Source: a virus
Reading direction: 5' to 3' (one strand)
DNA length: 64,000 nt
Virus record (IMG/VR): IMGVR_UViG_3300020596_000020
Coordinates: 17,645 to 81,644 of that record
Each line of letters begins with the position of its first letter. Position 1 is the stretch's first letter. The position numbers and the translations under genes were made by a program. This document shows, piece by piece, positions 1 through 64,000 of the stretch. A model generated the notes under the pieces. That model made no database searches. It saw nothing but the letters and a program-made list of their open reading frames with translations, and was not told the DNA's origin.

Positions 1-149
1 TTGCAAGTTCTCTGGTCGATGGCGACTCCTTGGTTCTTCCAAGCTGGACATGAGCAGCTGTAGACGCCACCGGTATTTTTCAGCTCGTACGGTTTCTTAC
101 CGGAGCCCTGGATGTACGCGATCTCGCCGTCTTTCAGAGTATTCGCCAT
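1..149 (-). CDS. SWIM zinc-finger protein N-terminus, probably ATP-dependent DNA ligase (runs off window edge)
   Basis: Manual translation from ATG at 149: MANTLKDGEIAYIQGSGKKPYELKNTGGVYSCSCPAWKNQGVAIDQRTCK. CxC...CK(H) SWIM pattern resembling the N-terminus of SWIM-ligase fusions. Confidence 0.65.
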   Translation of the reverse strand, partial: MANTLKDGEIAYIQGSGKKPYELKNTGGVYSCSCPAWKNQGVAIDQRTC

Positions 150-150
150 G

Positions 151-375
151 TCATACGCCTTCCGGGACTTCGATGAGATAGAGACCATCCAGTTGAGCAG
201 AGAACAGGCAGCTCATCAGATTCTTGATGACGTACGAGCGTGCTTCTTTGTAACGCTCGACCGACAGACCTGGCGTCTCAAGCACGCCGAGTCGAGCGAG
301 AATGCGCAGCGCGTCGCCGTACACGGGCGAGGTCGGCGGCAGGTCTTGCAGAACCGCTGTCAGTTTGTCGTTCAT
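151..375 (-). CDS. hypothetical protein
   Basis: 74-aa ORF; TAGAGT box 6 nt upstream of ATG. Confidence 0.6.
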   Translation of the reverse strand: MNDKLTAVLQDLPPTSPVYGDALRILARLGVLETPGLSVERYKEARSYVIKNLMSCLFSAQLDGLYLIEVPEGV

Positions 376-413
376 GAAACCACTCTACCAGAGTTAGGCA
401 AAAGAAGAACTCT

Positions 414-665
414 TCATGCTGGTTGACGACTCATGAATACAACGAGACCGAGCATCCACCATTCGATGAACTGTTGAGGGTGGAACCAGAACGATTCTTC
501 AACACTGGATTTCTGCCAGATTGTTTGAATCGTCTCGTCAGGCCATAAGCTTTCAATATAGATGATCTGTTCTGTGTTGCCTGATTCTTTGATACGATCA
601 ATCAATTCAAACAGCTTCCAAGAAGCTGTCACCGATCGCTCATCCATATAGTCGAGAAGTATCAT
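414..665 (-). CDS. hypothetical protein
   Basis: 83-aa ORF; TACCTT box 7 nt upstream of ATG. Confidence 0.55.
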   Translation of the reverse strand: MILLDYMDERSVTASWKLFELIDRIKESGNTEQIIYIESLWPDETIQTIWQKSSVEESFWFHPQQFIEWWMLGLVVFMSRQPA

Positions 666-781
666 TTTTCCAAAGGTAGATGCGAATGCACTCTCGCATC
701 ATGTTATGGATCTCGAGCACTTTCGGCTCGAACCGAAGTCACCATACTCACGCCCGCCGGAATCGAATCGGACCTCCATCA

Positions 782-1246
782 TCACCTCTTCCGTTTCGGG
801 CGGTAGGCCTTTCGCGCCGCAATGAAGCCTTCCACAAAACTCCGCATGATACTGTGGTCGCTGCGAGGGATCTTGTCCTCATTGGGGTCCCTCATCGTCG
901 AGTAGTTCCGGATAACCATGAGGTTGTAGTTGCCGCGGTCGTAGTGATTGATGTGCTTCTGGGCGAACAGATTGTAGAAGGGGAACTTCTTCAAGAACTG
1001 CCCTTGAAGACGACCAATCTCGTCTTCGTCGAGGTCGGCGCACCAGCTCATCAAGCTGAACGCTGGCATCATCGTCGCCTTGCTGATATCGTAGAAGCTG
1101 CTGTCTTCCTTGACCTTGTCGCCGAAGACGGCTCGCTTCTCGAGCTCAACGAGCTCGTTGCGATACTTCTGATCAAGCTCTTCTCGCACAGTCTCGAACG
1201 CTCGCTTGGTTTGCTCGTCGACATTCGTGTACTTGATGCTCATCAC
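782..1246 (-). CDS. hypothetical protein
   Basis: 154-aa ORF with a 4-nt start/stop overlap with the upstream ORF. Confidence 0.7.
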   Translation of the reverse strand: MMSIKYTNVDEQTKRAFETVREELDQKYRNELVELEKRAVFGDKVKEDSSFYDISKATMMPAFSLMSWCADLDEDEIGRLQGQFLKKFPFYNLFAQKHINHYDRGNYNLMVIRNYSTMRDPNEDKIPRSDHSIMRSFVEGFIAARKAYRPKRKR

Positions 1247-1467
1247 CGACCTCCTCCAGGCCCGTACTTCTCCACGTCTTCAAGCTCCTGCACGAGCCCG
1301 GCAAGACGGTTCGCCTGCACGGCCAAAGTCATCACGTCACTAATATGTGTGTTCAAGTCGGAGTGGGCACCGTCGCGGCACTTGCGCAGTGTCTCGGCGC
1401 GAATGAGGAGATTGTCGACAGCTTCGTTGCGCTGCTTGATACGATGCTGGAGGAGGGTTTCTTTCAC
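1243..1467 (-). CDS. hypothetical coiled-coil protein
   Basis: 74-aa ORF coupled on both sides by 4-nt overlaps. Confidence 0.65.
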   Translation of the reverse strand: MKETLLQHRIKQRNEAVDNLLIRAETLRKCRDGAHSDLNTHISDVMTLAVQANRLAGLVQELEDVEKYGPGGGR

Positions 1468-1652
1468 AAGTCACCTCGAGAAAGACATTGCACGACCCTA
1501 ATTGTGAAGATCGCTGGCCTGGCCAAGACGACGAAGATACTCAAGATCACTGAGAAAATGTCCACCCACTTGTCGAAGATTATTCTGCGACTCGCAATGA
1601 CACAAAGAATGCCAACTGTCATGTAGAGTACAACGAGGTGCGCAATGTTCAT
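1464..1652 (-). CDS. small membrane protein
   Basis: Two hydrophobic segments; TAGAGT 7 nt upstream of ATG. Confidence 0.6.
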   Translation of the reverse strand: MNIAHLVVLYMTVGILCVIASRRIIFDKWVDIFSVILSIFVVLARPAIFTIRVVQCLSRGDL

Positions 1653-1693
1653 GGAAAGAACTCTAATATCTCTGAGAGGGAAAAGATCTCTTC

Positions 1694-1873
1694 TTACAGG
1701 TCACCGTCCACGACGTGGTGATGAAACTTGACAACCCACTTGAACGGCCAGAAGACGAACGTCCAGAAGACGTAGACCACCGCGAAGAGGCCGCGTGTGT
1801 CGTTGATACTGTCGCGAGCGGCGATGCAGGTCAACACGGCCGGCATCAGGTAAACGAGCAGGAAGATGATCAC
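1694..1873 (-). CDS. small membrane protein
   Basis: GTG at 1873 overlaps the exonuclease stop; two TM-like segments, similar in layout to 1464-1652. Confidence 0.5.
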   Translation of the reverse strand: MIIFLLVYLMPAVLTCIAARDSINDTRGLFAVVYVFWTFVFWPFKWVVKFHHHVVDGDL

Positions 1874-2742
1874 AGCGAAGCTTCCTTCAAGGCGCCAAAC
1901 GTGTCCACGAAGCGACTGTACGCCGGCTCCTCGGCGAGCGAAGGCATGTCCAACATCAGAAAGTCGATCATGCACGCCGCCGGGTCGAACTTGCCGCTGT
2001 CGAGCTGCACCTTACGCCACTCGTCCTTGTCGAGCTCGTAGAACTTAACGAGCTTGAGGTTTCGTTCGTAGATCTCGTTCTGCTCCAACGGCAGATTGGC
2101 AACATCGAACGATCCGTCGGCAATGGAGGCACACAGCTTGAGTGCCTTCTTCGGCCCGTACCCGCCGATGCCCGGGATGTTGTCCGACTTGTCACCGACG
2201 ATAGCCTTATAGACCAACACGTCGTGGTCGGGCGTTGTCACAAACTCCTTGATACCGTAGTTGTAGAGACGGATGTGCTCGGATTCGCGGAGAAGCTGAG
2301 TGAAGTCCTTGTCGTTGGACGCGATGATGCAGTTCTTACCTTTCTTTGCGAGGGCGCGGGCCACGTTCGCAATGAGGTCGTCGGCTTCGCACTTGGGATG
2401 CTTGATGACGGTCACCTCCAGGTTCTTGAGAGCGAAGTTGATCGCCTCGTCAACCTGCTTCTTCAGCATCATGATATCTGCGAACTTCTTCTCAGCTTCC
2501 GGATCGTCAGATTTCACCTTTCTGTGACCCTTATATTCCGGGTAGATTTCGTAGCGATGTGCCGGCGAGCCTTCTTTTACCAAAATAAGTGAACTAGGCT
2601 TAAGCGTGTCAACGAGAGCACGAAGGTTGCGCAGGAACTGGAAGGTGAAGTTCGACTTCACGCCTTCCGGCAGCGGCTTGCCGAAGGACATGCGACACCT
2701 AAACGCAAAGTTTTGGAGGTCCAGCAGGAGGATTCCGTTCAT
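1870..2742 (-). CDS. 5'-3' exonuclease / flap endonuclease (T4 RNase H / PolI N-terminal-like)
   Basis: LLLD N-terminal strand, YPEYKGHR, EADDLIA, SNDKDFTQL, GDKSDNIPGIGGYGPKKA (H3TH). Confidence 0.93.
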   Translation of the reverse strand: MNGILLLDLQNFAFRCRMSFGKPLPEGVKSNFTFQFLRNLRALVDTLKPSSLILVKEGSPAHRYEIYPEYKGHRKVKSDDPEAEKKFADIMMLKKQVDEAINFALKNLEVTVIKHPKCEADDLIANVARALAKKGKNCIIASNDKDFTQLLRESEHIRLYNYGIKEFVTTPDHDVLVYKAIVGDKSDNIPGIGGYGPKKALKLCASIADGSFDVANLPLEQNEIYERNLKLVKFYELDKDEWRKVQLDSGKFDPAACMIDFLMLDMPSLAEEPAYSRFVDTFGALKEASL

Positions 2743-2757
2743 AAAGTCACTATATCA
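2743..2757 (-). promoter_or_regulatory. extended -10 promoter (TGnTATAGT) 6 nt upstream of ATG, example of the leaderless class
   Basis: TGATATAGT-gacttt-ATG; the same geometry recurs at more than 12 genes. Confidence 0.65.
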
Positions 2758-2782
2758 GCTAACTTTGGAACAGGATCTCTTC

Positions 2783-3424
2783 ATGACTGTCTTCTTCGTC
2801 TACATCGATTGGACACTCGAGTCTTCACCTCGTGTCTTCTATGTTGGCAAAGGCAATGAGCGTCGCGTCGGTCTCCGTGACCGTGACAACAGTCATTGGA
2901 AACGCATCGCATCCAAATACGGTTGGCGTCGTGAGGTCGTGTTGGCCACGAAAGATGAAGCGTTCGCGCTTGACGAGGAGAAGCGCTTCATCAAGGAACA
3001 TCGCACGTTCCAAGGGTATGACGACTACCTCTGGGGTGCGAACAAGACATTGGGTGGTGAAGGCACGAGCGGCCTTCGGTTCCGTCGTTCACCTGACTCC
3101 ATTGAACGACAGCGTTGTGCCCAACTTGGCAAGAAGCGTGGTCCAATAGTAAAACTCGCCGGGGTCAATCATCCGATGTATGGAAAACATGGTCGCGATA
3201 ACCCGAACTACGGATCAAAACGATCTGTCGATTACCTCACCAGGTGCAGCGGCGAGAACAGTCCGAACGCAGTCATGACTTGGGCGTTGGTTACCATTCT
3301 CCGTGAGAGATACGCCCAAGGAGAAAAGCAGGCAGACTTGGCGCGAGCTTTCGACATCACGCCACACTCAGTGTACATGATCGTGCACAACAAGACTTGG
3401 AAGACTACATCTTCGTCGTGGTGA
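2783..3424 (+). mobile_element. free-standing GIY-YIG-type homing endonuclease with NUMOD3-like/HTH C-terminus
   Basis: Start ATG 2783. FFVY...FYVGKG...R, EEKRFI, ANKTLGGEG, NHPMYGK/NPNYG repeats, C-terminal HTH. Confidence 0.8.
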
Positions 3425-3614
3425 ACTGCACGCTGACGCTGACGTTGAACGGGAGGTAGAGCCTCCACTCCGTCTGAACATCTTCTTCATGCTCGAACAC
3501 GAACTTATACAGTGTGACCCAGCCGCGGCGCCACCTGATGATCTGTGTGTACGTGAGTACAAGGTCGCCCTCGACTCCAACGCGATCCCACTCCCAGGTC
3601 CACCACTTACTCAT
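3405..3614 (-). CDS. hypothetical protein
   Basis: 69-aa ORF coupled to the upstream ORF. Confidence 0.5.
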   Translation of the reverse strand: MSKWWTWEWDRVGVEGDLVLTYTQIIRWRRGWVTLYKFVFEHEEDVQTEWRLYLPFNVSVSVQFTTTKM

Positions 3615-4126
3615 GCTGACACCATGTTATCAAAATGGATGGATCTCGTCGCGCCGTCCTTGTCCAAGCGTACGAGCACGTGTCCGGGGTACAGTTCACA
3701 GAGGCCAAGAACCGTCGCTGACTCGTCTGTCGAGTACGTGAGAACGTGTTGTCCAACAGCGTACGGGCAGTACAACCCGATGCGAGCGCGGAAGTCATCC
3801 CACGCTGCACGTGTCTGTTCTTTGTTGAGATCTGCTTGTACCTCAAAGCTGACACCCTGAATGTTGCTGACGTACACGCGCCAACCGTTGCGCTCCCAGA
3901 TCCAGAAGCGATACACGCCGACCCAGGTGTAATCCTGTTGTCCGAGGATGGCCTTGTAGAAGCCAACCGTCTTGATCCACCCCTTACGCTTGTACGCGCC
4001 AAGAGCGATCGTTCGCGGAGCCATGTATATGGCCATCATCTCGGATTGGAAGGCCGTCTTCTCCTCGTCGGTCCAGTCCCAGATCTTGTTGACGATCGGC
4101 GTGCTCTCCCACCTCTCCCACATCAC
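3611..4126 (-). CDS. hypothetical protein
   Basis: 171-aa ORF with overlapping start/stop coupling. Confidence 0.65.
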   Translation of the reverse strand: MMWERWESTPIVNKIWDWTDEEKTAFQSEMMAIYMAPRTIALGAYKRKGWIKTVGFYKAILGQQDYTWVGVYRFWIWERNGWRVYVSNIQGVSFEVQADLNKEQTRAAWDDFRARIGLYCPYAVGQHVLTYSTDESATVLGLCELYPGHVLVRLDKDGATRSIHFDNMVSA

Positions 4127-4554
4127 TTCGTCTCCGGAGGCAGCAGTTCTTTCAGAAGCTTGGCCAAGCAGCTCGCCACAACGTTGAACCCGTTTGCGCG
4201 CTTGCGACGCTGTCGGTCGAACTTCTCCAGCTCGAGAACAAGCTCCCTGATGCCTGGCACAAGCGTGCTCAGACCCAGGCCACAGCGATCCGAGAACAAC
4301 GTCGCGGCTCTTGCCGCGACGCGAGCGTTCTCCTCAGCACGAAGCTTACGCAGGTCAGTCCATTGGTTATTGATGTCACCGCTACCCCAACACTCGTCGC
4401 AGACGTCCTGCATCATGGAAGCGCCACCCATCCCGCCTCTCCATGTCGAGGTTGACCCGTACATGCGAGTACCAAAGCCACGACATGCCTCGCAAGGCGT
4501 CTCGATGTCTCGATAGCGATACATCCACTTGAAATGCTCTTCTGTGTCGCTCAT
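4123..4554 (-). CDS. zinc-finger protein (DnaJ-type CxxCxGxG repeats)
   Basis: CEACRGFG and CDECWGSG; start MSDTEEH at 4554 overlaps the upstream stop. Confidence 0.7.
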   Translation of the reverse strand: MSDTEEHFKWMYRYRDIETPCEACRGFGTRMYGSTSTWRGGMGGASMMQDVCDECWGSGDINNQWTDLRKLRAEENARVAARAATLFSDRCGLGLSTLVPGIRELVLELEKFDRQRRKRANGFNVVASCLAKLLKELLPPETK

Positions 4555-4790
4555 CGCACTCTCCGACAGTTGCTGCCCGGCTGCCCGGGCTCGTTGGAGT
4601 GAGTGCAGAAGTTGCCATGATAAGTCGCCTTGGGGCAACGCTTGTTCCCACAAGTGGGACATAGGACCATACGAGATTTGACAGGGTTGAACGGGTTGAA
4701 CGGGTTGAACGGGTTGAACGGGTTGAACGGGTTGAACGGATCGTTCGAATTATCGAGACATGTGTAACAAGCGTCGCACTTCTCAGACAT
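4551..4790 (-). CDS. small Cys-rich protein with NPF repeat
   Basis: CDACYTC...CPTCGNKRCPKAT..C; TAATAT 6 nt upstream of ATG. Confidence 0.7.
   Translation of the reverse strand: MSEKCDACYTCLDNSNDPFNPFNPFNPFNPFNPFNPVKSRMVLCPTCGNKRCPKATYHGNFCTHSNEPGQPGSNCRRVR
4684..4737. repeat. 9-bp tandem repeat (gggttgaac) x6
   Basis: Six perfect copies read directly; encodes repeated (F)NP in 4551-4790. Confidence 0.97.
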
Positions 4791-4829
4791 AACGTCATAT
4801 TACTGTATGAAGGCGCGCATTGTTACTCT

Positions 4830-5609
4830 TCAGAACACGAACCCGGGCACACGCGTTACGACCCACGTATCGCTCGTTTCGACCCATCCGATGTAACTTT
4901 CATCGACCCAAACATGACCGTTGTCGCCCCAACCAGCGCCCCAACTGTTACGCAGCAAAAATTCGCGACGGCCGTTCGCAGTGGTTCGCACACCAACGAC
5001 AATCATGGCATGATAGCCGACCCAAGACGACGGCGGCATCCACACCTTACCGCCACCGTGGTAGGCGATGAAGGAGTTATCAACCGCAGTGGCGATGGTG
5101 ACCGGGTGGTTGGCTCGCACAGCGACCTCGACACCATCAGCTCGTGAGGTCGCGCCGCCGTAGATGCGGTAATACTCGAGCACTTTGTTATCAAGACTCT
5201 CTTTATATGCGCGCAGCGGCGGCTGAGCGAACACTTTGGTGACGTCGTAAGGCCAAGTCTCCTCGCGGCACACACCGAGTGTACGAAGACTATCGATCGC
5301 GTTGGCGATGAAAGTGCCTTCATCAAGGCCAGTATCTCGAGTGTAACTTCGTGCTGACCAATAGAGATGCAAACGTGAGATCTGGACGACGTTCGTCGGA
5401 TCTTCCAGACCGATGACGATCTCAAGTAAATCGCCAACGCAGTTAGCGACGCAGCTGTTCAATGAGAGCTGATTGGAGATCGGAGTGTGCTCCGGGATGA
5501 CGTGTTCGCTACTTGTCGCGGCGGCCGTCGCGAAGGCGGGCATGGCGACCGTAAACGGCTTAACGTGAGGAGTCTTGAGACTGGGCTTGTAGCCTGTGTA
5601 GAAGGTCAC
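4830..5609 (-). CDS. papain-like (C1) cysteine protease
   Basis: NQLSLNSCVAN (oxyanion Gln, catalytic Cys), YHAMIVVG (His), RNSWGAGWGDNG (Asn). Confidence 0.9.
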   Translation of the reverse strand: MTFYTGYKPSLKTPHVKPFTVAMPAFATAAATSSEHVIPEHTPISNQLSLNSCVANCVGDLLEIVIGLEDPTNVVQISRLHLYWSARSYTRDTGLDEGTFIANAIDSLRTLGVCREETWPYDVTKVFAQPPLRAYKESLDNKVLEYYRIYGGATSRADGVEVAVRANHPVTIATAVDNSFIAYHGGGKVWMPPSSWVGYHAMIVVGVRTTANGRREFLLRNSWGAGWGDNGHVWVDESYIGWVETSDTWVVTRVPGFVF

Positions 5610-5628
5610 ATGATCTAACTAGCGAGGA

Positions 5629-6210
5629 TCAATTGTTGCTGTTTCTCAAGTTCTTGAGGGCTTTTCCCGCATCGGCCGCGGCCGATGCACTCGCGGGCGC
5701 AAAAGAGTATCTTTCCACATCACGTAGAAACTCTGCTAAAGGTTTGATAGGTGTGCCTTCAGATGTTTCGGACGAGCTGATCAACCCGTAACTACAACCA
5801 GAGTTAGTAGCCTTGACTTTTGTCGGTTTATACTCATAGGACATGTCAGAAGGGCCTACACCGTAGACGTCTTCGTGAGCGAGCTTCTTGCCGCTGTTCT
5901 CGTCGCTGGTTCTCGCGAAAAAGTGAACCTCATCGTAATCAAGACAATCGAGATCGTCGAAATGTTCCTCGCTCAACAACCATTCGATCGCTTCAAAGTC
6001 TCCATCAAAAGCAGAAAATAACTTGAACGTGAGTTCAGGCGGAAGCCCAGATATGTTACTCTTCGAGAGACTGAAGAAACCTTCAGCCGAATCGTAGACA
6101 CGAAGAATCGACATCCCGGTCAGCGCCACGAAGACCGTTGCGGCTTGCTTGTCTATCAGATTATTGTTGTCGATGAACTGTAAGGTTTGTGTAGGAGTGA
6201 TCTTTCGCAT
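5629..6210 (-). CDS. hypothetical protein
   Basis: Likely start MRKITP at 6210, just after the upstream stop. Confidence 0.55.
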   Translation of the reverse strand: MRKITPTQTLQFIDNNNLIDKQAATVFVALTGMSILRVYDSAEGFFSLSKSNISGLPPELTFKLFSAFDGDFEAIEWLLSEEHFDDLDCLDYDEVHFFARTSDENSGKKLAHEDVYGVGPSDMSYEYKPTKVKATNSGCSYGLISSSETSEGTPIKPLAEFLRDVERYSFAPASASAAADAGKALKNLRNSNN

Positions 6211-6211
6211 A

Positions 6212-6535
6212 TCATAATCGTTTCGGCAGCGGGTTGCTCGTCCCCGTGCACACATCGACTTCTGAGCAAGACTTAATGTTTGCGAGACAGCGCGGATTTG
6301 GAAAAATTCCTGCAGCCGATAGCTCACGACAAATATCGGAGAATCTTGTGCCACGCTTTGTTGGTTGGCCTTCCGGACAGCTTAGAGCAATCAGGTGAAT
6401 CTCGGCGGCGTCGCACATGTCAACGTCGGTGGGAATCGGCGTCGGACGAGGCACGACAGGATCAGAACCCTGTGACGGTGGACACGCGCTGTTGCTTAGC
6501 GCTACGATGATGGCGACGATCGGTCCGAATCTCAT
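6212..6535 (-). CDS. Cys-rich lipoprotein
   Basis: Signal peptide with SNSAC lipobox-like end; further paired Cys. Confidence 0.65.
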   Translation of the reverse strand: MRFGPIVAIIVALSNSACPPSQGSDPVVPRPTPIPTDVDMCDAAEIHLIALSCPEGQPTKRGTRFSDICRELSAAGIFPNPRCLANIKSCSEVDVCTGTSNPLPKRL

Positions 6536-6768
6536 CGTGACCCCTTGAATGCGCCGAGTGGAATCATCTTGAGAGCTGTGATGGACATCTCAGCCGTCTT
6601 CCAGAACTCCGCAAGCTCCGCGTCGGACTTGATCTCCCCCGTGTCGACCATGTGAGTGACGAGATCCTGGATGCGTTGACGGACCTCTTCCTTCTTCATA
6701 TACTCTTTTGAGGCTTTAATGGCCTCATCTAACACGATGCGGCGCACTTTGCTGACGACGTCGCTCAT
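6532..6768 (-). CDS. hypothetical protein
   Basis: 78-aa ORF; TAGGTA 6 nt upstream of ATG. Confidence 0.65.
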   Translation of the reverse strand: MSDVVSKVRRIVLDEAIKASKEYMKKEEVRQRIQDLVTHMVDTGEIKSDAELAEFWKTAEMSITALKMIPLGAFKGSR

Positions 6769-6973
6769 GCTTCTTACCTATCGCTCCCGAGCTTCAAGAA
6801 AGATCTCTGGTCAGGCTCCCAGTCGAAGGTCATGTCTTCGTAGGTGACTATCGACGCCAGCTTGAACGTTCCAGACGCCAGCAAAACATAGAAGAGGTCA
6901 TCGTCGGTCTGGATCCAGACGAGAACTTCGTCGTCACCGACGATGACCTCTTCAGGTCGTCTTACCCAGGTTC

Positions 6974-7279
6974 TCACGGCTTGTGCAGCGTGAACGCGAG
7001 CGGTTTGCATTCCGCGCCAGACTTGACGTAAGGGTTGTCTTCAAGCACAACCACGTGTGCTCGAAGCTCGTTGTGCTCTGTGATAGTCGCTGGTGTGATG
7101 AGCAAGACGCGCACCGACTTGCTGCCATCGACGCGCATCATGTACTGGTCGCCGACGACGAGTTCGACCGAAGCCAGTGCTCGCACGTCGTCGGCGTTCC
7201 GACGAACGTTGTAGTCGAAGAAGTCATACGTGCTGATCTCGCCGCTCGGTCCGCTGTAGTAGTGCCAATCCTTCTTCAT
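6974..7279 (-). CDS. hypothetical protein
   Basis: 101-aa coupled ORF. Confidence 0.6.
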   Translation of the reverse strand: MKKDWHYYSGPSGEISTYDFFDYNVRRNADDVRALASVELVVGDQYMMRVDGSKSVRVLLITPATITEHNELRAHVVVLEDNPYVKSGAECKPLAFTLHKP

Positions 7280-7590
7280 TCAGCAGGCTTCTCTGACGCT
7301 TCCATTCTGTACCAGGTGTGCTGCATGTTAACAGTCCACTGCGATTGCTTCTCTATCCACTGCTCAAAGTTTTTCTTGAGATGCTCGAGCGCGAGCTCGA
7401 GCGTCAGATAGACCTTGCCGTTGATCTCGTCGAGCCTGAACGTCTTCTTTTCAGGTCCTGAAGTGATGAGATATGTGACATCCTCACCCGCGAAACTGCG
7501 ACGACGGAGCTCCTCGCACACCTGCATAGGGACAATTTTGTCCGTTTCCGCGGAGAGTACGTAAATAATCTGCCCAACGTCCATGTTCAC
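7276..7590 (-). CDS. hypothetical protein
   Basis: 104-aa ORF in a tightly packed run. Confidence 0.65.
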   Translation of the reverse strand: MNMDVGQIIYVLSAETDKIVPMQVCEELRRRSFAGEDVTYLITSGPEKKTFRLDEINGKVYLTLELALEHLKKNFEQWIEKQSQWTVNMQHTWYRMEASEKPAE

Positions 7591-7938
7591 TTATTCCTCC
7601 AGTTTATAAACGTGCATCGCTGGGATGTGCGCCGCGCTGACAGCGAATGTAGGCGCTTGTTTACCAGTCACGATGCCGAGCGCCACACAGGCTTTTGCGA
7701 TCTTCTTCCAGAGTGTGTGCTCGAGCTTCGTCCGATTGCTGATCGCTGCGAGATACTCGGCGATCGTCGCCTCAGTCATGACAACCCCAGCAGACTCTTC
7801 ATCTTCTTTAGTCGTTGCAACCGGCGTCATGATAGGCATCACGACGCCGAATATGTCACGTAACATCTCAAGCTCCTTCGAGGTAAGCGGTACGTCGACG
7901 GTCTGTTCGCTGACGCTAGACTTCTTCTTCGCCGTCAT
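7591..7938 (-). CDS. hypothetical protein
   Basis: 115-aa ORF in a tightly packed run. Confidence 0.65.
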   Translation of the reverse strand: MTAKKKSSVSEQTVDVPLTSKELEMLRDIFGVVMPIMTPVATTKEDEESAGVVMTEATIAEYLAAISNRTKLEHTLWKKIAKACVALGIVTGKQAPTFAVSAAHIPAMHVYKLEE

Positions 7939-8222
7939 CAGACGTTGAGGTCCCGTGTCTCGAGGATCTCCATAAAGGTGTCGAGTGTGTGCTTGTGTTC
8001 AGCGGCACGCTTCACCTTGACAATCTTCATTGCTGCGTTAAGCGTCTTCATATCGAGTTTTTCCTTGAACTCTTCGATAAGTTCCTTGCGGTCAGCCTTG
8101 AGCAGATCCTGTTCCTGCTCGATCGTGGCGAGTCGCTTCGTAAACTCTTCCACCACTGCGGTGAGCTCGTTGAGTTCGTCGGGTTGCTGCGCGCCGGTCT
8201 GAGTGTCATTAGTGTTTGCCAT
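7938..8222 (-). CDS. dsDNA-binding protein, GapR/DUF2312 or T4 DsbA-like
   Basis: LTAVVEEFTKRLATIEQEQDLLKADRKELIEEFKEKLDMKTLNAAMKIVK helical pattern. Confidence 0.6.
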   Translation of the reverse strand: MANTNDTQTGAQQPDELNELTAVVEEFTKRLATIEQEQDLLKADRKELIEEFKEKLDMKTLNAAMKIVKVKRAAEHKHTLDTFMEILETRDLNV

Positions 8223-8237
8223 ATCGGCAAACTTACG

Positions 8238-9293
8238 TCACTTCAACGACTGAAGCATACTTTTGAGCGACGTGACGTAAGGACTCTGGTCAGAGACACC
8301 CATTCCCATGGCGTGCTTGATCTGGTTCTCGATTTGCGCCGCATAGAACGCCTTCATAGAGGCTTTCGCCTGCTCTAGCAACGCTTCGTCGGCGTCGGCC
8401 TTCTCATCAGGTTCAAGCGCTTCGTAGTCTTGCGGGACCTGCCAGGCGCCGCCTGACGCGTGCGCGAGGTCCTCAACTGTGTTTGCGTTGAGCACTGGTT
8501 GCATCGCCTGTTTTAGCGCCATGTTCGTGTTTTTGTCGATCAGTGCTGCGTCCTTCTTCATCTCGATGACGAGCGGGGACTGCGCGACCATTTTCGCAAA
8601 CTCTGGCGACATGAGCGCGTCGGCGATGAACTCGCCGGGGGTCTTCTTTTTAGGCGCGGCGACTGCGGCCTCGGAGCGAGGGCCGGCTTGTTGCGGAACG
8701 GGCGCGCCCGGTGCTTGAGCGCCGTACATCCGGTTGCGAATGTCTCGGAGATATAGCGAGAGAACCTGATTGCCTTCGGCGATAGTGTCGTAGACGGTGA
8801 GAATCGCCTCGGGCTTAGCCGTGATCGTCTTGTATGTGAGCCACGTCGTCGGGTTGTGCATGAAGGAGAAAAGCTGGATGTCGGGGTTGTCGTAGGCCTC
8901 GTTGACCGCCGCGTAGGCGTCTTTATACTTCTCAGTGATCTTCTTGATGTACTTTGCCTGCGTTGCCTCGATCTTCTTATAATCGACCTGGAAACTCGGG
9001 ACCAAGATGCCGAGCGCGGACTCTAGAGTCGTGCGCACCAACGTGATCAAGCTCACGCCGATTTTGCCAATCTCTGCGCCGATCACCTTGATCGCGTTGA
9101 CGAACGGGTCAATGAAGATCGAGCCCAGATCCATCCCCATGACGCCGGACTTGGTGTGCTTCGACGAGCCGCCGTAACCGCCGGTCCACGGCGTCGCGCC
9201 GCCGTAGTTCGTACCACCGATGCCGTAATCGCCAAACTCCTCTTTGAGCGTGTTGCGAACAGCCTCGCGCAGCAGCTTTTCGTCAGACTTCAC
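8238..9293 (-). CDS. hypothetical protein, probable virion protein with N-terminal LRE motif
   Basis: MKSDEKLLREAVRNTLKEE; TAGTTA 6 nt upstream of GTG. Confidence 0.7.
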   Translation of the reverse strand: MKSDEKLLREAVRNTLKEEFGDYGIGGTNYGGATPWTGGYGGSSKHTKSGVMGMDLGSIFIDPFVNAIKVIGAEIGKIGVSLITLVRTTLESALGILVPSFQVDYKKIEATQAKYIKKITEKYKDAYAAVNEAYDNPDIQLFSFMHNPTTWLTYKTITAKPEAILTVYDTIAEGNQVLSLYLRDIRNRMYGAQAPGAPVPQQAGPRSEAAVAAPKKKTPGEFIADALMSPEFAKMVAQSPLVIEMKKDAALIDKNTNMALKQAMQPVLNANTVEDLAHASGGAWQVPQDYEALEPDEKADADEALLEQAKASMKAFYAAQIENQIKHAMGMGVSDQSPYVTSLKSMLQSLK

Positions 9294-9305
9294 AGTCAGT
9301 AACTA
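9294..9305 (-). promoter_or_regulatory. TAGTTA box 6 nt upstream of start, example of the candidate late-promoter class
   Basis: Identical TAGTTA-N6-GTG at 5609; TAGTTA-N8-ATG at 16163. Confidence 0.5.
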
Positions 9306-9321
9306 CGTCACATGCATACAT

Positions 9322-9531
9322 CTACGCTACACGCTTCCATTTGGACATCCAGTTTTCGATAATAGAGAGCAAAACATCGATCTGCGTTGCGTCTTCCATA
9401 CACGAAAGTCTGTAGTGACGAAAAAGCCTGCTTTGATCTGCCAGCCCAGCCATTGACCGATCCATCTCGTTGATGACGATCCAATGCAAGTCATAAAACT
9501 TGTAGATCCTTCCGATAATGTCACTCATCAT
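9322..9531 (-). CDS. small hypothetical protein (GxxW/Y...WxxV family)
   Basis: IIGRIYKF...KWKRVA. Confidence 0.55.
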   Translation of the reverse strand: MMSDIIGRIYKFYDLHWIVINEMDRSMAGLADQSRLFRHYRLSCMEDATQIDVLLSIIENWMSKWKRVA

Positions 9532-9844
9532 CGAACTCCAGCGGTTTCCACCAGCGAATGTTGCGACGCTCCTTAAACGAACGGAGCTTGAGCTCCACCC
9601 CCGTCAATTCCTTCCAAAGGGCCACAATCTCGAGCTCCATCTGATTGAGAGCAACAATGTTCTTGGTACGTTCATCGCGTTTAGTGAATAATTTTCGTGT
9701 GTCATTGTCGACTTCATTGAGTATCTGCTCTTTCAGAGATACCCAATCATCAGTCAAGTCTTTTACCCATATAACTGTTAATCTAATCGCGCGCTCGACT
9801 TTCACAGGAATATTATCGTTACTTTGTTTGGGTAACACGCTCAT
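9521..9844 (-). CDS. hypothetical protein
   Basis: 107-aa coupled ORF. Confidence 0.6.
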   Translation of the reverse strand: MSVLPKQSNDNIPVKVERAIRLTVIWVKDLTDDWVSLKEQILNEVDNDTRKLFTKRDERTKNIVALNQMELEIVALWKELTGVELKLRSFKERRNIRWWKPLEFDDE

Positions 9845-10035
9845 GCCACTCGTGAGTAGTTTAGTTGCTCGAATGACGAATCAGATTGCCACCACGGATT
9901 ACGACTCGAGTCTTCAAGCGATCGGCACTCCCACTTCTTGATCAGGATGTCACCATCACGACGACAGTCAATCACGACGAAGATTTCATCGTGCAGACTC
10001 GAGTAGTAGACCTCGCCGACACGATTACACGTCAC
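9841..10035 (-). CDS. small hypothetical protein (GxxW/Y family)
   Basis: GTG 10035: RVGEVYYSSLHDEIFVVI...YSRVA. Confidence 0.55.
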   Translation of the reverse strand: MTCNRVGEVYYSSLHDEIFVVIDCRRDGDILIKKWECRSLEDSSRNPWWQSDSSFEQLNYSRVA

Positions 10036-10483
10036 CGAAAAATCTCTCTTGGAACACGCGAGTGACGACGCTTCGCAAGGCATCAAACATGGGGCGTTGG
10101 TACTGATGACACTGAGGCATGCTCGTGATCGGGAACCACGCCACTTGGTAGTTCTCTTCATCCATAGGGAAAGGCACGGTGTCGACGGTGTTCTCGATGC
10201 CCACGACGGGGATCGCGAGGAAGATGTGAACAGTCTTGCGTTCGTTGCCGGCGTTGACCTCGACGCTGCCAAGAAGTTCAGGCAGGACGAGAACGGCGAC
10301 GCCGGTCTCCTCGTAGGTCTCGCGCGCGGCCGTGTCGATGTCGTTCTCGTTCGACTCGGTATGACCTTTGGGAAAACCCCACATGTCTTGCTTAGCGCGT
10401 GGTCTGACGAGCAAAACCTCATACATACCATGTTCACCCAGACGGATGGTGGCTGTGCCGCAACTGGTTGTAAGCTTCTTCAC
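10025..10483 (-). CDS. Nudix hydrolase
   Basis: Nudix box WGFPKGHTESNENDIDTAARETYEETGV. Confidence 0.92.
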   Translation of the reverse strand: MKKLTTSCGTATIRLGEHGMYEVLLVRPRAKQDMWGFPKGHTESNENDIDTAARETYEETGVAVLVLPELLGSVEVNAGNERKTVHIFLAIPVVGIENTVDTVPFPMDEENYQVAWFPITSMPQCHQYQRPMFDALRSVVTRVFQERFFGDV

Positions 10484-10944
10484 ATTAAGGATGCTAGCGT
10501 TTCCAAGTCCTCTACACGCTTACCGTTGGACACAACAGCACGAACCCAGCGCTTCTTGAGCTTGGAGAGCCAACGACGATATGATTCTGGCTGTCGACCG
10601 CGCGCGAGCATCTCTTCATTCGTGTTAGCATGCATCGCTTGGATCGCGTCGTCGTGATCGGTCGCCACATGGTCGAATTCCGCCTCGACGGCTGTATGGA
10701 ACCACGGGCAAAGCTTCTTAGTCGGCTTGACGCCCTTCGACTTGATCTTGTAGTCGACCGCGCGTAACATGGGGACAACGACCAACGAGGCCTGCTCGTC
10801 GATCCACTTGACCAACACACGTCCGTCGAACGAGATGGCTGCAAGAACGTCGCCAGCTGGCGCCGCCTCGATAGCCTCAAAGGCACGCTCAGCGTACCAT
10901 TCGTCCAAGAGCGTGATGACGCGTCCGTCCATGATGAGCTGCAT
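10480..10944 (-). CDS. hypothetical protein
   Basis: 154-aa coupled ORF. Confidence 0.65.
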   Translation of the reverse strand: MQLIMDGRVITLLDEWYAERAFEAIEAAPAGDVLAAISFDGRVLVKWIDEQASLVVVPMLRAVDYKIKSKGVKPTKKLCPWFHTAVEAEFDHVATDHDDAIQAMHANTNEEMLARGRQPESYRRWLSKLKKRWVRAVVSNGKRVEDLETLASLM

Positions 10945-11139
10945 GACGATTCACTCGCCGGCCTTGACGCAAGACTGGAGGAAGAAACGCTTGAGATCGG
11001 CGTCGGTTACATAGGAGTTGATGTCCATCCCCAGTCGCTCACGAACGAGCTGCTCAAATCGGGGTTGAACTTCAAGGTCAACGGTACGGCCGTTGGTGAT
11101 CGTGAACTGTACGTGACGCATTAGAGCCTCCCTTAAATT

Positions 11140-11778
11140 TTAGTTCGAATGCCTTGAACCCTTGGACACCAAGACGAGAGGATCGTGCGTACTGTCGGAT
11201 TGGTTTCCCCAGGGGTGGAGAGGATCTTCATGTACATTGTTCAACCCGTTTTTATCAGGAAGGAGGTAGGGTGGAACAACCTTTGCCTTGTGCCAAACCT
11301 GTCCGTGTTTATCCTTCTTGGAAGAAACAACAGTGATTGTTCGCGTGGAATTTTTCCAAACCTGACCCACTCGATCGATCACGGGGGCGGCCTTCGCTTG
11401 AGTGAGATAGAACTCGTCTTCGAGTTCTTGTTCTACATCGTCCTCGGTTTCGCCGACGTACACATCGAGCTCGACGACTAAGTCGCTCACAGCGCCTTGA
11501 ACTGCGACTTTAATCTCCTCGACATCAGGTTCCTTTTTGAGATACCAACCGATCTGTCTAGGGTTGATCCCTTCGCCCCAATCAGACTCTGCATTGACAA
11601 GCGGATTGACGATATTCGTGATGATTTCCGCGATAGCGAAGACTTCATTGACGTACTTGCTAGCAATGGCTTGCTGTTCAGGTGTACGTTCACCACGAGC
11701 ATCACGTTGACTAGCATTCGCAGCCAGATTCGTTTTTTTGTTTGACAGCGCAAACGTGATCGTTAGTTCGTAGTTCAT
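11140..11778 (-). CDS. hypothetical protein
   Basis: 212-aa ORF abutting the upstream gene. Confidence 0.6.
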   Translation of the reverse strand: MNYELTITFALSNKKTNLAANASQRDARGERTPEQQAIASKYVNEVFAIAEIITNIVNPLVNAESDWGEGINPRQIGWYLKKEPDVEEIKVAVQGAVSDLVVELDVYVGETEDDVEQELEDEFYLTQAKAAPVIDRVGQVWKNSTRTITVVSSKKDKHGQVWHKAKVVPPYLLPDKNGLNNVHEDPLHPWGNQSDSTHDPLVLVSKGSRHSN

Positions 11779-12417
11779 TTATCTCTTCTTCGGAATGATC
11801 GGTGCAGGAGCCGACGTGTCTTCTTTGGGCGGCGGGGCTGCCTTCCGAGTGATAGGCGCGCCGACATGTGCAGAGGCGGGCGCGATGGCCTTTCTCATCA
11901 CCGACGGCTTGATGGTGCGCGTAACCTTGCCATTTGACTTTGTCGCAACGCCGTGATCCTTGGGCTCCTCAGCCGCACCTGCGTCGACTTGCCCTGAGAC
12001 GATCTGCGCGATGCCCTTAAGATACGCATGCAGTGCGTCCTGCTCACTATCCTCGAGTGCGTCGAAGTAGCGTGTGAGCTCGTCCATGACTTTTGTCTCT
12101 TTAAAAGATTGACCGCCGCGAATGGAGTTGAGCTGGTCGACGATCGTCTCCACCCTGACAGACTCTTCGGATTCGTTATCATCCTTAGACGGGTCAGTGT
12201 CTGACGAAGGAGAAGTCGGCGTCCCCTTGGGGGCTGAAGGCGCTGGGGCTGACGTCGCGGCGCTAGCAGGCGCTGCAGCCGGCGCGGAACCGCCGGCCGG
12301 GGCTGCTTCCCCCACCTCAAAGAGTCTCGCGCGCGTGACACGCTTGGCATGGTCGTTAAGTTTGCTGACGAGATTCTCGAGCTGCTGTTTCGTTTGGACG
12401 CGCGCTGCTGCCTTCAT
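11779..12417 (-). CDS. hypothetical Ala/Pro-rich protein (probable virion protein)
   Basis: Low-complexity linker plus a conserved-looking core IVDQLNSIRGGQSFK. Confidence 0.7.
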   Translation of the reverse strand: MKAAARVQTKQQLENLVSKLNDHAKRVTRARLFEVGEAAPAGGSAPAAAPASAATSAPAPSAPKGTPTSPSSDTDPSKDDNESEESVRVETIVDQLNSIRGGQSFKETKVMDELTRYFDALEDSEQDALHAYLKGIAQIVSGQVDAGAAEEPKDHGVATKSNGKVTRTIKPSVMRKAIAPASAHVGAPITRKAAPPPKEDTSAPAPIIPKKR

Positions 12418-12421
12418 TGAC

Positions 12422-13018
12422 TCATTTCCCGATCTTAATGCGATTGCTAGGGCTCTCTTGCGTGCGGAGTTGACGGATATGACCGATGCTCTCTTGATTT
12501 AACGGCGCGCGCTTCAGACGATTCTTTGCCTCTTCAAGACGAAGTGTCTCCTCCATGTAGGTGTCGCCGTTGAACTTGGCGGACTCGTGCTTCATATGAG
12601 ACGGGGAGCGCTGAGTCTGAGCGATCGCATCGCCGATAGCGGTGTCCTGATTCATACGGTTATGACCGCAACCCATCGGGTCGTCGCAGTCGTTGGTGAT
12701 GCCGTCGCCAGGCATGCTACCGCAGCCTGGACATGCCTCAGAGTCGCGTTCGGTGTCGGGCGCCATCTCGTCACCAAAATCGTCATGAATGTCGTCGAGC
12801 GTCAATTCGGGCCAGTGGTACGGGACGCCGGATGCGTCAGCGTGCTCGTCACCATGTTTCGAGCGCACTCCGGAACTTCGCATCGTTTCGGGCCCGTCGA
12901 AGGCTTCCTTGAGGTCGGTCGCACATTTGCGACAAACGTTGGCCCCATAGAAGTTCCGGACCTCGTTCACACGCTTGACGCACGCATCACAGCTCTTCAT
13001 CATGCTCATACGTAGCAT
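12422..13018 (-). CDS. hypothetical protein with Zn-ribbon motifs
   Basis: CDAC/CRKC and CPGC/CDDPMGC. Confidence 0.6.
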   Translation of the reverse strand: MLRMSMMKSCDACVKRVNEVRNFYGANVCRKCATDLKEAFDGPETMRSSGVRSKHGDEHADASGVPYHWPELTLDDIHDDFGDEMAPDTERDSEACPGCGSMPGDGITNDCDDPMGCGHNRMNQDTAIGDAIAQTQRSPSHMKHESAKFNGDTYMEETLRLEEAKNRLKRAPLNQESIGHIRQLRTQESPSNRIKIGK

Positions 13019-13536
13019 GCCTCGTCCGCCGCCACCGTGAACGAGCAGGTGCCGTACGAGAAGCTAAGCGAGCAATCAAGCTCGCCCATCAAACCAAAAG
13101 TTGCGTTATCGACGGTCGCGCGCACGAGTTCAAGCTTCTGACTTGCGGCTTCTTTTACTACCTCAACAGCCGCAGCGATGTTCGTCTCAACCACGACCAG
13201 CCATCCCTTGCCGAACGACATAGACGAAATTGTGCCTTCAATCCACTTGACAGTCTCGTTTGCGAAGACTAGTTCCAACGACACTTCGACAGTTGGAAAT
13301 GGCTGTAAGATCAACTTCTTAGCCTCATTTTGCTCGGCGCCGACCTCGATGTACTCGTTCATCTCCTTGATGACGTCATCGAGAGGGAGCGTCAGCAACG
13401 CTTCGTCCAGACGACCTTCGAGGTCGTTCGTCATGTACACCGCGTCAGAATCTGTAGTCGTGCTCGATTTCGCCATCTCGAAGCGCAACGTAGTCCATCT
13501 CACGTCGCATACTGTCGAGCGTCTTCGCGAACTCAA
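13006..13536 (-). CDS. hypothetical protein (true start probably internal)
   Basis: Protein-like acidic/beta-rich C-terminal part. Confidence 0.55.
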   Translation of the reverse strand: MSSRRRSTVCDVRWTTLRFEMAKSSTTTDSDAVYMTNDLEGRLDEALLTLPLDDVIKEMNEYIEVGAEQNEAKKLILQPFPTVEVSLELVFANETVKWIEGTISSMSFGKGWLVVVETNIAAAVEVVKEAASQKLELVRATVDNATFGLMGELDCSLSFSYGTCSFTVAADEACYV

Positions 13537-13816
13537 CCATCGGCTCCGTGAGCCCGATCGGTGGCTGCTTGAGCACGACGGTGACCACCTTACCCTCGAT
13601 GGTCCAAATCACGTCTTCCTTGCCACGATGCGTCTCCAGCGCGATACACTGAATTATGAAGCGGTCGCGGATAGGCAACTCCTTGAACTCGTAGCTCTTC
13701 ATCAGACCGACGTCGATGATGTGCCTCCAGCGGGAGCCTGGTGAAACGGGTCGACCCGGCTGAACGGCCACGATCGGCTTATTGCTAACCGTGAAGTACT
13801 CTTTAAGGGCTTTCAC
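13445..13816 (-). CDS. pterin-4a-carbinolamine dehydratase-like protein (degenerate)
   Basis: GTG 13816; W...LMKSYEF...F...E...VTVVL...GLTE..EFAKTLD follows the PCD fold pattern but lacks the HHP motif. Confidence 0.5.
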   Translation of the reverse strand: MKALKEYFTVSNKPIVAVQPGRPVSPGSRWRHIIDVGLMKSYEFKELPIRDRFIIQCIALETHRGKEDVIWTIEGKVVTVVLKQPPIGLTEPMVEFAKTLDSMRREMDYVALRDGEIEHDYRF

Positions 13817-13980
13817 TCTTGTGATCCTTGCGAAACAGATTTTCTTTATTATAACTTGCGAGCAAAATCTGAGCAAACACGAAGTTGTTCTAAGGAGAGC
13901 TATACGCTTTCCGCGATCAGGTTCTCGCTGAGGATCTTTTTGTAAAGTCAAAGCCAACGATCTCGCGTAGGTTTCGCTTC

Positions 13981-15762
13981 TCAGTCATCGGAATCGTCTT
14001 GCGTGTCCGCGCGATAGGCGCGCACGGCACGCTTCACGAACTTCGAGAAGAAATCACGGAATTCATCGCTGTACGCCACAACGTCGGCGTTGTCATGCAG
14101 GTACTTGATGTCGCCCGCGTCGAGCTCGCCCGTCTTGGTGAGCATCTGGATGTAGTCGTCGACGCCCGTCATGACGAGCTCAGCGAGGTCATTCGGGTCC
14201 ATGTCATGCAGAATCTTGAAGCGCTCGAGCGCGATGCCGACGGCCTTCTTGGCGCCTTCGGGCGTGAAACCGAGCTTCTCGCTGATCTTCTCGTATGTTT
14301 CGCCGTCGACACCATAACCGGTGCCGATGTCGATGCGCGGCTTGGGGGAGCCCTTCTTACCTTTGGGCGCGTCATTGTCGTCGTCGTCCGACTCCTCAGG
14401 ATCCCAATCGGTGTTCTTGCTGAGCGAATCGAGATATGTCTGCTTCTCCTCGTCGTCGATGATGTCCTCGTTTGGGTCGAAGTTCAACGAGCCGTCGGCG
14501 CGGAAATCGTCATCGGACGAACCACCGAGCGCGGCGAACGTTTTAGAGGGAGGGCCTTCGAAGTCATCATCTTCGGGACGCGAGGTGTCGAACCCGCCGC
14601 TGCCCATGAACTTTCCTTTGCCGAAGCCAAAGGGAAGCTTGTGGTCGCCGTCAGCCTCAGTCATCGCCGCGTCGTAGTTGGCTTCGTCGAGCTCATCCAT
14701 CTCGTCGAACTCGTCCATCTCGTCAACACCTCGAATGTTATCTCGCTTGGTCGCATTGCGTCCAGCGACTCTCGACGCACCGGCTGCGTCTGCCATCTTC
14801 GAAACCGCATCGTGAGCACTGCCAGACGAGTCTGTTGCACGTGCAGCGCGCATCTTGTGTACATCGCGTGCGGCGGCGTTGCGATCGCCAGGAAGGGGCG
14901 TCGAGCCGTCGGGACGCTGCCGACTAATGCCGCCGGCTTGACTCGCGACATCGCGCGGGTTGATCCGCACGGGGGCCTCAGCAAGAGCTTCAGCCGCGAT
15001 GTCGCGAATAGCTTCAGCGAGCGAGCCGCCGCCAAAAGACGACGGGTTGTGCTTCGTCGCTTTGCCCGGGAACGGCTTGTCGCCGTCGGACTCGTTCTTG
15101 GTTTTTGTGCCCTTCTTCTTGAACTGATTCGCCTTGAACTTGCCGCCGCCAAAAGCGAAGGGATTACCCTTCTTCTTCTTGGCTTCCTCGAGAGCTTCGC
15201 CGGCGATCTGTCGGATGGCCTCACCAAGGTTCTTGACGGGCTTCTCAGTTTTACCAGGTAGAGTGGCAAACCTGTCTTCGTAGTCGTCTTTCGTAAACCA
15301 GTCGTCGTCGTCATCGTCGTCGTTCGAGGGCAGGGCTTCCGTCACGATGTCGCGAACCACGTCCGCGAGATTCATACTCTCACCAATCTTTTTGTCAGTC
15401 ATGTCAGTGCTCCTCGTGTTCGTTGCATCAGTAGAAGACGGCAGTTCGCGCGCCTTCCCGAAATCCTTCTTGCCGACCTCGTCGCCGCCGACGAGGCTCT
15501 TGATCTTCTTGTACAGTTCGCCAGACTGCTCGTCGTCGACGGTATCAAGCAGGTTCCGCACCATCACGATCAGCTCGTTTTTGGAGCGCGGCGCATGTCT
15601 AATCTCAATGGGATTGAGGTCAAGCTCGAGTGACGTGCGGTCCATCGCCGGGTTTGGCGTGATCGCAGGTTCCGGCGCGTCGTGACTCATGGCGTCCGTG
15701 TTGCTCAAGGCTTCACGAAGCAGCTCACGAAGCGCCGACTCGCTGACAACGGACTTTGTCAC
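13981..15762 (-). CDS. large acidic low-complexity protein with internal LxExIRxIxxEAL repeats (probable head/scaffold-type protein)
   Basis: SESALRELLREAL; LADVVRDIVTEAL, LGEAIRQIAGEAL, LAEAIRDIAAEAL; D/E-rich. Confidence 0.7.
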   Translation of the reverse strand: MTKSVVSESALRELLREALSNTDAMSHDAPEPAITPNPAMDRTSLELDLNPIEIRHAPRSKNELIVMVRNLLDTVDDEQSGELYKKIKSLVGGDEVGKKDFGKARELPSSTDATNTRSTDMTDKKIGESMNLADVVRDIVTEALPSNDDDDDDDWFTKDDYEDRFATLPGKTEKPVKNLGEAIRQIAGEALEEAKKKKGNPFAFGGGKFKANQFKKKGTKTKNESDGDKPFPGKATKHNPSSFGGGSLAEAIRDIAAEALAEAPVRINPRDVASQAGGISRQRPDGSTPLPGDRNAAARDVHKMRAARATDSSGSAHDAVSKMADAAGASRVAGRNATKRDNIRGVDEMDEFDEMDELDEANYDAAMTEADGDHKLPFGFGKGKFMGSGGFDTSRPEDDDFEGPPSKTFAALGGSSDDDFRADGSLNFDPNEDIIDDEEKQTYLDSLSKNTDWDPEESDDDDNDAPKGKKGSPKPRIDIGTGYGVDGETYEKISEKLGFTPEGAKKAVGIALERFKILHDMDPNDLAELVMTGVDDYIQMLTKTGELDAGDIKYLHDNADVVAYSDEFRDFFSKFVKRAVRAYRADTQDDSDD

Positions 15763-15764
15763 GA

Positions 15765-16163
15765 TTAACCCTGCTCTTGCTTCGCGACGTCCGCGTTCTG
15801 CTGGATGATTTGATTGGTCATCTGATTCATGGTCGGGTTGGGCATCTGCATGGGCGAGCCGCCGAGGTCAGACGTCGTCGTGATTGTGTTTGGGTTGCCC
15901 CACTTGGCTTCGGTCGCGCGTCGAGCGACGTACGTGCCCAGAATGAGGCCGAAGTAAGCGGCGCAAGCGCCGGAGTCGAATGACTTGAACTCAACAGGTC
16001 CGATCTTAGAAAAGATGGACACGATGTAAGCGAAGGTCGTGGCCCAGAAGGAGATGGCGAGCATCGTCACCGAGATAGACGGGTACCCAGCCGAGTCCTT
16101 CATCCACAACTTGCTAGTCTTGATGACTTCAGGCGTGACAGCAATTTCAGGTGTGTCGCTCAT
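15765..16163 (-). CDS. membrane protein (holin-like candidate)
   Basis: Start MSDTPE at 16163; two TM segments; TAGTTA upstream. Confidence 0.55.
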   Translation of the reverse strand: MSDTPEIAVTPEVIKTSKLWMKDSAGYPSISVTMLAISFWATTFAYIVSIFSKIGPVEFKSFDSGACAAYFGLILGTYVARRATEAKWGNPNTITTTSDLGGSPMQMPNPTMNQMTNQIIQQNADVAKQEQG

Positions 16164-16189
16164 GGCGGGAGTAACTAGGCGTTTCCTCC

Positions 16190-16669
16190 TCACTTCGCGG
16201 CACCCACGACCATGATGCTGAGAGTTACGATAACCGCGCCGACGAGAACGCCTCCACCAGCCCACAACCAAGCGTTGCCGCGGGCAGATTCGGACTTCTC
16301 CAGACGTGTCGTAAGATCCTTGATGTTATCATCGCGCTGCTCGATCGCAGCCTTCGCAATCTCACGATCACGTTTTGTGTCGGAGACGGCGTTAGCAAGT
16401 GTCTTTTCACTGTGCGCTTTCTCTTCGGCGCGCGCACGGTCTGTCTCTACTAACATGCGCTTCGGGCAGTCCTTCGCCTCAGCAATGACGCGGGCGACAG
16501 CCTCAGGTGTGAGAAGAATGCCAGTGAAGGGGGCGAGCGCACCTTTCGTCACCGGCGTAATAACAGGGGCGATCCACGAGGTCGGCTCATCGGCAGAAGC
16601 CGTGGAAGAAAGAAAGAGAGTGAAGCTCAGTGCGAGCGAAGCGAGCAGGCAGCGCATGAAACACATCAT
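16190..16669 (-). CDS. exported coiled-coil protein with C-terminal TM (spanin-like candidate)
   Basis: Signal peptide (TASA-DE), APFTGILL, coiled coil, C-terminal TM. Confidence 0.55.
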   Translation of the reverse strand: MMCFMRCLLASLALSFTLFLSSTASADEPTSWIAPVITPVTKGALAPFTGILLTPEAVARVIAEAKDCPKRMLVETDRARAEEKAHSEKTLANAVSDTKRDREIAKAAIEQRDDNIKDLTTRLEKSESARGNAWLWAGGGVLVGAVIVTLSIMVVGAAK

Positions 16670-16828
16670 ACGCAGTGACCCTAGCCTCTGCAAAGCGCTA
16701 TTTCACGGTCAAGCGCGTTTTTTCACGTTTCACTCGCAGAGATAGGACCAATCTCCGAACGGATGCTGCACATCCGGCAATGGCGAAGAGAATACCGATA
16801 GCGCAGACGAGCGTCTCCGTCGAGGGTG

Positions 16829-17218
16829 TCACAGCTTCTGCACTTGAAAGCCTAGGACAGCCGCGAGCTCCGCTGCGAGAGCGTCCGGGTCATCCTTATG
16901 CTTCTTGAGAATGCGATCGACTTCAACTCGTTTTTCAACATCGAGATTGGTGAGAGCCTTCTTGTACCGGTCGTCCAGCATCTTTAGAGTTTCTTCGAGA
17001 CGCTGCTGATTCTCCTGATGTTCTCGAAGGCGCGTCTCTTCCGCCGCGCGAATGCGTTCGATCTCCTCTGAGTGTCGCTTGTTGATGGCGTTGATCTGGT
17101 TCGCCATGTCAGAAGGGCCCTTAGCGAAGACAACCATCGCGAGCACGCCCGCAACAACCGCGAAGAAGAGCCAAGCATATCTTTTGATGTACGTCCAGGC
17201 AATGCTCAGTGTGATCAT
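16829..17218 (-). CDS. N-terminal TM coiled-coil protein (i-spanin-like candidate)
   Basis: Single N-terminal TM followed by a long coiled coil. Confidence 0.55.
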   Translation of the reverse strand: MITLSIAWTYIKRYAWLFFAVVAGVLAMVVFAKGPSDMANQINAINKRHSEEIERIRAAEETRLREHQENQQRLEETLKMLDDRYKKALTNLDVEKRVEVDRILKKHKDDPDALAAELAAVLGFQVQKL

Positions 17219-17517
17219 CAGTTCATCATCCGTTTCCGTTGGGCAAGCTCGTCGAGCGTCTCGCCTTCCGCTTCCTGAGACTGCATCTGGTCGTCCTCAA
17301 TGTTGCTCTCGGCCGTGAGGTAACTGCAGATGTCGTCGATCTCGCGCTTGTTACTGATCAAGATCTTCGTCAGGTCGATGCAACTCTTTTGCACACCGCT
17401 CACCGCTTGTGCGATCCGCAAGATCTGGCTTTCGAGAGTGATCACATGCTCCTTCAGCGCCGTATTCTCCTCGGACGCCTCAAGTAACATTTTGAATTTC
17501 TTGTCCCAAATGCTCAT
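17218..17517 (-). CDS. hypothetical coiled-coil protein
   Basis: 99-aa coupled ORF. Confidence 0.6.
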   Translation of the reverse strand: MSIWDKKFKMLLEASEENTALKEHVITLESQILRIAQAVSGVQKSCIDLTKILISNKREIDDICSYLTAESNIEDDQMQSQEAEGETLDELAQRKRMMN

Positions 17518-17795
17518 GTGTCGTCGCTCTCTAACATGTCATAAAGTAGGTCGCTGTCGACCTGTGACAGAGCGCCGCGCTCGATCCGTTCGTGAAGCTT
17601 CCCGTTGTATTTGAGTCTCGCGAGCTCGTCAAGGATAGAGATAGCGCGATCATCGCCTTCTGCGACTAGTGCGACGAAGCCACCCAGCGTGTCCTGCAAC
17701 GTCAGTTGTCGCTCGAACGTCGCCACCTTGGTTTTAACGTACGATGATTGTGGTAGAAGCACATGGATGTTCCGCTTCGCTCCGAACTTCTTCAA
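17514..17795 (-). CDS. hypothetical protein
   Basis: 93-aa coupled ORF. Confidence 0.6.
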   Translation of the reverse strand: MKKFGAKRNIHVLLPQSSYVKTKVATFERQLTLQDTLGGFVALVAEGDDRAISILDELARLKYNGKLHERIERGALSQVDSDLLYDMLESDDT

Positions 17796-18625
17796 GGGGC
17801 GCCGGTGCCTGAACCGCCGCTAGCTGCCGACGGCGCGCCGCCCCCGCCAGGCGCTCCGCCTGCGCCGGCCGCGGCAGGGCGGTCAGCGAAGCGTTCGCCT
17901 TCGAGATCACGTTCCGACTCCAATTCGATGTCGAAGTTCGCACCGAGGACTTGTTTGAAGTTCTCGGCGGCGTCGGGGCCATACTTCTTCGCGACGTGGT
18001 TGTAAGCGCGGCGTGCGATGGTCGCCTTCATGTCGATCAGTGTGTCGGTACGGTCGACAAGGGTCGCGATGTCGCTTGCAAAGTCGGTCGCTGAAAACTG
18101 TTGCTCCTTCTCAGGATCCGTCGGGTCCATCTCCATATTCGCGGTGCCGGTCGCGTCGAGCGTCTCGCTCGCCTTCTGAAAGTAGCCGTCGAGCGCAACA
18201 TCGATTGAATCGTTGGCAATCTGCTGGACGTCGCCAGGTTGGATCTCTGGCTCCTCGGCAAGCATCCGACGGCCACGTGTGAGCTCCTCAGTGACGAGCT
18301 GCGCCAGACGTGAGGCCACAGCGGTCTGGTAGACAGTGACACCCTCGAGCATCTCAAGACTCTCGGCGACGACTTCGTCCTGCGCGGCCGTGTCTACGTT
18401 CTCCAAGAACAGCTCAGCAGCTAACTGAATACGATCGAGGTTCTCAACCATCTCGCGGCGCGTCACGGTGTGAGTGCATCGGTCGGCGATGTTGTAGAGA
18501 TGTTTGTCGATGCGTGTGACGATGGCACGAACACTCGACAGAGACGCCATGTACGGGTCGTTCAGGGCTTCCCGTAGTGAGCTAGCGAGTCGGTTGATCT
18601 CAGACTTAATTTCGCTGACTTTCAT
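17792..18625 (-). CDS. hypothetical protein (probable virion protein)
   Basis: 277 aa, acidic, Gly/Ala tail; coupled to the SOD gene. Confidence 0.7.
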   Translation of the reverse strand: MKVSEIKSEINRLASSLREALNDPYMASLSSVRAIVTRIDKHLYNIADRCTHTVTRREMVENLDRIQLAAELFLENVDTAAQDEVVAESLEMLEGVTVYQTAVASRLAQLVTEELTRGRRMLAEEPEIQPGDVQQIANDSIDVALDGYFQKASETLDATGTANMEMDPTDPEKEQQFSATDFASDIATLVDRTDTLIDMKATIARRAYNHVAKKYGPDAAENFKQVLGANFDIELESERDLEGERFADRPAAAGAGGAPGGGGAPSAASGGSGTGAP

Positions 18626-19383
18626 CCCATCACCTCTTTCACGGCAGTGACTCGCTTGAAGCGGTCTTCGATGACTTCCCAGTTTAACTCACGCATCATC
18701 GCGGTCAAGTAACCCTTCTTGTCACCGGCGTAGTCACGCACATAAGCGTGTTCCCAGAGATCGATGACGATGATCGGCAGAATGCCCACCGGAACTCCTT
18801 GATCGTGACTGTCGATCGTCACATTAATCAACCGCTTGAGAAACAAACTGTACCCACAGACAACCCAACCAGACCGCGACGCGAGCGCTGCGGCCATGAA
18901 GTCCTTCATCCACGCGTCGAAAGTGCCCCAATCGCGAGACAGGTAGATGTACGAGTCCGAGTCCTGGAAGAGCTCCGAGTTGAGATCGAAACAGTTCGCA
19001 AAGAAGAGCTCATGCAGGTAGGTCGCGTTGAGATTGTAGACCTCGTCCTTCTTTACCGAGCGGTACGCGGAGTGCGCCGAGCTGACGTTCTCTTTGTCGG
19101 CTGCGTCGACCTCAGCGCTGACGCGAGTCAGTAGCTCGGTATAGGACTTATAAAGCTGCTCGTGATGCTTCTTGGCCGGCTCAGATAGGTGATTAGTCGT
19201 CATGGAGTACGACTTGTTCTGCGCCACATAGGCCTCGTCAAGGAACGAACTCTTCGATTGCGCGGTCTTCCTGTCTTTGCCACGAATCTCGGCCGCGACC
19301 TCCTTGACGCATGCCGCAGCGAGGTCAGAGATGTCGGCGTCGCTAAACTCCGGGATGTGCAACTTAGTCAAGATCGAACCCAC
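18622..19383 (-). CDS. sod: Fe/Mn superoxide dismutase family protein with N-terminal extension
   Basis: KHHEQLY, YLHELFF, SGWVV, DLWEHAYVRDY metal-ligand motifs. Confidence 0.88.
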   Translation of the reverse strand: MGSILTKLHIPEFSDADISDLAAACVKEVAAEIRGKDRKTAQSKSSFLDEAYVAQNKSYSMTTNHLSEPAKKHHEQLYKSYTELLTRVSAEVDAADKENVSSAHSAYRSVKKDEVYNLNATYLHELFFANCFDLNSELFQDSDSYIYLSRDWGTFDAWMKDFMAAALASRSGWVVCGYSLFLKRLINVTIDSHDQGVPVGILPIIVIDLWEHAYVRDYAGDKKGYLTAMMRELNWEVIEDRFKRVTAVKEVMG

Positions 19384-19660
19384 TTTCCAGTTGTTGATCG
19401 GAGACGTTGACCGTCTGCCCGGTGGGGTCGAGGAGGATCACGGAGTCAGGCCCCACAGCCTTGACAGTGTAGAGGCGGCCGTACGGCTTGTCTCGGACCT
19501 TCAATCCGGGGGTGATGATCTTCTTCTCAGTGCCGCCGACGTTCATGTTGACGTCAATGTTCTCAGTGAGCGAAGGCATCTCAACGCGCAAGGCGTCGAG
19601 TTGCTTCGCTCGCTCCTCTCGAAGGAGCTTGAGAATCACGTCAGAATCAAGCTTGTTCAT
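19364..19660 (-). CDS. hypothetical protein
   Basis: Start MNKLDS at 19660; LKLLREE; TATCTA upstream. Confidence 0.65.
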   Translation of the reverse strand: MNKLDSDVILKLLREERAKQLDALRVEMPSLTENIDVNMNVGGTEKKIITPGLKVRDKPYGRLYTVKAVGPDSVILLDPTGQTVNVSDQQLESGFDLD

Positions 19661-19839
19661 GCTACACGATAGATACGAAGTCTTCGTCAGAAGGGATAAA
19701 ACCAGAACAGGTGGAATCATTCCATCTGTTCAAGCTGCGGGATTCTATGTGCCCATTTCGGGTTATAGCGTGCCCGACAGCTGAATTTTGATATAGTGGA
19801 ACTTGTCCGCGTGACCGCCCCAATCGATGACAAATGTGT

Positions 19840-20430
19840 TCATAAATTTCCGGTCCCCAGGTCGGCGTACTTCACAACCTCGATGCCTGAAGCACACAGA
19901 ATCACAAGACCTTCATTGTTTCTGTAACTTTCGAGGTACACGACGCGACTAACTCCTCGATTGACGAGGATCTTCGCGCACATCTTGCAGGGCTGAGTCG
20001 TCACGAAACAGACCGAGTCATGCAGGTCGTCTCGAGACTTTGTGAGCGCGTTTACCTCGGCATGAATGCACCCGCAGTTGCCAGGTTCGCAGCTATCGCA
20101 ACCGTTTGGGCCGCCAGCGTAGCTGCCGTTGTAACCGGAACAAAGCACGCGCATCATATTTATGTCGGTAAAGACAGCTCCAACCTGGAGACGGTCGCAG
20201 GTAGCCTGCTTCGCCATCTCACCAGCATGGATCATATATATCTGTTCTTTTCGTGGTCGGTAGCTGACAGCGTTAACGTTTGGCTTGACGTACGCGACAA
20301 GCTTCTCGGGCACAATGATCAGTTTTTTCGCAGGCAACCCCGTAGCCGCCTCAAGTGCTGCATCGATCGCTTGACGCACCTCGGGTTCAAGGTCGCACGA
20401 ATTACTCTTGAAGGAGTTTTTCTCGGTCAC
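19840..20430 (-). CDS. dCMP deaminase
   Basis: TCDRLQVGA, GYNG, HAEVNAL, PCKMCAK. Confidence 0.92.
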   Translation of the reverse strand: MTEKNSFKSNSCDLEPEVRQAIDAALEAATGLPAKKLIIVPEKLVAYVKPNVNAVSYRPRKEQIYMIHAGEMAKQATCDRLQVGAVFTDINMMRVLCSGYNGSYAGGPNGCDSCEPGNCGCIHAEVNALTKSRDDLHDSVCFVTTQPCKMCAKILVNRGVSRVVYLESYRNNEGLVILCASGIEVVKYADLGTGNL

Positions 20431-20549
20431 GTTGTCACCGTCCCATCACATTAAACATGACGTACATGTATTCTATTAGCAATCTGCACTGGACTGTTAC
20501 TCTTCCGTTCGACGTGAACTCAGCAACGTCAACTTCGAATTGTTAGACT

Positions 20550-21110
20550 TCATACATCCTCGAGACACGGGTGGTGCGCGCGACAACGAGGCTCGTAACT
20601 CTCCTTTCCACCAATGACGATGTCACCCACGACGTCGTCAATCTTGCGATAAGTGTAGAAGGCGTCGCGACCGCATACCGAGCACGCACTGGGGCACTTA
20701 ACCACCTTTGTGGCCCATGGCAGGATCCTGGAGACCTCGTCGAACGGCTTGCAGGCGTACGACAAGTCTAGAGTCGCAACGACCACGTCAACACCGCGAT
20801 TGTAGAACCAAACCAGCGTGTCGGCCACGTTATCAAGCATGAAGAGTTCGTCGACGACGATGAGACTGTTGTTGAAGTCCTTCGCGTTGTCAAGCATGTA
20901 CGTCTCGATATCACGGCCGGACTTGACACATACGGCCGGGATGGACCAACCCATGTGCGTCACGATGTTCTCGGATGAGTAGCGGTTGTCGACCGTCGGT
21001 TTGAAGGCGTGAACCTCACGACCGGCGTGACGATGCTTTTCGACCTCAAGCAGCATCCTACTTGTCTTGCCGCCCCACATCGGTCCGCAATAAACGGTCA
21101 AATTGTTCAT
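20550..21110 (-). CDS. tdk: thymidine kinase
   Basis: GPMWGGKT, FKPTVDNRY, VDELF, CSVCG, IGGKESYEPRCRAH. Confidence 0.95.
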   Translation of the reverse strand: MNNLTVYCGPMWGGKTSRMLLEVEKHRHAGREVHAFKPTVDNRYSSENIVTHMGWSIPAVCVKSGRDIETYMLDNAKDFNNSLIVVDELFMLDNVADTLVWFYNRGVDVVVATLDLSYACKPFDEVSRILPWATKVVKCPSACSVCGRDAFYTYRKIDDVVGDIVIGGKESYEPRCRAHHPCLEDV

Positions 21111-21340
21111 TCCACTTTCGATCTTAGCCGCTCAGCGATGTTTATCGCGTAGGCAGCCATGTAGCCGTTGGTGTACTCAAAGCCGTCGGCTTTTTCAAGC
21201 TGTTTCATGATGAGCTCGATGTCGCCGCCGACCACGTGATCACGTAACAACAGATATAGGAAAGCAACGAGCTTGTCGTCGCTCACCACATTGTCGGACC
21301 GGTTCTTGAGCCCCGCGTTCACTTCGTCACCAATCGACAA
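21107..21340 (-). CDS. hypothetical protein
   Basis: 77-aa coupled ORF. Confidence 0.6.
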   Translation of the reverse strand: MSIGDEVNAGLKNRSDNVVSDDKLVAFLYLLLRDHVVGGDIELIMKQLEKADGFEYTNGYMAAYAINIAERLRSKVE

Positions 21341-22122
21341 CGATCAGGCAGGCTCCGCACGCTCTTCGCGCCGGCTGAACAGCACAACTCGAGCAGATTC
21401 TCGCGCATAGCGTCCGCGATGGACTTGACGATGAAGTCGAGATCTTCATCTGCGGCGAACGGGCCGCCAAAGTGGACGAGCGCCGCGTCAGCCCCAGCGA
21501 CAAGCGCCTTGCAGACGTCGGTCGTGCTGCTCGCCGTCGAGATGACAGGCACGTCGATCGCACGTGAGATCGACTCGATGAGTGTGATGCGTGGAACTGA
21601 GATCCCGATCGACTCGAGCCGAATGGTGGTCGCTGCCTGCGTCGGCCCAACGAGGATGGCGGCAGCCACCTGTAGTTCGTTCGCGAGCGCGAGCGCGTGA
21701 CGCGTTGACAGCGAGCAGCCAATCACCAGCGCCTGCGCGTCGTCGGTGAGTGTGCGGATGTCGGCCATGCTGTCGGCGCGAAGCGGGTCGAAACGCTCGA
21801 ACAGCTTGTAACCGAGCATTTCGACCTTGACGTTCTTATCGTTCGTGACCAGCTCATCCTCGGTCGACGACATGTTCGCGAGCGGGATCTGCGAGGCAGG
21901 CGCGCCGGCGGTAATGAGACCGTACTTGCGACAGACTTCCTCCATCTTTGAGATGCCTTCCGGGTCGTCGTAGTAAACGATCAATGGAAGCGTCGAGTGA
22001 AGCGTCCCCAATATGAAAGAGAGATCTGGATCGGTGACCTCTTGCTCGTACGAAACGTACTTCTCGTCGATGAAGACATTCACATCTTCGTAGTCGTACT
22101 TGTTGTTTTCGCGGTGATTCAT
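21319..22122 (-). CDS. IMP dehydrogenase/GMP reductase-like protein, catalytic Cys absent
   Basis: YDYEDV, GISVPRITLI, VPVI, DVCKALVAGADAAL, GAKSVRSL match the IMPDH/GMPR pattern; the GSICTT loop is replaced by PTQAATT. Confidence 0.65.
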   Translation of the reverse strand: MNHRENNKYDYEDVNVFIDEKYVSYEQEVTDPDLSFILGTLHSTLPLIVYYDDPEGISKMEEVCRKYGLITAGAPASQIPLANMSSTEDELVTNDKNVKVEMLGYKLFERFDPLRADSMADIRTLTDDAQALVIGCSLSTRHALALANELQVAAAILVGPTQAATTIRLESIGISVPRITLIESISRAIDVPVISTASSTTDVCKALVAGADAALVHFGGPFAADEDLDFIVKSIADAMRENLLELCCSAGAKSVRSLPDRCRLVTK

Positions 22123-22363
22123 TCTTTCCCTCTGTCTTTCGTGATGCAAGAACACTTCACGTACCCAAGGCCTTGTTCAAAGGTTCCGAGTGATGTTACG
22201 GCGTCGACACATTGCGTCTCGCAGGCGTCGAAGTTGACACGCTTGTTGGCTTCGTAACCGGTGTCGCAGCTAGCGAACACGAGAAACAACATAAACAGTA
22301 TCACCATACCCATGAGAACGATGAAGACCGTGCCAAGGATCCGTTGCACGCTCTCCCAAAACT

Positions 22364-23365
22364 TCATCGCGTCAACTCCTTGAAGCACGCAATGGACAGG
22401 CCTTCGCGGAACCATGTTTCAAGATCTGTCATTCCCAACTTCTTGGCACGATGAGCGAGCAGAATGTGCACCCAGTCTGTCCACAACACATCACTGAGCA
22501 TGCGCGCCGCGCTGCCGATCTTCACGAGCTCGTCAGAGGTAGTCGCCGCTCGACCTTGCGCCTCGAAGATCATCATTTCCTCGATCGGGGGAGGGCCAGG
22601 CAATCGAGGCATTGCGTGACGCATCTGTGTCTTGCCGCTCGCGTTGGACAGGATGTCCTCACACATCTTGTAATGACGATCGTACACATGCATTGAATTG
22701 CTGGTATGATAGTAGAAGCCGAGCTCGAGACCAAGCTCCATCGCCATCATCTCCTGCATAAAGGTAAAGGCGGGGACGTCGAGCGCCGTGCCAAGGATGA
22801 GGTCGTTTGAGCGCATCTGAACGATGAGATGCAGCTTCTCATCACGGATGAAAAATTGCAAATTGAGCGTGCATGGCATGTCCTTCACAGCCAACATACT
22901 ATCCTGCGGCTGACGGATATGAATAACGCCGCGACGCGAGTCACGATCGCGAGTGAGCTCGTCCTTGACGTATTGCCACTGGTTCCAGCTGATGAGCGTG
23001 TCTGCCGAAGTCCACGCGTCATGATACTCATGCTGCTTGAAGATGCGCGCACCGTACGCCGAGTTGGCGGTCTTGCCATCGTCGCTAATCGCCTCCCAAA
23101 ACTTGCTATACGTCGAAATCCAAGCAGTTTCGTTGTTGCCCGAGATGTACCACAGGATCTCAGCCATAACGTAATCGAGCGGGAAGTTCCGCTCAGGCAC
23201 GTAGAGTAGTCTGTCACGCGGGTTCGTAATGACGAACGAGGTAAAGAGATTCTCGCGGATCTTCATGCCGCGAGGCGCCGTCTCATAGTCGTACCCCTCG
23301 TACGTCCCCTGAACTAGAGCGTAGTAGGCGTCGGTGAAACTCTCAAAAACCATCATCTGTTGCAT
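22364..23365 (-). CDS. thymidylate-synthase-family enzyme, probable dCMP hydroxymethylase/methylase
   Basis: AEILWY, RDSRR, DMPCTL (catalytic Cys), RSNDLILGTALD (Asp at the E. coli Asn177 position), HVYDRH. Confidence 0.8.
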   Translation of the reverse strand: MQQMMVFESFTDAYYALVQGTYEGYDYETAPRGMKIRENLFTSFVITNPRDRLLYVPERNFPLDYVMAEILWYISGNNETAWISTYSKFWEAISDDGKTANSAYGARIFKQHEYHDAWTSADTLISWNQWQYVKDELTRDRDSRRGVIHIRQPQDSMLAVKDMPCTLNLQFFIRDEKLHLIVQMRSNDLILGTALDVPAFTFMQEMMAMELGLELGFYYHTSNSMHVYDRHYKMCEDILSNASGKTQMRHAMPRLPGPPPIEEMMIFEAQGRAATTSDELVKIGSAARMLSDVLWTDWVHILLAHRAKKLGMTDLETWFREGLSIACFKELTR

Positions 23366-23523
23366 GTTCGTGGTGACCTTAGTAGTCTTGAGGGCCAGAG
23401 CGTTGACTTAATGTCAGCAGCTCTTCTCACACAGCTCGTCAAGCAGCGCGCGTGTCGCTCTCATCGAGCTCGGCGGTCTCTGCTACATTCTCTTCATAAT
23501 CCGCTTCCATCTGATAAACTTTA

Positions 23524-23892
23524 TCAAAGAACTTCGTCAACCTTGGCGTCAATGTTCGACAGATCACTCGAACACACCGTCGAGTTCTCGATGTAGTCTG
23601 AAGGGTTCGACTTCGTGGTTCTCATGATGCGCTCGCCTCCGAACGCTATTTCTTCAAGTTGTTCTTGTGTCATCGGAATGATGATGTCGCCAACAGCAAC
23701 GTAAGGGGTTTTACAAGCGTCGAGGTTCGCGAGCATCATTGCGAGGATCGTTGATCGGAGCAGATCGACGGAATCGCAACGATTGATACTGTTGGTGTCA
23801 TGCAGCCACGTGTACAACTCTAAGAGTCCTTTAGAGCTGAGCTGCAATTGAAGTTGATGAAACTTCTGAGTCTTGTCAGGACAATTGATCAT
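23524..23892 (-). CDS. hypothetical protein
   Basis: 122 aa; TAAGAT 6 nt upstream of ATG. Confidence 0.6.
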   Translation of the reverse strand: MINCPDKTQKFHQLQLQLSSKGLLELYTWLHDTNSINRCDSVDLLRSTILAMMLANLDACKTPYVAVGDIIIPMTQEQLEEIAFGGERIMRTTKSNPSDYIENSTVCSSDLSNIDAKVDEVL

Positions 23893-23909
23893 GCGTCAAT
23901 CTTAGATCT

Positions 23910-24119
23910 CTACGTGTCGATCAGTAACTCCCAACCGTCGATGCAACCGACTGTGAGAGGACACCTGAAGTACAGACCCTTGTTCAGGTCGAACCACTCC
24001 CAATTCTGGCAGTAATCCTTCCCCAGATGCAAGGACTTCCCCAGATGCAATTTCTTGATGAGATACACGAGGTCGTCGTGATACCACGACCAAACCTGAC
24101 CTGCTTTGGGAGGAGTCAT
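23910..24119 (-). CDS. small hypothetical protein (GxxW family) with internal duplication
   Basis: KAGQVW...GWELL; the 15-nt string cttccccagatgcaa is repeated at 24018-24032 and 24036-24050. Confidence 0.55.
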   Translation of the reverse strand: MTPPKAGQVWSWYHDDLVYLIKKLHLGKSLHLGKDYCQNWEWFDLNKGLYFRCPLTVGCIDGWELLIDT

Positions 24120-24334
24120 GCGACCTTCTTCCAGTAAACAGCGATGGACACACCACGATGGAACAGATCGTCCCTCTGAATGGTGAGATGACCCCTCTGA
24201 AGGGAAAACCTCTCGGATGTGATCTCGAAGTACTCATAGATCGAGTGTCCAGGTATGAGCGAGCGTTGAAGACTGACTATCCAAAAGAGGCGATCTTCGG
24301 CTTCCCACAGGTCACCAATCTTCACAATGTTCAA
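24116..24334 (-). CDS. small hypothetical protein (GxxW family)
   Basis: KIGDLW...YWKKVA. Confidence 0.55.
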   Translation of the reverse strand: MNIVKIGDLWEAEDRLFWIVSLQRSLIPGHSIYEYFEITSERFSLQRGHLTIQRDDLFHRGVSIAVYWKKVA

Positions 24335-25266
24335 AACAACGGCGACTCGAGTGCCCAGAGACGTGTCTCCTCAAGCCCAGGCCAGAAGTCGGTAAGCGGC
24401 TTGTAGCCGAGCACTCTCTGACAGGCCGAGATGTCCGCCTGGGTCGCACGCACGTCGCCGGCGCGCCAGTCGGCATGCTTGACACGTGACTGGATCTCAG
24501 GGTGTTTGGAGGCGAAGTGCTTGAGAATCTGCTTATTACTGACGCTCCCACCGGTGCCAGCGTTGAAGGCTTCGCCACGAAGACGACCTTGGTGAGCGGC
24601 CACTCGCACGAAGATGTCCACGACGTTGTCCACATGCGTCATGTCACGTGTCTGTGAGCCGTCTCCGTCGCTTCGAAGCTCTCCGTCATGCTTGATTGCG
24701 TGCAGCCATGACGAGACGACCGTCCCGTACGCGCCATTAGCAAGCTGACGCGGGCCGAAAACATTAAAGGGACGAACGCACGCAGTGTCCATGTCGTACA
24801 GATCCGCGAACATGACACAGTAGTCCTCGCCGATCATCTTCTGAAGAGCGTAGGGCGACTTCGGGTCGCGAGGCGCGCTCTCCTTAGTAGGAAGCTGCTG
24901 CGCGCCGCCGTAGACTGAGCTAGACGACGTGAAGACGAACCTTCCGACCACACCGCGGCACGCTTCCAATAGTTTCACGGTGTTGCCGACGTTCTCGTCG
25001 TTCGTCTCAGCCGGGTGCTCCACCGAGTAGGACACACGAGGACGTGCTGCGAGGTGGAACACGGTGTCAAACTGTGACTGCTTGATGAAGCGAAGCACGC
25101 TCGGATCGGCGTAGTTGCTGTACAGCGGGACCGCTCCAGTCGGAACGAACTCGACGCGACCGTTCGAAAGATCATCGACCACCACAACCTGGTGGCCCTC
25201 TTTGACGAGGCGTTCAGCGAGGTGAGAACCGATGAAGCCCGCGCCGCCCGTTACCAAAGTTTTCAT
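24331..25266 (-). CDS. NAD-dependent UDP-sugar 4-epimerase (WbpP/TviC-like SDR)
   Basis: TGGAGFIG, FHLAA, SSSSVYG, SPYALQK (YxxxK), FNVFGPRQ, RAGDV. Confidence 0.9.
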   Translation of the reverse strand: MKTLVTGGAGFIGSHLAERLVKEGHQVVVVDDLSNGRVEFVPTGAVPLYSNYADPSVLRFIKQSQFDTVFHLAARPRVSYSVEHPAETNDENVGNTVKLLEACRGVVGRFVFTSSSSVYGGAQQLPTKESAPRDPKSPYALQKMIGEDYCVMFADLYDMDTACVRPFNVFGPRQLANGAYGTVVSSWLHAIKHDGELRSDGDGSQTRDMTHVDNVVDIFVRVAAHQGRLRGEAFNAGTGGSVSNKQILKHFASKHPEIQSRVKHADWRAGDVRATQADISACQRVLGYKPLTDFWPGLEETRLWALESPLF

Positions 25267-25280
25267 GTTACCACCTTACG

Positions 25281-25493
25281 TCACTCCAGCGGCACCGTGA
25301 AGTTGAAGAAATCGTCGTGACACAAAGTATATCTGAGCCCGGTCTCAGGGCAGAAGATCTTCGCGTACAACCAGTTGCAGTACATCACAAGTAAGGTGCC
25401 GTCGTCAAGCCAGATCTTGCTGTACTCTTCCTCACACCATGCGTCAACACCGCCTCCGCAGACGACGTATGCCGTGCCAAGTTCGTTTCTCAC
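25281..25493 (-). CDS. small hypothetical protein
   Basis: 70-aa coupled ORF. Confidence 0.5.
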   Translation of the reverse strand: MRNELGTAYVVCGGGVDAWCEEEYSKIWLDDGTLLVMYCNWLYAKIFCPETGLRYTLCHDDFFNFTVPLE

Positions 25494-25690
25494 GGCTCGT
25501 ATCGAGTCAAGTAGATCGATCCAGTGGTCGGCATCGTCAACCCGCCCTCATCGTTGTCCCACGTGTACGTCATCATATTGCCGTGAACGAGGTTGAGCAG
25601 CTCCCACATGCAAGGAACGGCGTCATTTTTCCTTGTTCCGACGACGAGATACAGCGAACGGCCGTAGTGGTGCCAGAGTGTACCGATCAT
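25490..25690 (-). CDS. small hypothetical protein (GxxW family)
   Basis: MIGTLWHHYGRSLYLVV; start overlaps the helicase stop. Confidence 0.5.
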   Translation of the reverse strand: MIGTLWHHYGRSLYLVVGTRKNDAVPCMWELLNLVHGNMMTYTWDNDEGGLTMPTTGSIYLTRYEP

Positions 25691-27348
25691 ACCATCGCGT
25701 CCAAAATGTACTGAGGAAGGATGTGCTTGTTCTTGCGTAGGAACGCTTCGAAGCAACCGTCAAGCACATATGTCACTGCCCAATCTTTTTCGTTGCGTAC
25801 GCTACGACCAACAGCTTGAACGAAAGATCTCGTTGTCAAATAGTCGTAGTACCAAGGATCACGATCACAGCGTTTCTTTAAGCTTTTGTCACCCAAATTT
25901 GGATAGGGAAGTTTCGCGACGATCTGAAATCTGGATAGATCATCATCAAGCGAGATTCCCTCGGTCATGGAGGGGGAGACAAGGACTGTTGGTTCAGGAC
26001 TGTCGTGATGGCGACGTAGCACCGCATCGCGGTCCTCGCTCCCATGTACAAGAAGGCGGGGATCACGAAGACTGTCACGTAGATGATGAGCAACCCTAAA
26101 ATTCGTTGTGTGGATGATGCCCTTTTGATCACTGTGAGCCTCTAGCAAGGCCTTCACGGCTTGCACTAGTCGAGGGAGCGTGTCGTCGACGTCACGCATC
26201 GACATCTTGCCAACGGGCATGTAATGAATGGCGCGGTTTTCGACGGGAAACGTGGATGGTAGCGCGATGTACTCGGTCTTATCGAGGTCGAGGCCGAGCG
26301 AACGACAGAACGACGTCTTGTCGAGGATGGTGGCGCTCATGAGCAGTCGTTTCTCGCCGAACCTCAACAGATACGGCTCCGCCCAGACTGATGCGTCAAT
26401 GGGCTTGAACTGCAGCGTCATACGGTCGCCTCGATGATCCTTGCGAATCTCGCGGTTGATGATCCATTCCTCAGGTTTGAACCGATCGATGAAGCGGTTG
26501 ACCTTGCAGATGTGCTTGTCGAACAGATCGTTTTGTTTGATGAGCTGCTGGAACATCTCGTCGCCGCCGACGCCGCGATTGTCAGCGAACATTCCAAGCG
26601 CGCTTTTCACTTGGTCAAACATCTGGGCAAGCGCCGGCCGATACGTCTCCTTGATCCAGCGATAGAGGTACTCGGGATCCTCACCTTTTGCCATCGTCAT
26701 GCCGAGATGCTTCTTGCAGAAGCGGTCCGTGACCTCGACCTCGACGAACTTGCAAACCTCGGACTCGATGTTATGAGCTTCGTCACCAACGAGTAAGTCT
26801 CGCGGCTCGAGTTTGCCAGCATAGGTTGTCTCGGCCATGAAGTACGAGTAGTTCGTGATGCCGAGGTGACCTTGAATGAACGAACGCTTCGCAATGTTGT
26901 ATGAACAGTTCGATGAACAATGTTTCTTCCAATTTGTGCCGTCAGCTGACTTTCCGAGAGCTGTCAGGGCTCGTTTGGATTCACCACAACTCTGTCGCTC
27001 GTCGTAGCCGCATTGGTAGTTCGTCGCGCTCTTCAACTCGAGCATCCCACCTCGACGCTTCTCCTCGAAGTCACGCAAGTACTGCTGCTGCAGGATCTTC
27101 TGCGTCGTGAGGAAGTACGCCCCGATGTTGTACTCGTCCTCTGAATTTTGGCTGCGGATCTGGCTGTTCAGGTATCGTGCGACTGTCATACCGATAGCGG
27201 ACTTGCCGACACCAGTCGGAGCGTCAACACAAACAGTGTTCTTCCCCTTCGCGAAGGCCTCGAGGATCGTGTCGATAGCCTTGATCTGGCCTTCACGAGG
27301 CTCGGAGTCGAGAGGGAAGTACTCACGCCAGTTCGTCATCAGTAGCAA
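25687..27348 (-). CDS. DinG/Rad3-like SF2 helicase
   Basis: Q-motif PREGQ, APTGVGKS, Cys cluster, DEAH, MSAT, EGISL, QAVGRSVR. Confidence 0.9.
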   Translation of the reverse strand: MLLMTNWREYFPLDSEPREGQIKAIDTILEAFAKGKNTVCVDAPTGVGKSAIGMTVARYLNSQIRSQNSEDEYNIGAYFLTTQKILQQQYLRDFEEKRRGGMLELKSATNYQCGYDERQSCGESKRALTALGKSADGTNWKKHCSSNCSYNIAKRSFIQGHLGITNYSYFMAETTYAGKLEPRDLLVGDEAHNIESEVCKFVEVEVTDRFCKKHLGMTMAKGEDPEYLYRWIKETYRPALAQMFDQVKSALGMFADNRGVGGDEMFQQLIKQNDLFDKHICKVNRFIDRFKPEEWIINREIRKDHRGDRMTLQFKPIDASVWAEPYLLRFGEKRLLMSATILDKTSFCRSLGLDLDKTEYIALPSTFPVENRAIHYMPVGKMSMRDVDDTLPRLVQAVKALLEAHSDQKGIIHTTNFRVAHHLRDSLRDPRLLVHGSEDRDAVLRRHHDSPEPTVLVSPSMTEGISLDDDLSRFQIVAKLPYPNLGDKSLKKRCDRDPWYYDYLTTRSFVQAVGRSVRNEKDWAVTYVLDGCFEAFLRKNKHILPQYILDAMV

Positions 27349-27674
27349 CCTTTCCAGACATAGTCAACGATACCCTTCCAGGCGAGTTCGTCGATGAGCA
27401 ATGGGATCGACTGCGTGTCCCAGTTCTCAACCCCGCAGTAACGTGCGAGACGACGAACGGCGTCTTCAGGCGCCGTTCGAAGTTGAGTCTCGCGTAGTCC
27501 TATCCGTTTCAAGCCTTCTCCCACTCCTCCTCGATCATTGCGATGGTAGCATTCATCTCGAGACCACGACTCTTAGAGATCTTACAAAACAAGCGAACGA
27601 AAACCCGAATCTTCATATCATTGAACAGTTTCATTGCTTCATCGTAACGCTCTATCTACCCAAAGACACTCTCT

Positions 27675-27965
27675 ATGAAATCAAATGATCAAGCTCTTCG
27701 AGTCATGATTCGCAACGTTCTGATCGAGTCAGAGTACACGAAGACCCCAGATGGTTCTTTCACGTTCTCGTTCCCTGTCCAGAACGACGAAGAGATCACG
27801 ATCACGGCCACATACAACCCTCGTCGACCGTTCGAGGTCGAGTGCTGACAGGCGATCGACACGTCCTCCGGCCTGGAGGTCGACATCGATGCCGTCGCTA
27901 TGCAACACGACCTTGACTCGAAGGCGATGGATTGGATCGGCGATAACCTCGACGAAGAGAGCTGA
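27675..27965 (+). pseudogene. LRxxIRxxLxE-motif gene interrupted by an in-frame TGA (27846-27848)
   Basis: MKSNDQALRVMIRNVLIESE...FEVEC*QAIDTSSGLEVDID...DEES*; the frame continues to a TGA 2 nt before the next gene. Confidence 0.6.
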
Positions 27966-27967
27966 GC

Positions 27968-28453
27968 ATGAACATCAAACTACTAAGAGAGTACGTCAAA
28001 CGCGTGCTTGCCGAATCTGTCTGTCCGGGCTGCGGGAACAAGGATGCGTACATTGGAATAAACGCCGTCGAGTGCCCGAACGCCTCGTGTAGCTTCTTCT
28101 CGAAGAGACAACAAGACGACATTCAGGCGGTCGGGGCCGATGACGAGGACGGCGATTACGAAGAGTGCGGCTGGTGTGATAACGACATCTCGGGGTGTGG
28201 TGGACATTGCGAGAAGTGCGGCGATGGCGACATCGACATGCTACAAGCGTTAGACGATGAAGCCAACAAAGCGTTAGACGATGAAGCCAACAAAGTGAGT
28301 TACGAGCACTGTGGAATGTGCGGCTTGAAAGCGGTCGACCCTGACACACAGAAGTGCACAAATTGCAGCAACGGACACTTCCCGGACTGTGCGGGGTGCG
28401 GTGGAGCGGTTGACAACCCAACGGCTTGTCAAAACTGCGGCCACCCTAGCTGA
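27968..28453 (+). CDS. multi-Zn-ribbon protein with N-terminal LRE motif
   Basis: MNIKLLREYVKRVLAES followed by many CxxC pairs. Confidence 0.75.
   Translation: MNIKLLREYVKRVLAESVCPGCGNKDAYIGINAVECPNASCSFFSKRQQDDIQAVGADDEDGDYEECGWCDNDISGCGGHCEKCGDGDIDMLQALDDEANKALDDEANKVSYEHCGMCGLKAVDPDTQKCTNCSNGHFPDCAGCGGAVDNPTACQNCGHPS
28245..28292. repeat. 24-bp tandem duplication (ALDDEANK x2)
   Basis: aagcgttagacgatgaagccaaca occurs twice in tandem. Confidence 0.9.
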
Positions 28454-28660
28454 TCACGGGCGAACGATCTCCCACCCGAAATTTTCCCACTCGCTCAGGT
28501 CCCAGTCAAACTTTGAGATGGACCCGGCCGGCCGACGATCGTCTCCCGCGTCCTCGATGACTAGCCCCCACTGGCCGTAGTCATCGATGATGACGAACGA
28601 CGCTCGTGTAAACGCGAACACGAGGTCGGTGTAGAGGATAACCGTGCCCTTGAGACTCAC
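28454..28660 (-). CDS. small hypothetical protein
   Basis: LKGTVILY...GWEIVRP; coupled to the dnaE-C stop. Confidence 0.5.
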   Translation of the reverse strand: MSLKGTVILYTDLVFAFTRASFVIIDDYGQWGLVIEDAGDDRRPAGSISKFDWDLSEWENFGWEIVRP

Positions 28661-30804
28661 AGATCGGTTCCGTCAACCTCTCGCATGTCACGGAGCGAGC
28701 AACTGAAACCGAGTTTGTCTTTCTTCACTCTCACGACGTAACAAGCGTACTTCTTGAGCTCGCTAATCTGATGCTCGGCGGTGCTCCACACGAACATGCG
28801 ATGGATGGCGCCGTCCGAGCCGTAGCACGCTAATTGGAAGAAGTTGTTGCCTGTGCGCGCGGTCTTTTTCTTACCGTCAGACAGTACCATCCAATACGTT
28901 CCGTACTTCGCAGTGGTGCATTCCTCGAGAGGCGGGATGTCGTGCGCCTTGAGCTGCATGCGTAAATCATCGTCGAGCAACGCATCGGGGTCGATAGAGC
29001 CATAGAGCTCGATCTGATTCTTCACGATCTCATCACGCGTCCAGTCAGTCAACGTCTTCGACTCCTCGATGAGCTCGGCGAGTCGGCGAGTGTGATACTC
29101 GGGGTCCTTTTTCAAGCGTTTCTTGAGTTCGGCCTGACCATCGACAATGACATGATGTAGCTGCTTGTAGTTCTCGAACGTTCTCCCCGGTCCGACGATT
29201 TGCATAGAGTCGAACGCCCCGAGTGTCACAAGTGCCCCGAGCGATTTCGAATTAAACTTACTGTGTCGCCACGTTCCGTTCTCATCCCAGAGCAGGTCCT
29301 CCAACTTACGATACGGTCGTTTCACCAGCAGCTCGTTCACAGCCGAGGTTCCGACGCCGGTGACCGTGAGGAAAGACGGGTAGAAGGTTCGGTTGTCAGA
29401 CGCGATCTCCCATTCGCGATTCGAGCGGTTGATGTCAACCTTTGCGACGTCGTAACCCATCGCCTTGATCTCGGCCAGCGCACGTCGACGCGAATCAGGA
29501 TCACCGAGCATGGATTCGACGTACGAGCAGAGCCATTCCGGCTCGTAGTAAGTCATCAACCAGGCACACTGATACGAGATATATCCGTACGAGTACGAGT
29601 GGGCGCGGTTGAAACCGTAGGCGGCGAACGCCTGTAGGTCGTCGTAGAGCAACTCCGCCTTTGCGCGTGGATAGCCTTTGGCCTCGGCGCCGTCCACGAA
29701 CTTCTCGTGCAGCTCGTCGGTCAGTGTCTTCCCCTTGGATGCGTCCTTGGTAGTGCGTTTCAGGATGGCCTTGCGCAGCTTGTCTGCCTCGACCTCGCTG
29801 AAGCCTGAGAGCTTCATTGAAATCTCCATGATCTGTTCTTGATAGATCACGAACCCCATCGTATCTTCAAGACATTCGTTGACCGCGGCGTGACCGTAGT
29901 CCTTCTTCACACCATCACGACGTGCTTTGATGTAGAGCTTGTCGACGTCGGCAGCTAACGGTCCGGGTCGGTAGATCGCGGTCGCGGCTGCCAGGTCGTG
30001 AACGCTACGAGGGTCAAGGTCAGTGATGAATCGCTGCGTGCTTGGATTCGTGAACTGAAAGATGCCGGCAAAGCGAGACTCACGGAAGACATGGTTGAAC
30101 ACGTCGCTCAGGTTCGGGTCGATGCGACTCGGCGTCAGATTATCGTCGTACCACTCCTTCACCTGCGCAAAGGTTGGGTTTCGGATCCCGCTGTGACGCT
30201 TCAGGATACGACGCACGCACCGCTCAATGATACGTAACGTGTCGAGGCCGAGGAGGTCGTACTTGACTAAGCCGTACGGGCTGAGACCCTTCATCGCCAT
30301 GCCTTCACTCCAAGGCGTCTGTAGGTCTCCGCGGACGCTGATGAGTGGCATGATGCCGTCAGGGTCGTCGTGAACGATGATGCCGCCGGCATGCTTGCCG
30401 ACAGCCTTCGTCTGCCGACCAAGGATCTTCACGTCGTTGTCGATCGCCGGGTACTTCTTCATCAGAGCGCGGAAAGCCGGCGAGTGCTCCATGCAGCCCT
30501 CGTACGTCAGCTGAACAGAACCCTTGGTGTCGTCGCCGGTATGAAGATGCGGCTTCACCTCCTGATCGAGATTCTTGGTGGCGTCGTTGACCTCGTTGAA
30601 CTCGAGCCCGTGCAGCTTGGACACGTCCTTCACGAGCGACTTCATCTGCAGACCGTTGAAGTTGCTGATGGGGACGATCGTCTTCTCGCCGAACTCCTTC
30701 TTTAGCAGGTCGATGACTTTGTCGCGATCAGAGACGTCGCAGTTGTGTGTCCCAATCCAACGATCTTCTTTCATAAAAGAAGAAATTCGATAACTTTTAC
30801 CCAC
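28657..30804 (-). CDS. dnaE: DNA polymerase III alpha, C-terminal half, preceded by a 21-aa C-intein
   Basis: MGKSYRISSFMKEDRWIGTHN|CDVSDRDKV; KHAGG, KYDLLGL, GIFQF, YRPGPL, IYQEQIM, YGFNRAHS; AGGAG SD before the GTG. Confidence 0.93.
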   Translation of the reverse strand: MGKSYRISSFMKEDRWIGTHNCDVSDRDKVIDLLKKEFGEKTIVPISNFNGLQMKSLVKDVSKLHGLEFNEVNDATKNLDQEVKPHLHTGDDTKGSVQLTYEGCMEHSPAFRALMKKYPAIDNDVKILGRQTKAVGKHAGGIIVHDDPDGIMPLISVRGDLQTPWSEGMAMKGLSPYGLVKYDLLGLDTLRIIERCVRRILKRHSGIRNPTFAQVKEWYDDNLTPSRIDPNLSDVFNHVFRESRFAGIFQFTNPSTQRFITDLDPRSVHDLAAATAIYRPGPLAADVDKLYIKARRDGVKKDYGHAAVNECLEDTMGFVIYQEQIMEISMKLSGFSEVEADKLRKAILKRTTKDASKGKTLTDELHEKFVDGAEAKGYPRAKAELLYDDLQAFAAYGFNRAHSYSYGYISYQCAWLMTYYEPEWLCSYVESMLGDPDSRRRALAEIKAMGYDVAKVDINRSNREWEIASDNRTFYPSFLTVTGVGTSAVNELLVKRPYRKLEDLLWDENGTWRHSKFNSKSLGALVTLGAFDSMQIVGPGRTFENYKQLHHVIVDGQAELKKRLKKDPEYHTRRLAELIEESKTLTDWTRDEIVKNQIELYGSIDPDALLDDDLRMQLKAHDIPPLEECTTAKYGTYWMVLSDGKKKTARTGNNFFQLACYGSDGAIHRMFVWSTAEHQISELKKYACYVVRVKKDKLGFSCSLRDMREVDGTDL
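30742..30804 (-). mobile_element. split intein C-fragment (block G only)
   Basis: Ends in the THN intein terminus, followed by Cys+1 (codon 30739-30741). Confidence 0.85.
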
Positions 30805-31825
30805 GCTTAATCTCCTGTGACAGACGATCTATTTCGTGTTTGAAATTGACTTTTGTGGCTGCTTCCCAACATATCAACACGCGACAACCAAGTTTACTCT
30901 CTATACGACGTACACGAGATTCGTTTTTAAGACGAATCTGTCCTGCTGTCATACCGGAATGAAGGAGTTTATCGGCAGTGTAGACGCTTGGATTTGCATG
31001 CCAATAGTCGCCATAATACTCAACTGCACAGTCTCGATCTGGAAGGTAAAGATCGAGACTGTAACACCAACCTTCTTCTCTATTTGAGACAAAGAACTGT
31101 CTATTCATCCAAGAATATGATTTCTCGTTCTCAAATTCCTTAAGAAGAGCGTAAATAAATTCTTCTTCTTTTGCTGACGAACCGGTCGTATGACTGTTAG
31201 GCCATTCAACGTACGGATTCACATTAGCAAACCAATTATTTTTCCCATGCGTTGAGAGCATGTTTGCTTTATGCAGATCGCGCACATTGCTAGACATCAT
31301 TGGGTACGAGACACCCAATCGTTGTTCACATGTAGCTTTGTATTTCGCTTGAATCAATGTTGACTGAAGTGGTCTATTGACACCATGACGATATCTCATA
31401 GTTGCTGTGAATTTATCTTGATATTCGTCAGTGCTATAAAAGGCTGATTTTAGACAAGATTCACAAAGAAATGTTCTCTTATGCTGACGACGTGCTGTGT
31501 TCCCCTCCATTACGTGGAGTTTTCCGCATGTTGGACACTTGAAATTGAATGCCAAAGAACCTAAAGCATACTTTTTCGCATTCTCATCGACGAAATGACA
31601 TTTTTCGTCATCAAGCACGAATTCCACGTTGTTGATCAGTAACCCGGTAGTCATCACACGCGTAGAAACTGCGTGCTTCACATTTTCGTAGCTGAACCAT
31701 GGTGTTTCGAACAGTCCGCTAAACTGTTTTCTGAGCAGATTTATTTCGCGCGAGGATTCGTCTTTGAGTTGATACCCGTGTTTCGCAGCTAACACTGACG
31801 AGAAGTTACTTCGATACTTCATCAA
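30797..31825 (-). mobile_element. free-standing Vsr/DUF559-like homing endonuclease between the dnaE halves
   Basis: CPTCG..CESC Zn finger, RHGV/RLGV repeats, LDLYLP..AVEYYGDYWH..ICWE; clearly more AT-rich than the flanks. Confidence 0.82.
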
Positions 31826-32279
31826 CGTCTAAATAGTCATTGACTTTGATAATCACGTCACCCAAACGTGGATCACTTTCATCCACGTAGACATCGAACG
31901 GAATGACACGAAAAGTGTGAGAATGTTCGACCTCAATGTCCACTAACGTTCGTATACCATGCAAAATTATGATACCAACCACGACGCAATTCTCAGATCC
32001 CTTGAGAGAGTGCCCGATTAACAGTTGTTTGGCACGAACAACTGTGTTATCATCAAGTACCATCTTGTGCTCGGCGTTACACACAATCGTTCCATAGCAT
32101 GAATCTTGTTTCACTAGTAGTTCGTAGATTATCTCATCTTTTCTAGCAGATCTTGCGTTCACGGTCAAGACTTTACGATGAGCGCCTTCGATATCGATCA
32201 CAACGTCGTTTTTTTCAACTGTCTCGATGCGCTTATAACTTCCATCTGTCATCATGATCAAATGACGAGCATCTAAACA
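31806..32279 (-). mobile_element. split intein N-fragment (157 aa; blocks A, B and F plus an acidic tail)
   Basis: CLDARHLIMMTDGSYKRIE (A), IVCNAEHKM (B), LVDIEVEHSHTF (F), then a stop with no terminal HN. Confidence 0.85.
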
Positions 32280-33755
32280 ATCGATGTCTGGAACGTCAGT
32301 GCGAGCCAACGACATGAAGCGGGCGAAGATGAGATTGTTAGAAACAGGATCGACGTCTGTGATGCCGAGCACGAAGTTGACGAGGCTGCCGGCTCCGGAC
32401 CCGCGACCCGGACCGACGAGACAATCCTTCTTGGCAACATCAAGGATCGCCTTCAGAGTGAGGAAGTAAATGGAGTTGTCGAGCTTCTTGATGACGGACA
32501 GCTCGTTCTTGAGTCGCGCGACGTAGGCCGGTAGATGGGCCAACCGCTTCGCGCGCATGCCCTCCTTGCAACTCTCCACGAGCGTCTGGAACGGCGTCAT
32601 GTCGGGGCGAACGCCGAAGCTAGGAAGCTTCACGCTCGTGTCGATGGTCACGTCGCCGATGACGTCGTGCGCGACGTGCCAGGCGTTCTCGATGGACTCG
32701 GCTACGACCGCGTCGTCGTAGAACGCGTGACCCTCCTTGTACAGGTTGTACGCATCCCACATCTGATCCGCGTTCTTTGGATAGAGCTCGCACTTGAGCT
32801 GCTTCACGTCAGCCGGGATGGAGTCCGGACCGAGCTCCGAACCGCCGCGCCCCATGCGGCCAAGCAGCTTGTACACCTCGCGTGCGCGCCACAGATCGGG
32901 GCTACAGTAGTGCGAGTCAGCCGTAGCGACCAACTTGACGCCGTTCGACTTTGCGAACTCAAGCAGCACACGGTTGGTGAGGTGTTGAGGCGCTAAGCGG
33001 TTGAACTGGATCTCAGCGAACACGTTGTCGCGCCCGACGGCGTCCGTGAGTCTGTCGAACTCGTTGCCGACGGCTCGCATAACGGCGTCGCGCTTCCCAG
33101 GTTCGTCCAGGATATCTGGGGTCAACTCGTCGAACGACTTACCGGCGAACTGAGAGTACGTCGCCCAAGATGGCACGCCGGCAACGCAGGCCGTAGACAC
33201 TACGACGTCCTCGCCATGTTCCTTCAGCATTGCCGAGTCGATGCGCGGGAAGCGGTAATAACCCTCGCGCGCACTGCGAGACACCAAGCGAAAGATGTTC
33301 TCGAGGCCCTTCTGCGACTTAGGAAGCAGCACGAGGTGGTGGCGACGCTCGACCGGGTCGAGGTATTTGCCGTTACGCTTGGACGCGTCCTCGTCTTCCA
33401 CGGCGACGCCCGTGTCATCTTCGTCATTGTCCGGACGCTTGACTTTGGCAGCCTCGCGCTCTTCCTTGCGCACTTGGTCACGCGTGACTTTCGCTGCGGC
33501 CCAGTCCTTCAGACTCGGGATGTAGTATGCTTCGACCCCGGGAATGAACTTCATGGGTCGACCGTTTTTATTCAACTCCTGTGTTTTTTGGTAGCATTCA
33601 GGGAACGAGTTCATGTTTCCATGATTCGTCATAGCCATCGAGCTCATGCCATTGTCAGCAGCGAACTGGATGTGATCTCCTCCATCACCGAAGCCGTCGT
33701 AGATGCTTTTCCCATCGTGTGCGTGCAAGTTCGCGAACTTCTTCGGATTTACCAT
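31806..33755 (-). CDS. dnaE: DNA polymerase III alpha, N-terminal half (PHP domain to PDID) fused to N-intein
   Basis: NLHAHDGKSIYDG, TNHGNM, GVEAY, HLVLL, ATADSHY, GPGRGSGAGSLV, PDID|CLD. Confidence 0.93.
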   Translation of the reverse strand: MVNPKKFANLHAHDGKSIYDGFGDGGDHIQFAADNGMSSMAMTNHGNMNSFPECYQKTQELNKNGRPMKFIPGVEAYYIPSLKDWAAAKVTRDQVRKEEREAAKVKRPDNDEDDTGVAVEDEDASKRNGKYLDPVERRHHLVLLPKSQKGLENIFRLVSRSAREGYYRFPRIDSAMLKEHGEDVVVSTACVAGVPSWATYSQFAGKSFDELTPDILDEPGKRDAVMRAVGNEFDRLTDAVGRDNVFAEIQFNRLAPQHLTNRVLLEFAKSNGVKLVATADSHYCSPDLWRAREVYKLLGRMGRGGSELGPDSIPADVKQLKCELYPKNADQMWDAYNLYKEGHAFYDDAVVAESIENAWHVAHDVIGDVTIDTSVKLPSFGVRPDMTPFQTLVESCKEGMRAKRLAHLPAYVARLKNELSVIKKLDNSIYFLTLKAILDVAKKDCLVGPGRGSGAGSLVNFVLGITDVDPVSNNLIFARFMSLARTDVPDIDCLDARHLIMMTDGSYKRIETVEKNDVVIDIEGAHRKVLTVNARSARKDEIIYELLVKQDSCYGTIVCNAEHKMVLDDNTVVRAKQLLIGHSLKGSENCVVVGIIILHGIRTLVDIEVEHSHTFRVIPFDVYVDESDPRLGDVIIKVNDYLDVDEVSK

Positions 33756-33795
33756 ACACTTCTATTGTCTGTCACTCGACCTCACACCCGAACAC

Positions 33796-33869
33796 TGGAG
33801 CCACCGACCGGACTTGAACCGGTATAACGAAGATACAAACTTCGGGTCCTGCCATTAAACGACAGTGGC
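33796..33869 (-). tRNA. tRNA-Thr(UGU)
   Basis: GCCACTG/CGGTGGC acceptor, CGAAG-TTTGTAT-CTTCG anticodon arm, ACCGG-TTCAAGT-CCGGT T arm, encoded CCA. Confidence 0.92.
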
Positions 33870-33886
33870 TAATCGCTGCTTTCCTC

Positions 33887-34129
33887 TTACTCTATCAGAC
33901 GCCGCGGCGAACGAATCAGTTCCCACGTCGAAGAGATATTCGCCTCATCGTTGCGAACGTTGACCACCTTACCTGTTGTCAGTCGTAGAGATACGTGTCC
34001 CTTGCGGGTTCTGCTGCGCTCAAGAATCAAGATCACTAGCGCGCCCTCGCGCCTGACAAGGATGTCACCTTTACACAATGACGCCCAAGTTGGGGCCATT
34101 TCATCGGACGAATTCCATCTAAACGACAT
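33887..34129 (-). CDS. small hypothetical protein (GD..W family)
   Basis: LCKGDILV...TWELI. Confidence 0.5.
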   Translation of the reverse strand: MSFRWNSSDEMAPTWASLCKGDILVRREGALVILILERSRTRKGHVSLRLTTGKVVNVRNDEANISSTWELIRSPRRLIE

Positions 34130-34481
34130 TAGTTGTCTTCACAGAGATCACGCCACCAGCGCTTGAGAAAAGACACGTTAGCCTCAGCAAGCAACGCATC
34201 GATCGTCAACAGTTCGTCGGCACAGATCGCTCCCGAGATGTAGGCGTCGATGATCACCTGCACCGGGATCTCCTTGGCTAGCGCGCGTAGCAGCGATCGA
34301 CGTGTATCGACAGATCGCAGGGCGACCAGGAACTCGGGACTGATCCATCCACGATTCGTCACCGTTTCATACGTGACACCAGCTCGATGTACGAGATCGT
34401 CTCGGACCGTCTTCAAACTCTCGTTCATGAGTTTCAACTGCACGACGCAATCACACAGGCGTCGTTCTCCCAGCCCCACAT

Positions 34482-35090
34482 TCAGTCCTCCACCGAGGTT
34501 AAAATTCCATAGATGTTGTCGGCCACGCACCAGCCGTTGACGCCCCCCTTGTTGTTTCCGATTTGGTAACGTCCGTCGCTCCCGACGGCAAGCACCAAGT
34601 GAAGATACTGATTGCCAGACACCTTGCAGAGAACGACAGAACCCACTTCAAGCGGGTGAGTTGCCGGCGCAACAGTCACCAGTTGACCATTCTTGACCCT
34701 ACCAGTCATAGAGTTACCACGCGGTCTGAACTTAACAGTCTTTCCGTTCTGTAAGTCTGTAATGTGACTGTCAGCCCACATCACGCTTCTCCCGGGCACC
34801 CACAGCCCATCCGGCGCTTCTGGATTCACCGGAGTCTCGCGAACTTGGTAGTCGCCCTTCGGGTCACGCGTCTGATACTTTTGTGCAAGGTCAACGGCTC
34901 TATTGCGATCCTCGAACGAAGCGATGTGTGTTCCCTCAACATCGTCGCGAATCCACGTGTACATCTCGCCCATGCTTTCGTAGCTGACGAGCATCACACC
35001 ATATTTTACATTTTTACTTGTCACCCTTGAGCTCCCTCCGCAATTCCATCCAAAGTACGCCCAGAACGTTGCAACCTGTCCACTCACCAT
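34482..35090 (-). CDS. protein with C-terminal S24/S26 peptidase-like domain (true start probably near 34995)
   Basis: [23 protein letters not shown]. Confidence 0.6.
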
Positions 35091-35490
35091 CTGCTTTTAA
35101 TGCCGCGCCCCAGAAGAGACCAGTGCCCTGCGGACGTTTGGTGCAGTCTTCGATGAGGCAAGCGTCTTCTGTAAGCAACAGGTCAGCTTTAACCTTTGGG
35201 TGGGCTTCGACCTTCAAGCGAAGCACGATGCGCATCAAGTCAGCGTCTTCTTCCGACAGCGGTGTCACCACTCGCTTCTCGGCGTACTTTTTCGCTGTCA
35301 TCTTTGCTGCCATTGGCGACTTCTGTTCACGGATGAGGTCACGAATCGGGTCATTTTCGGCTAGACGCATGGCCTGGAACAGAGCCTCTGTCGTGCGCCA
35401 CTCTACACCCTGGTAGATGACGGGAAAGGGTGCCATGTTGCCGAGCCAGCCGTAGGGCTCGGATACTTTGCGGAAGGTGATGTTTCGCAT
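35014..35490 (-). CDS. NADAR (YbiA-like) family protein
   Basis: [26 protein letters not shown], [13 protein letters not shown]. Confidence 0.88.
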
Positions 35491-35545
35491 GTCTTCAATC
35501 TACACGAATGTTGAAGACAACCTATCTCTTCACAATTCTCAACAC

Positions 35546-35585
35546 AAAAGGAAACACCCGGAAGCCATGAGGCCGTCCGGGTGTT
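35546..35585 (-). terminator. intrinsic terminator downstream of the GH5 gene
   Basis: AACACCCGGA...TCCGGGTGTT hairpin followed by TCCTTTT on the minus strand. Confidence 0.7.
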
Positions 35586-35604
35586 AAGCGAAGCGTAAGA
35601 AAGC

Positions 35605-38043
35605 TTAGTAAAGAATACCGCCGCTCGTCGGTACGTATTTCTTTGGGCCGTAATCCCAACAGAAACCGACCGTTGCTGAAGATGTGTTCGCAGCAATTGT
35701 GCCAACGCCGATGTTGTTGTTCAAAGGCGTTACCACGGTCTTGCCAGTGGCTGTTGGATTTGGGAAGATCGCTCCCCACACACCAGAAACACCGCGCAGC
35801 CTGCTGTCATTCAAGTAAATGATCATCCCTTTCCACGACAGCGGCACAGGGTTTTTGTTGGTGTAGGTGTAAACTTTACACCCGCCACTACCCCAATCGT
35901 ACGTCTTCACTGCGGTGACAACGAGAGGGAGGCAACCCTTTGCGCTGACTGTTCCCTTGACACTTGGACACAGATCGTTGACGTCGAGCACCCCATCGCC
36001 GTCAGTGTCGGTCGTCGGAGAAACGTATGTGCACGACTGACTGAGTGTGGGTGTGCCAGAGCATACAGTCGGATTCGAGGTCACCGTTCGCGTTTGCGTT
36101 CCGTTAGATTGGCAAACGTTCCAAGTCGAGTACGTGAACGTGCAAACAGGAGGAACATATGTACACGACTGTGTGAGCGACGCAGACGTCCCAACACAAC
36201 CGACCGGCAACGAAGTGACGGTTCGCGTCTGCGTTTCCGTTGACGAACACGATGACCACGTTGAGTATGTGAAGACACACGACGGAGGAGGCAAAGGCGC
36301 GCTGTCAGTCATCCAACCCGCGTTCATGAAGGGCAGCAAGCTGTTGATGAGATCATATTTGGTGCCGGTCGTCCCCACGTCGTTGTCCCAGTGACTACCA
36401 GGCTTCTCGATGAACGTCACCGGGAACCCGCGAGTCTTCAAGATGTTCATATTGTTACGCACGTTGGCGATCGCGTAGTACGTGATGGTATCGCCGGTGT
36501 GAGCAAGGTGAGCGATGTTGAGCTTCCAGCTCGCGGTCGTGGACGCCGTCATGGCAGTCACGCTCGGATTGGTGTTCTCGAAGATGAGTCCAGAGAACAA
36601 ATTTGCGTTCTTGAACGCGAGCTCGTACCCGATGTCACCGCCGGACGAGTATCCTCCGAGAATCACGCGACGCGGATCGACGTTAAAATGTGTCTTCATG
36701 TTCGCGATGGCGGCGAGGATCTTCGCACCGTCGGTCGCGTAGTTGGACCAACAAGCTCCCTCACGACCACCGACAGCAAGTGTGATCCAGTTCTGTGCGC
36801 CGCCAGGCGACACCATCCAGGCGTCGTACTGCGCCTGTCCACCGCATCCGTGGAGCCAGACGAGTAGTGAGATCGGAGTGGCGTGCGTCGCGTCGTAACT
36901 CGCTGGGACGTACGCCCAGTTGGTCTGACCGCTGTTGGTCGTAAAGACTGTGCTCTTCGTGTAGGCGATGGGGTTTGTCACCGGCGACGTTGTGGTCGGC
37001 GACAAAGTAAGGAACGGTGTGAGCCAGGCTGTCTGTGGGCGATCGACGCCTGCTTTCGGCTCGAGCGTGAGCATATACTCACCCCACCACGGTCCAGCAG
37101 CCCACCATGCCCAGCCAACGAGCACGTCAGAGTTGACGGTCGCGTACGTGAGGAAGTCCGTCACAGCAGCCTTACACGTCGACGTGTTCGGTGTTCCGAT
37201 CTCGCCGACCCAGATCTTCTTGCCGTTCTGTCGAGCCCATGCCACGACTGCGGTCATGCGAGTCGATCCAATAGTGGAGTTGACGCAATCTGTGCCGCCG
37301 CCACTACCGTCACTGTCGAAGTAGTTGTGCACCTCGAAGATCGAGTTGTTACCGCTGTCCACGTACTTGAGAAGCGCGACGGAGTTGGCCGTCCCGTACC
37401 AGGTCGCAGTCCAGCTGTGAGCGCCTGACCACGCGTTGCCAGGCACCGACACCACATTCGTCGCTCCCGTGGCTCGAATGGCCGCGGTGGCCGCGTTGGC
37501 AGTGATCACCCACTGCTCGGTGGGCATGTCGTGCGGCTCGTTGACGAGGCCGAACACAACCTTGAGATTGGACTTGTACTTGACGGCGAGTCGCGACCAG
37601 AGGTTCGCGAACACACTGGAGGGGACTTGTGTCGTGCCTACAACGCCATCATAGTAACGGGCGAAGTTGTGCGGATTAAGAACGACCGTCAAACCTTTCG
37701 ACGTCGCGTAGACGACGATGGCGTTGAGATCAGTCTCGTACGTCGGCACAAACGCGCCGTTGGCTGTCGGCTGCAGACGTTCCCATAAAAAACCGACACG
37801 AACCGTGTTCATGCCCTTACTAGCGAAATAGTCGACTTCGCTTGTTGTCGGCCAAACATAATCGGTGCCCTTGACGCCAGGCTTTGCAGTACCAAACTCG
37901 GCTCCAGCGAGATTGATGCCGTGCATCGCGGGAAGACTGACTTCAGTCTTGGGGAAGTCGCTGCGACCGATATGCGGGTAACAGCCGACGGTTATCAGCA
38001 CGGTGCTGACGATAAGAATGAGATATCGGATGATCTTGTTCAT
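35605..38043 (-). CDS. modular secreted lipoprotein: GH5 endoglucanase + alpha/beta-hydrolase esterase + TSP1-like repeats + TSP3 Ca-binding motif + CBM2-like domain
   Basis: Lipobox ITVGC; GINLAGAEFG, WERLQ, NPHNFARY, NEPH, HNYFD, GEIG, WWAAGPWW; LHGCGG, GYSSGG; CxFTYSTWxxC x2; DTDGDGVLDVNDLCP; DWGSG. Confidence 0.88.
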   Translation of the reverse strand: MNKIIRYLILIVSTVLITVGCYPHIGRSDFPKTEVSLPAMHGINLAGAEFGTAKPGVKGTDYVWPTTSEVDYFASKGMNTVRVGFLWERLQPTANGAFVPTYETDLNAIVVYATSKGLTVVLNPHNFARYYDGVVGTTQVPSSVFANLWSRLAVKYKSNLKVVFGLVNEPHDMPTEQWVITANAATAAIRATGATNVVSVPGNAWSGAHSWTATWYGTANSVALLKYVDSGNNSIFEVHNYFDSDGSGGGTDCVNSTIGSTRMTAVVAWARQNGKKIWVGEIGTPNTSTCKAAVTDFLTYATVNSDVLVGWAWWAAGPWWGEYMLTLEPKAGVDRPQTAWLTPFLTLSPTTTSPVTNPIAYTKSTVFTTNSGQTNWAYVPASYDATHATPISLLVWLHGCGGQAQYDAWMVSPGGAQNWITLAVGGREGACWSNYATDGAKILAAIANMKTHFNVDPRRVILGGYSSGGDIGYELAFKNANLFSGLIFENTNPSVTAMTASTTASWKLNIAHLAHTGDTITYYAIANVRNNMNILKTRGFPVTFIEKPGSHWDNDVGTTGTKYDLINSLLPFMNAGWMTDSAPLPPPSCVFTYSTWSSCSSTETQTRTVTSLPVGCVGTSASLTQSCTYVPPVCTFTYSTWNVCQSNGTQTRTVTSNPTVCSGTPTLSQSCTYVSPTTDTDGDGVLDVNDLCPSVKGTVSAKGCLPLVVTAVKTYDWGSGGCKVYTYTNKNPVPLSWKGMIIYLNDSRLRGVSGVWGAIFPNPTATGKTVVTPLNNNIGVGTIAANTSSATVGFCWDYGPKKYVPTSGGILY

Positions 38044-38597
38044 ATATTTTCCTTACGGTCGCTGAGACCTTCTTCGACGGCAAACTCGATCTCACGTAAC
38101 TCGCGGTCGAGATCTTCGTCTGAAGTATCAAGAAAGATATGACGTGTCTTCAGGCGCGGCGCGCACTGCTTGTAGAGGGTGTCGATCGCCGTGATCTGGT
38201 CCTCTTTGATGGTGATATCATCTTCGTCGACCCGGCCAACGTACCCCTGTAGTCGGGTACACACGACGATAAGCGCGTTCATGCGTGCGTACGCTTCATC
38301 GAGCTGCGCGACGACATCAGGGTCGGTCGGGCGGCCGAAGTGTTTCGAGTAGACAATCTCAGATGGAAAGTTGCGGTCAAGAATGACCGATGTGTCAGTC
38401 TGCTCAAGGAAGTCCGCCAGCGTCGTCTCGCCAAAACGGAGGAAGGGCAGAAACTGCGACCGGTCGCTCATGAAGAACTTCTTCTGGACTTGCGCCTTAA
38501 AGATCGGAATGTCGAGACTGGCAGAGAGAGCCTTAGCAATCTCAGTTTTTCCGACCCTCTCCGTCCCTTCTAGGATAATGATTCTCTGTTTGCTCAT
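38040..38597 (-). CDS. deoxynucleoside monophosphate kinase-like P-loop protein
   Basis: IILEGTERVGKT, ILDRNFPSEIVY. Confidence 0.75.
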   Translation of the reverse strand: MSKQRIIILEGTERVGKTEIAKALSASLDIPIFKAQVQKKFFMSDRSQFLPFLRFGETTLADFLEQTDTSVILDRNFPSEIVYSKHFGRPTDPDVVAQLDEAYARMNALIVVCTRLQGYVGRVDEDDITIKEDQITAIDTLYKQCAPRLKTRHIFLDTSDEDLDRELREIEFAVEEGLSDRKENI

Positions 38598-38606
38598 GCT
38601 TTTATC

Positions 38607-38891
38607 CTAGCCGCTCGTGCTCATTTCAATCTGCTGATCCAGTTGCTCGTCGAGCGTATGAACCTGTTCGCAGAGCTCGCGAATAATCTCGAACAAGAAT
38701 TTCGTCTCAACGTCGTGATGCGTGCTCAACTTTTTGTACTCAATTGCCCAAGCATCCTCTCCAATGGGAGATGACTCATTATCAAGCTTGGATAGCGGCA
38801 TCCAAGTTTCAGGATTGTCTATGCCTTCACGAAGTAGGATCTCGACGCGTTGCGCGATGTTAAGCGACTTCTTCTCTTTTTTAATCGCCAA
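38607..38891 (-). CDS. hypothetical protein
   Basis: 94-aa ORF. Confidence 0.6.
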   Translation of the reverse strand: MAIKKEKKSLNIAQRVEILLREGIDNPETWMPLSKLDNESSPIGEDAWAIEYKKLSTHHDVETKFLFEIIRELCEQVHTLDEQLDQQIEMSTSG

Positions 38892-39177
38892 AGAATCCTC
38901 CTGAACTCTGTGCTGGAAGTTTGAAACCGTTCATTAGCGACTTGAGACACGACTCGCATAACGAGAATGTATACGTCATGTCGTCGGGTAAGTCCGAAAA
39001 ATAGCCAGTCGTGAAGCTGGTCTCGATGAGACCATACCAACTACGTTTCCAAGTCCAATCGTTCTTATACATCTCTTCTTGCTGAGAGGTCGAGCAAAGC
39101 TCGGAACAATTGTTACAACGAATTTCGTCAACAACCTCGATCTCTTCTGTCACAACGATCTTTTTAACGGTTTTCAA
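38881..39177 (-). CDS. Zn-finger hypothetical protein
   Basis: CNNC...LCESC. Confidence 0.65.
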   Translation of the reverse strand: MKTVKKIVVTEEIEVVDEIRCNNCSELCSTSQQEEMYKNDWTWKRSWYGLIETSFTTGYFSDLPDDMTYTFSLCESCLKSLMNGFKLPAQSSGGFFGD

Positions 39178-39443
39178 TCTTCCTCCTCAGGCCCAAGGAA
39201 CTTCTTGAACCACTCAACGACCTCGTCGTCGTCTCCGATCATGAGCCATGAGGCGTCGTAATGAAGGCTAGCATACTGCTCGCTTCGCCAACGCCAAAAC
39301 ATGAACGCTTCCGCCGCGCTCAACTCGGCGAACATGCGTGCTCGTAGAACATTACGAATGCGTGAGATATCGGCGATCCCACCCCAATTGCCCCAGCCGG
39401 TGAGGAACAAGAATCTCTGATCCACACGTTGTTGAATTGTCAT
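39174..39443 (-). CDS. hypothetical protein
   Basis: 89-aa coupled ORF. Confidence 0.6.
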   Translation of the reverse strand: MTIQQRVDQRFLFLTGWGNWGGIADISRIRNVLRARMFAELSAAEAFMFWRWRSEQYASLHYDASWLMIGDDDEVVEWFKKFLGPEEED

Positions 39444-40249
39444 CGGATGATCAGCTCCCCCACCTTACCGCGACCCATACCGTTGCTGTTGATCGAGCGA
39501 CGCGCCTGCACCTCATACAAATCGAACATCTTATAGAGCTCGCGCACGAGCGGTGTGTCCGAGTTGGACAACATAACATGTACGCCACGCGACTTTAGAT
39601 CAAGCGCAAGGTCACGCAAACGCAGCTGCTCGGGCGCACCGAACCCGTTGGCTGTGTAATCAACGAAGCTCGTTGCAGTCAGCGGGATGTACGGAGGATC
39701 GAAGTAGACTAGGTCACCTTCACTAGTGTGCTTGTCGACGTCGCCGAAATCCTCGGTGTTGAGATACAAATTCGGCGCGCGTAAAGCGATCGAACACGCC
39801 ATCAGATTCGCCTCGTCGAGGAACATGCCGGACCGATCGCCCCCGTACGGGACGTTCATGCCGCCGCCGGCGTTCTCACGCCAGAGACCGTTGAAACACG
39901 TCTTGTTGAGGAAGATAAACCGAGCCGCAGCCTCGGGCTCTGCGAAGAACACGGACCCTTCCTGATTCAGGAGATCACGCTGTTCGTAATAACACTTCTT
40001 CGTGCGCTTAAAGGTGCGCATGTGAGAGACGACTTCTTGTAGATCCTCTTTAATACAGCGGAAGGCGTTGACGAGACGCGGGTTGAAGTCAGACAGATAC
40101 GCCGTCTTCGGCGCGAGCGCGAAGAACAGGGCGCCACCGCCGAGGAACGGCTCGTGGTAAGTCTTGAACTCCTTGGGAGCGAGCTCGAGAAGGTGTGGCA
40201 AAAGTTGAGTTTTTCCTCCAACCCAACGCAAAAAAGGTTTCATTTTCAT
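39440..40249 (-). CDS. dam: Dam-family DNA adenine methyltransferase
   Basis: RWVGGK, EPFLGGGA, FNGLWREN, YFDPPY, SNS. Confidence 0.93.
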   Translation of the reverse strand: MKMKPFLRWVGGKTQLLPHLLELAPKEFKTYHEPFLGGGALFFALAPKTAYLSDFNPRLVNAFRCIKEDLQEVVSHMRTFKRTKKCYYEQRDLLNQEGSVFFAEPEAAARFIFLNKTCFNGLWRENAGGGMNVPYGGDRSGMFLDEANLMACSIALRAPNLYLNTEDFGDVDKHTSEGDLVYFDPPYIPLTATSFVDYTANGFGAPEQLRLRDLALDLKSRGVHVMLSNSDTPLVRELYKMFDLYEVQARRSINSNGMGRGKVGELIIR

Positions 40250-40417
40250 CCGAACTTCTTCTTAAGCTTCTCGAACGTCTTTCGTTCCTCTTCGACTTCA
40301 CAAACTTTCTTCTCGGCGAGAGCTTCTTGAGCTTTTTTCTCGCGTTCTAGCTTCTTTTTAAGCATTTTACGTTCTATATCTTGCTCGACTGCGATCTCTG
40401 CAAGTAACGAATCTCAC

Positions 40418-41428
40418 TCACTTCAATCTCTCTTTCATCCACTTGATCGTCTTCTCAAGCCCGTCGCGCAGTGACACAGTTGGCCTATACCCCAATGTGA
40501 TACGGGCTAGCGCCAAGCTCGGCTTGCGAACCTTTGGATCGTCGACTGGCAGAGGCTCGTTGACGATGATTAGTCGCGGAAACCACTCCGACAATGCCTC
40601 GGCGAGCTCGATGATCTTGAACTCACCGTCGTTACCGAGATTGACTGGCGCGCTCGGCGGCTTCGGCGTCTCCCCCAGTTTGCGTAGCCCAGTGACGAGG
40701 TCGCTGACGTAGCAGAAGCTCCTCGTTTGGTCGCCGGCGCCGTACACTGTGAGCGGCTCGCCGCGGATCGCCTGACGGATGAAGTTGCTAACTACACGCC
40801 CATCATCTGGGTCCATACGCGGACCATAAGTGTTGAAGATGCGCGCAACACGGACATTCGTGTTTGCTTGGAGGAACTCGTAGCAGAGCGTCTCGGCACA
40901 ACGCTTACCTTCGTCGTAGCAAGAGCGAGGACCCCAAGTGTTGACGTTACCCCAATATGCTTCGGTCTGTGGGTGCTCGAGCGGGTCCCCGTAGATCTCG
41001 CTCGTCGAGGCTTGCACGAAAGCGGCTTTGTGCGCTCGAGCAACCGCGAGCAAATTGGCTGTGCCCACCACGTTTGTCATGATCGTGCTGAAACCGTCAG
41101 TCTGATAGGCACGCGGCGAAGCTGGGCAAGCAAGGTTGTAGACGACGTCGTAAGTTGTGAGCACTCGACCGTTGTCACGGGCTGTCGAGGTGGTCACCGA
41201 CGCGGACGTGACGTCGCCATAGTTTACCTGCATGAGCTTCTCAGGTTCGCCGTTGAAGTCGGATGCGTTGTCAAACTCATCTAGAAACTTGATGTTCTCA
41301 GGGTTCCCCGTGCTCATGTTATCGATCACGTCAACAAACCACCCAGAGACCACGAGACTCTCCACGAGGTGCGAACCGATGAAGCCGGCTCCGCCGGCCA
41401 CGAGCGCATATTTTCGACCTAGATGCAT
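40418..41428 (-). CDS. UDP-glucuronate (or UDP-GlcNAcA) decarboxylase, UXS-like
   Basis: GGAGFIG, NLACPASP, ASTSEIYGDP, YWGNVN, RSCYDEGKR, RIFNTYGP, DGRVVSNF, QTRSFCY. Confidence 0.92.
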   Translation of the reverse strand: MHLGRKYALVAGGAGFIGSHLVESLVVSGWFVDVIDNMSTGNPENIKFLDEFDNASDFNGEPEKLMQVNYGDVTSASVTTSTARDNGRVLTTYDVVYNLACPASPRAYQTDGFSTIMTNVVGTANLLAVARAHKAAFVQASTSEIYGDPLEHPQTEAYWGNVNTWGPRSCYDEGKRCAETLCYEFLQANTNVRVARIFNTYGPRMDPDDGRVVSNFIRQAIRGEPLTVYGAGDQTRSFCYVSDLVTGLRKLGETPKPPSAPVNLGNDGEFKIIELAEALSEWFPRLIIVNEPLPVDDPKVRKPSLALARITLGYRPTVSLRDGLEKTIKWMKERLK

Positions 41429-41498
41429 ACAGATCAATGTACTGCGTCGTTTACAAGAGGTTACTCTGCTCGATGACTAGGTTAGATTGTAGATTCCG

Positions 41499-41921
41499 AT
41501 GGAGATTGAGTTCGGCACACTCATTGAATGCGACGCCTTCTCGGCGATCGTTGTCGCGTCGAACCTATTGCTTGTGTTTGACATCAAGTTTCCAGACTAT
41601 ATGAACGTCAATGACTTGTTGTGTTTGAATTCGCTCGGGCCAAATGATTGGATGATCAGCGTCTCGATGGATTACGGCGTGTGTGACAACTACTGGATCA
41701 AACGCGATTGGAACGGGGTCATCGAGACGAACCTCGCAGATTATTGGAGCGATTGGTATAATGACGACGACGACTACTATGACTATCTGCGCAATTATGT
41801 GAACGAGGACATCGTTGAATCGTACGACGACTACAAGAGTCTCAGCAGCCCGGCGCACAACCCCAGATGTCACAGAGTCTTTTTCGGTCGAGGCAAGTGG
41901 GGTGGTCGCCGACGTCCGTAA
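41499..41921 (+). CDS. acidic hypothetical protein
   Basis: 140-aa ORF, D/Y/W-rich; 3' end overlaps the convergent gene. Confidence 0.45.
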   Translation: MEIEFGTLIECDAFSAIVVASNLLLVFDIKFPDYMNVNDLLCLNSLGPNDWMISVSMDYGVCDNYWIKRDWNGVIETNLADYWSDWYNDDDDYYDYLRNYVNEDIVESYDDYKSLSSPAHNPRCHRVFFGRGKWGGRRRP

Positions 41922-42444
41922 TGTACGGGTACATAATGGTAGGGGTGTCCTTGCTCGCGTAATGAGCTAGCCCGAGCGCATGCCCGATCTCATGCATCGC
42001 CGTCAGGTAATACATGCGTGGGGCGAGATCGTCTTGGATCCAGATGCGCGAACGACCAGGTCGACCGCTGCTGTCTGCGTTCCACGTCCAGCAGACGCCG
42101 ACCGTACTAGAGGTCTTGTCGACATTTGTCTCGGTATAGATCCAGATCTCGCCGAGCGGCGGGATAGGTCGGTTGTCACCCTTGTATTGGAAATCATCGT
42201 ACGTAACCTCAAAGGCGACCGCGCCCGAGGAGGCGGTCACCCACTCGAACGCTGCATCGAGAATCAGACCTACGCGGTCAGTAGGGACGTCTTTGCTGAC
42301 AACGATCTTGTACAGCTTGACGCTGTCGATTGGCACGTTCCGATCGGTCATGACCACGTCACATTTGTCACGCTCCCCGTCAACACATGACACAAAGAGC
42401 GCGATTAGCAAAATAAAGAAGATGACGAAGCAACGCATAATCAC
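41842..42444 (-). CDS. matrixin-like Zn metalloprotease lipoprotein
   Basis: Lipobox FVSC; HEIGHALGLAH and Met-turn IMYP. Confidence 0.85.
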   Translation of the reverse strand: MIMRCFVIFFILLIALFVSCVDGERDKCDVVMTDRNVPIDSVKLYKIVVSKDVPTDRVGLILDAAFEWVTASSGAVAFEVTYDDFQYKGDNRPIPPLGEIWIYTETNVDKTSSTVGVCWTWNADSSGRPGRSRIWIQDDLAPRMYYLTAMHEIGHALGLAHYASKDTPTIMYPYITDVGDHPTCLDRKRLCDIWGCAPGC

Positions 42445-42463
42445 ATGCTAGCTCTGGCTCAAC

Positions 42464-42862
42464 TTAGTCGTTCTTATGTTTATCAGCCGAAGCGTACTTT
42501 GTGTTCGTTTTTTCGACTAAATTCAGTACTTTTTCGTAAAGCTTAGACTTGTCGATCTCCGCCGCAAGATTCTTGCTGTGGTTGCGCGCGTACAGATTAA
42601 CCACGCCAGCCCAGTCGACGTCGACGCCGCGCTCAGACCATGCGTTGTGTAGTTGCTTGGCCATCGCTTCGTATTTCTTGTCAGTGATTTTCTCAGCGAA
42701 GTCGTCGTCGAAACTACGGAACTCGACGACGTTGCTACAACCGAGACCATCTTTGGTAGGCTCGTCAATCTCAAGCACCGGATTCACAGAGGTGCTGCTC
42801 ATCGTCTCACGTACGAGCGCTCGGAGTTCAGACACTTTGATGCGGATCTTCTTGTCGCTCAT
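42464..42862 (-). CDS. hypothetical protein with N-terminal LRxxVRE motif
   Basis: MSDKKIRIKVSELRALVRETM. Confidence 0.65.
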   Translation of the reverse strand: MSDKKIRIKVSELRALVRETMSSTSVNPVLEIDEPTKDGLGCSNVVEFRSFDDDFAEKITDKKYEAMAKQLHNAWSERGVDVDWAGVVNLYARNHSKNLAAEIDKSKLYEKVLNLVEKTNTKYASADKHKND

Positions 42863-42881
42863 GCCAGATGGTTCCCTATCA

Positions 42882-43408
42882 TTAGGTAGCAACGAACTCA
42901 TCCCAAGACTCGTGCCAATCATCACGCGTCGACTGTCTTCGCATGTCAGAAAGCCAAAAATGTGTGACGGTCGGTAATCCAGGCTTGCAATGTAAATGCA
43001 TGTCGGCCTTCTCGAGGGTCTTGTTGTCCTTGCGACGGTTGCAAGACTTACACGCGGTCACGCAGTTGATCCAATTGGTTCTTGCCGTCGCGTGACCGCG
43101 GGACGACATGGTCGATGGTCGCTTCCCTAAACGTCAGGTTGCGACCGCAGTACTGACAGGAGTAATCATCGCGCGATAACACGACACTACGATTGTACCA
43201 CACATCTTGTGCGCGCGAGAATGAAGTTCTTAAGTCTCAAGATGGCCGGTGTCTGGAGACCGGTGACGATGCAATCGTCGCCCCACTACGACACCACGTT
43301 CACACATTCGCATCGGATCAACGAGTACATGCGTCGATAGTTCACTAACACGATGGGTTCGTGGATCGTGCTGATGAGGAGGGCTCTCCTCGCTTTGCGT
43401 GCGCGCAT
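42882..43408 (-). pseudogene. HNH endonuclease pseudogene
   Basis: RALLI...VVS*WGDD...TPAILRL / fs / RDDYSCQYCG...TIDHVVPRSRDGK / fs / TNWINCVTACKSCNRRKDNKT; one TAG (43286-43288) and two frameshifts. Confidence 0.8.
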
Positions 43409-43409
43409 C

Positions 43410-44210
43410 TCACCAGAGAGTAGGCGTCCAGGAGACGATCTGCGGATGCCCGTATCGAGCCTCCGCCGTTTGAACAACCAGGTTGTCTAGACGCTTGTGG
43501 AAAGCGCGGCTGTGTGTGTGCCCACAGAGCACCTCAAACTTGACCCAGAAATACTCACGCGCCACCTGCTCGAGAACATCGCCGATGACACGCGACGTGA
43601 ACCACGGCTGCGCGTAATCGTCGCCCGGCCGACCCATGTGCAATGCGGCCTCAGTGTATGGTGGCACATGTGTGATGACGATGACACGATTGTTTTTCGC
43701 CTCGCACGCCGCGCGCAGCTTCGCCTCGAGGATCTTGGCGCGACCGTCGGCGATCTCAGCACTCACGACACGCTCGTTCTTACCCTTGTACTCTGCGATG
43801 TAAAACCAGTCGTTCAGGATCATCTTGGGGTTGCCTTGCAGACCATTGCGACCATCGTACCATCCGCTGTCGCCAACAACACATAGATCTTCCTCGATTT
43901 GCACACGGTCAACAAGATCCATGAAGACCGAGTGGCCCTGCACGAGACCGTGAGACCGCAGGTCACGCTCACACTGGACAAACGAGCTACCCCAACGGTC
44001 GTGATTGCCGAGCACGTAAAGCATCTTGCCGCGACCGGCCTGCCCGAGACCGTCAATGTGTTCGAACAGTCGTCGCGACGAGGTAATGTCGCCGGTGACG
44101 AGCAACGTCGTGTCCATCGTGGTGTTGTCGCGAACCGTCTGGAAGAACTGCTCGAGTTCTTCGGGACTAAGGTGATCTAAATGCGGGTCGCTGACCCAAG
44201 AGTAATTCAT
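43410..44210 (-). CDS. calcineurin-like metallophosphoesterase
   Basis: SDPH, TGDI, LGNHD, THVPP, CGHTH. Confidence 0.9.
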   Translation of the reverse strand: MNYSWVSDPHLDHLSPEELEQFFQTVRDNTTMDTTLLVTGDITSSRRLFEHIDGLGQAGRGKMLYVLGNHDRWGSSFVQCERDLRSHGLVQGHSVFMDLVDRVQIEEDLCVVGDSGWYDGRNGLQGNPKMILNDWFYIAEYKGKNERVVSAEIADGRAKILEAKLRAACEAKNNRVIVITHVPPYTEAALHMGRPGDDYAQPWFTSRVIGDVLEQVAREYFWVKFEVLCGHTHSRAFHKRLDNLVVQTAEARYGHPQIVSWTPTLW

Positions 44211-44215
44211 AATTA

Positions 44216-44815
44216 TTAGAAGTTACCACGTACGGGCGGGAAATTGTTCTCTTCTAACGTCATAGACAGGCTTTTCCATGACGTGACGCGTCGGATGCCA
44301 GCTCCAAGCTTGACGCGGTTCCATGGTTGATCGAAAAGGATCGGAAGCGGACCTTTGCAACCATCAAAAATGCGTTCTCCGCGGTAGTATGCCCACTTTT
44401 CGATGTTTTCCACCTTGTCGTCGACAAGGATATCGGAGTCGAAGAACTCCTTCTGACTAAGGAAACAGACGTTCTTGCGCGACAGGCCAAGATTCTCGAC
44501 CATCCAGTCCTCACGACCCTCGTACCAATGCAGCACGTCGTACGGGGCAGTGACGATCATCACTGTGTACTCCTCCTGTGCCGCGCGACCGAACTCAATC
44601 GCTCCAGGGTAGGCTTGCATGTTTCGACAGAAGTCGGGCTGTGCAACGATCTCTCGTCTGTACATCGTCTCTAACTTCTCGTCGTCGTCGAAGACACTCC
44701 AGTTAGTAACGTCAGCGAGCGTTTTAAAACGACCGTGGGAGTTGATAAACTTCAGAGCCGGGGTCGTAAAATCGACCAACACACCATCCGCATCAAGTGC
44801 GAGGACAGGTTTCAT
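44216..44815 (-). CDS. 5'(3')-deoxyribonucleotidase (HAD)
   Basis: LDADGVLVDF, IVTAP, LVDDK, FDQPWN. Confidence 0.88.
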   Translation of the reverse strand: MKPVLALDADGVLVDFTTPALKFINSHGRFKTLADVTNWSVFDDDEKLETMYRREIVAQPDFCRNMQAYPGAIEFGRAAQEEYTVMIVTAPYDVLHWYEGREDWMVENLGLSRKNVCFLSQKEFFDSDILVDDKVENIEKWAYYRGERIFDGCKGPLPILFDQPWNRVKLGAGIRRVTSWKSLSMTLEENNFPPVRGNF

Positions 44816-44836
44816 GCTGCGAACATAGTTCTCTGC

Positions 44837-46138
44837 TTAGATCGTGACGAGAATGATGTCTTTTCGTAGCTTTGACGCGTCAACGACGCCTTTGAGGTCC
44901 AAAAGAACGCCGTTCGGTGCAAGACACACGTTTGCACGGTCTTCAAGTGTGTCGAGGTACGTTGCGTGCGGCACTGCCACGACGAGCGCGTCTAGATTTC
45001 GTTTTTCGAACACAGCAACACATGACTCTTTTGTGCCTGTAAACTTGTATGTGTCGTCGCTTGGATCAATCGCCAACGGGTTATAGGTGATGGAAGCGAT
45101 CGGATCATGCACACTGACTTCACATCCACGGGCGCGCAAGGATTTCACTAGGTCAACAACTTTGCTGTTACGCGTGTCCTTCACACCTTTCTTGAACGTG
45201 TAACCCAGCACCCCTACTTTGGCGCCGCGGTAGAAACCGCGTGTGGAAGCCTCGAGCGAGCTGATGAGCCGTTTCGCGACGTGTTTCGGCATGTGCTCAT
45301 TGACACGACGCGCCAAAGACGCGAGTCTAAGCGGCTCACCGACGCTATCGGCGAGCATCATGAGGTAGTACGGGTCGACGCCGACGCAGTGACCGCCGAC
45401 GAGTCCTGGCTTAAACTTGAGAAAGTTCCACTTCGTCCCAGCTGCTTCAAGCACGTCCTTCGTGTTGATATCGACCTTGTTGAAAAGCTTGGCGAGTTCG
45501 TTTACAAGTGCAATGTTGACATCGCGTTGGATGTTCTCGATGAGCTTCGCGGCTTCGGCGACGCGTATGGTGGGCGCCTTGTGAATCTCCGTCACCTCAC
45601 TATACACGGCCGCGACGCGTTCGAGCGTCTCCGCGTCCTCGCCTGCGACGATCTTGACAACTTTCTCGAGTGTGTGCTCGACATCGCCAGGGTTAATGCG
45701 CTTCGGCGAGTAACCTAATCTGAAGTCTTTTCGGTCGAGCTTCGACGCCAGAACAGGAGCACAGATGTCCTCCGTCACGCCAGGGAAGACCGTTGACTCG
45801 TAAACGACGACGTCGCCTTTTTTGAGCATTGTGGCGACGATCTCAGACGCTCTCAGTAGAGGACTGAAATCTGGGGACTTGTCGTCGTTGATCGGAGTGG
45901 GAACGGCGACGATGTAAAAGGTCGTCTCCGCCATGTCGGTGAAGTTGCACGCGAACTTCAGAGTCGTGTTGCAGAGTTTCTCAAGTGGAGTCTCGCCTGT
46001 CCGATCGTGCCCACGCATGAGTTCGGCGATCCGCACAGTATCGACGTCGTACCCGATGACGTCAGGAAACTTGTGCGCGAGCGCTAGCGCCAACGAGAGC
46101 CCGACGTAACCAAGACCAATAACCGCGATCCGTTCCAT
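44837..46138 (-). CDS. UDP-N-acetylhexosamine 6-dehydrogenase (TviB/WbpO-like)
   Basis: GLGYVG, VPTP, YESTV, YSP(K)RINPG, ENIQRDVNIA, GGHCVGVDPYYL, FK..DTRNS; start MERIAV has an SD. Confidence 0.9.
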   Translation of the reverse strand: MERIAVIGLGYVGLSLALALAHKFPDVIGYDVDTVRIAELMRGHDRTGETPLEKLCNTTLKFACNFTDMAETTFYIVAVPTPINDDKSPDFSPLLRASEIVATMLKKGDVVVYESTVFPGVTEDICAPVLASKLDRKDFRLGYSPKRINPGDVEHTLEKVVKIVAGEDAETLERVAAVYSEVTEIHKAPTIRVAEAAKLIENIQRDVNIALVNELAKLFNKVDINTKDVLEAAGTKWNFLKFKPGLVGGHCVGVDPYYLMMLADSVGEPLRLASLARRVNEHMPKHVAKRLISSLEASTRGFYRGAKVGVLGYTFKKGVKDTRNSKVVDLVKSLRARGCEVSVHDPIASITYNPLAIDPSDDTYKFTGTKESCVAVFEKRNLDALVVAVPHATYLDTLEDRANVCLAPNGVLLDLKGVVDASKLRKDIILVTI

Positions 46139-46210
46139 TAATACTCCTTGACGAGGTTGAAATACAGCGAGACGACAAGTGTTATTAAAGAACAACGACG
46201 CCGATTATAT

Positions 46211-46489
46211 TCACGTCGAGCCAATCTTGTCGTTGGCGTTTCTCGTCTGCTTCGAGATCTCACCTGCTCGATCAAGCAAGTCAGCGATGTTACGTTCGAG
46301 ACGTACGCGACAACTAGGCGTGAGCGTGAGCAACTGTGTCTCCTGACCGATGGAAGGAGTCACATCGGTCGGGTCCGGCTCGACCTCAAGCTGACGGAGA
46401 TGATCCACCACGTCGGTGCCGGTAAGCATGCCGAGTTGAACAGAGTTAGCGACGGCGGCGAGAACTTCATCTGCGAACGTGAACTTCAT
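46211..46489 (-). CDS. hypothetical protein
   Basis: VQLGMLTGTDVVDHLRQL; 92 aa. Confidence 0.65.
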   Translation of the reverse strand: MKFTFADEVLAAVANSVQLGMLTGTDVVDHLRQLEVEPDPTDVTPSIGQETQLLTLTPSCRVRLERNIADLLDRAGEISKQTRNANDKIGST

Positions 46490-46502
46490 TGGTTTCCTTG
46501 TT

Positions 46503-47150
46503 TCAGGCGATCGAGTAGATCGCGGTTAGAACATCTTGATGCACGATCGATATCGGAGCGTCCGAGGTGACCGCGATCGAGTTGTTTTCGTGGGTGATTA
46601 CCCATAGAACATAATGCAACGCCACACTCTTCTGGAATTTCTTGTCTTTCTCGTACACGTCCTGAGCTCCTGAACGCTTGCATGTGCCGTGGAATACGAG
46701 AACTGCGTGAGGTTCGTGCATGAGAGCAACGCACGCGTTCGTGAGTCTCTCGTTCGCCCCTCCGGCGAGCCCGTAGGCCCACATTGAGGCGTGCCAGCGG
46801 TCGAGAAGCACGTAGTCGTGCTTTCTTAGCATCGCTGGTAAGATGAACCATTGAAAGACAAGCTTGTCGATGCACTGAACGACTTGGAAAAGATTCGGCC
46901 AGCGGACGGCGCGACCGTCGATGAGCATGCGCTTAATCAGCGCGCCCGTCACGGTGTTATACGCGGGGAGCTTCGCGACGGCAACCTTGTTCCCGACTTT
47001 TGTTAGCGCTTGCGCGAGAAGAGCAACATGAGTTGATTTTCCCACGCCATCGTTTCCTTCGAAACTTATGATTTTACACGCGCTTCTCGCGTGGGTCTTG
47101 TCGCTCTCGTAGACGCCTATTAATTCAACCTTATTACCTTGGCCTGTCAT
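46503..47150 (-). CDS. tmk: thymidylate kinase
   Basis: ISFEGNDGVGKSTH, LLDRWHASMWAYG, DVYE. Confidence 0.85.
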   Translation of the reverse strand: MTGQGNKVELIGVYESDKTHARSACKIISFEGNDGVGKSTHVALLAQALTKVGNKVAVAKLPAYNTVTGALIKRMLIDGRAVRWPNLFQVVQCIDKLVFQWFILPAMLRKHDYVLLDRWHASMWAYGLAGGANERLTNACVALMHEPHAVLVFHGTCKRSGAQDVYEKDKKFQKSVALHYVLWVITHENNSIAVTSDAPISIVHQDVLTAIYSIA

Positions 47151-47220
47151 GTGTTGACAAGGTTAGAATGTCTCAGTCTAGTGTTCGATTGAAAGGTGAA
47201 AGTGTTGTAGCATTCATTTC

Positions 47221-47766
47221 ATGAACCGTATCGGCATCGTCCCCATGTCTGCTAAGCCGTATCACGCCGGTCACGACGCTCTCATTAGACTCGCAAGCTT
47301 CGAATGTGAGCAAGTCATCGTGTTCGTCTCTACAGGTGACCGGGTTCGTAAGGGAGAGTATCCCATTATGGCGAATGTCATGCGAAAGCTTTGGGACGAC
47401 GTCATTCTTCCGTCTCTTCCCGAAAAGGTGTTTGTCGTGTTCGTCTCAAACCCAGTCGGGGCGACGTACGAGCTCATCGGAGATCGTAACGAAGCGCCGA
47501 AGCTTAACGACGACGAGACGCTCGTCATCTACTCGGATCCGGTAGACATGGATCGCAACTTCCCAGAATGCAGTCTCTTCAAGTACGGTGGCAATCTCAC
47601 GACCAAGCGATTGCTCGCTCGTCGTCATGTCCCACGTGACACCACTGTCAATGTCAGCGGCACGCAGATGCGAGCTTGGCTACAACATGGTGACAAGTTG
47701 AAGTTCATCGCCAACATGCCGACGTCGATCGATGGGGAAGCAGTCTGGGCCGCGCTCAGTCGTTAG
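47221..47766 (+). CDS. HIGH-motif cytidylyltransferase-like nucleotidyltransferase
   Basis: KPYHAGH and VSGTQMR motifs. Confidence 0.82.
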   Translation: MNRIGIVPMSAKPYHAGHDALIRLASFECEQVIVFVSTGDRVRKGEYPIMANVMRKLWDDVILPSLPEKVFVVFVSNPVGATYELIGDRNEAPKLNDDETLVIYSDPVDMDRNFPECSLFKYGGNLTTKRLLARRHVPRDTTVNVSGTQMRAWLQHGDKLKFIANMPTSIDGEAVWAALSR

Positions 47767-47778
47767 CTATATAAAACA

Positions 47779-48228
47779 ATGAACGAGACTCATTTACGAA
47801 AGTACGTTAGAGCTGTACTAGACGAAGGTGACAAGGTTATCCCTATGCGAAAAGAGAAATCTTTCACTTCACCACCCGAAACTGATCTTAGAAAGACACA
47901 TTCACTTTCTATCAAACTATTCAAAAAGCTTCAAACTATTCTCTCAAGTGAGAATATGTCAAAAACTGAGCCTCAACAAATCATTTTGGATGATGATGAA
48001 CTTCTTCAGCTCTTGATCGCATGTGAACACGGTGATACCAGAGCTATTGAGGCTGCTTCGTTGTATGTTGAGCTTCTTGGCTATTATGAGGAAATGCCAT
48101 TTGACACGATTTTAGATGTCATTGAAGGCGAGATAAACAGCGATTTGAACACTCAAGCAAGACAGTTGACAACAGATTACTCTGGTACACCAGGTAGCGC
48201 TGACCACCATCTTACCAAGATCAAGTGA
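47779..48228 (+). CDS. hypothetical protein with N-terminal LRxYVRxxLxE motif
   Basis: MNETHLRKYVRAVLDEG; TATATA upstream. Confidence 0.65.
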   Translation: MNETHLRKYVRAVLDEGDKVIPMRKEKSFTSPPETDLRKTHSLSIKLFKKLQTILSSENMSKTEPQQIILDDDELLQLLIACEHGDTRAIEAASLYVELLGYYEEMPFDTILDVIEGEINSDLNTQARQLTTDYSGTPGSADHHLTKIK

Positions 48229-49393
48229 TCGGTGGAATAGCCTTCCCGCGGCCGTAGCGACACAAACCAAGGATGGCATTAGTCGGCGCGAAAGCACCGG
48301 TGAGTTTGTAGATCTTGTTCTTCCACGGAAAGACGATACCTTCCAACGGCGTGTTGATGCGCGAAACGTCCTTTAATTTCTGCATGTGTAGATTCGCATA
48401 ATCGATCGCGTGCTGATTTCGCGACCGTGTGACACGTACAAGGGCTTCTTTGAGCTGCTCGCGAATACGCGTCGTTTCCATGTCAGGATCAACGATCAAC
48501 GACGGTTTTACATTGCTCAAGGCGGCGACCGCGAAGTCGAAGAGCGCGAAGTCGAGAGTCGTTAGTTGTCGTGTTACCCATTCATCAGAAGTGCGTAACT
48601 TGGCAGCAACCGAAAAGGGAACACGTGCGCGCAGAACGGTCAACGACGGAGCGCCTTTGGCCTCAGACAATCGTAACGACGCTGCTTCGAGCATCGGCTC
48701 GGACATGCCATAAGCTTTCAAGTCGTCACGAGCTCGATTGATGAGCCAACTCTGCAGTGTTACTTCCGGTCGACCCATTCGTGAGACAACTGACAGGAGC
48801 TTTTGCAGCGCTACGTCGTCAGTCATCTTGTGCAAGTCGATCCTTTGAGGGCCACGAACACGCCAGTCAAACTGCTTACTACTCTCATTCATGTCATGAA
48901 TGCCAGCCTCGATCGACTTGAAGCCTTCGTTGTCATATTCTACCACGGATTGACCGTCGAAGCACAATACCGGTCGCTCATGAAGAACAAGTGTGTTGCC
49001 TTCGTACGTAACGACGTTGCGATTCTTGGTGTAGATAATCTCGGCTGAATACCACAAGCGCACATTCTCGAACACCTTGGCAACCTCGCGTAACGTAAGA
49101 CAGAGAACTGAACGGCGGAGGGTCTCGAAACCAGTCGCGAACGTGTCTTGAACGAGGCCGCGGCCTTCGAACTTCGCTTCCAGTAGCGCACCGATCATGC
49201 CTCCAGACTTGATGTCACCTTCGCTGCGTGCAGCACGAGTCTGCATCTTGGAGGTGCAGCTGTACATCAGATTTGCTCCGTCGAGCTTCTGTGTCGCACC
49301 TTGTAATGTCCCGTGTTGGATCTGAAATGCGATCGACGCAATGTCGTCAAACGTGATGTCTCTATCTTCGATCAGGTGCGATATGTGAGCCAT
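48221..49393 (-). CDS. RNA-ligase-like covalent nucleotidyltransferase (phage family of unknown function)
   Basis: Start MAHISHL; QKLDG (motif I), AEII, EGIVF (IV), YKLTG (V). Confidence 0.65.
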   Translation of the reverse strand: MAHISHLIEDRDITFDDIASIAFQIQHGTLQGATQKLDGANLMYSCTSKMQTRAARSEGDIKSGGMIGALLEAKFEGRGLVQDTFATGFETLRRSVLCLTLREVAKVFENVRLWYSAEIIYTKNRNVVTYEGNTLVLHERPVLCFDGQSVVEYDNEGFKSIEAGIHDMNESSKQFDWRVRGPQRIDLHKMTDDVALQKLLSVVSRMGRPEVTLQSWLINRARDDLKAYGMSEPMLEAASLRLSEAKGAPSLTVLRARVPFSVAAKLRTSDEWVTRQLTTLDFALFDFAVAALSNVKPSLIVDPDMETTRIREQLKEALVRVTRSRNQHAIDYANLHMQKLKDVSRINTPLEGIVFPWKNKIYKLTGAFAPTNAILGLCRYGRGKAIPPIT

Positions 49394-49394
49394 G

Positions 49395-49631
49395 TCAAGT
49401 CTCCGAAGGCTTGAAATCCTCGAGCGCTTCGGGACATTGGTAGCCGTAAGACTCCCACGCTTTTTCGCCGGGGACGTTGATGATCTTGAATCCCAGATGT
49501 TTCGCCAGCTCGTGCAGCAGGATCCTGTGATTCTCGTAGACGAGCTTGCCATCGATGTAGAGGCCGGACCAATCGTCCCCGTCAAGAACGACCACTTGTC
49601 TCTCAACTACCTTCTTGTCGGCGCGCGCCAT
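49395..49631 (-). CDS. hypothetical protein
   Basis: DDWSGLYIDGKLVYENH; 78 aa. Confidence 0.65.
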   Translation of the reverse strand: MARADKKVVERQVVVLDGDDWSGLYIDGKLVYENHRILLHELAKHLGFKIINVPGEKAWESYGYQCPEALEDFKPSET

Positions 49632-49724
49632 CAGCGTGACGTCTTCGTCTGGCGAATGGATGCAAAAACAGCGAGAGTCATAAACATCTTCATCTGCTCA
49701 GTCTACATCGACTGAAGATAGTTG

Positions 49725-50081
49725 TTAGCTCTTCATAGAAACATGAGCCAAACTGCGTGAATAGAGTTCGTCGTTAACGCAGAACCCCTTACCATCGGCG
49801 TCCTGCACATCGACGCGTGCATACCATCTACCTGCACCAGTCGTTCCTCCCGTAGGTTGGATCGTGATCATGTCGGCAGCGCGGAGCCACTCGGTCAGCT
49901 CCTTCTTTACGAGACGGGCTTCGCGACCGTTGGCACCGATGAGCTCAATCGCGTCCAAGCCAGAGAGCTGGAGATCAGTCGTGATCTCCACGTTAAAACC
50001 AAGCATTATTTTTACTCGAAGTGAATCGCCGTCGATTACCTTGATCAGTTTTGCTTCATAATGCGTTGAATGGAACGCCAT
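49725..50081 (-). CDS. staphylococcal-nuclease-like protein (degenerate)
   Basis: KVIDGDS, LGF, QLSGLDAIE (canonical RLxGID), GRW, VNDEL. Confidence 0.7.
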   Translation of the reverse strand: MAFHSTHYEAKLIKVIDGDSLRVKIMLGFNVEITTDLQLSGLDAIELIGANGREARLVKKELTEWLRAADMITIQPTGGTTGAGRWYARVDVQDADGKGFCVNDELYSRSLAHVSMKS

Positions 50082-50093
50082 TGCTTCTCTTTT

Positions 50094-50777
50094 CTAGATT
50101 TGTGCTTCTGGTTGAATGTCATTGACATCCTCAACACATACACAAGAATCTAGTTCAAGATTGTATTGTGCTGTTTCGTTAGCTTCCTTCAAGACTTTCT
50201 CAAAGACTGCGCGACGGAGCGTCTCAACGATGTTTGTGGACCAGGCGTACCCCGAGGTGTTGAGCTTCGCGACAGAGATACTCTGTTTCTGCTGAAGCTT
50301 GATTGGATGCTTCTTACTGTGCTTCATCTCGCTTGTCAATGCACAAAGCAATCTCCACTCGCCGTCGAAGAAAGCAGGCACTGTCACCAGCGAGAGATCA
50401 GCAGATGTGTACAAACGATCAGTGACTTCGCCGTGCGTCTTGTTCACGTAGGCGATCACCGTCCCACCGTTGACGCCGGCGTGATGCTGACCTGTCTTGT
50501 TCTCAACAACGATTGAGACGTTCGGGGCTTCCCAAATGCTGACAAGGAAGTCGCCGACATCTTTCATCTCGTTGAGCGTCTCCACTTTCAAAACCTCGGG
50601 CAAGGAAAGTAACGTCTCCTCCGCGATGGTCTCGTTGGCTGCGCCAAAAACACTTTGCGAGCCATGTCGCTGTATGAGCATGCGGTCTAAAGCTTTGCCG
50701 AGTCGAGCGTCGTCAACGCCGCGACTCAACAATTGAGAAGCAGTGGCATCAGTCACAATCACGTTCAAAGTTTGCAT
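50094..50777 (-). CDS. hypothetical protein
   Basis: 227 aa; TAGTCT 6 nt upstream of ATG. Confidence 0.6.
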   Translation of the reverse strand: MQTLNVIVTDATASQLLSRGVDDARLGKALDRMLIQRHGSQSVFGAANETIAEETLLSLPEVLKVETLNEMKDVGDFLVSIWEAPNVSIVVENKTGQHHAGVNGGTVIAYVNKTHGEVTDRLYTSADLSLVTVPAFFDGEWRLLCALTSEMKHSKKHPIKLQQKQSISVAKLNTSGYAWSTNIVETLRRAVFEKVLKEANETAQYNLELDSCVCVEDVNDIQPEAQI

Positions 50778-50835
50778 GCCGAAAGACTAGCCGTCTGCTC
50801 GCGAGTCACTCGAACTTGATCAAATGTTACAGCTC

Positions 50836-53376
50836 TTAGCTGCACTTTGAGAAACCACATGAAGGACAAGAGATACATCCTTCAGCGTAAACAAGATTGT
50901 CACTGCCGCACGTGCCGCAAACCTTGTCAGTCGACGACTTCGTGCCGTCCGGGATGTAGTGTTTGAGCACGCGCGACACGACCTTAGCGAAGCTCTGCAT
51001 GTCCTCGTCCTTCGACTTCGACAGCTGCTCACAGACGAACTGAAGCGGGACACCATGGCGCAGTGACATCGAGATAACGCGTGTGAAGGCGCTGTACATC
51101 TGGTTGTCGAACAGGTTCGCGACGTCCTTGAATGTCATCTCATCGTCGTCGCCGTACGGGACGACGAGATTGTACGTGGACAGACCATCCTTCTTCCCGT
51201 TCTTAATGAGCTTGCCCTCCTTGATTCGCTTCGGCAACGCGACCTTGTCAGACAACCCGCAGAATACCTCGTAGGGTTTCCCCTCGAGCAAACTGACGAG
51301 CACGAGGTACTGTTCACCCTTCACCGTCGCTCGCACGACGTCGCATTGCAGCTCCTTCGGACGCTTGGGTGCGTGACGCTCAGCAATGGTCGTTACCGGC
51401 GTCTCAACAGCCTCGTTGGCCTTCTTCTCGTCAGCAGCGATGAGCACGCCAGATCGGCAACCGTCACGGTAGACGGTCACGCCCTTGATGCCGAGCTTCC
51501 ACGACTTCAGATAGACCTCGGAGATGAGCTCCTCGGTCGCGTTCGCCGGAAGGTTGATCGTCTTCGAGATGGAGTGTTCGGTCCACTTTTGGGCGGCTGC
51601 GAGCAGATCGACGGACGCGATCCAGTCAACGTCAGCGCTGGTCGCCTTGTGATAAGGCGACTTCGTGATGTCTGTCTCGTCGGTGGCGTCCATCCACAGC
51701 TTCACGCCATGATGATACACGTCGTACTCCTGCCATTTGTCGCCAAGCGCGTCGACGAAGTCAACAACCGCTCCGTTATCGATCTCGGTCTGCACGAGCT
51801 TCTTGCGTCGCTTGTAGTGCAGCAAGAAGGCTGGCTCGATGCCGCTGGTCGTCTGCGTGAGCGTTGACACGCTGCCAGCCGGAGCCGTCGTCGTGAGCGC
51901 GATGTTACGTCGACCGTGCTTCTCGAAGAGCGCGTTGATCTCCGGCGTGGAAGCCTTCGCGAGGCGTGCGGCGAACAGATTGTCCTTGTAGCGTCCGAGC
52001 TCCCAAGCTGGGAACGCGCCGCGCTCGACAGCCATGTTCACGCTGCTCTCGTGTGTCTTCACGCCGAGCGTCTGGTAGATGAGCTCGGTCGCATCGATCG
52101 AAGCCTTGTCGCCGTAGATCACGCCCATCGCAGCGAGAGCGTCGCCTAGAGCGGTGATGCCGGTGCCGGTGCGACGGCCGTTGCTGCAAGCCTCACGAAC
52201 CTTCGTCCACAGGTTGAGCTCGCGAATCTTCTCGAACTCCGACTCAGGGTCCTCGAGGATCTTGGCAATGATGCGGTCAACAGCCTCGAGCTCAAGGTCA
52301 ACGAGGTCGTCCATCAAGCGTTGCGCTTTGACGACGTGGTTCGCGAACAGATCCAGGTCGAAGGAAGCGTTTGACTTGAACGGGTTCTTAACGTACGAAA
52401 TGAGGTTGAGCAGCAGCAAGCGACACGAGTCGTAGGCGCTGAGAGGGAGCTCAGAACATGGGTTCGTACAGATCGTCTCGAAGCCTTTGTCGGCGAACTC
52501 GTCGGCCATCGACCACTTCGTGACGGTATCCCAGTAGAGCACTCCGGGCTCGGCAGCGACCCAAGCCGCGTGCATCATCTTCTTCCACAAGCTTCGAGCC
52601 GTCACCGTCTTTGTGAACTTCGCTGCCAAGCGATCGGTTTTGACGGGCCACCGTAGCGTGAACTCGCTGTCAGCCTCAACGGCGTTCATGAACTCGTCAG
52701 TGACACGCACCGACACGTTCGCGCCTGTCACCTTTGTGAGCTCGCCGTGCTTGTCGCGCTCCTGCTTGATCTCGATGAACCTCTCAACGTCAGGGTGGTT
52801 GATGCTCACCGTTTCCATCAACGCGCCGCGACGTCCGCCTTGCGCCACCTCGCGTGTCGTGTTGGAGTAACGCTCCATGAAGATGCCAAGCCCGTCGCTC
52901 GAGCCAGCGGCGTTCGCGACGGTCATGGTGCGAGGCCGGATGTTGCTGAGGTCAACTCCACATCCACCACGGCGCTTCTGAACCTGCAGGATCTCCTCGT
53001 CGGCGCGAGCGATCGAGCCGTACGAGTCGAGCGGAGACGCGACGACAAAGCAGTTGGACAGCGACTGCACCTGCGTCGGATTCCCCACAGCGCTCATCGG
53101 AGAGCCTTGCGGCACAATGTACTTGAAACCCTCGAGCAGCTCGAAGATCTCGTTTGCGCTCATCGGTGCGGGGTACTTCGCCTCGATACGAGCGAACTCC
53201 TTTGCGAGACGCCAATGCATATCATGCGGTGTCTTTTCTTTCAGATCTCCATTACCGTCTCGAAGCGCGTACTTCGTTATGAACACGGTTGCAGCGAGTT
53301 CGTCGCCCTTGAAGTACTTGGTGGAGGCTGCGATAGCCTCCTCATGGGTGAAAAGCTTCACGTTTTTATCTTGCAT
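50836..53376 (-). CDS. nrdJ: class II (B12-dependent) ribonucleotide reductase
   Basis: SLSNCFV, RRGGCG, RRGALM, TNPCSELPL, APAGS, TVYRDG, C-terminal CxxC/CxxC/KC. Confidence 0.92.
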   Translation of the reverse strand: MQDKNVKLFTHEEAIAASTKYFKGDELAATVFITKYALRDGNGDLKEKTPHDMHWRLAKEFARIEAKYPAPMSANEIFELLEGFKYIVPQGSPMSAVGNPTQVQSLSNCFVVASPLDSYGSIARADEEILQVQKRRGGCGVDLSNIRPRTMTVANAAGSSDGLGIFMERYSNTTREVAQGGRRGALMETVSINHPDVERFIEIKQERDKHGELTKVTGANVSVRVTDEFMNAVEADSEFTLRWPVKTDRLAAKFTKTVTARSLWKKMMHAAWVAAEPGVLYWDTVTKWSMADEFADKGFETICTNPCSELPLSAYDSCRLLLLNLISYVKNPFKSNASFDLDLFANHVVKAQRLMDDLVDLELEAVDRIIAKILEDPESEFEKIRELNLWTKVREACSNGRRTGTGITALGDALAAMGVIYGDKASIDATELIYQTLGVKTHESSVNMAVERGAFPAWELGRYKDNLFAARLAKASTPEINALFEKHGRRNIALTTTAPAGSVSTLTQTTSGIEPAFLLHYKRRKKLVQTEIDNGAVVDFVDALGDKWQEYDVYHHGVKLWMDATDETDITKSPYHKATSADVDWIASVDLLAAAQKWTEHSISKTINLPANATEELISEVYLKSWKLGIKGVTVYRDGCRSGVLIAADEKKANEAVETPVTTIAERHAPKRPKELQCDVVRATVKGEQYLVLVSLLEGKPYEVFCGLSDKVALPKRIKEGKLIKNGKKDGLSTYNLVVPYGDDDEMTFKDVANLFDNQMYSAFTRVISMSLRHGVPLQFVCEQLSKSKDEDMQSFAKVVSRVLKHYIPDGTKSSTDKVCGTCGSDNLVYAEGCISCPSCGFSKCS

Positions 53377-53416
53377 GGTTCCTGGAAGAGCAGCCAGATG
53401 CTAAGCTATGTGTCGA

Positions 53417-54880
53417 CTAGCCGACCTTCTTGAGATTGAGTCCGTCATTGTTGAACTTGGCAAAACGATCTTTCAACTTCTGTCTGACGTCCTGATCAGC
53501 AGCAGCTTGACATTCGTCTGGTGTGGTGGTTTCGCCACAGATGACGAGCTTGCTTCGCGCTGTGTCAATCATGACTGGGAAGACGAGACCGTCGAGACCG
53601 TTTCGGTTCTTGGCAACGTAGAGACGACCAAGACCACTTACCTTCTCACCAGCGCGCCGTGAGAGTGTGACGATGAAGTCGGCGATGAAGGCTTTCGCGT
53701 AAGCTTCGGACATGTTACTCATGTCAACAACCTCTGCGGTAGATCCTTCCTTGTTACTTTGCGACGCGGTCCACAGTGCCACATTGCGTTCGGCAGCGAA
53801 GGCTCGAAGCTCCTCATAGATGAGCTTGAGCTCCATGCGCGGGAGGTCGTACTGTCGCGACGAACGCATGATATCTGCGTAATCGACACAGATGACATCG
53901 GGCACGAAACCCTTGAGAGCAAGCTTCTCAACATGAGCGCGAAGTGTCTGAACGGTTGGCTCATTCGTGGGGAAATACTTGATCTTGAGCTTGCCAAGCT
54001 TGTGCTCGGAGTAGAATTTCGCGACGTCATCCTTACAGGTCATGATGTCGTTTGAATCGATGTCAGTGAAGTTCGAGTCGAAGCGGATGCCGACCTTCGC
54101 CTCTGAGAGCTCGAATGAGTAGTACAAGACGTTGAAGCCCTGACGCATCGCGTTGGCGCCGATGTACGCGAGGAAGTGGCTCTTGCCAACGCCGGTCGGC
54201 GCGATCATGACGTGGAGCTCACCGCGACCCGATCCACCGTTGAGGATCTTCAGCGTGTCCAACTCCGGCAGACCAGTGGCGATCGTGGCGCGCTTCAGGC
54301 CGACGTAACGTGCCTCCACGTCCTCGAACAGATCGTGTCCAAGCGACGATGCGGTACCAGCAGAGACAGCCCTCTTGATGGTGTCAACGATGGCTTCGTA
54401 GTTCTCGGTCTCGATGAGATCAACCGTTTTCTCGAGTGCACGCTTAAGAGATTGGCGACGACAGAAGTCGAGCGCCTTCTCCTTGACAAGCGGAAGGTCG
54501 CCCATGTCAGGAGCCTCTCGAAGACCCTTCAGATACCCGACGACCTGCTCACGCAGGGCGAGGTCGTTGCCCTGCTTCAGCTCGTCCTTGACGATGGTGA
54601 CGAGCAACTGGAGCGACGGATACGTCTTGTACTTCCGCGCGTACGCGAGGTACCGGTCGGAGAGGAAGTGAAGATACTTGAGATCGAAGTACCCAGGCTC
54701 CAACACCTCTGAGACTTGCTCTGCCCACACCGGATCACACAGGAGAGCCTGCACGACCTTCTTCTGAAAATGCTGCCCGTACTGTCCGAACGTCACCGCG
54801 CTCGGCGCGCTATCGGCCGTTATCTCGCTCAATTGTGTCTCCTTCAGGCTCGTTTGGTCAGCGGCATAAACGCGCTGCAA
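53417..54880 (-). CDS. dnaB: replicative DnaB/T4 gp41-like helicase
   Basis: APTGVGKS, SFEL, VDYAD, TASQSN, AKNRNG. Confidence 0.9.
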   Translation of the reverse strand: MQRVYAADQTSLKETQLSEITADSAPSAVTFGQYGQHFQKKVVQALLCDPVWAEQVSEVLEPGYFDLKYLHFLSDRYLAYARKYKTYPSLQLLVTIVKDELKQGNDLALREQVVGYLKGLREAPDMGDLPLVKEKALDFCRRQSLKRALEKTVDLIETENYEAIVDTIKRAVSAGTASSLGHDLFEDVEARYVGLKRATIATGLPELDTLKILNGGSGRGELHVMIAPTGVGKSHFLAYIGANAMRQGFNVLYYSFELSEAKVGIRFDSNFTDIDSNDIMTCKDDVAKFYSEHKLGKLKIKYFPTNEPTVQTLRAHVEKLALKGFVPDVICVDYADIMRSSRQYDLPRMELKLIYEELRAFAAERNVALWTASQSNKEGSTAEVVDMSNMSEAYAKAFIADFIVTLSRRAGEKVSGLGRLYVAKNRNGLDGLVFPVMIDTARSKLVICGETTTPDECQAAADQDVRQKLKDRFAKFNNDGLNLKKVG

Positions 54881-55812
54881 AAGTCGTGCGGGTTCTCAAT
54901 CGTCCGCACTCCGACCTCGATGAGGTCGCGCATGAACGATAGCATGTCAATCTTGGGAGAATGCTCTGCAAGAATGGTATCGGTGCGAGCTGCCTGATCG
55001 TGCGTAAGCGTTGAACCTCCCAGGTAAACGAGGCGCCAGTTGGTCCGGATCAACTGCTCGTTCTGGACAACGTTCATCATCACCTTGGCCTCGTTGCGCC
55101 GCACATTCGCGTACTCGATGACCTGGTCGATGGTGATTTCCGCATCCGAGATGAGTAGAGGGATCCGTTGCACAAGTGTCTTGAAGCCGAGCCCTTTGAC
55201 GCCGGGAATGTTGTCGGACTTGTCACCACACAACGCCTTCGCCAGGGCGAAGTTGTGCGCCTGGATCCCGAAGAACTCCTTCTTAACGTCCTCCATCGTG
55301 TGAAGACGTTTCGACTGCGGCGAGTAGATGCTCGTCTTCTCGTCGAGCAGCTGATAGAAGTCCTTGTCGTTCGACAGAATAATCTTCTTCCGATCCTTGA
55401 ACTGGTTGCGGTGCAGATGAGCGATAACGTCGTCGCCTTCACAGTCCGACACGTAGACCTGACAGACGGGGAAGCGCTTGAGCATTCGCGCGAGGATCGC
55501 CATCTGCCAGACGCGATTGTCTTCGGTATCCGGGATGTCATCCTCGTAGAAGCGGTTGAGACGCTCAGGCTTGCGGTTCGCCTTGTACTCAGAGTAGATG
55601 GCACGTCGCTTCGTCGATCCGCCACCCTCCCACGCGATGATCACTTGAGCTGGAGAAAGATCGTAAACGAGACGACGAAGGGTTTTGAGAGAACCGATCG
55701 CGCCTCCGATTTGCTGACCGTTCGTGGTCATGTCCGGATTTACGACGTAGTGCCTTGTGAAGAGATTGGCCATGTCGACCAGTAAAATTGGAAGAGTTTC
55801 TTGTACTTGCAT
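54844..55812 (-). CDS. 5'-3' exonuclease / flap endonuclease (second copy)
   Basis: LLVDMANL, EYKANR, EGDDVIA, SNDKDFYQL, GDKSDNIPGVKGLG. Confidence 0.93.
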   Translation of the reverse strand: MQVQETLPILLVDMANLFTRHYVVNPDMTTNGQQIGGAIGSLKTLRRLVYDLSPAQVIIAWEGGGSTKRRAIYSEYKANRKPERLNRFYEDDIPDTEDNRVWQMAILARMLKRFPVCQVYVSDCEGDDVIAHLHRNQFKDRKKIILSNDKDFYQLLDEKTSIYSPQSKRLHTMEDVKKEFFGIQAHNFALAKALCGDKSDNIPGVKGLGFKTLVQRIPLLISDAEITIDQVIEYANVRRNEAKVMMNVVQNEQLIRTNWRLVYLGGSTLTHDQAARTDTILAEHSPKIDMLSFMRDLIEVGVRTIENPHDFCSAFMPLTKRA

Positions 55813-55835
55813 TTGTTAGTATCTACTTAGTCCTG

Positions 55836-56828
55836 ATGCGACACAAGAACTTCAGAGTCCTCGACCAATCGATCATCGACGCGATGTGCGCACGATATCG
55901 CACTGGCTTTAGTATAACTGACTTGGCAGCCGAGTTCTGTCTCGGTCGGAACAAGGTAATCAAAACATTGAAGGAGGCGCTCGGCATCGAGTACGCCGCA
56001 TGTGCGCGTCTGGCACGTGCTTCTGTCGGTCAGAAGGTGGCTCCCAAGCTTCGTGGTCGAAAGAATCCTCATACCGACGAATGGAACGCAAAAATCGCTG
56101 CCTCACACATCGGTAAAACACATTCCGAAGATACAAAAGCGCTTATCTCTCAGCGTGGCAAAGAACGCGAGCTCAACCCGGAGTGGCAAGCGCGGAAGAG
56201 CGAAATATACGCGAAGATCGTCGCGACGAAGCGCGCGAACGGTTACTTCGAGGAACACAGTAAGCGTCACTCGGAATGGATGATCGTGAACGCGCCGATG
56301 CGAGGCAAGAAGATGTCTGCCGAAACACGCGCGATAATGAGCGCTAGTAAACATGAGCTCATGGCCAAGGGTTGGAAACCTACTATGCCGGAGGTGACTC
56401 CGGAAACGCGTCGCGCATTCAGCGAAAATACCAAGCGAATGTGGCGAGAAGGTAAGTTCACTTACGGTGGCGGGGCGGTCATGCGCAGCAAGCTCGAGAA
56501 GCGAGTGTATGCCGACGTCCTCGCATGTCACCCCGACGCGACTCATTCATATCCTCTCGTCAGCAGTGATCGAACCTACTGCTACGACATCCACGTCCCG
56601 TCGCTCAACCTGCTCATCGAGGTGAACGGCGACTTCTGGCATTGCAACCCTCGCCTGATGTCGGATGAGGATTGGAAACAAGTTAGAGACGTGGATGTCG
56701 TTCGTTCGAAGGATGCAGACAAGGCTTGCGTAGCCATCGAGAGCGGTTACGTCTTTGTCACGCTGTGGGAGATGGATCTCGTGGGGATCAACGCGTCGAC
56801 TTTGCTACTCAGCGAGAGGCATCGCTAA
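55836..56828 (+). mobile_element. free-standing homing endonuclease (HTH/NUMOD3 + Vsr/DUF559-like nuclease)
   Basis: Start ATG 55836; GKTHSEDTK and GKKMSAETR NUMOD3 repeats; YDI..LLIEVNGDFWH..LWE. Confidence 0.8.
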
Positions 56829-56974
56829 CACTTCTTCAAGAGATAAGTTGCACACATCATCATCATGAGCAGATTCAATGAAGGCAACAAGTACTTCATC
56901 ACCTTCAACGGACAACACCTGAATCAGTGGACCATACGGGATTCGTCTTACGCTTCCGATTAATTCTTGGCGAC

Positions 56975-57433
56975 TCATCGCCCTGTCGATCCGAAGCCGT
57001 CAGCACCGCGAGTGCTCGCTTCAATCTCATCACACTCCTCGACCTCAACGTACGACCACAGATGATTGAACGCGGCCGGGTAGATTACGATCTGCGCGAT
57101 CTTATCGCTAGCCTTGGCGACAAAGTCAGTGTCACTCGAGTTGAACAGGATGACGTGAAACACGCCACGATACGACGGGTCGATGATGCCGCCGTGACTG
57201 AAGATTCCTTTCAGAGCCATACTTGAGCGGTCTTCCATTTTGAGAAAGGTGGCGCCGAGACCAGACTCAGGCGACTTCGCGAGCATCAGGCCTGTGGAGA
57301 CCTTGACGGTCTTTCCGGCTGGGATCACGAAGTCGTCGATGCATCGGACGTCGAGACCAACGTCTCCCTTCCGTTGGGTCGGGAGTGTTGCGCGAGGATC
57401 AGCTTTTTTGAAGAACAGGCGAGTGAGGCTCAT
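56975..57433 (-). CDS. dut: dUTPase (trimeric)
   Basis: GLDV, RSS, GIIDPSYRG, KIAQ, RGADGFGSTG. Confidence 0.95.
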   Translation of the reverse strand: MSLTRLFFKKADPRATLPTQRKGDVGLDVRCIDDFVIPAGKTVKVSTGLMLAKSPESGLGATFLKMEDRSSMALKGIFSHGGIIDPSYRGVFHVILFNSSDTDFVAKASDKIAQIVIYPAAFNHLWSYVEVEECDEIEASTRGADGFGSTGR

Positions 57434-57447
57434 GCCCTTCTTTTAGC

Positions 57448-58668
57448 TCACTTGGGGGCGGGCTTGACCGTCTCGAGCTCAACGTATGCATTCTCATCGA
57501 CGTCTGTGTCGTACTGGTCAGTCTTCGCCTGCTCGGGCGTCTTCACGAGAGCCGCGTCGATGATGTCGGCGATGATCGTCTTGTACGTCGGATCGCGCAT
57601 GAGGTCGCCGAAGTCTGTCTTGTAAAACTTCTTCTCCGTAATGACTTCACCCGTCTTCGCGTCAACAACAGTGAGATCTTTCCACGAGCCGGTGCCGGAG
57701 ATCGACAGCAACTTGCCGTTCTTCTCGATCTTATTCTTGTCGCAGTACTCGCGTAGAACATCGAAGAGCTCCTCGTGTTCTACGATGCCCTTCCCGAAAT
57801 GGATCTGGAAGTGGATCTTGCGGAATGGCGCGGCAACCTTGTTTTTGACAACCGACGCGATGACGTTGATGCCGATGAGCTCGTCGTTCTTGTTTTTGAT
57901 GCGAGTGCCACCTGTGAGCGAGATGCGCGTCGAGGCATGAAACGGCAGAGACAAGCCTCCCGGGGTTGTCATCGGGTCGCCAAACATGACGCCGATCTTC
58001 GTACGGATCTGGTTGAGGCAAACGAGAGTGATGTTCTGGTTGCCGATGAGCTGTGTGATCTTGCGGAAGCCCTTGCTGAGCTGACGAGCCTGCAAGCCGA
58101 TGCTCTCTTGAGTGTACTCGGCTTCAAGCTCCGCCTTGGCGGGCGTGGCGGCGACAGAGTCCCAAATGATCACGACGGGCACGTCCTTGTTGGCAGTCTT
58201 CGTCTTGGTGATGATGGAGTCCATAACTTGGAACGTATCCTCGACACATCCGGTCTCGACGTAGATGAACCGTTTGGTAACGTCCACGCCAAGCGCACGC
58301 AGGTTCTCAGGGTTGACGGCGTTCTCAGTGTCGATATAAACGGCAATGCCACCCATACGCTGACAGGCTCGGCAAATCTGCGCCGCGATGTGAGACTTGC
58401 CAATGCTCGGCTGCCCGTAGATCTCAATGATGCGACCCTCGGGGAGGCCTCCGCCCTTCTTGTTGGCGACGGCGTAGTCAAGCTGAACGCTTCCGGTCGA
58501 CACCCAACGTTTGACGTGTGTCGGCGACAGGTCTGTCCCGAGGTTCCACGCCACACGGGTCTGATGCTCGCGATTCAGATCCTTGATGAGGTCCTGGACG
58601 AAGTCGTCGCCGAGACCTTTTTGCGCGGCCGGAGCTGCGTCTTCTGCCTTCTTCTTCGTTGTGCTCAT
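57448..58668 (-). CDS. recA: RecA/UvsX recombinase
   Basis: Start MSTTKK at 58668; STGSVQLD, GRIIEIYGQPSIGKS, IDTE, WDSVAA, NQIR, TPGG, KNKV. Confidence 0.95.
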   Translation of the reverse strand: MSTTKKKAEDAAPAAQKGLGDDFVQDLIKDLNREHQTRVAWNLGTDLSPTHVKRWVSTGSVQLDYAVANKKGGGLPEGRIIEIYGQPSIGKSHIAAQICRACQRMGGIAVYIDTENAVNPENLRALGVDVTKRFIYVETGCVEDTFQVMDSIITKTKTANKDVPVVIIWDSVAATPAKAELEAEYTQESIGLQARQLSKGFRKITQLIGNQNITLVCLNQIRTKIGVMFGDPMTTPGGLSLPFHASTRISLTGGTRIKNKNDELIGINVIASVVKNKVAAPFRKIHFQIHFGKGIVEHEELFDVLREYCDKNKIEKNGKLLSISGTGSWKDLTVVDAKTGEVITEKKFYKTDFGDLMRDPTYKTIIADIIDAALVKTPEQAKTDQYDTDVDENAYVELETVKPAPK

Positions 58669-58680
58669 CTTTCTCTTTCT

Positions 58681-58801
58681 TCGTGCGATGGGCAGGGATC
58701 GAACCCGCAACCGACCGGTTAAAAACCGGCTGCTCTTTCCTCACGCTCAGTATCGAGAACTAGTACTCTCGACCTCACGTCAAACTACGAGCTTCCACCG
58801 C
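58681..58801 (-). tRNA. tRNA-Lys(UUU)-like RNA with a 53-nt D-loop (insertion or intron)
   Basis: GCGGTGG/CCATCGC acceptor, GCTC/GAGC D stem, GCCGG-TTTTTAA-CCGGT anticodon arm, GCGGG-TTCGATC-CCTGC T arm; no encoded CCA. Confidence 0.75.
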
Positions 58802-58830
58802 AAACGAAAACGGCTCCGTTGAGGAGCCGT
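58802..58830 (-). terminator. intrinsic terminator after the ssb gene
   Basis: ACGGCTCC-TCAAC-GGAGCCGT followed by TTTCGTTT on the minus strand. Confidence 0.8.
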
Positions 58831-58851
58831 CTTCCAGTGTCGCTGTCGCTC

Positions 58852-59775
58852 TCAGGTCTCGAGGTCGTCGAGCGCGCTGTCCATGTCGTCAGCGACGTCG
58901 GCGAGCAAGGTCTTCTTTGCCGCCGGCTTGACCGGAGGAGTCTTGCGTTCCACAGGCTTCTCAGCCTCGACGACCTTCTCTTCAACAGCCGGCTTCTCAG
59001 CGGCTGCCTTGGGAGCTCCGCCACGAGCGAGACCGTCGCTGCCAGTCTTGTGGTCACCAGCGTCGAGCCACTCCTGCAGCTTCTTGGCCGTGTCCTCGGT
59101 GGAGGTGACCGGGTAGTAGTCGTCAATGACAGGCATCGTCTCGAGCCAGGTCTTGACAATCGCGGGGTCCTTGTGAGCCGGGCTGTTCGTTCGCTTCGCC
59201 GAGATCTTCGCCTCAAGCAGCGGCTTACCGGTGTTCTGGTTCATCTTCTTGCCGGCGCTCACGACAAGCTCGAGGTCGCAGCCTTCAGTGAGGTCGGTGT
59301 AGTCGCCGGCGTCCGTCATGAACAGCGCGATGAGCTGCTGCACGTCGGTGTAGTTCGGGGACCACATGTGAACGCCGTCGCCCTCCTTCGAGCGGTCGAC
59401 GACAGCGACGCTGTTCGCCGTCTTCGAGGACAGCAGCTTGGCCATCTTCTTGAGCTCGTCAGCCTGCGCCGGCGTCTCTGCGTTCTTCGCCTGGTTGTAC
59501 AGGTCGATGCGGAAGTTCTTGATCGGATCCTCGCCGCCGTTGTTTTCCGGCGAGACGATCATGCCTTTGCCGTCGCCTTGGATGCCGTAGTACACGATGC
59601 GCTCAGGGAACGGCATGCCGGGGTCCGCGTCCGCGAAGGGGAGCACGCGGATCGTGAACGTGCCCGGGCCCTCGTACTTCCAGCGCTTCCACTTGGAGCC
59701 GCCGCCGGAGCGGCCGCCTCCCGCGTTAATCTGCTCGAGTCGCTTACGAATCGCGTTGATGTCTACCTTAGCCAT
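58852..59775 (-). CDS. single-stranded DNA-binding protein (T4 gp32-like)
   Basis: IRVLP, DP, VVDR, GDYTDLTEGCDL, acidic C-terminal tail; lies next to recA. Confidence 0.8.
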   Translation of the reverse strand: MAKVDINAIRKRLEQINAGGGRSGGGSKWKRWKYEGPGTFTIRVLPFADADPGMPFPERIVYYGIQGDGKGMIVSPENNGGEDPIKNFRIDLYNQAKNAETPAQADELKKMAKLLSSKTANSVAVVDRSKEGDGVHMWSPNYTDVQQLIALFMTDAGDYTDLTEGCDLELVVSAGKKMNQNTGKPLLEAKISAKRTNSPAHKDPAIVKTWLETMPVIDDYYPVTSTEDTAKKLQEWLDAGDHKTGSDGLARGGAPKAAAEKPAVEEKVVEAEKPVERKTPPVKPAAKKTLLADVADDMDSALDDLET

Positions 59776-59882
59776 GTGAGTTTTTGGTCGTTTTCTGGAT
59801 GTTTAGAGGGTGTTGAGAGGGCCTGCGATCATCCGTCACAGGTACCACTAAATATAGTCTGTTCAAGTGCTTAGCGCGAGTT

Positions 59883-60476
59883 TCAGAGGTGCTTTTCTGC
59901 TTCTGAGGCCAAGCGATCGGCCTGGTGAACGAGCAGGGCCAAGACTGGTTCTTTCATGCAGTACGGCTTGTTTTCAGTCAAGATCGGGCCGTCATTCAGG
60001 AGGATGGCTGTCCACTCGCCCCAGGTAGTCTTGATATCGAAGTGCTGGATGAGAAACAGGCCTGAGTGGGCGACCGTTGAGTAGTCCATCTTATGATTCA
60101 TCTCGTACAAGTTGCCCTTATTACGGTAGTAATCATTGGTTTGAGCGATGTAGCGATCGTGCTCGAGGTTGCCGACCTTGCCGAGGTCGTGCAGCAACGC
60201 AGCGAACACGATAGACTCCTCTGGGATGTTCTTATAGAGGTCCGGCATTACTTTCATGAGACGAGTGCACATCTTGAGCACACGCAATGAGTGGTCAACC
60301 AGGCCACCGACGAAGCAGTTATGATACTCCGTTCGCGAGGAGGCCGGCGTCATCACGAGACGGTCGCCGAAGTAATCAAGCAACACTTGAATCTGCTCGG
60401 TTCGGTGCTCACCGGTTTGGAGGAGGAGCCCACAGAACTTCTCCCAGTTCGCCACAATTTGTTCTTCGCTCAACAT
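59883..60476 (-). CDS. HD-domain phosphohydrolase
   Basis: YHNCFVGGLVDHSLRV, LLHDLGK, LVHQAD. Confidence 0.88.
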   Translation of the reverse strand: MLSEEQIVANWEKFCGLLLQTGEHRTEQIQVLLDYFGDRLVMTPASSRTEYHNCFVGGLVDHSLRVLKMCTRLMKVMPDLYKNIPEESIVFAALLHDLGKVGNLEHDRYIAQTNDYYRNKGNLYEMNHKMDYSTVAHSGLFLIQHFDIKTTWGEWTAILLNDGPILTENKPYCMKEPVLALLVHQADRLASEAEKHL

Positions 60477-60480
60477 CGAC

Positions 60481-61629
60481 TCAAAGTATAGGTCTCCCAG
60501 TCGTCGTCGAAGCCTTGATAGGGAACGGAAGTTTGAAATTCGGCACGTTCACACCCAAAGCGGCCAGGCGAGCAGCGTTCTTAAGATGCTTCACCGGCAC
60601 GCTCGCGAACAAGGCGTCGTGCAGCAAGAAGTGGGGCTTCACGTCGAAGATTTCGAGGGCGCGCGTGAGCTGTTGGAAACCGAGCAGTGTGACGTCGCAG
60701 CCGGTCGATTGCACGTAGTTGCTGTAGAGGGTCGCCTCAGTCACGTCCTGGATCACGCGACCGTAGAAGTTACGCACAGGCATGCCCGCGTCCATCGAGC
60801 GCTTAAGTCTCGTGAACTGCTCGCCCAGTTTGAAGATGCGACGCACAGTCGAGACGCGAGGGTCACGCTGATTCGCGTCGGTCGGGTCAGAGTACAAGGC
60901 GACGAAGGTCGCTCTCTTGGCCTCATCGCGGTCCGCGATGCTCATAAGCTTAGCGATCTCCACGTACGGGTCGACGTTCACGGACACTTCTTGCCGAGCG
61001 AGCGTCAGGGCGACGCGCGCTTCGAGCGAGGTGAAGTCGAACTGCACCATCAGATGGTCGGGGTCCACGCCCACGAAGAAGGCGCGCGTGGTCTGACGGA
61101 CGGTGAGCACCCTCGCGCCTTCCGTGACGGTCAGACGACCCGTCCTCGTGCCAAAGCGATTGTACGTCGGCGGCTCCACCCACCCATTGGACCCGTGACA
61201 CGAGACGGCCATCGGATCGTCGCTATCAATCACACCCGGGTCGACTCTCCAGGGCGTCAACTTCGCGAAGAGTGATGTGCAAGGTACGAAGACGTCACGG
61301 TGATAGCTTCGGTCGCACGCGTCGACAAGACTCTGAGCCTCTTTCAACTTATCGAGCGCCCACCAGAGACGTCTAGATGGATGAATGAGCGCCCATGGGT
61401 TGTGTTTGCCTAGCAATTCCGACACTTTGTCGAACTTCTGTGGCACGGCCGTGTCGAAAGCTTTTCCTTCGAGCTCGAAGAGCGTCAGAATACACCCAGG
61501 ATCGGTGTGATCCGTCACGAGGCCAACCCAATCGCAGCCGATCAGACGCTCGAGCGTCAAAGTTGGCCTCCCCGCGTCGGTAAAGACGTGTTTCTCTAGA
61601 TCACAGAACTTCCGGTCGATCCCGATCAT
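60481..61629 (-). CDS. miniature family-A DNA polymerase-like protein
   Basis: TRTGRL, motif A FDFTSLEAR, motif B RDEAKRATFVALY, NYVQSTG, motif C LHDA. Confidence 0.8.
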   Translation of the reverse strand: MIGIDRKFCDLEKHVFTDAGRPTLTLERLIGCDWVGLVTDHTDPGCILTLFELEGKAFDTAVPQKFDKVSELLGKHNPWALIHPSRRLWWALDKLKEAQSLVDACDRSYHRDVFVPCTSLFAKLTPWRVDPGVIDSDDPMAVSCHGSNGWVEPPTYNRFGTRTGRLTVTEGARVLTVRQTTRAFFVGVDPDHLMVQFDFTSLEARVALTLARQEVSVNVDPYVEIAKLMSIADRDEAKRATFVALYSDPTDANQRDPRVSTVRRIFKLGEQFTRLKRSMDAGMPVRNFYGRVIQDVTEATLYSNYVQSTGCDVTLLGFQQLTRALEIFDVKPHFLLHDALFASVPVKHLKNAARLAALGVNVPNFKLPFPIKASTTTGRPIL

Positions 61630-61664
61630 ACGTCGTGAGGCTAATACACTTCATGAACTCGTGA

Positions 61665-64000
61665 TTAATCTTTACCCGTGGTTTTGTACGGATTTTTCGT
61701 CTTATTAATGAGAATTTCGAGAGTGTTCTTGAGAGTCCGAACCTTGTAGGCGATGGACTCGTACACGCCGTATGAGTTCATGGGTATGAGCTTGGCTGTG
61801 GACTCGAACTTGCCAGCGTTGATAACATGTGAGAGATGAGTGAGTGTATAGAGATCATCGACGGTCGTCCCTGTATTGAAGTCAACAAAGTACTGCTGCG
61901 CCGGATTGAGCAGCGGGCAGCCGAGAAGCGTGAGATCGAGTTGAGAAGGTTGCACGCGAAGTGGGATCGCGTTCGTCGAGGAGCCGTTCGGCTCCGAATT
62001 GTACGCCTGTCCCATCGAGCGCTGAATGTTCACGGTCGCGAGGTCCGAATTCTGCATGCTGGCCATCGTGGCTGCAAGAATCCCGCTCGTGTTGCCACCA
62101 TATTGAAGTACAGGTACAACTTGACTAATGAACTGTTTGAGCGCGTCTTGAGATTTAAAGCGACCTTCACCTAGATCGAGCCCGATCTTGTCGGCGAGCT
62201 CGGTTATAGCGTGGTAGCCAGGTGTATCGTCTTTTGTGAGATTTTCAAGACCCTGTTGAGCTTGAATGATCTTCAACGTAGGCTCATACGCGCTGCTTAG
62301 TTTATCATAGATGTGAATGCGGAGGATGCGTAGACCCGACTTGTCACGCTGTTGTTCGCCTTGTTGCAGAGGCCTCCCGCCGCGACACTCGACTTGCAAC
62401 TCGACGACCGGCTTACGAAATACGCCGTTGGTCGTCGCTGTCATCGCCGCGGCGGCGTCATCGGACTTGTATTTGCCGATAAACTTGGGTGTCTCATTCG
62501 GTTTGCTGGGATCACGACTCGCGTAGATTTTCCGCATACCGTAGGCAGGGTGACGAACGTCCTGTAGCACAGTGTTGTTGAGGAGCAGGATGAACTCCAT
62601 CATCGTCATATTCGCGTTGCCTTTCTTGCGAGCATATTCCGCAAGGATGTCCTTGAAGTACTGCACCTCGATTGGGAAGCCCGCGAGATTGGTGCCACCG
62701 GCGTAACCAGCCTCTGTGTTCAACGGGTAGTACAGGAACTGCACCTCGTCGATCTCGGGAATACCTTGCAGTGGAAGACCAACGTAGTAGAGCATCAGCT
62801 TCGCGAGTGAAACGAACTTGCGGGGCTTCTCCGACTTGCCGGTCTTCCACGACTTGATCTCAGCCTCGTCTTCTGCTGTTGTCCCTTTTTTCCAGTAATC
62901 GTTCTCGAAATCAAAGAATGGATCTTTGGCAGCGGCAAAATTGCCGTCTTTCTGATGACCAATCATCGTCTTAAATTTGTCACCAAGCAGCGTGTCGATG
63001 TTCGGTGTCTTGTTTGTCGATTTATTGCCAGAGGAGAGCAGCGCGTTTTTTTCCTTGCCTTTTGACAAGAATTCGTCCATATTCTTGAGATATTCACTCA
63101 ACTCATCGAAGTTGACGCCGCTCTTGCCTTTGCTGGACTGCAGTTTCTTAATGAGCGAGCCGAGATCGGCCTTGTCATTGTCAGTGAAATTCTCAATGAG
63201 TTCTGCGTTGTTCGCGGCGGCGTCGATGACCTGATAGACGCGAACGTCTTCTTTCATGTGCTCAGGTTTCGTGAGACCAGGCAAGCGGGTGCGAGCTTCA
63301 CGAAAGATCTCGGAGAGTTCCTGCATTCGTCGGTTCAAATTATCAAAGTCTTTGCTGTCAACGATACGCACGACGCTGAGTTCTGAAGAGCCTTTCATTG
63401 CGAGACTAAGAACGATGCGCGCGCCGGCTCCTTGGCCGAAACTGAAGGACGAGTTGACGATGTTATACTTCTCGTCATGCACAACCATCTGATTGATCAG
63501 GTCCGCAATCGGGTTGTTTGTGCTGCGATCAGGGTGCGACCAACCGTATGTGAGTGACAACGTCGAGCGACTATATGCGTCAGGCTTGATGAGAGCGGCG
63601 ATCTCGTGCAGTCGAGATCGATCGTGGACAACGAGATTAAGTTTTGCAGTCTTGTAAGACATCGAACCGGCAGACCGAATCGCTGTGATCTCCAATGACT
63701 CGATCGACATGAGCGAAGCGAAGCGGTCAAGCACCGGTGTGTTGCGCGCGGCTAGCGTCGCGTCAGGCGACGTGAGCGTCTGTGGTGTGGTGAAGAGTTC
63801 CATTCCTGACGTTACGATGGATGACTTGTCCCATGTCTTCTTTTCGCTTGCCTTGTTCGTCTTTGACGACAGGTCGATGTCGTGCACACCGGCCTGTGCC
63901 ATCATCTTATCAGTTGTTCCGTACGCACCCGCCGTACCGTTGAGATAACGGAGAAGTGTAGGCGCACGTGATGAAAGATTCGCAGCGAAATCTCCCTTGT
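61665..64000 (-). CDS. large hypothetical protein (probable tail/baseplate structural protein; may start beyond window edge)
   Basis: 746+ aa ORF; LTYGWSHP, LTLLGCPLL..QQYFVDFNTGT..D.Y...HVI..GKFES beta-rich C-terminus. Confidence 0.65.
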   Translation of the reverse strand, partial: KGDFAANLSSRAPTLLRYLNGTAGAYGTTDKMMAQAGVHDIDLSSKTNKASEKKTWDKSSIVTSGMELFTTPQTLTSPDATLAARNTPVLDRFASLMSIESLEITAIRSAGSMSYKTAKLNLVVHDRSRLHEIAALIKPDAYSRSTLSLTYGWSHPDRSTNNPIADLINQMVVHDEKYNIVNSSFSFGQGAGARIVLSLAMKGSSELSVVRIVDSKDFDNLNRRMQELSEIFREARTRLPGLTKPEHMKEDVRVYQVIDAAANNAELIENFTDNDKADLGSLIKKLQSSKGKSGVNFDELSEYLKNMDEFLSKGKEKNALLSSGNKSTNKTPNIDTLLGDKFKTMIGHQKDGNFAAAKDPFFDFENDYWKKGTTAEDEAEIKSWKTGKSEKPRKFVSLAKLMLYYVGLPLQGIPEIDEVQFLYYPLNTEAGYAGGTNLAGFPIEVQYFKDILAEYARKKGNANMTMMEFILLLNNTVLQDVRHPAYGMRKIYASRDPSKPNETPKFIGKYKSDDAAAAMTATTNGVFRKPVVELQVECRGGRPLQQGEQQRDKSGLRILRIHIYDKLSSAYEPTLKIIQAQQGLENLTKDDTPGYHAITELADKIGLDLGEGRFKSQDALKQFISQVVPVLQYGGNTSGILAATMASMQNSDLATVNIQRSMGQAYNSEPNGSSTNAIPLRVQPSQLDLTLLGCPLLNPAQQYFVDFNTGTTVDDLYTLTHLSHVINAGKFESTAKLIPMNSYGVYESIAYKVRTLKNTLEILINKTKNPYKTTGKD

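Follow-up and report, generated by a model that had tools for sequence, protein, structure and literature searches.

A predicted dCMP 5-hydroxymethylase with a MilA-like fold in an uncultured, DnaE-using lineage of jumbo phages

The window analysed here, 64,000 nucleotides of viral DNA, comprises bases 17645-81644 of an 81.6-kb IMG/VR contig. Positions 22364-23365 of its minus strand are occupied by a single ORF of 333 aa with an ATG start, the product of which contains RSNDLILGTALD and is annotated here as a predicted dCMP 5-hydroxymethylase on the grounds of its PF00303 match, MilA architecture and active-site residues. Judged by its sequence, this protein belongs to the thymidylate synthase superfamily: it matches PF00303 in Pfam (2e-27; 96 bits, the cut-off being 24.3) as well as PHROG families annotated as thymidylate synthase. 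An exhaustive HMMER search gave 9057 hits, of which 431 had an E-value of 1e-30 or lower, and those of at least 230 aa among the best 150 of the 9057 were kept as 146 representatives. The catalytic cysteine C165 and the phosphate-binding arginines R144/R145 and R185 are invariant. No second PF00303 gene was found in the 81.6-kb contig.

The completeness of the contig was estimated by CheckV at 24%, which suggests that it derives from a jumbo phage with a genome of roughly 300 kb or more. No GenBank phage was matched in a megablast search with 20 kb of the window, and a protein search with the DnaE polymerase of the phage revealed no isolate with more than 27% identity; hence, the phage appears to have no close cultured relative.

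The genes surrounding the putative hydroxymethylase gene form a replication and nucleotide block, and all those given below with coordinates lie on the minus strand. Downstream are located a divergent TIM barrel that resembles IMPDH and GMP reductase but is without the catalytic Cys (21319-22155), a thymidine kinase, Tdk (20550-21110; PF00265, 9.5e-36), and a dCMP deaminase (19840-20430; PF00383, 5.8e-18), which, by analogy with cd of T4, would supply dUMP. Pfam and PHROG searches gave no match for 21319-22155, 23524-23892 and many other ORFs. Three genes code for nucleotide-sugar enzymes: a GalE/TviC-like SDR epimerase/dehydratase (24331-25266; PF01370, 1e-55, and NCBIfam), a second SDR enzyme resembling dehydratases and UXS (40418-41437; NCBIfam) and a TviB-like 6-dehydrogenase (44837-46195; NCBIfam), the latter two being possible parts of a sugar-donor pathway. 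A trimeric dUTPase-family protein (56975-57433; PF00692, 7e-23) is encoded further away. The block also includes genes for ribonucleotide reductase, DnaB, RecA, two FEN nucleases, an ATP-dependent ligase, Fpg and Dam.

Several neighbours that the original prediction had invoked as parts of a modified-cytosine pathway are indeed present. A second P-loop nucleotide kinase (38040-38597), the candidate 5hm-dCMP kinase, exists besides the canonical dTMP kinase Tmk (46503-47150; PF02223, 7e-12, and NCBIfam). Its 185-aa product matches PHROG 761, annotated as thymidylate kinase (4e-13), and shows similarity to RB69 gp45 (BLASTP E 1e-4), while the best PDB match of its family profile A2 is YorR (2axp/3kb2; E 2e-6, full length). 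YorR is also the top Foldseek match of the DLP3 kinase gp78, which is encoded beside the ThyA homologue of that phage (PMC13326640). By these matches the second kinase is of the YorR-like type that adjoins ThyA homologues in DLP3 and RB69. The three hydrolases to which a role in dCTP removal had been tentatively ascribed were located as well, namely a Nudix hydrolase with the Nudix box GFPKGHTESNENDIDTAARETYEETGV (10025-10483), a candidate (d)NTP pyrophosphatase; an HD-domain phosphohydrolase (59883-60476); and an NT5C-type (HAD) 5'-deoxynucleotidase (44216-44815; PF06941, 3.3e-16). The DnaE-type replicative polymerase, presumed to be the enzyme that would incorporate the modified nucleotide, is split, with an intein and an inserted endonuclease gene (28657-33755).

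The central claim of the original prediction was that the protein aligns with E. coli ThyA and carries Asp at the position of Asn177, as would suit an enzyme acting on dCMP. A MAFFT alignment with E. coli ThyA (NC_000913) bears out both points: MRSNDLILGTA-LD lies against QRSCDVFLGLP-FN, with the equivalences R185=R166, S186=S167, D188=D169, G192=G173 and D196=N177. D196 is invariant in all 28 family members (48-80% identity) and in all 146 representatives (at least 230 aa, from the best 150 of 9057 hits), and is therefore no chance substitution. Other key residues are E69, W90, S102-x-Y104, D162, T166, H226 and Y228.

The comparison was extended to enzymes of known classes: T4 gp42; the enzymes of RB69 (gp48), Acinetobacter phage Ac42 and Rhizobium phage RHph_N34 as the 5-hydroxy type; that of the 5-methylcytosine (5mC) phage Xp12 (MT664984); and the dUMP hydroxymethylases of SPO1 (gp29) and SP10. 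At E. coli positions 80/143/146/147/165/167/168/169/173/177, ThyA reads W L C H Q S C D G N, Xp12 reads W N C P L S S D G D, the RB69, Ac42 and RHph_N34 enzymes read A E C T M S Q N V D, and those of SPO1 and SP10 read M D C N N S N D G N. The sequence W D C T M S N D G D is found in T4 gp42 and, residue for residue, in the window protein. The identity of these two proteins extends to E58, W80, S-x-Y94, R126/R127, D143, C146, T147, M165, R166, S167, N168, D169, G173, D177, H207 and Y209 (E. coli numbering), and their motifs pair as NSAYG with NSNYG and DMPC with DFMC, MRSND...G...D being common to both. Position R21 was left out of the comparison because the alignment is unreliable there. Overall identity does not tell the classes apart, since it amounts to 23-28% for each of them (25% to T4 gp42, 28% to RB69 gp48 and 28% to SPO1 gp29); being no higher for T4 gp42 than for the others, it leaves the call of the product to a few diagnostic residues and to the genomic context.

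Three published signatures bear on these residues. An Asp or Glu three residues before the catalytic Cys, together with Ser/Thr-x-Tyr, is the proposed mark of hydroxymethylation (PMC6400193), and both elements occur here as D162-M-P-C165 and S102-A-Y104, invariant in the 28 members. Arg126 and Ser167 go with a deoxyribose substrate, whereas MilA has Lys and Ala, and an A176S/K133R mutant of MilA switches its preference to dCMP (PMC5175136); the window protein has R144 and S186, and the ribose-type Lys and Ala pair occurs in just 4 of the 146 representatives of the best 150 of 9057 hits. Finally, PF00303 genes with Asp177 and a residue other than His at 147 were the top marks of cytosine-modified phage contigs, where dCMP deaminase and DNA ligase accompany them (PMC8670742). 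Both of these partners are encoded in the window.

Among solved structures, MilA is the closest in sequence (E 2.5e-42, residues 6-305), far ahead of ThyA structures (1e-13 to 1e-17) and T4 gp42 (1e-10). In agreement with this, a structure predicted by AlphaFold from alignment A1 (pLDDT 91.5) was matched by Foldseek to MilA structures 5JNH and 5B6D with TM 0.83-0.87 over 330 columns, the C-terminal five-helix domain included. The predicted fold is thus MilA-like over the full length, down to the C-terminal helical domain.

Membership in PF00303 and the full-length match to MilA might suggest either an ordinary thymidylate synthase or a MilA-like, ribo-specific CMP hydroxymethylase serving a nucleoside metabolite. 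Both seem extremely improbable. Asn177 and Leu143 are replaced by D196 and D162, all ThyA equivalog cut-offs are missed widely, and the relatives of the phage carry ThyX; the protein has Arg144 and Ser186 where MilA and BcmA have Lys and Ala, and its gene lies inside a DNA-replication block. The annotation as a bona fide ThyA (EC 2.1.1.45) was rejected on account of the missing Asn177 and Leu143 and of a best NCBIfam equivalog score of 78 bits against cut-offs of at least 327.

The original prediction had left the product open among 5-hydroxymethyl-, 5-methyl- and 5-hydroxy-dCMP and had proposed a phylogeny as one means of checking the assignment. In a maximum-likelihood tree the family forms one clade (SH-aLRT 96) within the hydroxymethylase radiation, which is split from E. 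coli ThyA and Xp12 (SH-aLRT 98) and from the 5-hydroxy clade (99), T4 gp42 being a weakly supported long branch nearby. A dCMP 5-methyltransferase of the Xp12 type, giving phage DNA with 5mC, would share Asp177 with the window protein, the E. coli N177D mutant is cited as making 5-methyl-dCMP (PMC8670742), and a dCMP deaminase gene adjoins the locus. This product is nevertheless unlikely: the position of residue 143 is taken by Asp in the window protein, Asn in Xp12 and Leu in ThyA; positions 147/165 are T/M as in T4, against P/L in Xp12; Xp12 branches outside the radiation; and the modelled MilA-like C-terminal domain, with its open folate site, would be ill-suited to hydride transfer.

The resemblance to MilA does not decide the product either, since MilA also heads the structural matches of the RB69 and DLP3 enzymes, which make 5-hydroxy-dCMP (PMC13326640). 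A flavin- and O2-dependent synthase of the RB69 gp48 / DLP3 gp80 type, leading to O-glycosylated 5-hydroxycytosine, must therefore be weighed. The known enzymes agree with the window protein in this fold match, in Asp177 and in being acidic at position 143, and their genes adjoin a YorR/Tmk-like kinase and sugar genes (PMC13326640); nucleotide-sugar enzymes are likewise encoded in the window. Such an activity is, however, very unlikely here. D169N is diagnostic of 5-hydroxy-dCMP synthases (PMC13326640), and Asn169, Ala80 and Val173 were indeed found in RB69, Ac42 and RHph_N34 in the same alignment, whereas Asp169 (D188) is kept in the window protein and in all 146 representatives of the best 150 of 9057 hits, Trp80 and Gly173 are retained, and the 5-hydroxy clade is separate. 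Hence, the part of the original prediction that concerned a dCMP-acting, cytosine-modifying enzyme stands, and its undecided choice of product is narrowed, residues and neighbourhoods favouring 5hm-dCMP over the 5-methyl and 5-hydroxy forms. That the substrate is dCMP rather than dUMP, and that the phage modifies cytosine, is well supported; the earlier interpretation is partly supported and right in kind.

To place the gene in a broader context, related loci were collected from IMG/VR. A search of viral contigs with the single protein as query gave no related loci; with alignment A1 as query, 65 were obtained, on contigs of up to 324 kb. A metagenome scan yielded close relatives that were all short (no more than 24.5 kb). 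For each of the 65 loci, a gene of the window was counted as linked if its homologue lay no more than 10 kb from the hydroxymethylase gene. The SDR epimerase and the C-terminal part of DnaE (28657-30804) were each linked in 61 loci, the second SDR enzyme in 60, a SOD-like protein in 58, the dCMP deaminase in 57, the N-terminal part of DnaE (31806-33755) in 56, the P-loop kinase in 54 and Tdk in 40. The epimerase orthologue is the tightest partner, lying within 150 bp of the hydroxymethylase gene in 36 of its 61 loci and within 3.5 kb in all of them. Synteny inside one phage lineage, taken alone, is weak functional evidence.

In the related loci, the 10 kb on either side of the hydroxymethylase gene also contain putative decoration cassettes, which mostly belong to its own gene block and hardly ever overlap. 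The most common is a 351-aa GT family, detected in 41 of the 65 loci and accompanied by UDP-galactopyranose mutase (Glf) in 20 of these; Glf without the GT occurs in two further loci, a carbamoyltransferase in eight of the 65, and a 429-aa family with no assigned function in 12. The sole significant PDB match of the GT family profile is the C-terminal domain of T4 DNA beta-glucosyltransferase (E 1.7e-5), a protein of the same length (351 aa). Carbamoylation of 5-hydroxymethylcytosine (5hmC) is a known activity of carbamoyltransferases that occur together with Asp177 ThyA homologues (PMC8670742). As both enzymes need a hydroxymethyl acceptor, they provide independent support for 5hmC as the product of the family, and their requirement for a hydroxyl group also speaks against the 5-methyl product. 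The relatives that bear these cassettes are only 42-55% identical to the window protein.

The frequent linkage of a dCMP-family deaminase (57/65 loci) raises another explanation, in which 5hm-dCMP would be a mere intermediate that the deaminase converts to 5hm-dUMP, thymine being replaced or decorated instead of cytosine. Deaminases preferring modified cytosine are reported from metaviromes (bioRxiv 10.1101/2024.12.05.627091). The retention of Tdk and Tmk by the phage, and of ThyX by its relatives, points instead to a normal supply of dTMP; T4 likewise pairs cd with gp42; and the beta-GT-like enzyme and carbamoyltransferase are partners known to act on 5hmC. This conversion is accordingly considered very improbable. 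Each of five large relatives (270-324 kb; 74-100% complete) possesses exactly one PF00303 gene, of the type studied here, and a ThyX gene, so that dTMP synthesis in these phages would be independent of the ThyA homologue.

The sequence signature, fold, phylogeny and gene linkage described above are direct observations, and the reading that they favour, with a probability of about three in four, is that the gene product is a folate-dependent deoxycytidylate 5-hydroxymethyltransferase making 5-hydroxymethyl-dCMP from dCMP. It would combine an active site of the T4 gp42 type with a scaffold of the MilA type, as predicted from sequence and model, in an uncultured lineage of DnaE-using jumbo phages. 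By this mechanism, Cys165 would attack C6 of dCMP, held via Asp196, and the methylene of CH2-THF would pass to C5. Water, and not hydride, would then attack the exocyclic methylene, activated by Asp162 and positioned by Ser102 and Tyr104, and the MilA-type C-terminal helical domain would leave the folate site open; the products would be 5hm-dCMP and THF. The YorR-like kinase together with a host NDP kinase may raise 5hm-dCMP to the triphosphate, which the phage DnaE could incorporate, while dTMP would be supplied separately by way of the dCMP deaminase, Tdk and Tmk in the window and by ThyX in the relatives. In most relatives, 5hmC would subsequently be decorated on the DNA by the beta-glucosyltransferase-like enzyme or the carbamoyltransferase. 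From this body of evidence we infer the enzyme activity, the incorporation into DNA, the extent to which C is replaced, and any decoration.

The window itself belongs to a sub-lineage with a different gene complement. HMMs built from the relatives detected no member of the GT-like, Glf, carbamoyltransferase, 429-aa or DHH families in the 81.6-kb contig. The closest relatives read (L002, L086, L087 and L089; 70-86% identical) share the local gene order of the window, that is, helicase, epimerase, hydroxymethylase, small membrane ORF, IMPDH-like TIM barrel, Tdk and deaminase, and the beta-GT-like, Glf and carbamoyltransferase cassettes are absent from all four. The TIM-barrel gene is directly downstream of the hydroxymethylase gene in this sub-lineage only. 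Since the cassettes are absent, yet a linked SDR epimerase, a TviB-like dehydrogenase, a UXS-like enzyme and the Cys-less TIM barrel are all encoded within the 81.6 kb, it may tentatively be proposed, though with considerable doubt, that the sub-lineage makes an undescribed 5hmC derivative, for instance a uronic, pentose or amino-sugar adduct formed by an unrecognised transferase, or the outcome of a nucleotide-level conversion by the TIM barrel.

Two other absences concern nucleotide supply. Homologues of MazG, MazG-like proteins and RB69 gp56, that is, a dCTPase of the gp56/MazG type, were not detected in the 81.6-kb contig; among four large relatives, MazG was matched in only one, and 126-aa ORFs of two showed very weak similarity to gp56. 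ThyX was not found in the 81.6-kb contig either, including 40 kb on each side of the hydroxymethylase gene. As ThyX lies 12-33 kb from this gene in the relatives, its absence here is notable.

Modified cytosine in phage DNA is a well-known anti-restriction strategy. What the present locus adds is most likely a known strategy in a new lineage, namely a hydroxymethylase found in an unstudied, uncultured lineage of jumbo phages. If the proposed activity is correct, a widespread lineage (65 IMG/VR loci, genomes of up to 324 kb) would replicate 5hmC-DNA with a DnaE-type polymerase, and its decoration module would be swapped among sub-lineages, being beta-GT-like, beta-GT-like with UDP-galactopyranose mutase, a carbamoyltransferase, or other. 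Such a lineage would offer a natural set for following the diversification of cytosine hypermodification and a source of MilA-shaped, dCMP-specific hydroxymethylases. The diversity of cassettes beside the hydroxymethylase gene in the relatives is the more interesting by-product of the analysis; for annotation, the name "thymidylate synthase" is unsuitable for this gene.

Phage ThyA homologues of the Asp177 type are already well documented (PMC8670742, PMC13326640), and in kind the locus represents the classic strategy of T4. T4 gp42 (PDB 1B5E, 6A9A; EC 2.1.2.8) has the same active-site residues and comparable partners, that is, a dCMP deaminase, a nucleotide kinase and, with respect to the relatives of the phage, a beta-GT-like enzyme. 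It differs in its low overall identity (25%), in its length of 246 aa and in lacking the C-terminal helical domain of ~90 aa. T4 moreover relies on the gp56 dCTPase, a gp1-type kinase, ThyA (td) and a family-B polymerase, whereas the phage of the window has a YorR-like kinase and DnaE, with ThyX in its relatives and no gp56 seen in the 81.6-kb contig. MilA, the CMP 5-hydroxymethylase of mildiomycin synthesis (5JNH, 5B6D), is the best match in sequence and fold, shares the five-helix C-terminal domain and the Asp residues at 143, 169 and 177; it differs by Lys133 and Ala176, responsible for the ribose preference, in place of Arg144 and Ser186, and by its context, an antibiotic cluster rather than phage DNA replication. 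RB69 gp48, DLP3 gp80 and RL38J1 gp216 resemble the window protein in the MilA-like fold, acidic 143, Asp177 and YorR/Tmk-like kinase and sugar-pathway neighbours (PMC13326640), but they are flavin-binding, O2-using enzymes with D169N, A80 and V173, whereas the window protein has D169, W80 and G173 and falls outside their clade. The closest environmental parallel is provided by the PF00303 genes of the MetaGPA study (PMC8670742), which have Asp177, a non-His residue at 147, and dCMP deaminase and ATP-dependent DNA ligase as partners, along with the carbamoyltransferase that also occurs in some relatives of the present phage; the jumbo-phage DnaE lineage and the MilA-length form of the enzyme were not specifically described there.

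The gene for an SDR nucleotide-sugar epimerase, located at 24331-25266 (-) of the window, adjoins that of the hydroxymethylase (the Asp-type thymidylate-synthase homologue predicted to yield 5hm-dCMP) across 61 of the related IMG/VR loci, regardless of which type of cassette is present. The linkage holds even in the loci that carry a carbamoyltransferase and have no glycosyltransferase (GT)-like gene. Also recurrent in the neighbourhood of the hydroxymethylase (58 of the 65 loci) is a protein of 253 aa, encoded in the window at 18622-19383 (-), in which the only domain recognized is the C-terminal one of Fe/Mn superoxide dismutases (residues 148-241), the N-terminal half being unassigned.

Other genes associated with DNA include those coding for a Dam-type N6-adenine methyltransferase (window 39440-40249, -) and, in locus L085, an Fpg/Nei DNA glycosylase (9730-10542, -) and an ATP-dependent DNA ligase (16609-17832, -); the MetaGPA study (eLife 2021, PMC8670742) counts ligase domains among those linked to cytosine-modified contigs. 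Five large relatives (G001-G005) have a ThyX gene at a distance of 12-33 kb from that of the hydroxymethylase; in the source contig, none was found within 40 kb on either side. Among the HMMER matches, P0140-P0147 and others are longer, at about 470-550 aa: their Asp-type ThyA domain takes up roughly the first 240 residues, and the ~260 aa that follow form an uncharacterised extension.

Directly downstream of the hydroxymethylase, and only in the sub-lineage of the window, lies a gene for a divergent IMPDH/GMP-reductase-like TIM barrel (21319-22155, -; 42-68% identity in L002, L086, L087 and L089), in which the catalytic-loop Cys is replaced (GPTQAATT versus GPGSICTT). A 98-aa ORF (22119-22415, -), which includes a hydrophobic stretch, overlaps the hydroxymethylase gene by 52 nt at the latter's 3' end. 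Since this ORF is retained in L089 (84%) and L086, it probably encodes a real small membrane protein.

The cassette position near the hydroxymethylase is filled in L014 (4406-5695) and 11 other loci by a conserved protein family, about 429 aa long (alignment A4), for which Pfam yielded nothing and the PDB nothing meaningful. No locus combines it with a member of the GT-like or carbamoyltransferase family. In L038 (7590-9356), L019, L021, L022, L036, L037, L041 and L055, a TobZ-type carbamoyltransferase and its conserved 221-aa partner lie beside the hydroxymethylase, probably representing the already-known 5-carbamoyloxymethylcytosine route, here in jumbo phages.

A third arrangement, found in L057 (10001-14722), L012, L060 and about 20 other loci, is a same-strand block of overlapping or abutting genes in the order hydroxymethylase, UDP-galactopyranose mutase (PF03275 at 1e-77), T4 beta-GT-like glycosyltransferase, YorR-like kinase and GalE-like epimerase. 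This block suggests that 5hmC is decorated with a galactofuranosyl (or other galacto-) group in these loci; no published description of 5hmC modified in this way was found. In phage RL38J1, which encodes the 5-hydroxy-dCMP synthase gp216 (PMC13326640), the reported galactose sits on 5-hydroxycytosine, whereas the base proposed for the L057-type loci is 5hmC.

Follow-up and report, generated by a model that had tools for sequence, protein, structure and literature searches.

How can a large uncultured phage make its DnaE polymerase from a gene that is cut directly at the active site and distributed over three open reading frames? The question is posed by a stretch of 64,000 nucleotides (the window; positions 17,645 to 81,644 of the IMG/VR record IMGVR_UViG_3300020596_000020, which measures 81.6 kb and is about 24% complete). 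Our analysis suggests that this dnaE was very probably fractured by a two-layer mobile element, namely a mini-intein and an endonuclease cassette that entered it later, and that the pieces would trans-splice to yield the polymerase.

Layout of the fractured dnaE gene

The locus consists of three minus-strand ORFs, one of 649 aa (31806-33755), one encoding an endonuclease (30797-31825; 342 aa from a TTG, or 341 aa from the ATG at 31822) and one of 715 aa with a GTG start (28657-30804). Their start coordinates leave remainders of 2, 1 and 0 modulo 3, and therefore the ORFs lie in different frames. Pfam assigns to the first ORF a PHP domain and positions 2-105 of the DNA_pol3_alpha profile, and to the third positions 110-260, the finger domain and HHH_6, indicating that the polymerase profile is cut at a single point. 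The N-extein (32280-33755, minus strand; 492 aa, comprising the PHP domain and the first part of the palm, GC 0.586) ends in PDID, after which the translation continues with CLDARHL. The C-extein (28657-30741, minus strand; 694 aa plus stop, GC 0.562) follows MGKSYRISSFMKEDRWIGTHN and begins at the +1 Cys of CDVSDRD. The intein insertion point is located directly after the second catalytic Asp of the PDxD motif, where intein-less alleles at 84% identity read PDIDVD (PDIDVDVSDRD). Splicing would give a polymerase of 492 + 694 = 1186 aa, in agreement with the 1185-1188 aa of intein-less relatives. A Shine-Dalgarno sequence for the downstream half, AGGAG (30812-30816, minus strand), is found within the 3' end of the endonuclease gene, 7 nt ahead of the GTG start of the DnaE-C ORF.

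An earlier note on this DNA had proposed a dnaE fractured into three frames, with a Shine-Dalgarno sequence of its own for DnaE-C, both of which are borne out here, and a spliced product of about 1186 aa, the size predicted here as well. Its description of the endonuclease gene as AT-rich is also correct (cassette GC 0.416) and extends to the intein (GC 0.422), so that intein core and cassette together, at 0.42, differ from the exteins at 0.56-0.59. The three-ORF arrangement is not a chance feature, because other assemblies and distant relatives have it too. In one of these, the locus L104, whose N-intein is 27% identical to that of the window, the succession of N-intein, homologous endonuclease and overlapping C-half start is repeated, and a GGAG precedes a TTG/ATG inside the 3' end of the endonuclease gene, similar to the Shine-Dalgarno sequence of the window.

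The cassette and the intein pieces

The 1082-bp homing-endonuclease cassette occupies the loop between blocks F and G (30793-31874, minus strand) and is flanked by the 5-nt repeat ACTTT, read on the plus strand at 30793-30797 and 31875-31879. A 75-nt contig of run X3, from another sample (depth 11.8), joins 30792 to 31875 and skips exactly 30793-31874, with five letters common to both sides. The cassette-free form, which comes from this single 75-nt contig of one sample, is in frame (...PFDVYVDES-YRISSF...THN, then C), giving a contiguous mini-intein of 152 aa. Since removal of 1082 bp restores an in-frame mini-intein, a homing-endonuclease cassette with its own stop, Shine-Dalgarno sequence and GTG start entered the block F-G loop. 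The same kind of insertion is seen when P0189, a contiguous protein of 1360 aa that shares a 90% cluster with the split P0123, is compared with the pair P0190 and P0123, as they differ only by the inserted tail and an MQLV leader; P0049 contains a contiguous intein as well. Close relatives present three allele states (intein-less, contiguous intein, and intein with cassette), and the contiguous and cassette-bearing alleles apparently coexist in one community.

The ancestral part of the N-intein (31875-32279, minus strand; 135 aa) carries Cys1, His71 of block B, Asp114 of block F and the PFDV strand and extends to ...VDES. It is followed by a cassette-encoded tail of 22 codons, DPRLGDVIIKVNDYLDVDEVSK, and a TAA stop (31806-31874, minus strand), as delimited by the joined allele. 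For the resulting 157-aa piece, AlphaFold2 returned a pLDDT of 89 and a pTM of 0.82, with values >90 for most of residues 1-130 and lower confidence in the tail (48-69). When aligned with more than 40 solved inteins using VIA-align, residues 1-127 of the model superpose with Z scores of 14-17 and rmsd values of 1.5-2.4 Å, consistent with the HINT horseshoe fold of a class-1 intein. The model matches residues 1-120 of 128 in gp41-1, 1-131 in Npu DnaE and 1-153 in Ssp DnaE, ranges that end 6-8 residues short of the C-termini of the solved inteins, and therefore the predicted N-intein is the whole HINT domain minus only the last strand. The nearest solved relative is gp41-1, both by Foldseek (E 3.5e-6) and by family profile (E 3.8e-10).

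The class-1 catalytic set is complete, comprising Cys1, His71, Asp114, THN and the +1 Cys. Arg43, Gly63, His71, Asp114, Phe123 and Pro127 are invariant across N-intein relatives (His71 and Asp114 in 19 of them), and block B has an Asn where many inteins carry Thr (CNAEH). Among the curated intein HMMs, Hom_end_hint scored 31.2 bits, under its cut-off of 32.1, and TIGR01445, TIGR01443 and PF14890 gave no match; single-sequence phmmer of the N-intein against the PDB returned nothing useful, and profiles were needed. The family is too diverged for the standard intein HMMs, which affects its annotation, not its fold.

The C-intein (30742-30804, minus strand) has 21 aa and, by comparison with the joined allele, a mixed origin, with codons 1-4 (GTG GGT AAA AGT) derived from the cassette and the remaining 17 codons (YRISSFMKEDRWIGTHN) from the ancestral F-G loop and the block G strand. 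It ends in WIGTHN, followed by C. The break is thus located in the loop before the last β-strand, the S11 position, but the C-piece, 21 aa here and 16-21 aa in relatives, is not the minimal S11 piece of ~6 aa. An internal ATG start giving an 11-aa C-intein, as called in P0050, is less likely, because the Shine-Dalgarno sequence precedes the GTG, YRISSF lies within the contiguous allele, and RISSF is kept in P0186, which is 80% identical, retains RW and GTHN as well and has no internal Met. We also considered that long N-intein tails ending in R-I-x-L replace the C-intein leader and allow shorter C-pieces, and rejected this idea because L104 combines a long tail with a C-intein of 20-21 aa.

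The split between blocks F and G and the short C-intein of 21 aa had been read from the sequence in the earlier note, and the superposition of all but the last strand agrees with that reading. The acidic tail that it described is present, but 22 of the 27 residues after PFDV come from the inserted cassette and not from the ancestral intein. In the N-intein tails of relatives, a hydrophobic strand with a Y-x-x-D-x-D-like motif after it is seen repeatedly.

The cassette gene encodes a free-standing Vsr-like homing endonuclease of the EDxHD type (30797-31822, minus strand; 341 aa). The protein belongs to PHROG 3339, 'homing endonuclease' (E 5e-11), and has a zinc-ribbon-like CxxC...CxxC region and DUF7487 (Pfam) ahead of its nuclease domain. 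Searching the PDB with the single sequence by phmmer gave nothing useful; a profile reached Vsr at a weak E of 0.03, aligning D, GxxWH and WE. In a structure model of moderate confidence (mean pLDDT 64, mostly 65-93 in the nuclease domain), residues 216-342 match 1cw0 (Z 9.4), 1vsr (Z 9.0; 109 aligned, rmsd 2.9) and 3r3p (Z 8.0; 96/98), which outrank the other structure matches listed, save one mitoribosomal chain (Z 8.1). The predicted C-terminal domain is therefore most similar to Vsr and I-Bth0305I, in keeping with the endonuclease type originally proposed. D258, E269, G272, W275, H276, W320 and E321 are invariant in 10 endonuclease relatives and align to the Vsr segment D...GCFWH...VWE (E 0.03), so that the catalytic Asp, Glu and His (Vsr Asp51 and His69 region) are accounted for.

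Proposed trans-splicing and its alternatives

The analysis establishes the anatomy of the locus, the modelled fold of both proteins, the borders of the cassette, the existence of a family and that of empty alleles; trans-splicing, docking and the target of the endonuclease are inferred. A class-1 mini-intein of ~152 aa would have been seated right after the second catalytic Asp of PDxD, and the 1082-bp cassette would later have entered the loop between its penultimate (block F) and last (block G) strands, supplying the Vsr-like endonuclease gene, a stop for the upstream frame and a Shine-Dalgarno sequence and GTG for the downstream frame. Two polypeptides would result, DnaE-N with the 157-aa N-intein and the 21-aa C-intein with DnaE-C. 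Most likely, the WIGTHN strand of the C-intein slots into the almost complete N-intein, and docking may be helped by the loop-derived leader (YRISSF...) and perhaps also by the acidic cassette-encoded tail. Class-1 splicing, using Cys1, the block B His, the block F Asp, His-Asn and the +1 Cys, would then produce a 1186-aa polymerase reading PDIDCD. The endonuclease, in turn, is most likely the agent by which the cassette spreads to intein copies lacking it.

The alternative that fares best, although we regard it as unlikely, is that the intein pieces no longer splice and either hold the polymerase halves together non-covalently or belong to a dead gene whose function is taken over by another polymerase. 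Splicing is so far a prediction, and most engineered S11 splits react slowly and bind with low affinity (PMC11766414), so that efficient splicing of the intein in the window is not guaranteed. Yet Cys1, His71, Asp114, His-Asn and a +1 Cys or Ser are kept in the window and in relatives of 27-40% identity, and differences in X3 are mostly synonymous, eight of the first nine listed inside the N-intein falling at third codon positions. Without splicing, ~180 additional residues would sit in the polymerase active site, because the insertion directly follows the second catalytic Asp. A substitute polymerase might be encoded elsewhere in the genome, of which the record is a fragment (~24% complete), but in the 81.6-kb record no hit to a family A or B polymerase reaches the cut-off.

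It is far less probable that the 1082-bp insert is removed as RNA, like a group I intron carrying an endonuclease, leaving a contiguous intein with no need for trans-splicing. Group I introns can indeed carry Vsr-like endonucleases (I-Bth0305I in recA; PMC3239194), and the borders of the insert restore the frame exactly. On the other hand, no Rfam intron family matches even at E values up to 10, and the insert is nearly all coding and supplies a stop, a Shine-Dalgarno sequence and a start codon, as does that of L104. Folding at the 5' border scores z -1.8 in the window and 0.0 in L104, and the same values led us to drop a hairpin pairing the PFDV codons with the endonuclease start as a conserved feature. 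The runs that contain the shortened form are listed as DNA, with no RNA run among them, and this form is therefore an allele, not a transcript.

It is scarcely credible that assembly or sequencing errors produced the stops and frame changes, with the real gene holding a contiguous intein and an in-frame endonuclease domain. The window does derive from a metagenome assembly, and X1, the one contig that covers the whole length, may be the source of the window itself, but independent contigs of X3 and X6 (30761-31073, 31090-31917 and 30655-31002) bridge both ORF junctions with the same structure, the layout recurs in L104 and, judging from protein ends, in dozens of clusters, and the three genes in three frames have a proper Shine-Dalgarno sequence and start.

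Relatives and known split inteins

The N-intein proposed to act in trans here matches 46 protein clusters at 50% identity. In ~44 of the 46 the protein ends 4-56 residues past the PFDV motif after block F, a count in which some ends may be contig ends and not true stops. Five further DnaE-C relatives (P0052/P0186, P0123, P0075, P0084 and, by gene call, P0050) and L104 begin the C-half with a C-intein of 16-21 aa, each ending in (S/T)HN before C or S. The phage GenBank collection contains no near DNA match, its relatives all lying at <60% identity, and an alignment search of viral contigs with the N-intein gave no confirmed locus. None of the ~100 DnaE loci that came up in scans with P0024 and P0009 has the intein of the window, and a scan of viral contigs with P0186 found only alleles without intein at that site; P0186 was not recovered from genome contigs, and neither viral nor metagenome contigs yielded P0049.

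Dassa et al. 2009 (PMC2677866) described fractured genes in which split inteins are accompanied by a free-standing endonuclease of Vsr-like or GIY-YIG type; three GOS DnaE loci and gp41-1 are among them. The window and L104 share their layout of adjacent same-strand halves of a host gene, each with one intein piece, and an intervening endonuclease ORF that runs with its 3' end into the start of the downstream half; the Vsr-like nuclease, the phage-like environmental DNA and the best solved match, gp41-1, are further similarities. The Dassa et al. loci, with one exception that has a long C-piece, are split between blocks B and F, the canonical site of endonuclease insertion, into N-pieces of 88-105 aa and C-pieces of 33-54 aa carrying blocks F and G, whereas the window is split after block F into 157 and 21 aa, with block F on the N-piece, a comparison made by piece lengths. 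The endonuclease resembles the I-Bth0305I/EDxHD family (Taylor et al. 2011, PMC3239194; PDB 3R3P) in its C-terminal Vsr-fold nuclease, its conserved D, E and WH and its link to inteins and introns of phage replication genes, but differs in having the zinc-ribbon-like region and DUF7487 in place of NUMOD/HTH at the N-terminus, and its sequence similarity to the solved members is weak (E 0.03).

Engineered S11 inteins (Ssp DnaB, Ssp GyrB, Ssp DnaX and Ter DnaE-3), from Sun, Yang and Liu 2004 and Lin et al. 2013 by the summary in PMC11766414, have the same break in the loop before the last β-strand, a near-complete HINT N-piece and a C-piece strand ending in His-Asn. They were made in the laboratory, have 6-aa C-pieces and react slowly and with low affinity, in contrast to the intein of the window, which is natural and has a 15-aa C-piece leader, a 27-aa N-piece extension and ~44 diverged clusters. 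The natural atypically split inteins AceL-TerL, GOS-TerL, VidaL and PolB16 (PMC13014065, PMC10189870) likewise come from phages or metagenomes and have a non-canonical split with one fragment short enough for peptide synthesis, but there the short fragment is an N-piece of 15-37 aa (sites S1 or S2), and in the window it is the C-piece. In the literature searched, natural atypical splits are located near the N-terminus only, and an S11-position split, here with a 21-aa C-piece in a natural intein, was previously reported for engineered inteins only.

A broader reading, which we judge evenly balanced, is that this is the first natural S11-split intein family and that it trans-splices efficiently. 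Its synthesisable C-piece of 17-21 aa would dock through the loop-derived leader, with the N-piece extension, which the cassette brought and has retained, serving as clasp or placeholder; in the course of evolution the selfish cassette would have come to provide stop, start and docking aid, so that the broken host gene stays functional.

Short natural intein fragments are wanted for protein semisynthesis, as engineered split inteins usually splice far less well than natural ones, and gp41-1 is a very fast intein. The natural short fragments reported to date are all N-pieces of 15-37 aa (PMC13014065), and C-terminal labelling still relies on slow engineered S11 constructs (PMC11766414). A natural gp41-1-related family, in which C-pieces measure 16-21 aa and diverged members number in the dozens, offers ready candidates for C-terminal labelling and for orthogonal pairs. 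As the standard intein HMMs miss this family, similar cases are probably under-annotated. For the biology of inteins, the locus shows that an intein can be broken by homing-endonuclease genes at a place other than the canonical insertion site, and with intein-less, contiguous and cassette-bearing alleles in close relatives the gene-breaking model of Dassa et al. can be tested directly.

A polymerase gene cut at its catalytic aspartates

The whole record, an 81.6-kb IMG/VR entry from microbial-mat metagenomes, has a CheckV completeness of only ~24%, so its source is probably a very large phage. Three consecutive ORFs lie on the minus strand, each in a different frame: DnaE-N with the N-intein (31806-33755, 649 aa), comprising the PHP domain and positions 2-105 of the DNA_pol3_alpha profile; an endonuclease (30797-31822, 341 aa counted from the ATG); and the C-intein with DnaE-C (28657-30804, 715 aa, GTG start), comprising DNA_pol3_alpha positions 110-260, the finger domain and HHH_6. 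Considering that the second polymerase ORF takes up the profile where the first leaves it, the polymerase is cut at a single point. In an alignment with E. coli Pol III alpha (chain 2hnh_A, residues 361-415), the cut lies directly behind the second Asp of PDFD, whose aspartates are the catalytic Asp401 and Asp403 of Pritchard and McHenry (1999). Past the cut, the N-half continues as CLDARHL... for 157 residues up to a stop; the C-half starts with MGKSYRISSFMKEDRWIGTHN followed by CDVSDRD, and an AGGAG is found 7 nt upstream of its GTG. The intein core and the endonuclease cassette have a GC content of 0.42, compared with 0.56-0.59 in the exteins. Intein and cassette alike appear foreign to the host gene. 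In routine annotation, the outer ORFs would pass for DnaE fragments and the middle one for a hypothetical protein.

In the terms of Dassa et al. 2009 (PMC2677866) this is a 'fractured gene'; that study already described fractured DnaE genes at three loci, as well as endonucleases of the Vsr-like type. The C-pieces reported there measure 33-54 aa, whereas the C-intein in the window has 21 aa, and the sole odd split of that study leads to a short N-piece.

Intein fold and position of the split

Within 30742-32279, a curated HMM search gave no match of the intein to TIGR01445, TIGR01443 or PF14890, and Hom_end_hint scored 31.2 bits, slightly below the cut-off. A profile of the relatives found the gp41-1 intein with an E value of 3.8e-10. 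AlphaFold2 modelled the 157-aa N-piece with a mean pLDDT of 89 and values >90 over most of residues 1-130, and residues 1-127 superposed on >40 solved inteins (VIA-align, Z 14-17, rmsd 1.5-2.4 Å). On each solved target the aligned range ends 6-8 residues short of the C-terminus (1-120 of 128 in gp41-1, 1-131 in Npu DnaE and 1-153 in Ssp DnaE), indicating that the N-piece, as modelled, is a complete HINT domain minus its last strand. That strand, WIGTHN, is found on the C-piece; the corresponding end of gp41-1 is ILTHN. The split therefore falls between blocks F and G, as the earlier note had proposed, at the position that is S11 in the scheme of Sun, Yang and Liu, which PMC11766414 and PMC13014065 follow. 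A 2025 review and a 2026 paper from a leading intein laboratory give natural atypical splits only at S1/S2, with short N-pieces of 15-37 aa, and S11 as engineered only; further full-text searches of the openly accessible literature found no natural S11-type split.

In the proposed mechanism, the two polymerase halves would be translated separately, the last strand on the C-intein would complete the HINT fold, and class-1 splicing would yield a polymerase of 1186 aa. Three observations favour a functional intein over a relic: members with no more than 27-40% identity retain every catalytic position, 8 of the first nine listed differences in the N-intein of X3, a sequencing run with a diverged strain, fall at third codon positions, and ~180 unspliced residues would otherwise adjoin the catalytic aspartates. 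That the pieces form a clasp without splicing, or that the gene is dead, is less likely and conflicts with the pattern of conservation. No family A or B polymerase scored above cut-off in the record, itself a fragment. In the N-piece model, the PFDV strand (128-133) is paired with a strand of the tail (142-145; pLDDT 66-87). It is plausible that the tail would serve as a clasp or placeholder. By our own count, the N-intein tail is acidic in 4/4 pairs examined and the C-intein leader net basic in four of five, the exception being the related locus IMGVR_UViG_3300020577_006291 (L104). The leader, which represents the former F-G loop, reads YRISSF, TRHSF or, in others, (H/N)SC; the relative P0186 and the window show it in conserved form.

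Cassette borders and endonuclease

Logan contigs of four runs were compared with 28600-33800; X1, which may be the source, was left uncounted. X3, from another mat sample, has separate contigs over 30761-31073, 31090-31917 and 31888-32567, and an X6 contig covers 30655-31002; together they reproduce the N-splice junction and the two junctions between ORFs. A 75-nt X3 contig (depth 11.8) joins 30792 to 31875, skipping 1082 bp, with 5 letters common to both sides; an ACTTT repeat is present at both cassette borders. This cassette-free intein allele has the junction ...GTGGATGAAAGT↓TATCGAATT..., and the joined form computed from the window is in frame (...HTFRVIPFDVYVDES-YRISSFMKEDRWIGTHN↓CD), a contiguous mini-intein of 152 aa. 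Given that the joint skips exactly 1082 bp in frame, the cassette (30793-31874, minus strand) was assigned 22 codons of the N-intein tail, a TAA stop, the endonuclease gene, a Shine-Dalgarno site, and the GTG with three further codons. Removal of the cassette at the RNA level has no support, since no intron model in Rfam matched, the insert is almost wholly coding with its own stop and start, and the short form is present in runs listed as DNA. Assembly error is rejected, as the independent X3 and X6 contigs show the same structure at both ORF junctions and a family of relatives shares the arrangement.

A 10-bp stem at 31820-31897 (minus strand, overall z -1.8) pairs the PFDV codons (UCGAUGUCUA) with the endonuclease-start region (UAGACGUUGA). 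Similar start-sequestering hairpins were described by Dassa et al.; the stem was not seen in L104.

The endonuclease matches PHROG 3339 'homing endonuclease' (E 5e-11), and a five-homologue profile searched against the PDB gave Vsr as its sole match (E 0.03), with the catalytic Asp, GxxWH and WE aligned. Across ten relatives, no variation occurs at D258, E269, G272, W275, H276, W320 or E321. In a model of moderate quality (mean pLDDT 64, C-domain mostly 65-93), the segment 216-342 matches Vsr (Z 9.4 to 1cw0, Z 9.0 to 1vsr) as well as the catalytic domain of I-Bth0305I (3r3p, Z 8.0, 96/98 residues), matches that outrank the other rows except one mitoribosomal chain (Z 8.1). The Vsr-like character ascribed to this enzyme in the earlier note is thus supported. 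Its N-terminal half, with a zinc-ribbon-like CxxC...CxxC segment and DUF7487, is unlike the NUMOD region of I-Bth0305I (PMC3239194).

Searching the record with the cassette endonuclease also found a second free-standing Vsr-like ORF (55788-56828, plus strand, 346 aa, ...IEVNGDFWHCNP...VTLWEMDL), which interrupts no gene. It is antisense to the genes on either side, a 5'-3' exonuclease/FEN-like gene (54844-55812, minus) and an ORF at 56975-57433 (minus) that, from its translation, reads like dUTPase; the adjoining 57448-58710 (minus) likewise reads like recA. In one lineage, that of P0087 (832 aa, 29 contigs), the gene call passes from the C-terminal part of the endonuclease directly into the C-intein (...GVHEMIHSCLSTNKTITSHN↓SD) and the nuclease motif is YGDYRH instead of YGDYWH, which suggests that the endonuclease is decaying and has lost its stop. 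The endonuclease P0193 is only 48% identical to that at 30797-31822 and, judging by equal lengths of the longest contigs, appears to share an 8502-bp contig with P0052, a DnaE-C relative 80% identical, so the cassette would either have diverged much faster than the host gene or have been exchanged.

Relatives and evolutionary states

A search of the N-intein against 1.84 billion cluster representatives found 46 relatives. Some 44 of these proteins terminate 4-56 residues past PFDV, the motif behind block F, and lack a His-Asn end, though a number of them may be truncated by the contig and not by a true stop. Among 19 aligned members, Arg43, Gly63, His71, Asp114, Phe123 and Pro127 do not vary. 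Several C-half relatives begin with a short C-intein ahead of (C/S)D.SDRD: MGKDMRISSFRREARWVGTHN in P0186/P0052 (80% identical), MQLVTRHSFKEKNFWVGSHN in P0123, 20 and 16 aa in P0075 and P0084, and MKEDRWIGTHN in P0050 (97% identical), called from an internal ATG. L104, with an N-intein 27% identical, repeats the full layout with a homologous endonuclease and a C-intein of 20-21 aa. Three pieces make up its dnaE (L104:4105-10607), which carries two cassettes with Vsr-like endonucleases; the split after block F is at PDID, and the second, in the PHP/palm region, is a canonical one whose 40-aa C-piece contains blocks F and G.

The dnaE genes of P0005 (944 aa), P0049 (622 aa), P0008, P0022 and P0027 pack up to three or four inteins within ~100 extein residues, at GPGRG↓C, ...R↓C...THN↓S(D/G)xPDID and PDID↓C. 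Only six residues separate the second of these sites from the third, and the intein at the second is itself canonically split in many relatives (P0077, P0078, P0081, P0100, P0143, P0147, P0156).

Intein-less alleles of 1185-1188 aa (84% identity) read PDIDVDVSDRD, so that the +1 Cys stands in place of Val. P0049 and P0189 are contiguous mini-intein alleles, and P0189 falls into a common 90% cluster with the split P0123. Compared with the pair P0190 and P0123, P0189 differs only by the 33-aa tail and MQLV leader of the split pair; this comparison, independent of the X3 joint, arrives at the same insertion point. All three evolutionary states, intein-less, contiguous and split, exist.

What the first reader, a model, noticed from the sequence alone, without database searches (positions are those of the whole stretch)
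58681..58830. tRNA-Lys(UUU)-like RNA with a structured ~40-45 nt D-loop insertion, between a terminator and the recA start
Seen: all four stems pair, but the D-loop is 53 nt. It holds a TCGAGA-N8-TCTCGA hairpin flanked by a direct repeat (CGTGAGG) that can form an ACGT/GCGT helix with GAG bulges, loosely like bulge-helix-bulge. Position 8 is A and the 3' end is ACGA, not CCA. The RNA starts right after the ssb terminator U-tract and ends 12 nt before the recA ATG. Inference: it could be (a) a tRNA with a non-canonical D-loop intron, (b) a decoy or resistant tRNA-Lys against anticodon nucleases such as PrrC, which targets tRNA-Lys(UUU), or (c) a tRNA-like processing element shaping the recA 5' end.
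Basis: partly seen in the sequence, partly recalled or inferred. Interest (0 to 1): 0.72.

Follow-up and report, generated by a model that had tools for sequence, protein, structure and literature searches.

The report
Phage tRNA-Lys-like RNA with D-loop hairpin
A large uncultured phage carries, between its ssb and recA genes, a strongly conserved lysine-tRNA-shaped RNA gene whose D-loop holds a 40-base hairpin that tRNA finders miss; whether it is a processing signal, a tRNA mimic or a working tRNA is not yet shown.

Summary
On the minus strand, window 58801-58684 folds as a full cloverleaf: 7-bp acceptor, 4-bp D stem, anticodon arm with loop UUUUUAA, and a canonical T arm. Its D-loop is 53 nt and contains a roughly 40-nt irregular hairpin.

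ARAGORN does not call it. Rfam tRNA scores 24.7 bits, below the 29-bit threshold. Deleting the hairpin in silico gives tRNA-Lys(ttt).

Homologues sit at the same place (ssb terminator, element, recA) in five other phage lineages from metagenomes. In the two closest, recA four-fold sites are 70% and 54% identical, but the element is 94% and 88% identical. The insert is the best-kept part, and nearly all stem changes keep pairing, so this is not a decaying pseudogene.

More distant relatives keep the acceptor stem, T arm and G18G19. Their anticodon loops are 6 or 8 nt, and one has a normal D-loop without the hairpin.

No BHB geometry, splicing enzyme or RNA data support an intron.

My best reading (about 0.5): a tRNA-derived, non-standard RNA co-transcribed with recA and cut out by RNase P and RNase Z, with the D hairpin as a conserved recognition module. 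A working or nuclease-resistant tRNA-Lys is not excluded.

The closest analogue is T4 species 1 RNA (rnaC). Two earlier notes of this scan describe similar tRNA-shaped RNAs between ssb and recA in other phages.

The parts
58855..59775 (-). Upstream gene: probable gp32-like single-strand DNA-binding protein (307 aa) with an acidic C-terminal tail
   Evidence: Pfam gp32 PF08804 at E=1.1e-4, 22.7 bits, below the 26.8-bit cut-off. The same gene lies upstream in L004 at 94% identity.
58802..58834 (-). Intrinsic terminator-type hairpin plus U-tract, ending at the base before G1 of the element
   Evidence: Fold -21.6 kcal/mol, z=-5.7. A hairpin plus U-tract occupies the same place in L002, L004, L038 and L039, with a different stem sequence in the window and L004.
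58684..58801 (-). The tRNA-Lys-like RNA, G1 to discriminator A73 (118 nt)
   Evidence: Cloverleaf is the MFE structure. Covariance model R1 hits are unique in the window.
58795..58801 (-). Acceptor stem, 5' strand (GCGGUGG); it pairs with 58685-58691
   Evidence: 7 of 7 pairs. Changes in relatives are G.U to A-U or U-A to U.G.
58736..58788 (-). 53-nt D-loop between D-stem strands GCUC (58792-58789) and GAGC (58735-58732)
   Evidence: Read directly from the sequence. The D stem is invariant in the three close homologues.
58743..58780 (-). Inserted irregular hairpin (element positions 22-59): 4-bp helix ACGU/GCGU, tandem G.A loop, 2 bp, 2-nt bulge, 7-bp stem, loop containing CUAG
   Evidence: MFE folds. 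Only 3 differences in 40 nt versus L004 and versus L002, with P=6e-4 and 1e-7 under the four-fold-site rate. A homologous hairpin with compensatory changes is present in L038.
58739..58740 (-). GG directly 3' of the insert, followed by AAA; equivalent to G18 G19 of the tRNA elbow
   Evidence: Read from the sequence. GG at this place is kept in L002, L004, L038 and L039.
58714..58730 (-). Anticodon arm: 5-bp stem and 7-nt loop UUUUUAA, anticodon UUU at 58723-58721
   Evidence: Rfam alignment. L002 has CUU and a compensatory G-C to A-U pair.
58692..58708 (-). T arm: 5-bp stem and canonical loop UUCGAUC
   Evidence: Rfam alignment. The loop is invariant in the close homologues.
58669..58683 (-). 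15-nt trailer, also the recA leader, with a purine-rich ribosome-binding site; begins CGA rather than CCA
   Evidence: Read from the sequence. C74 is kept in all six lineages and A76 in five.
57451..58668 (-). Downstream gene: RecA/UvsX-type recombinase (406 aa)
   Evidence: Pfam RecA PF00154 at E=1.1e-61. The start is confirmed by alignment of relatives.

Best explanation
The element is a gene for a structured RNA descended from a bacterial-type tRNA-Lys. It has been kept as a tRNA-shaped module inside the ssb-recA transcription unit, not as an ordinary decoder.

Proposed mechanism. All steps are inferred; only the conservation and anatomy behind them are shown.
1. RNA polymerase that reads through the ssb terminator transcribes the element and recA on one RNA.
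2. Host RNase P cuts before G1. This leaves the ssb message ending in its terminator hairpin.
3. RNase Z, or RNase E plus exonucleases, cuts after the discriminator. This leaves a recA message with a 15-nt leader that carries the ribosome-binding site.
4. The released 118-nt RNA keeps a tRNA elbow (GG after the insert, canonical T loop). From the D-loop, between positions 17 and 18, projects a 40-nt hairpin whose sequence is the most conserved part of the RNA. That hairpin is most likely a specific recognition site for a protein or another RNA.

In the window's own subclade the anticodon arm is still that of tRNA-Lys. Charging and some tRNA-like activity therefore remain possible.
For: Shown:
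- The cloverleaf with a hairpin in the D-loop is the MFE structure.
- The same layout (ssb, terminator, element, recA) occurs in L002/L003, L004, L038, L039 and L040. Among 250 recA loci it occurs only in this clade.
- recA four-fold sites are 70% identical (window vs L004) and 54% (vs L002), while the element is 94% and 88% identical (P=9e-11 and 2e-15). The insert has only 3 differences in 40 nt in each comparison.
- Versus L004, all six stem changes are G.U to Watson-Crick switches. Versus L002, one pair is fully compensated. Overall 98% of cells stay paired.
- On the six-sequence model-fitted alignment, 96.8% of cells are paired, 15 pairs change on both sides, and 0 of 500 shuffles reach the observed values. 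Slid controls give 36-45% paired.
- L038 has an 8-nt (or 6-nt) anticodon loop. L039 has a 6-nt loop that ARAGORN reports as 'tRNA-??? (tg)'. L040 has no usable anticodon arm. All keep the acceptor stem and T arm.
- The discriminator varies between lineages: A, C, C, U, U, G.
- No sigma-70-type promoter lies between the terminator and recA.
- The phage's genuine tRNA-Thr also sits between two genes and encodes CCA; this element does not.

From established knowledge: RNase P, RNase Z and the CCA-adding enzyme need mainly the acceptor/T-arm stack and the elbow. U at -1 and a G1-C72 pair, both present here, are favoured by bacterial RNase P.
Against: - There are no RNA data at all. Transcription, read-through and cleavage are inferred.
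- A pure processing signal does not need a conserved 40-nt hairpin, nor a canonical Lys anticodon loop. That loop changed at only one of seven positions (UUU to CUU, still Lys) in the window's subclade.
- A strong terminator directly upstream argues for low read-through.
- Phage-specific promoters would not be seen by the sigma-70 scan.
- Only six sequences from five other lineages are available, and the six-sequence alignment was fitted to the model.
Confidence: 0.5

Rival explanations
1. A working elongator tRNA-Lys(UUU) whose mature form keeps the 40-nt D-loop hairpin. It would be processed, given CCA, charged by LysRS and used on the ribosome to read AAA/AAG.
For: - Canonical 7-nt anticodon loop with U33 and A37, 5-nt variable loop, canonical T loop, GG after the insert, and a D stem/variable-loop set compatible with the usual base triples.
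- A73 in the window.
- Removing the hairpin in silico gives tRNA-Lys(ttt) in 98 of 289 deletion variants.
- The change UUU to CUU in L002 stays Lys.
- AAG and AAA are frequent codons in the phage, at 42 and 16.5 per thousand.
- The insertion point (D-loop alpha region, between positions 17 and 18) faces solvent in known tRNA structures (established knowledge).
Against: - No D-loop of this size is known to me in any decoding tRNA. A hairpin of about 15 stacked base-pair layers at the elbow should clash with ribosomal elbow contacts (inference).
- Position 8 is A and position 14 is G, instead of U8 and A14.
- CCA is not encoded, although the phage's tRNA-Thr encodes it.
- The discriminator differs even between the closest relatives (A versus C).
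- L038, L039 and L040 have non-decoding anticodon loops.
Confidence: 0.2
2. An anti-defence tRNA-Lys mimic. It would be either a decoy that soaks up a host nuclease aimed at tRNA-Lys(UUU) (PrrC, RloC and PARIS AriB types) or a replacement tRNA that such nucleases cannot recognise.
For: - tRNA-Lys(UUU) is a classic target of phage-triggered anticodon nucleases, and phage tRNAs have been proposed or shown to counter tRNA-depleting defences (PMC10264068, PMC11555353).
- The anticodon arm is intact in the window, L004 and L002.
- The 3' two thirds of the element resemble cellular tRNA-Lys genes from the same samples at about 80-85% identity.
Against: - Known resistance changes lie in the anticodon loop, not in the D-loop (PMC10264068).
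- Relatives carry CUU or non-tRNA loops, so a Lys(UUU)-specific role is not shared across the clade.
- The anticodon stem and variable loop change at close to the four-fold-site rate between the window and L002, whereas the insert is the conserved part.
- No RNA-repair genes were found in the 81.6 kb held.
Confidence: 0.12
3. A tRNA-Lys gene interrupted by a short D-loop intron (bulge-helix-bulge-like or RNase III-type hairpin) that is removed and the halves rejoined to give a normal tRNA.
For: - A 4-bp helix ACGU/GCGU is followed on each strand by GAG, which resembles the spacing of a BHB motif.
- One relative (L039) has a clean, normal 9-nt D-loop at the same gene position, as an intron-less allele would.
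- The hairpin is strongly conserved, as splicing signals are.
Against: - The first 'bulge' faces GA on the other strand, forming a 2x2 tandem G.A loop, so it is not a bulge.
- The 3' strand has extra nucleotides.
- Excision at the repeats leaves a 19-nt D-loop that ARAGORN rejects. Even removing the whole hairpin leaves 13 nt.
- The direct repeat is not kept in L004 (CGCGAGG versus CGTGAGG) or in L038.
- No tRNA-splicing endonuclease, RtcB or Rnl2 family was found in the held 81.6 kb, which is only about 24% of the genome.
- Bacteria have no known protein-dependent tRNA splicing. At 40 nt the insert is far too short for a group I intron.
Confidence: 0.04
4. A DNA-level signal (promoter, operator or recombination site) lodged in a dead tRNA gene, or simply a decaying pseudo-tRNA.
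For: - The insert holds TTGACG and GATACT-like hexamers and an imperfect palindrome.
- L002 shares its terminator with L038 and L039 rather than with the window or L004, which hints at mosaic exchange near the element.
Against: - The hexamer spacing is 23 nt and the scan finds no promoter.
- The last T of the -10-like hexamer is C in L004 and L002.
- The substitution pattern is RNA-like (G.U to Watson-Crick switches and compensatory pairs) on one strand.
- Divergence is 6-12% against 30-46% at four-fold sites, which excludes neutral decay.
- L039 lacks the insert but has the same gene layout.
Confidence: 0.05

Closest known systems
Bacteriophage T4 species 1 RNA (rnaC / RNAC, 139 nt)
   Same: A stable phage RNA encoded among tRNA genes. 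Its function is still unknown (PMC3014915, PMC9697503). When folded here it shows an acceptor-like closing stem, a long irregular hairpin in the D-arm position, a second hairpin in the anticodon-arm position and a canonical T arm (CCGGG-UUCGAAU-CCCGG). That is the same branching as this element.
   Different: - There is no specific sequence relationship. Model R1 gives rnaC 9.4 bits (E=0.32), while ordinary T4 tRNAs score 18-42 bits.
- rnaC has no tRNA-like anticodon loop and lies in a tRNA cluster, not between ssb and recA.
- This element still has a complete tRNA-Lys anticodon arm and a normal 4-bp D stem.
Elongator tRNA-Lys(UUU) of bacteria and phages (Rfam RF00005)
   Same: Acceptor stem, D stem, anticodon arm, variable loop and T arm are all present. 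The 3' two thirds match cellular tRNA-Lys genes at about 80-85%. Deleting the insert in silico gives an ARAGORN tRNA-Lys call.
   Different: The D-loop is 53 nt. Positions 8 and 14 are A and G. CCA is not encoded. The Rfam score is below threshold and ARAGORN makes no call.
tRNA punctuation and tRNA-like processing signals in mRNAs (mitochondrial tRNA punctuation, plant mitochondrial t-elements, mascRNA at the MALAT1 3' end, bacterial tRNA-mRNA co-transcripts such as the tufB operon)
   Same: A tRNA-shaped module sits between two coding regions with almost no spacer. Excision by tRNA-processing enzymes would define the ends of the neighbouring messages. This comparison rests on established knowledge and is a resemblance, not a test.
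   Different: Those elements are not known to carry a conserved hairpin in the D-loop. Processing here is inferred, not shown.
Archaeal and eukaryal tRNA introns at non-canonical positions, including the D-loop (bulge-helix-bulge; for example PMC3241643)
   Same: An extra structured segment interrupts the D-loop, with a 4-bp helix flanked by purine-rich unpaired bases.
   Different: The BHB geometry is not met, no endonuclease gene was found, the context is a bacterial-type phage, and the excision product is not a canonical tRNA.

Membership tests
tRNA (Rfam RF00005; ARAGORN definition) | Score at or above the curated threshold, or a call by a tRNA finder | tested here: not met
   24.7 bits against 29. 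ARAGORN makes no call, with or without the intron option. Relative L039 passes at 33.7 bits.
tRNA (Rfam RF00005; ARAGORN definition) | Four-stem cloverleaf with a 7-bp acceptor stem, 5-bp anticodon and T stems, and T loop UUCRANY | tested here: met
   MFE fold. 34 pairs with 98% of cells paired in the three close sequences.
tRNA (Rfam RF00005; ARAGORN definition) | D-loop of about 7-11 nt containing G18 G19, with the U8-A14 pair | tested here: not met
   The D-loop is 53 nt. GG is present after the insert, but position 8 is A and position 14 is G.
Elongator tRNA-Lys | 7-nt anticodon loop with U33, anticodon UUU or CUU, A37, and discriminator A73 | tested here: inconclusive
   Met in the window (UUUUUAA, A73). 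L004 and L002 have C73. L038, L039 and L040 have 6- or 8-nt loops or other loops.
Elongator tRNA-Lys | Aminoacylation with lysine and use on the ribosome | not testable with these tools
   No RNA runs hold the locus. The phage and its host are uncultured.
Bulge-helix-bulge tRNA intron | Two 3-nt bulges on opposite strands, separated by exactly 4 bp and flanked by helices | tested here: not met
   The 4-bp helix is present. However, the 5'-strand GA faces GA (a 2x2 internal loop), and the 3' strand has six unpaired or bulged nucleotides before the helix.
Bulge-helix-bulge tRNA intron | Excision yields a canonical tRNA; a splicing endonuclease and a ligase are available | tested here: not met
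   Repeat-to-repeat deletion leaves a 19-nt D-loop, which ARAGORN does not call. PF01974, PF01139 and PF09414 are absent from the 81.6 kb held, which is about 24% of the genome.
Group I intron in a tRNA gene | Intron longer than about 200 nt with a P1-P9 core, usually in the anticodon loop | tested here: not met
   The insert is 40 nt and lies in the D-loop. There is no Rfam intron match at E up to 10.
tmRNA, YrlA and other catalogued tRNA-like RNAs | Match to the family model | tested here: not met
   ARAGORN makes no tmRNA call. Rfam gives nothing besides tRNA and terminator-type matches at E up to 10.
T4 rnaC-type phage tRNA-like stable RNA (informal group, no model) | Acceptor-like stem, canonical T arm, and a long hairpin replacing or expanding the D arm | tested here: met
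   Folds of both RNAs. No sequence homology, so this is an analogy, not family membership.

The most novel reading that the evidence does not exclude
The 118-nt RNA is a working lysine tRNA. It would be charged and used in translation, either with a 40-nt hairpin projecting from its D-loop or after removal of that hairpin by a so far unknown bacterial or phage cut-and-rejoin route. The expansion would make it invisible to host nucleases or other factors that attack tRNA-Lys during infection.
Probability: 0.2. Interest if true: 0.9.

Novelty: new variant of a known kind. Interest (0 to 1): 0.6.

Why it matters
tRNA finders and Rfam miss this gene, so phage tRNA censuses undercount such RNAs.

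The anatomy is unusual. A complete tRNA-Lys has a 40-nt hairpin in the D-loop, and that hairpin is the most conserved part of the RNA.

- If the RNA is only a processing module, it is a bacterial-virus example of tRNA punctuation, in which a tRNA shape is kept after decoding became dispensable.
- If it is charged or binds a partner, it would show that the D-loop alpha region can carry a functional expansion. It would also offer a natural scaffold design.

Together with T4 rnaC, whose function is still unknown about 50 years after it was sequenced, and with two similar RNAs noted by this scan between ssb and recA of other phages, it points to an uncatalogued class of tRNA-shaped phage RNAs tied to the recombination genes.

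Tried and rejected
Contigs for about 30 RecA relatives at 72-93% identity could not be fetched. This is the main limit on the covariation evidence.
- **Exact-pattern scans of viral contigs** found only the known loci.
- **Other collection scans** added only L038-L040. These were RecA- and ssb-based scans of viral contigs, metagenome contigs and genome contigs. The genome-contig scan returned only distant or archaeal RadA-like hits.
- **The phage collection** has no DNA match and no RecA above 41% identity.
- **No RNA holder is listed** among public runs.
- **Laid contigs** showed an L004-like variant and one further variant. Many cellular tRNA-Lys genes also matched 58691-58740. No contig joined across the insert.
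- **Promoter idea for the insert**: no sigma-70 match. A crude k-mer search of intergenic regions gave no phage promoter motif.
- **Repeat idea**: the 11-mer GTGAGGTCGAG is shared with the region just after tRNA-Thr. About three such 11-mers are expected by chance for this element against the window, and one-mismatch copies are mostly coding GAG-GTC-GAG.
The atlas gives only viral hypothetical clusters, some with DUF6267.
- **Enzyme families**: RtcB, tRNA-intron endonuclease, Rnl2-type ligase and CCA-adding enzyme families were not found in the 81.6-kb record. The record is about 24% complete, so this says little.
- **No other tRNA** was found in the short contigs of L003 and L004.

Full report
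**Context**

The window is part of an 81.6-kb IMG/VR virus record estimated at 24% complete, so it comes from a large uncultured phage. Public runs that hold the locus are microbial-mat metagenomes. No cultured phage has a RecA more than 41% identical.

The genes around the finding lie on the minus strand:
- a family-A polymerase-like gene;
- an HD hydrolase;
- a probable gp32-like ssb (58855-59775; Pfam gp32 just under its cut-off);
- a RecA/UvsX-type recombinase (57451-58668; Pfam RecA E=1e-61);
- a dUTPase.

Read on the minus strand, a -21.6 kcal/mol hairpin with a U-tract (58834-58802) is followed at once by G1 of a 118-nt cloverleaf (58801-58684):
- a 7-bp acceptor stem;
- AA at positions 8-9;
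- a 4-bp D stem GCUC/GAGC;
- a 53-nt D-loop;
- an anticodon arm with loop UUUUUAA;
- a 5-nt variable loop;
- a T arm with loop UUCGAUC;
- discriminator A, followed by CGA rather than CCA.

The recA ATG follows 15 nt after the discriminator. RNAfold gives exactly this structure as the minimum (-49.3 kcal/mol, z=-3.0).

Inside the D-loop, positions 22-59 form an irregular hairpin. From base to tip it has helix ACGU/GCGU, a 2x2 loop GA/GA (the geometry of tandem sheared G.A pairs), two pairs, a 2-nt bulge, a 7-bp stem, and a loop containing CUAG. GG and AAA follow the hairpin, where G18 G19 and A21 of a normal D-loop would be.

ARAGORN does not call the gene. Rfam tRNA reaches 24.7 bits against a 29-bit threshold. 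When I removed the hairpin in silico, 98 of 289 deletion variants were called tRNA-Lys(ttt). The insert is therefore the only obstacle to recognition.

**Relatives**

RecA-based scans found the same layout (ssb, terminator, tRNA-like element, recA) in five further lineages:

| Locus | RecA identity to the window | Element |
|---|---|---|
| L004 | 93% | As in the window |
| L002/L003 | 86% | Anticodon CUU |
| L038 | 73% | Homologous hairpin; anticodon loop 8 nt (or 6 nt with a sixth pair) |
| L039 | 73% | Normal 9-nt D-loop, no hairpin; 6-nt anticodon loop |
| L040 | 74% | Different long hairpin in the D position; no usable anticodon arm |

- Among 250 recA loci collected, no other carries a T-arm/acceptor combination upstream of recA. 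More distant relatives have only a terminator and an AT-rich spacer there.
- L038's hairpin differs in sequence but pairs the same way, with a loop again holding CUAG.
- L039 passes Rfam tRNA at 33.7 bits, and ARAGORN reports it as 'tRNA-??? (tg)'.
- L040 is described from its fold.
- Model R1, built from the three close sequences, finds L038 at 54.9 bits, L039 at 40.9 and L040 at 17.1, and nothing else in the window.
- R1 also scores ordinary T4 tRNAs at 18-42 bits. L039's homology therefore rests on synteny rather than on the score.

**Selection**

At recA four-fold degenerate sites the window is 70% identical to L004 and 54% identical to L002. The element differs at 7 and 14 of 118 positions (P=9e-11 and 2e-15 under those rates).

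- Versus L004, six of the seven differences lie in stems, and all six are G.U to Watson-Crick switches. The seventh is the discriminator.
- Versus L002, one anticodon-stem pair is fully compensated (G-C to A-U), and two cells lose pairing.
- On the six-sequence, model-fitted alignment, 96.8% of cells pair and 15 pairs change on both sides. Both insert helices include such pairs. 0 of 500 shuffles reach the observed values, and slid controls give 36-45% pairing. This alignment leans towards the structure, and six sequences are few.
- By segment, the insert is the most conserved part: 3 of 40 positions differ in each comparison (P=6e-4 and 1e-7). The D-loop flanks, T arm and acceptor stem follow.
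- Between the window and L002, the anticodon stem (4 of 10), the variable loop (2 of 5) and the discriminator change at about the four-fold-site rate.
- By contrast, the terminator stems of the window and L004 share almost no sequence. Where only a hairpin is needed, this spacer has diverged freely.

**What it is not**

*A bulge-helix-bulge intron is not supported.*
- The supposed first bulge faces GA on the other strand.
- The 3' strand carries extra nucleotides.
- The direct repeat CGTGAGG is not kept in L004 or L038.
- Excision at the repeats leaves a 19-nt D-loop that ARAGORN rejects.
- No splicing endonuclease, RtcB or Rnl2-type ligase is present in the 81.6 kb held, although that is only a quarter of the genome.

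*A promoter in the insert is unlikely.*
- The scan finds none.
- The key T of the -10-like hexamer is C in relatives.
- L039 lacks the insert yet has the same layout.

**What it most likely is**

All lineages share the position and the tRNA 'top half': the acceptor/T-arm stack, the canonical T loop, and GG for the elbow. RNase P, RNase Z and the CCA-adding enzyme recognise these features (established knowledge). U at -1 and a G1-C72 pair are present.

Three of the six lineages cannot decode with their anticodon loops, and the discriminator is A, C, C, U, U or G. There is no room and no sigma-70 match for a promoter between the terminator and recA. The element must therefore be transcribed with recA, most simply by read-through from ssb.

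The phage's genuine tRNA-Thr (33796-33869) is likewise wedged between two genes. It has a normal size and encodes CCA.

I therefore favour, at about 0.5, a tRNA-derived module that tRNA-processing enzymes cut out of the ssb-recA transcript, defining the ends of both messages. Its D-loop hairpin would be a separately selected recognition site for an unknown partner. Everything about transcription and cleavage is inference; no RNA run holds the locus.

**Rivals**

In the window's own subclade the anticodon arm is still a perfect tRNA-Lys arm. The single loop change keeps Lys, the window has A73, and AAG and AAA are common codons in the phage. A charged, even decoding, tRNA-Lys (0.2) or a decoy or resistant tRNA against Lys-specific nucleases (0.12; concept from PMC10264068 and PMC11555353) therefore stays open. 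The remaining rivals are an intron (0.04) and a DNA-level signal or pseudogene (0.05).

**Comparison with known things**

The best analogue is T4 species 1 RNA (rnaC). Folded from the T4 record, it has an acceptor-like stem, a long hairpin in the D position, a second hairpin and a canonical T arm. Its role is still unknown (PMC3014915, PMC9697503). There is no sequence homology, so this is a resemblance, not membership.

The element fails the formal tRNA tests on D-loop size and score. Rfam has no family for it.

Two earlier notes of this scan (e1-6073757 and e1-6022568, not tested by me) describe tRNA-Leu-like and other tRNA-shaped RNAs with hairpin insertions between ssb and recA in other phages. 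The scan has thus seen this kind of thing before on other DNA. This case differs in being Lys-derived and in keeping a complete anticodon arm.

**Verdict**

- Observation: confirmed.
- Novelty: a new variant of a known kind (phage tRNA-like RNA).
- Interest: 0.6.

Together these capped the number of homologues at six.

Noticed in passing
window 33796-33869 (-): This is the only canonical tRNA in the 81.6-kb record: tRNA-Thr(UGU), 51 bits, with encoded CCA. It sits 17 nt after one ORF's stop codon and 40 nt before the start of the dnaE C-half gene, so tRNAs embedded in operons seem to be a habit of this phage.
   Followed up: partly
window 33785-33775 (-) and 58778-58768 (-): The 11-mer GTGAGGTCGAG occurs both 8 nt downstream of the tRNA-Thr CCA and at the 5' side of the D-loop hairpin. 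About three such 11-mer matches are expected by chance for this element against the window, and one-mismatch copies are mostly coding GAG-GTC-GAG. It is probably coincidence, but its position next to the other tRNA is odd.
   Followed up: partly
L004:2645-4264 (+): The RecA of this close relative is 539 aa against 406 aa in the window. It has an internal insertion of about 130 aa, probably an intein; another relative (P0034) carries Pfam intein PF14890.
   Followed up: no
L002:1725-1757, L038:222-254, L039:2377-2409: The ssb terminators of L002, L038 and L039 are nearly identical (a GGGCC-type stem). Those of the window and L004 differ from them and from each other, although L002's tRNA-like element groups with the window. 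This suggests mosaic exchange or fast terminator turnover next to the element.
   Followed up: no
window 58691-58740: Contigs from four metagenomes (microbial mat, salt lake, sediment) hold many cellular tRNA genes that match this 3' part of the element at about 80-85%. Those genes continue into normal 5' halves. The element's 3' two thirds are therefore ordinary bacterial tRNA-Lys sequence.
   Followed up: partly
window 48224-49606 (-): A 461-aa ORF was flagged earlier as ligase-like. It has no match in Pfam, PHROGs, NCBIfam or PDB sequences. The nearest ESM Atlas clusters are viral hypothetical proteins, two of which have DUF6267 on 24% of their members. The neighbouring 181-aa ORF (47221-47763) is a cytidylyl/adenylyltransferase-type (NMNAT-like) protein.
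   Followed up: partly
L040:2388-2480 (+): This is a strongly remodelled version of the element. It has a 5-7 bp acceptor stem, a different 10-bp hairpin in the D position, a short hairpin containing GAGUAC (also present in the window's hairpin), an anticodon-like 4-bp hairpin and a canonical T arm.
   Followed up: partly
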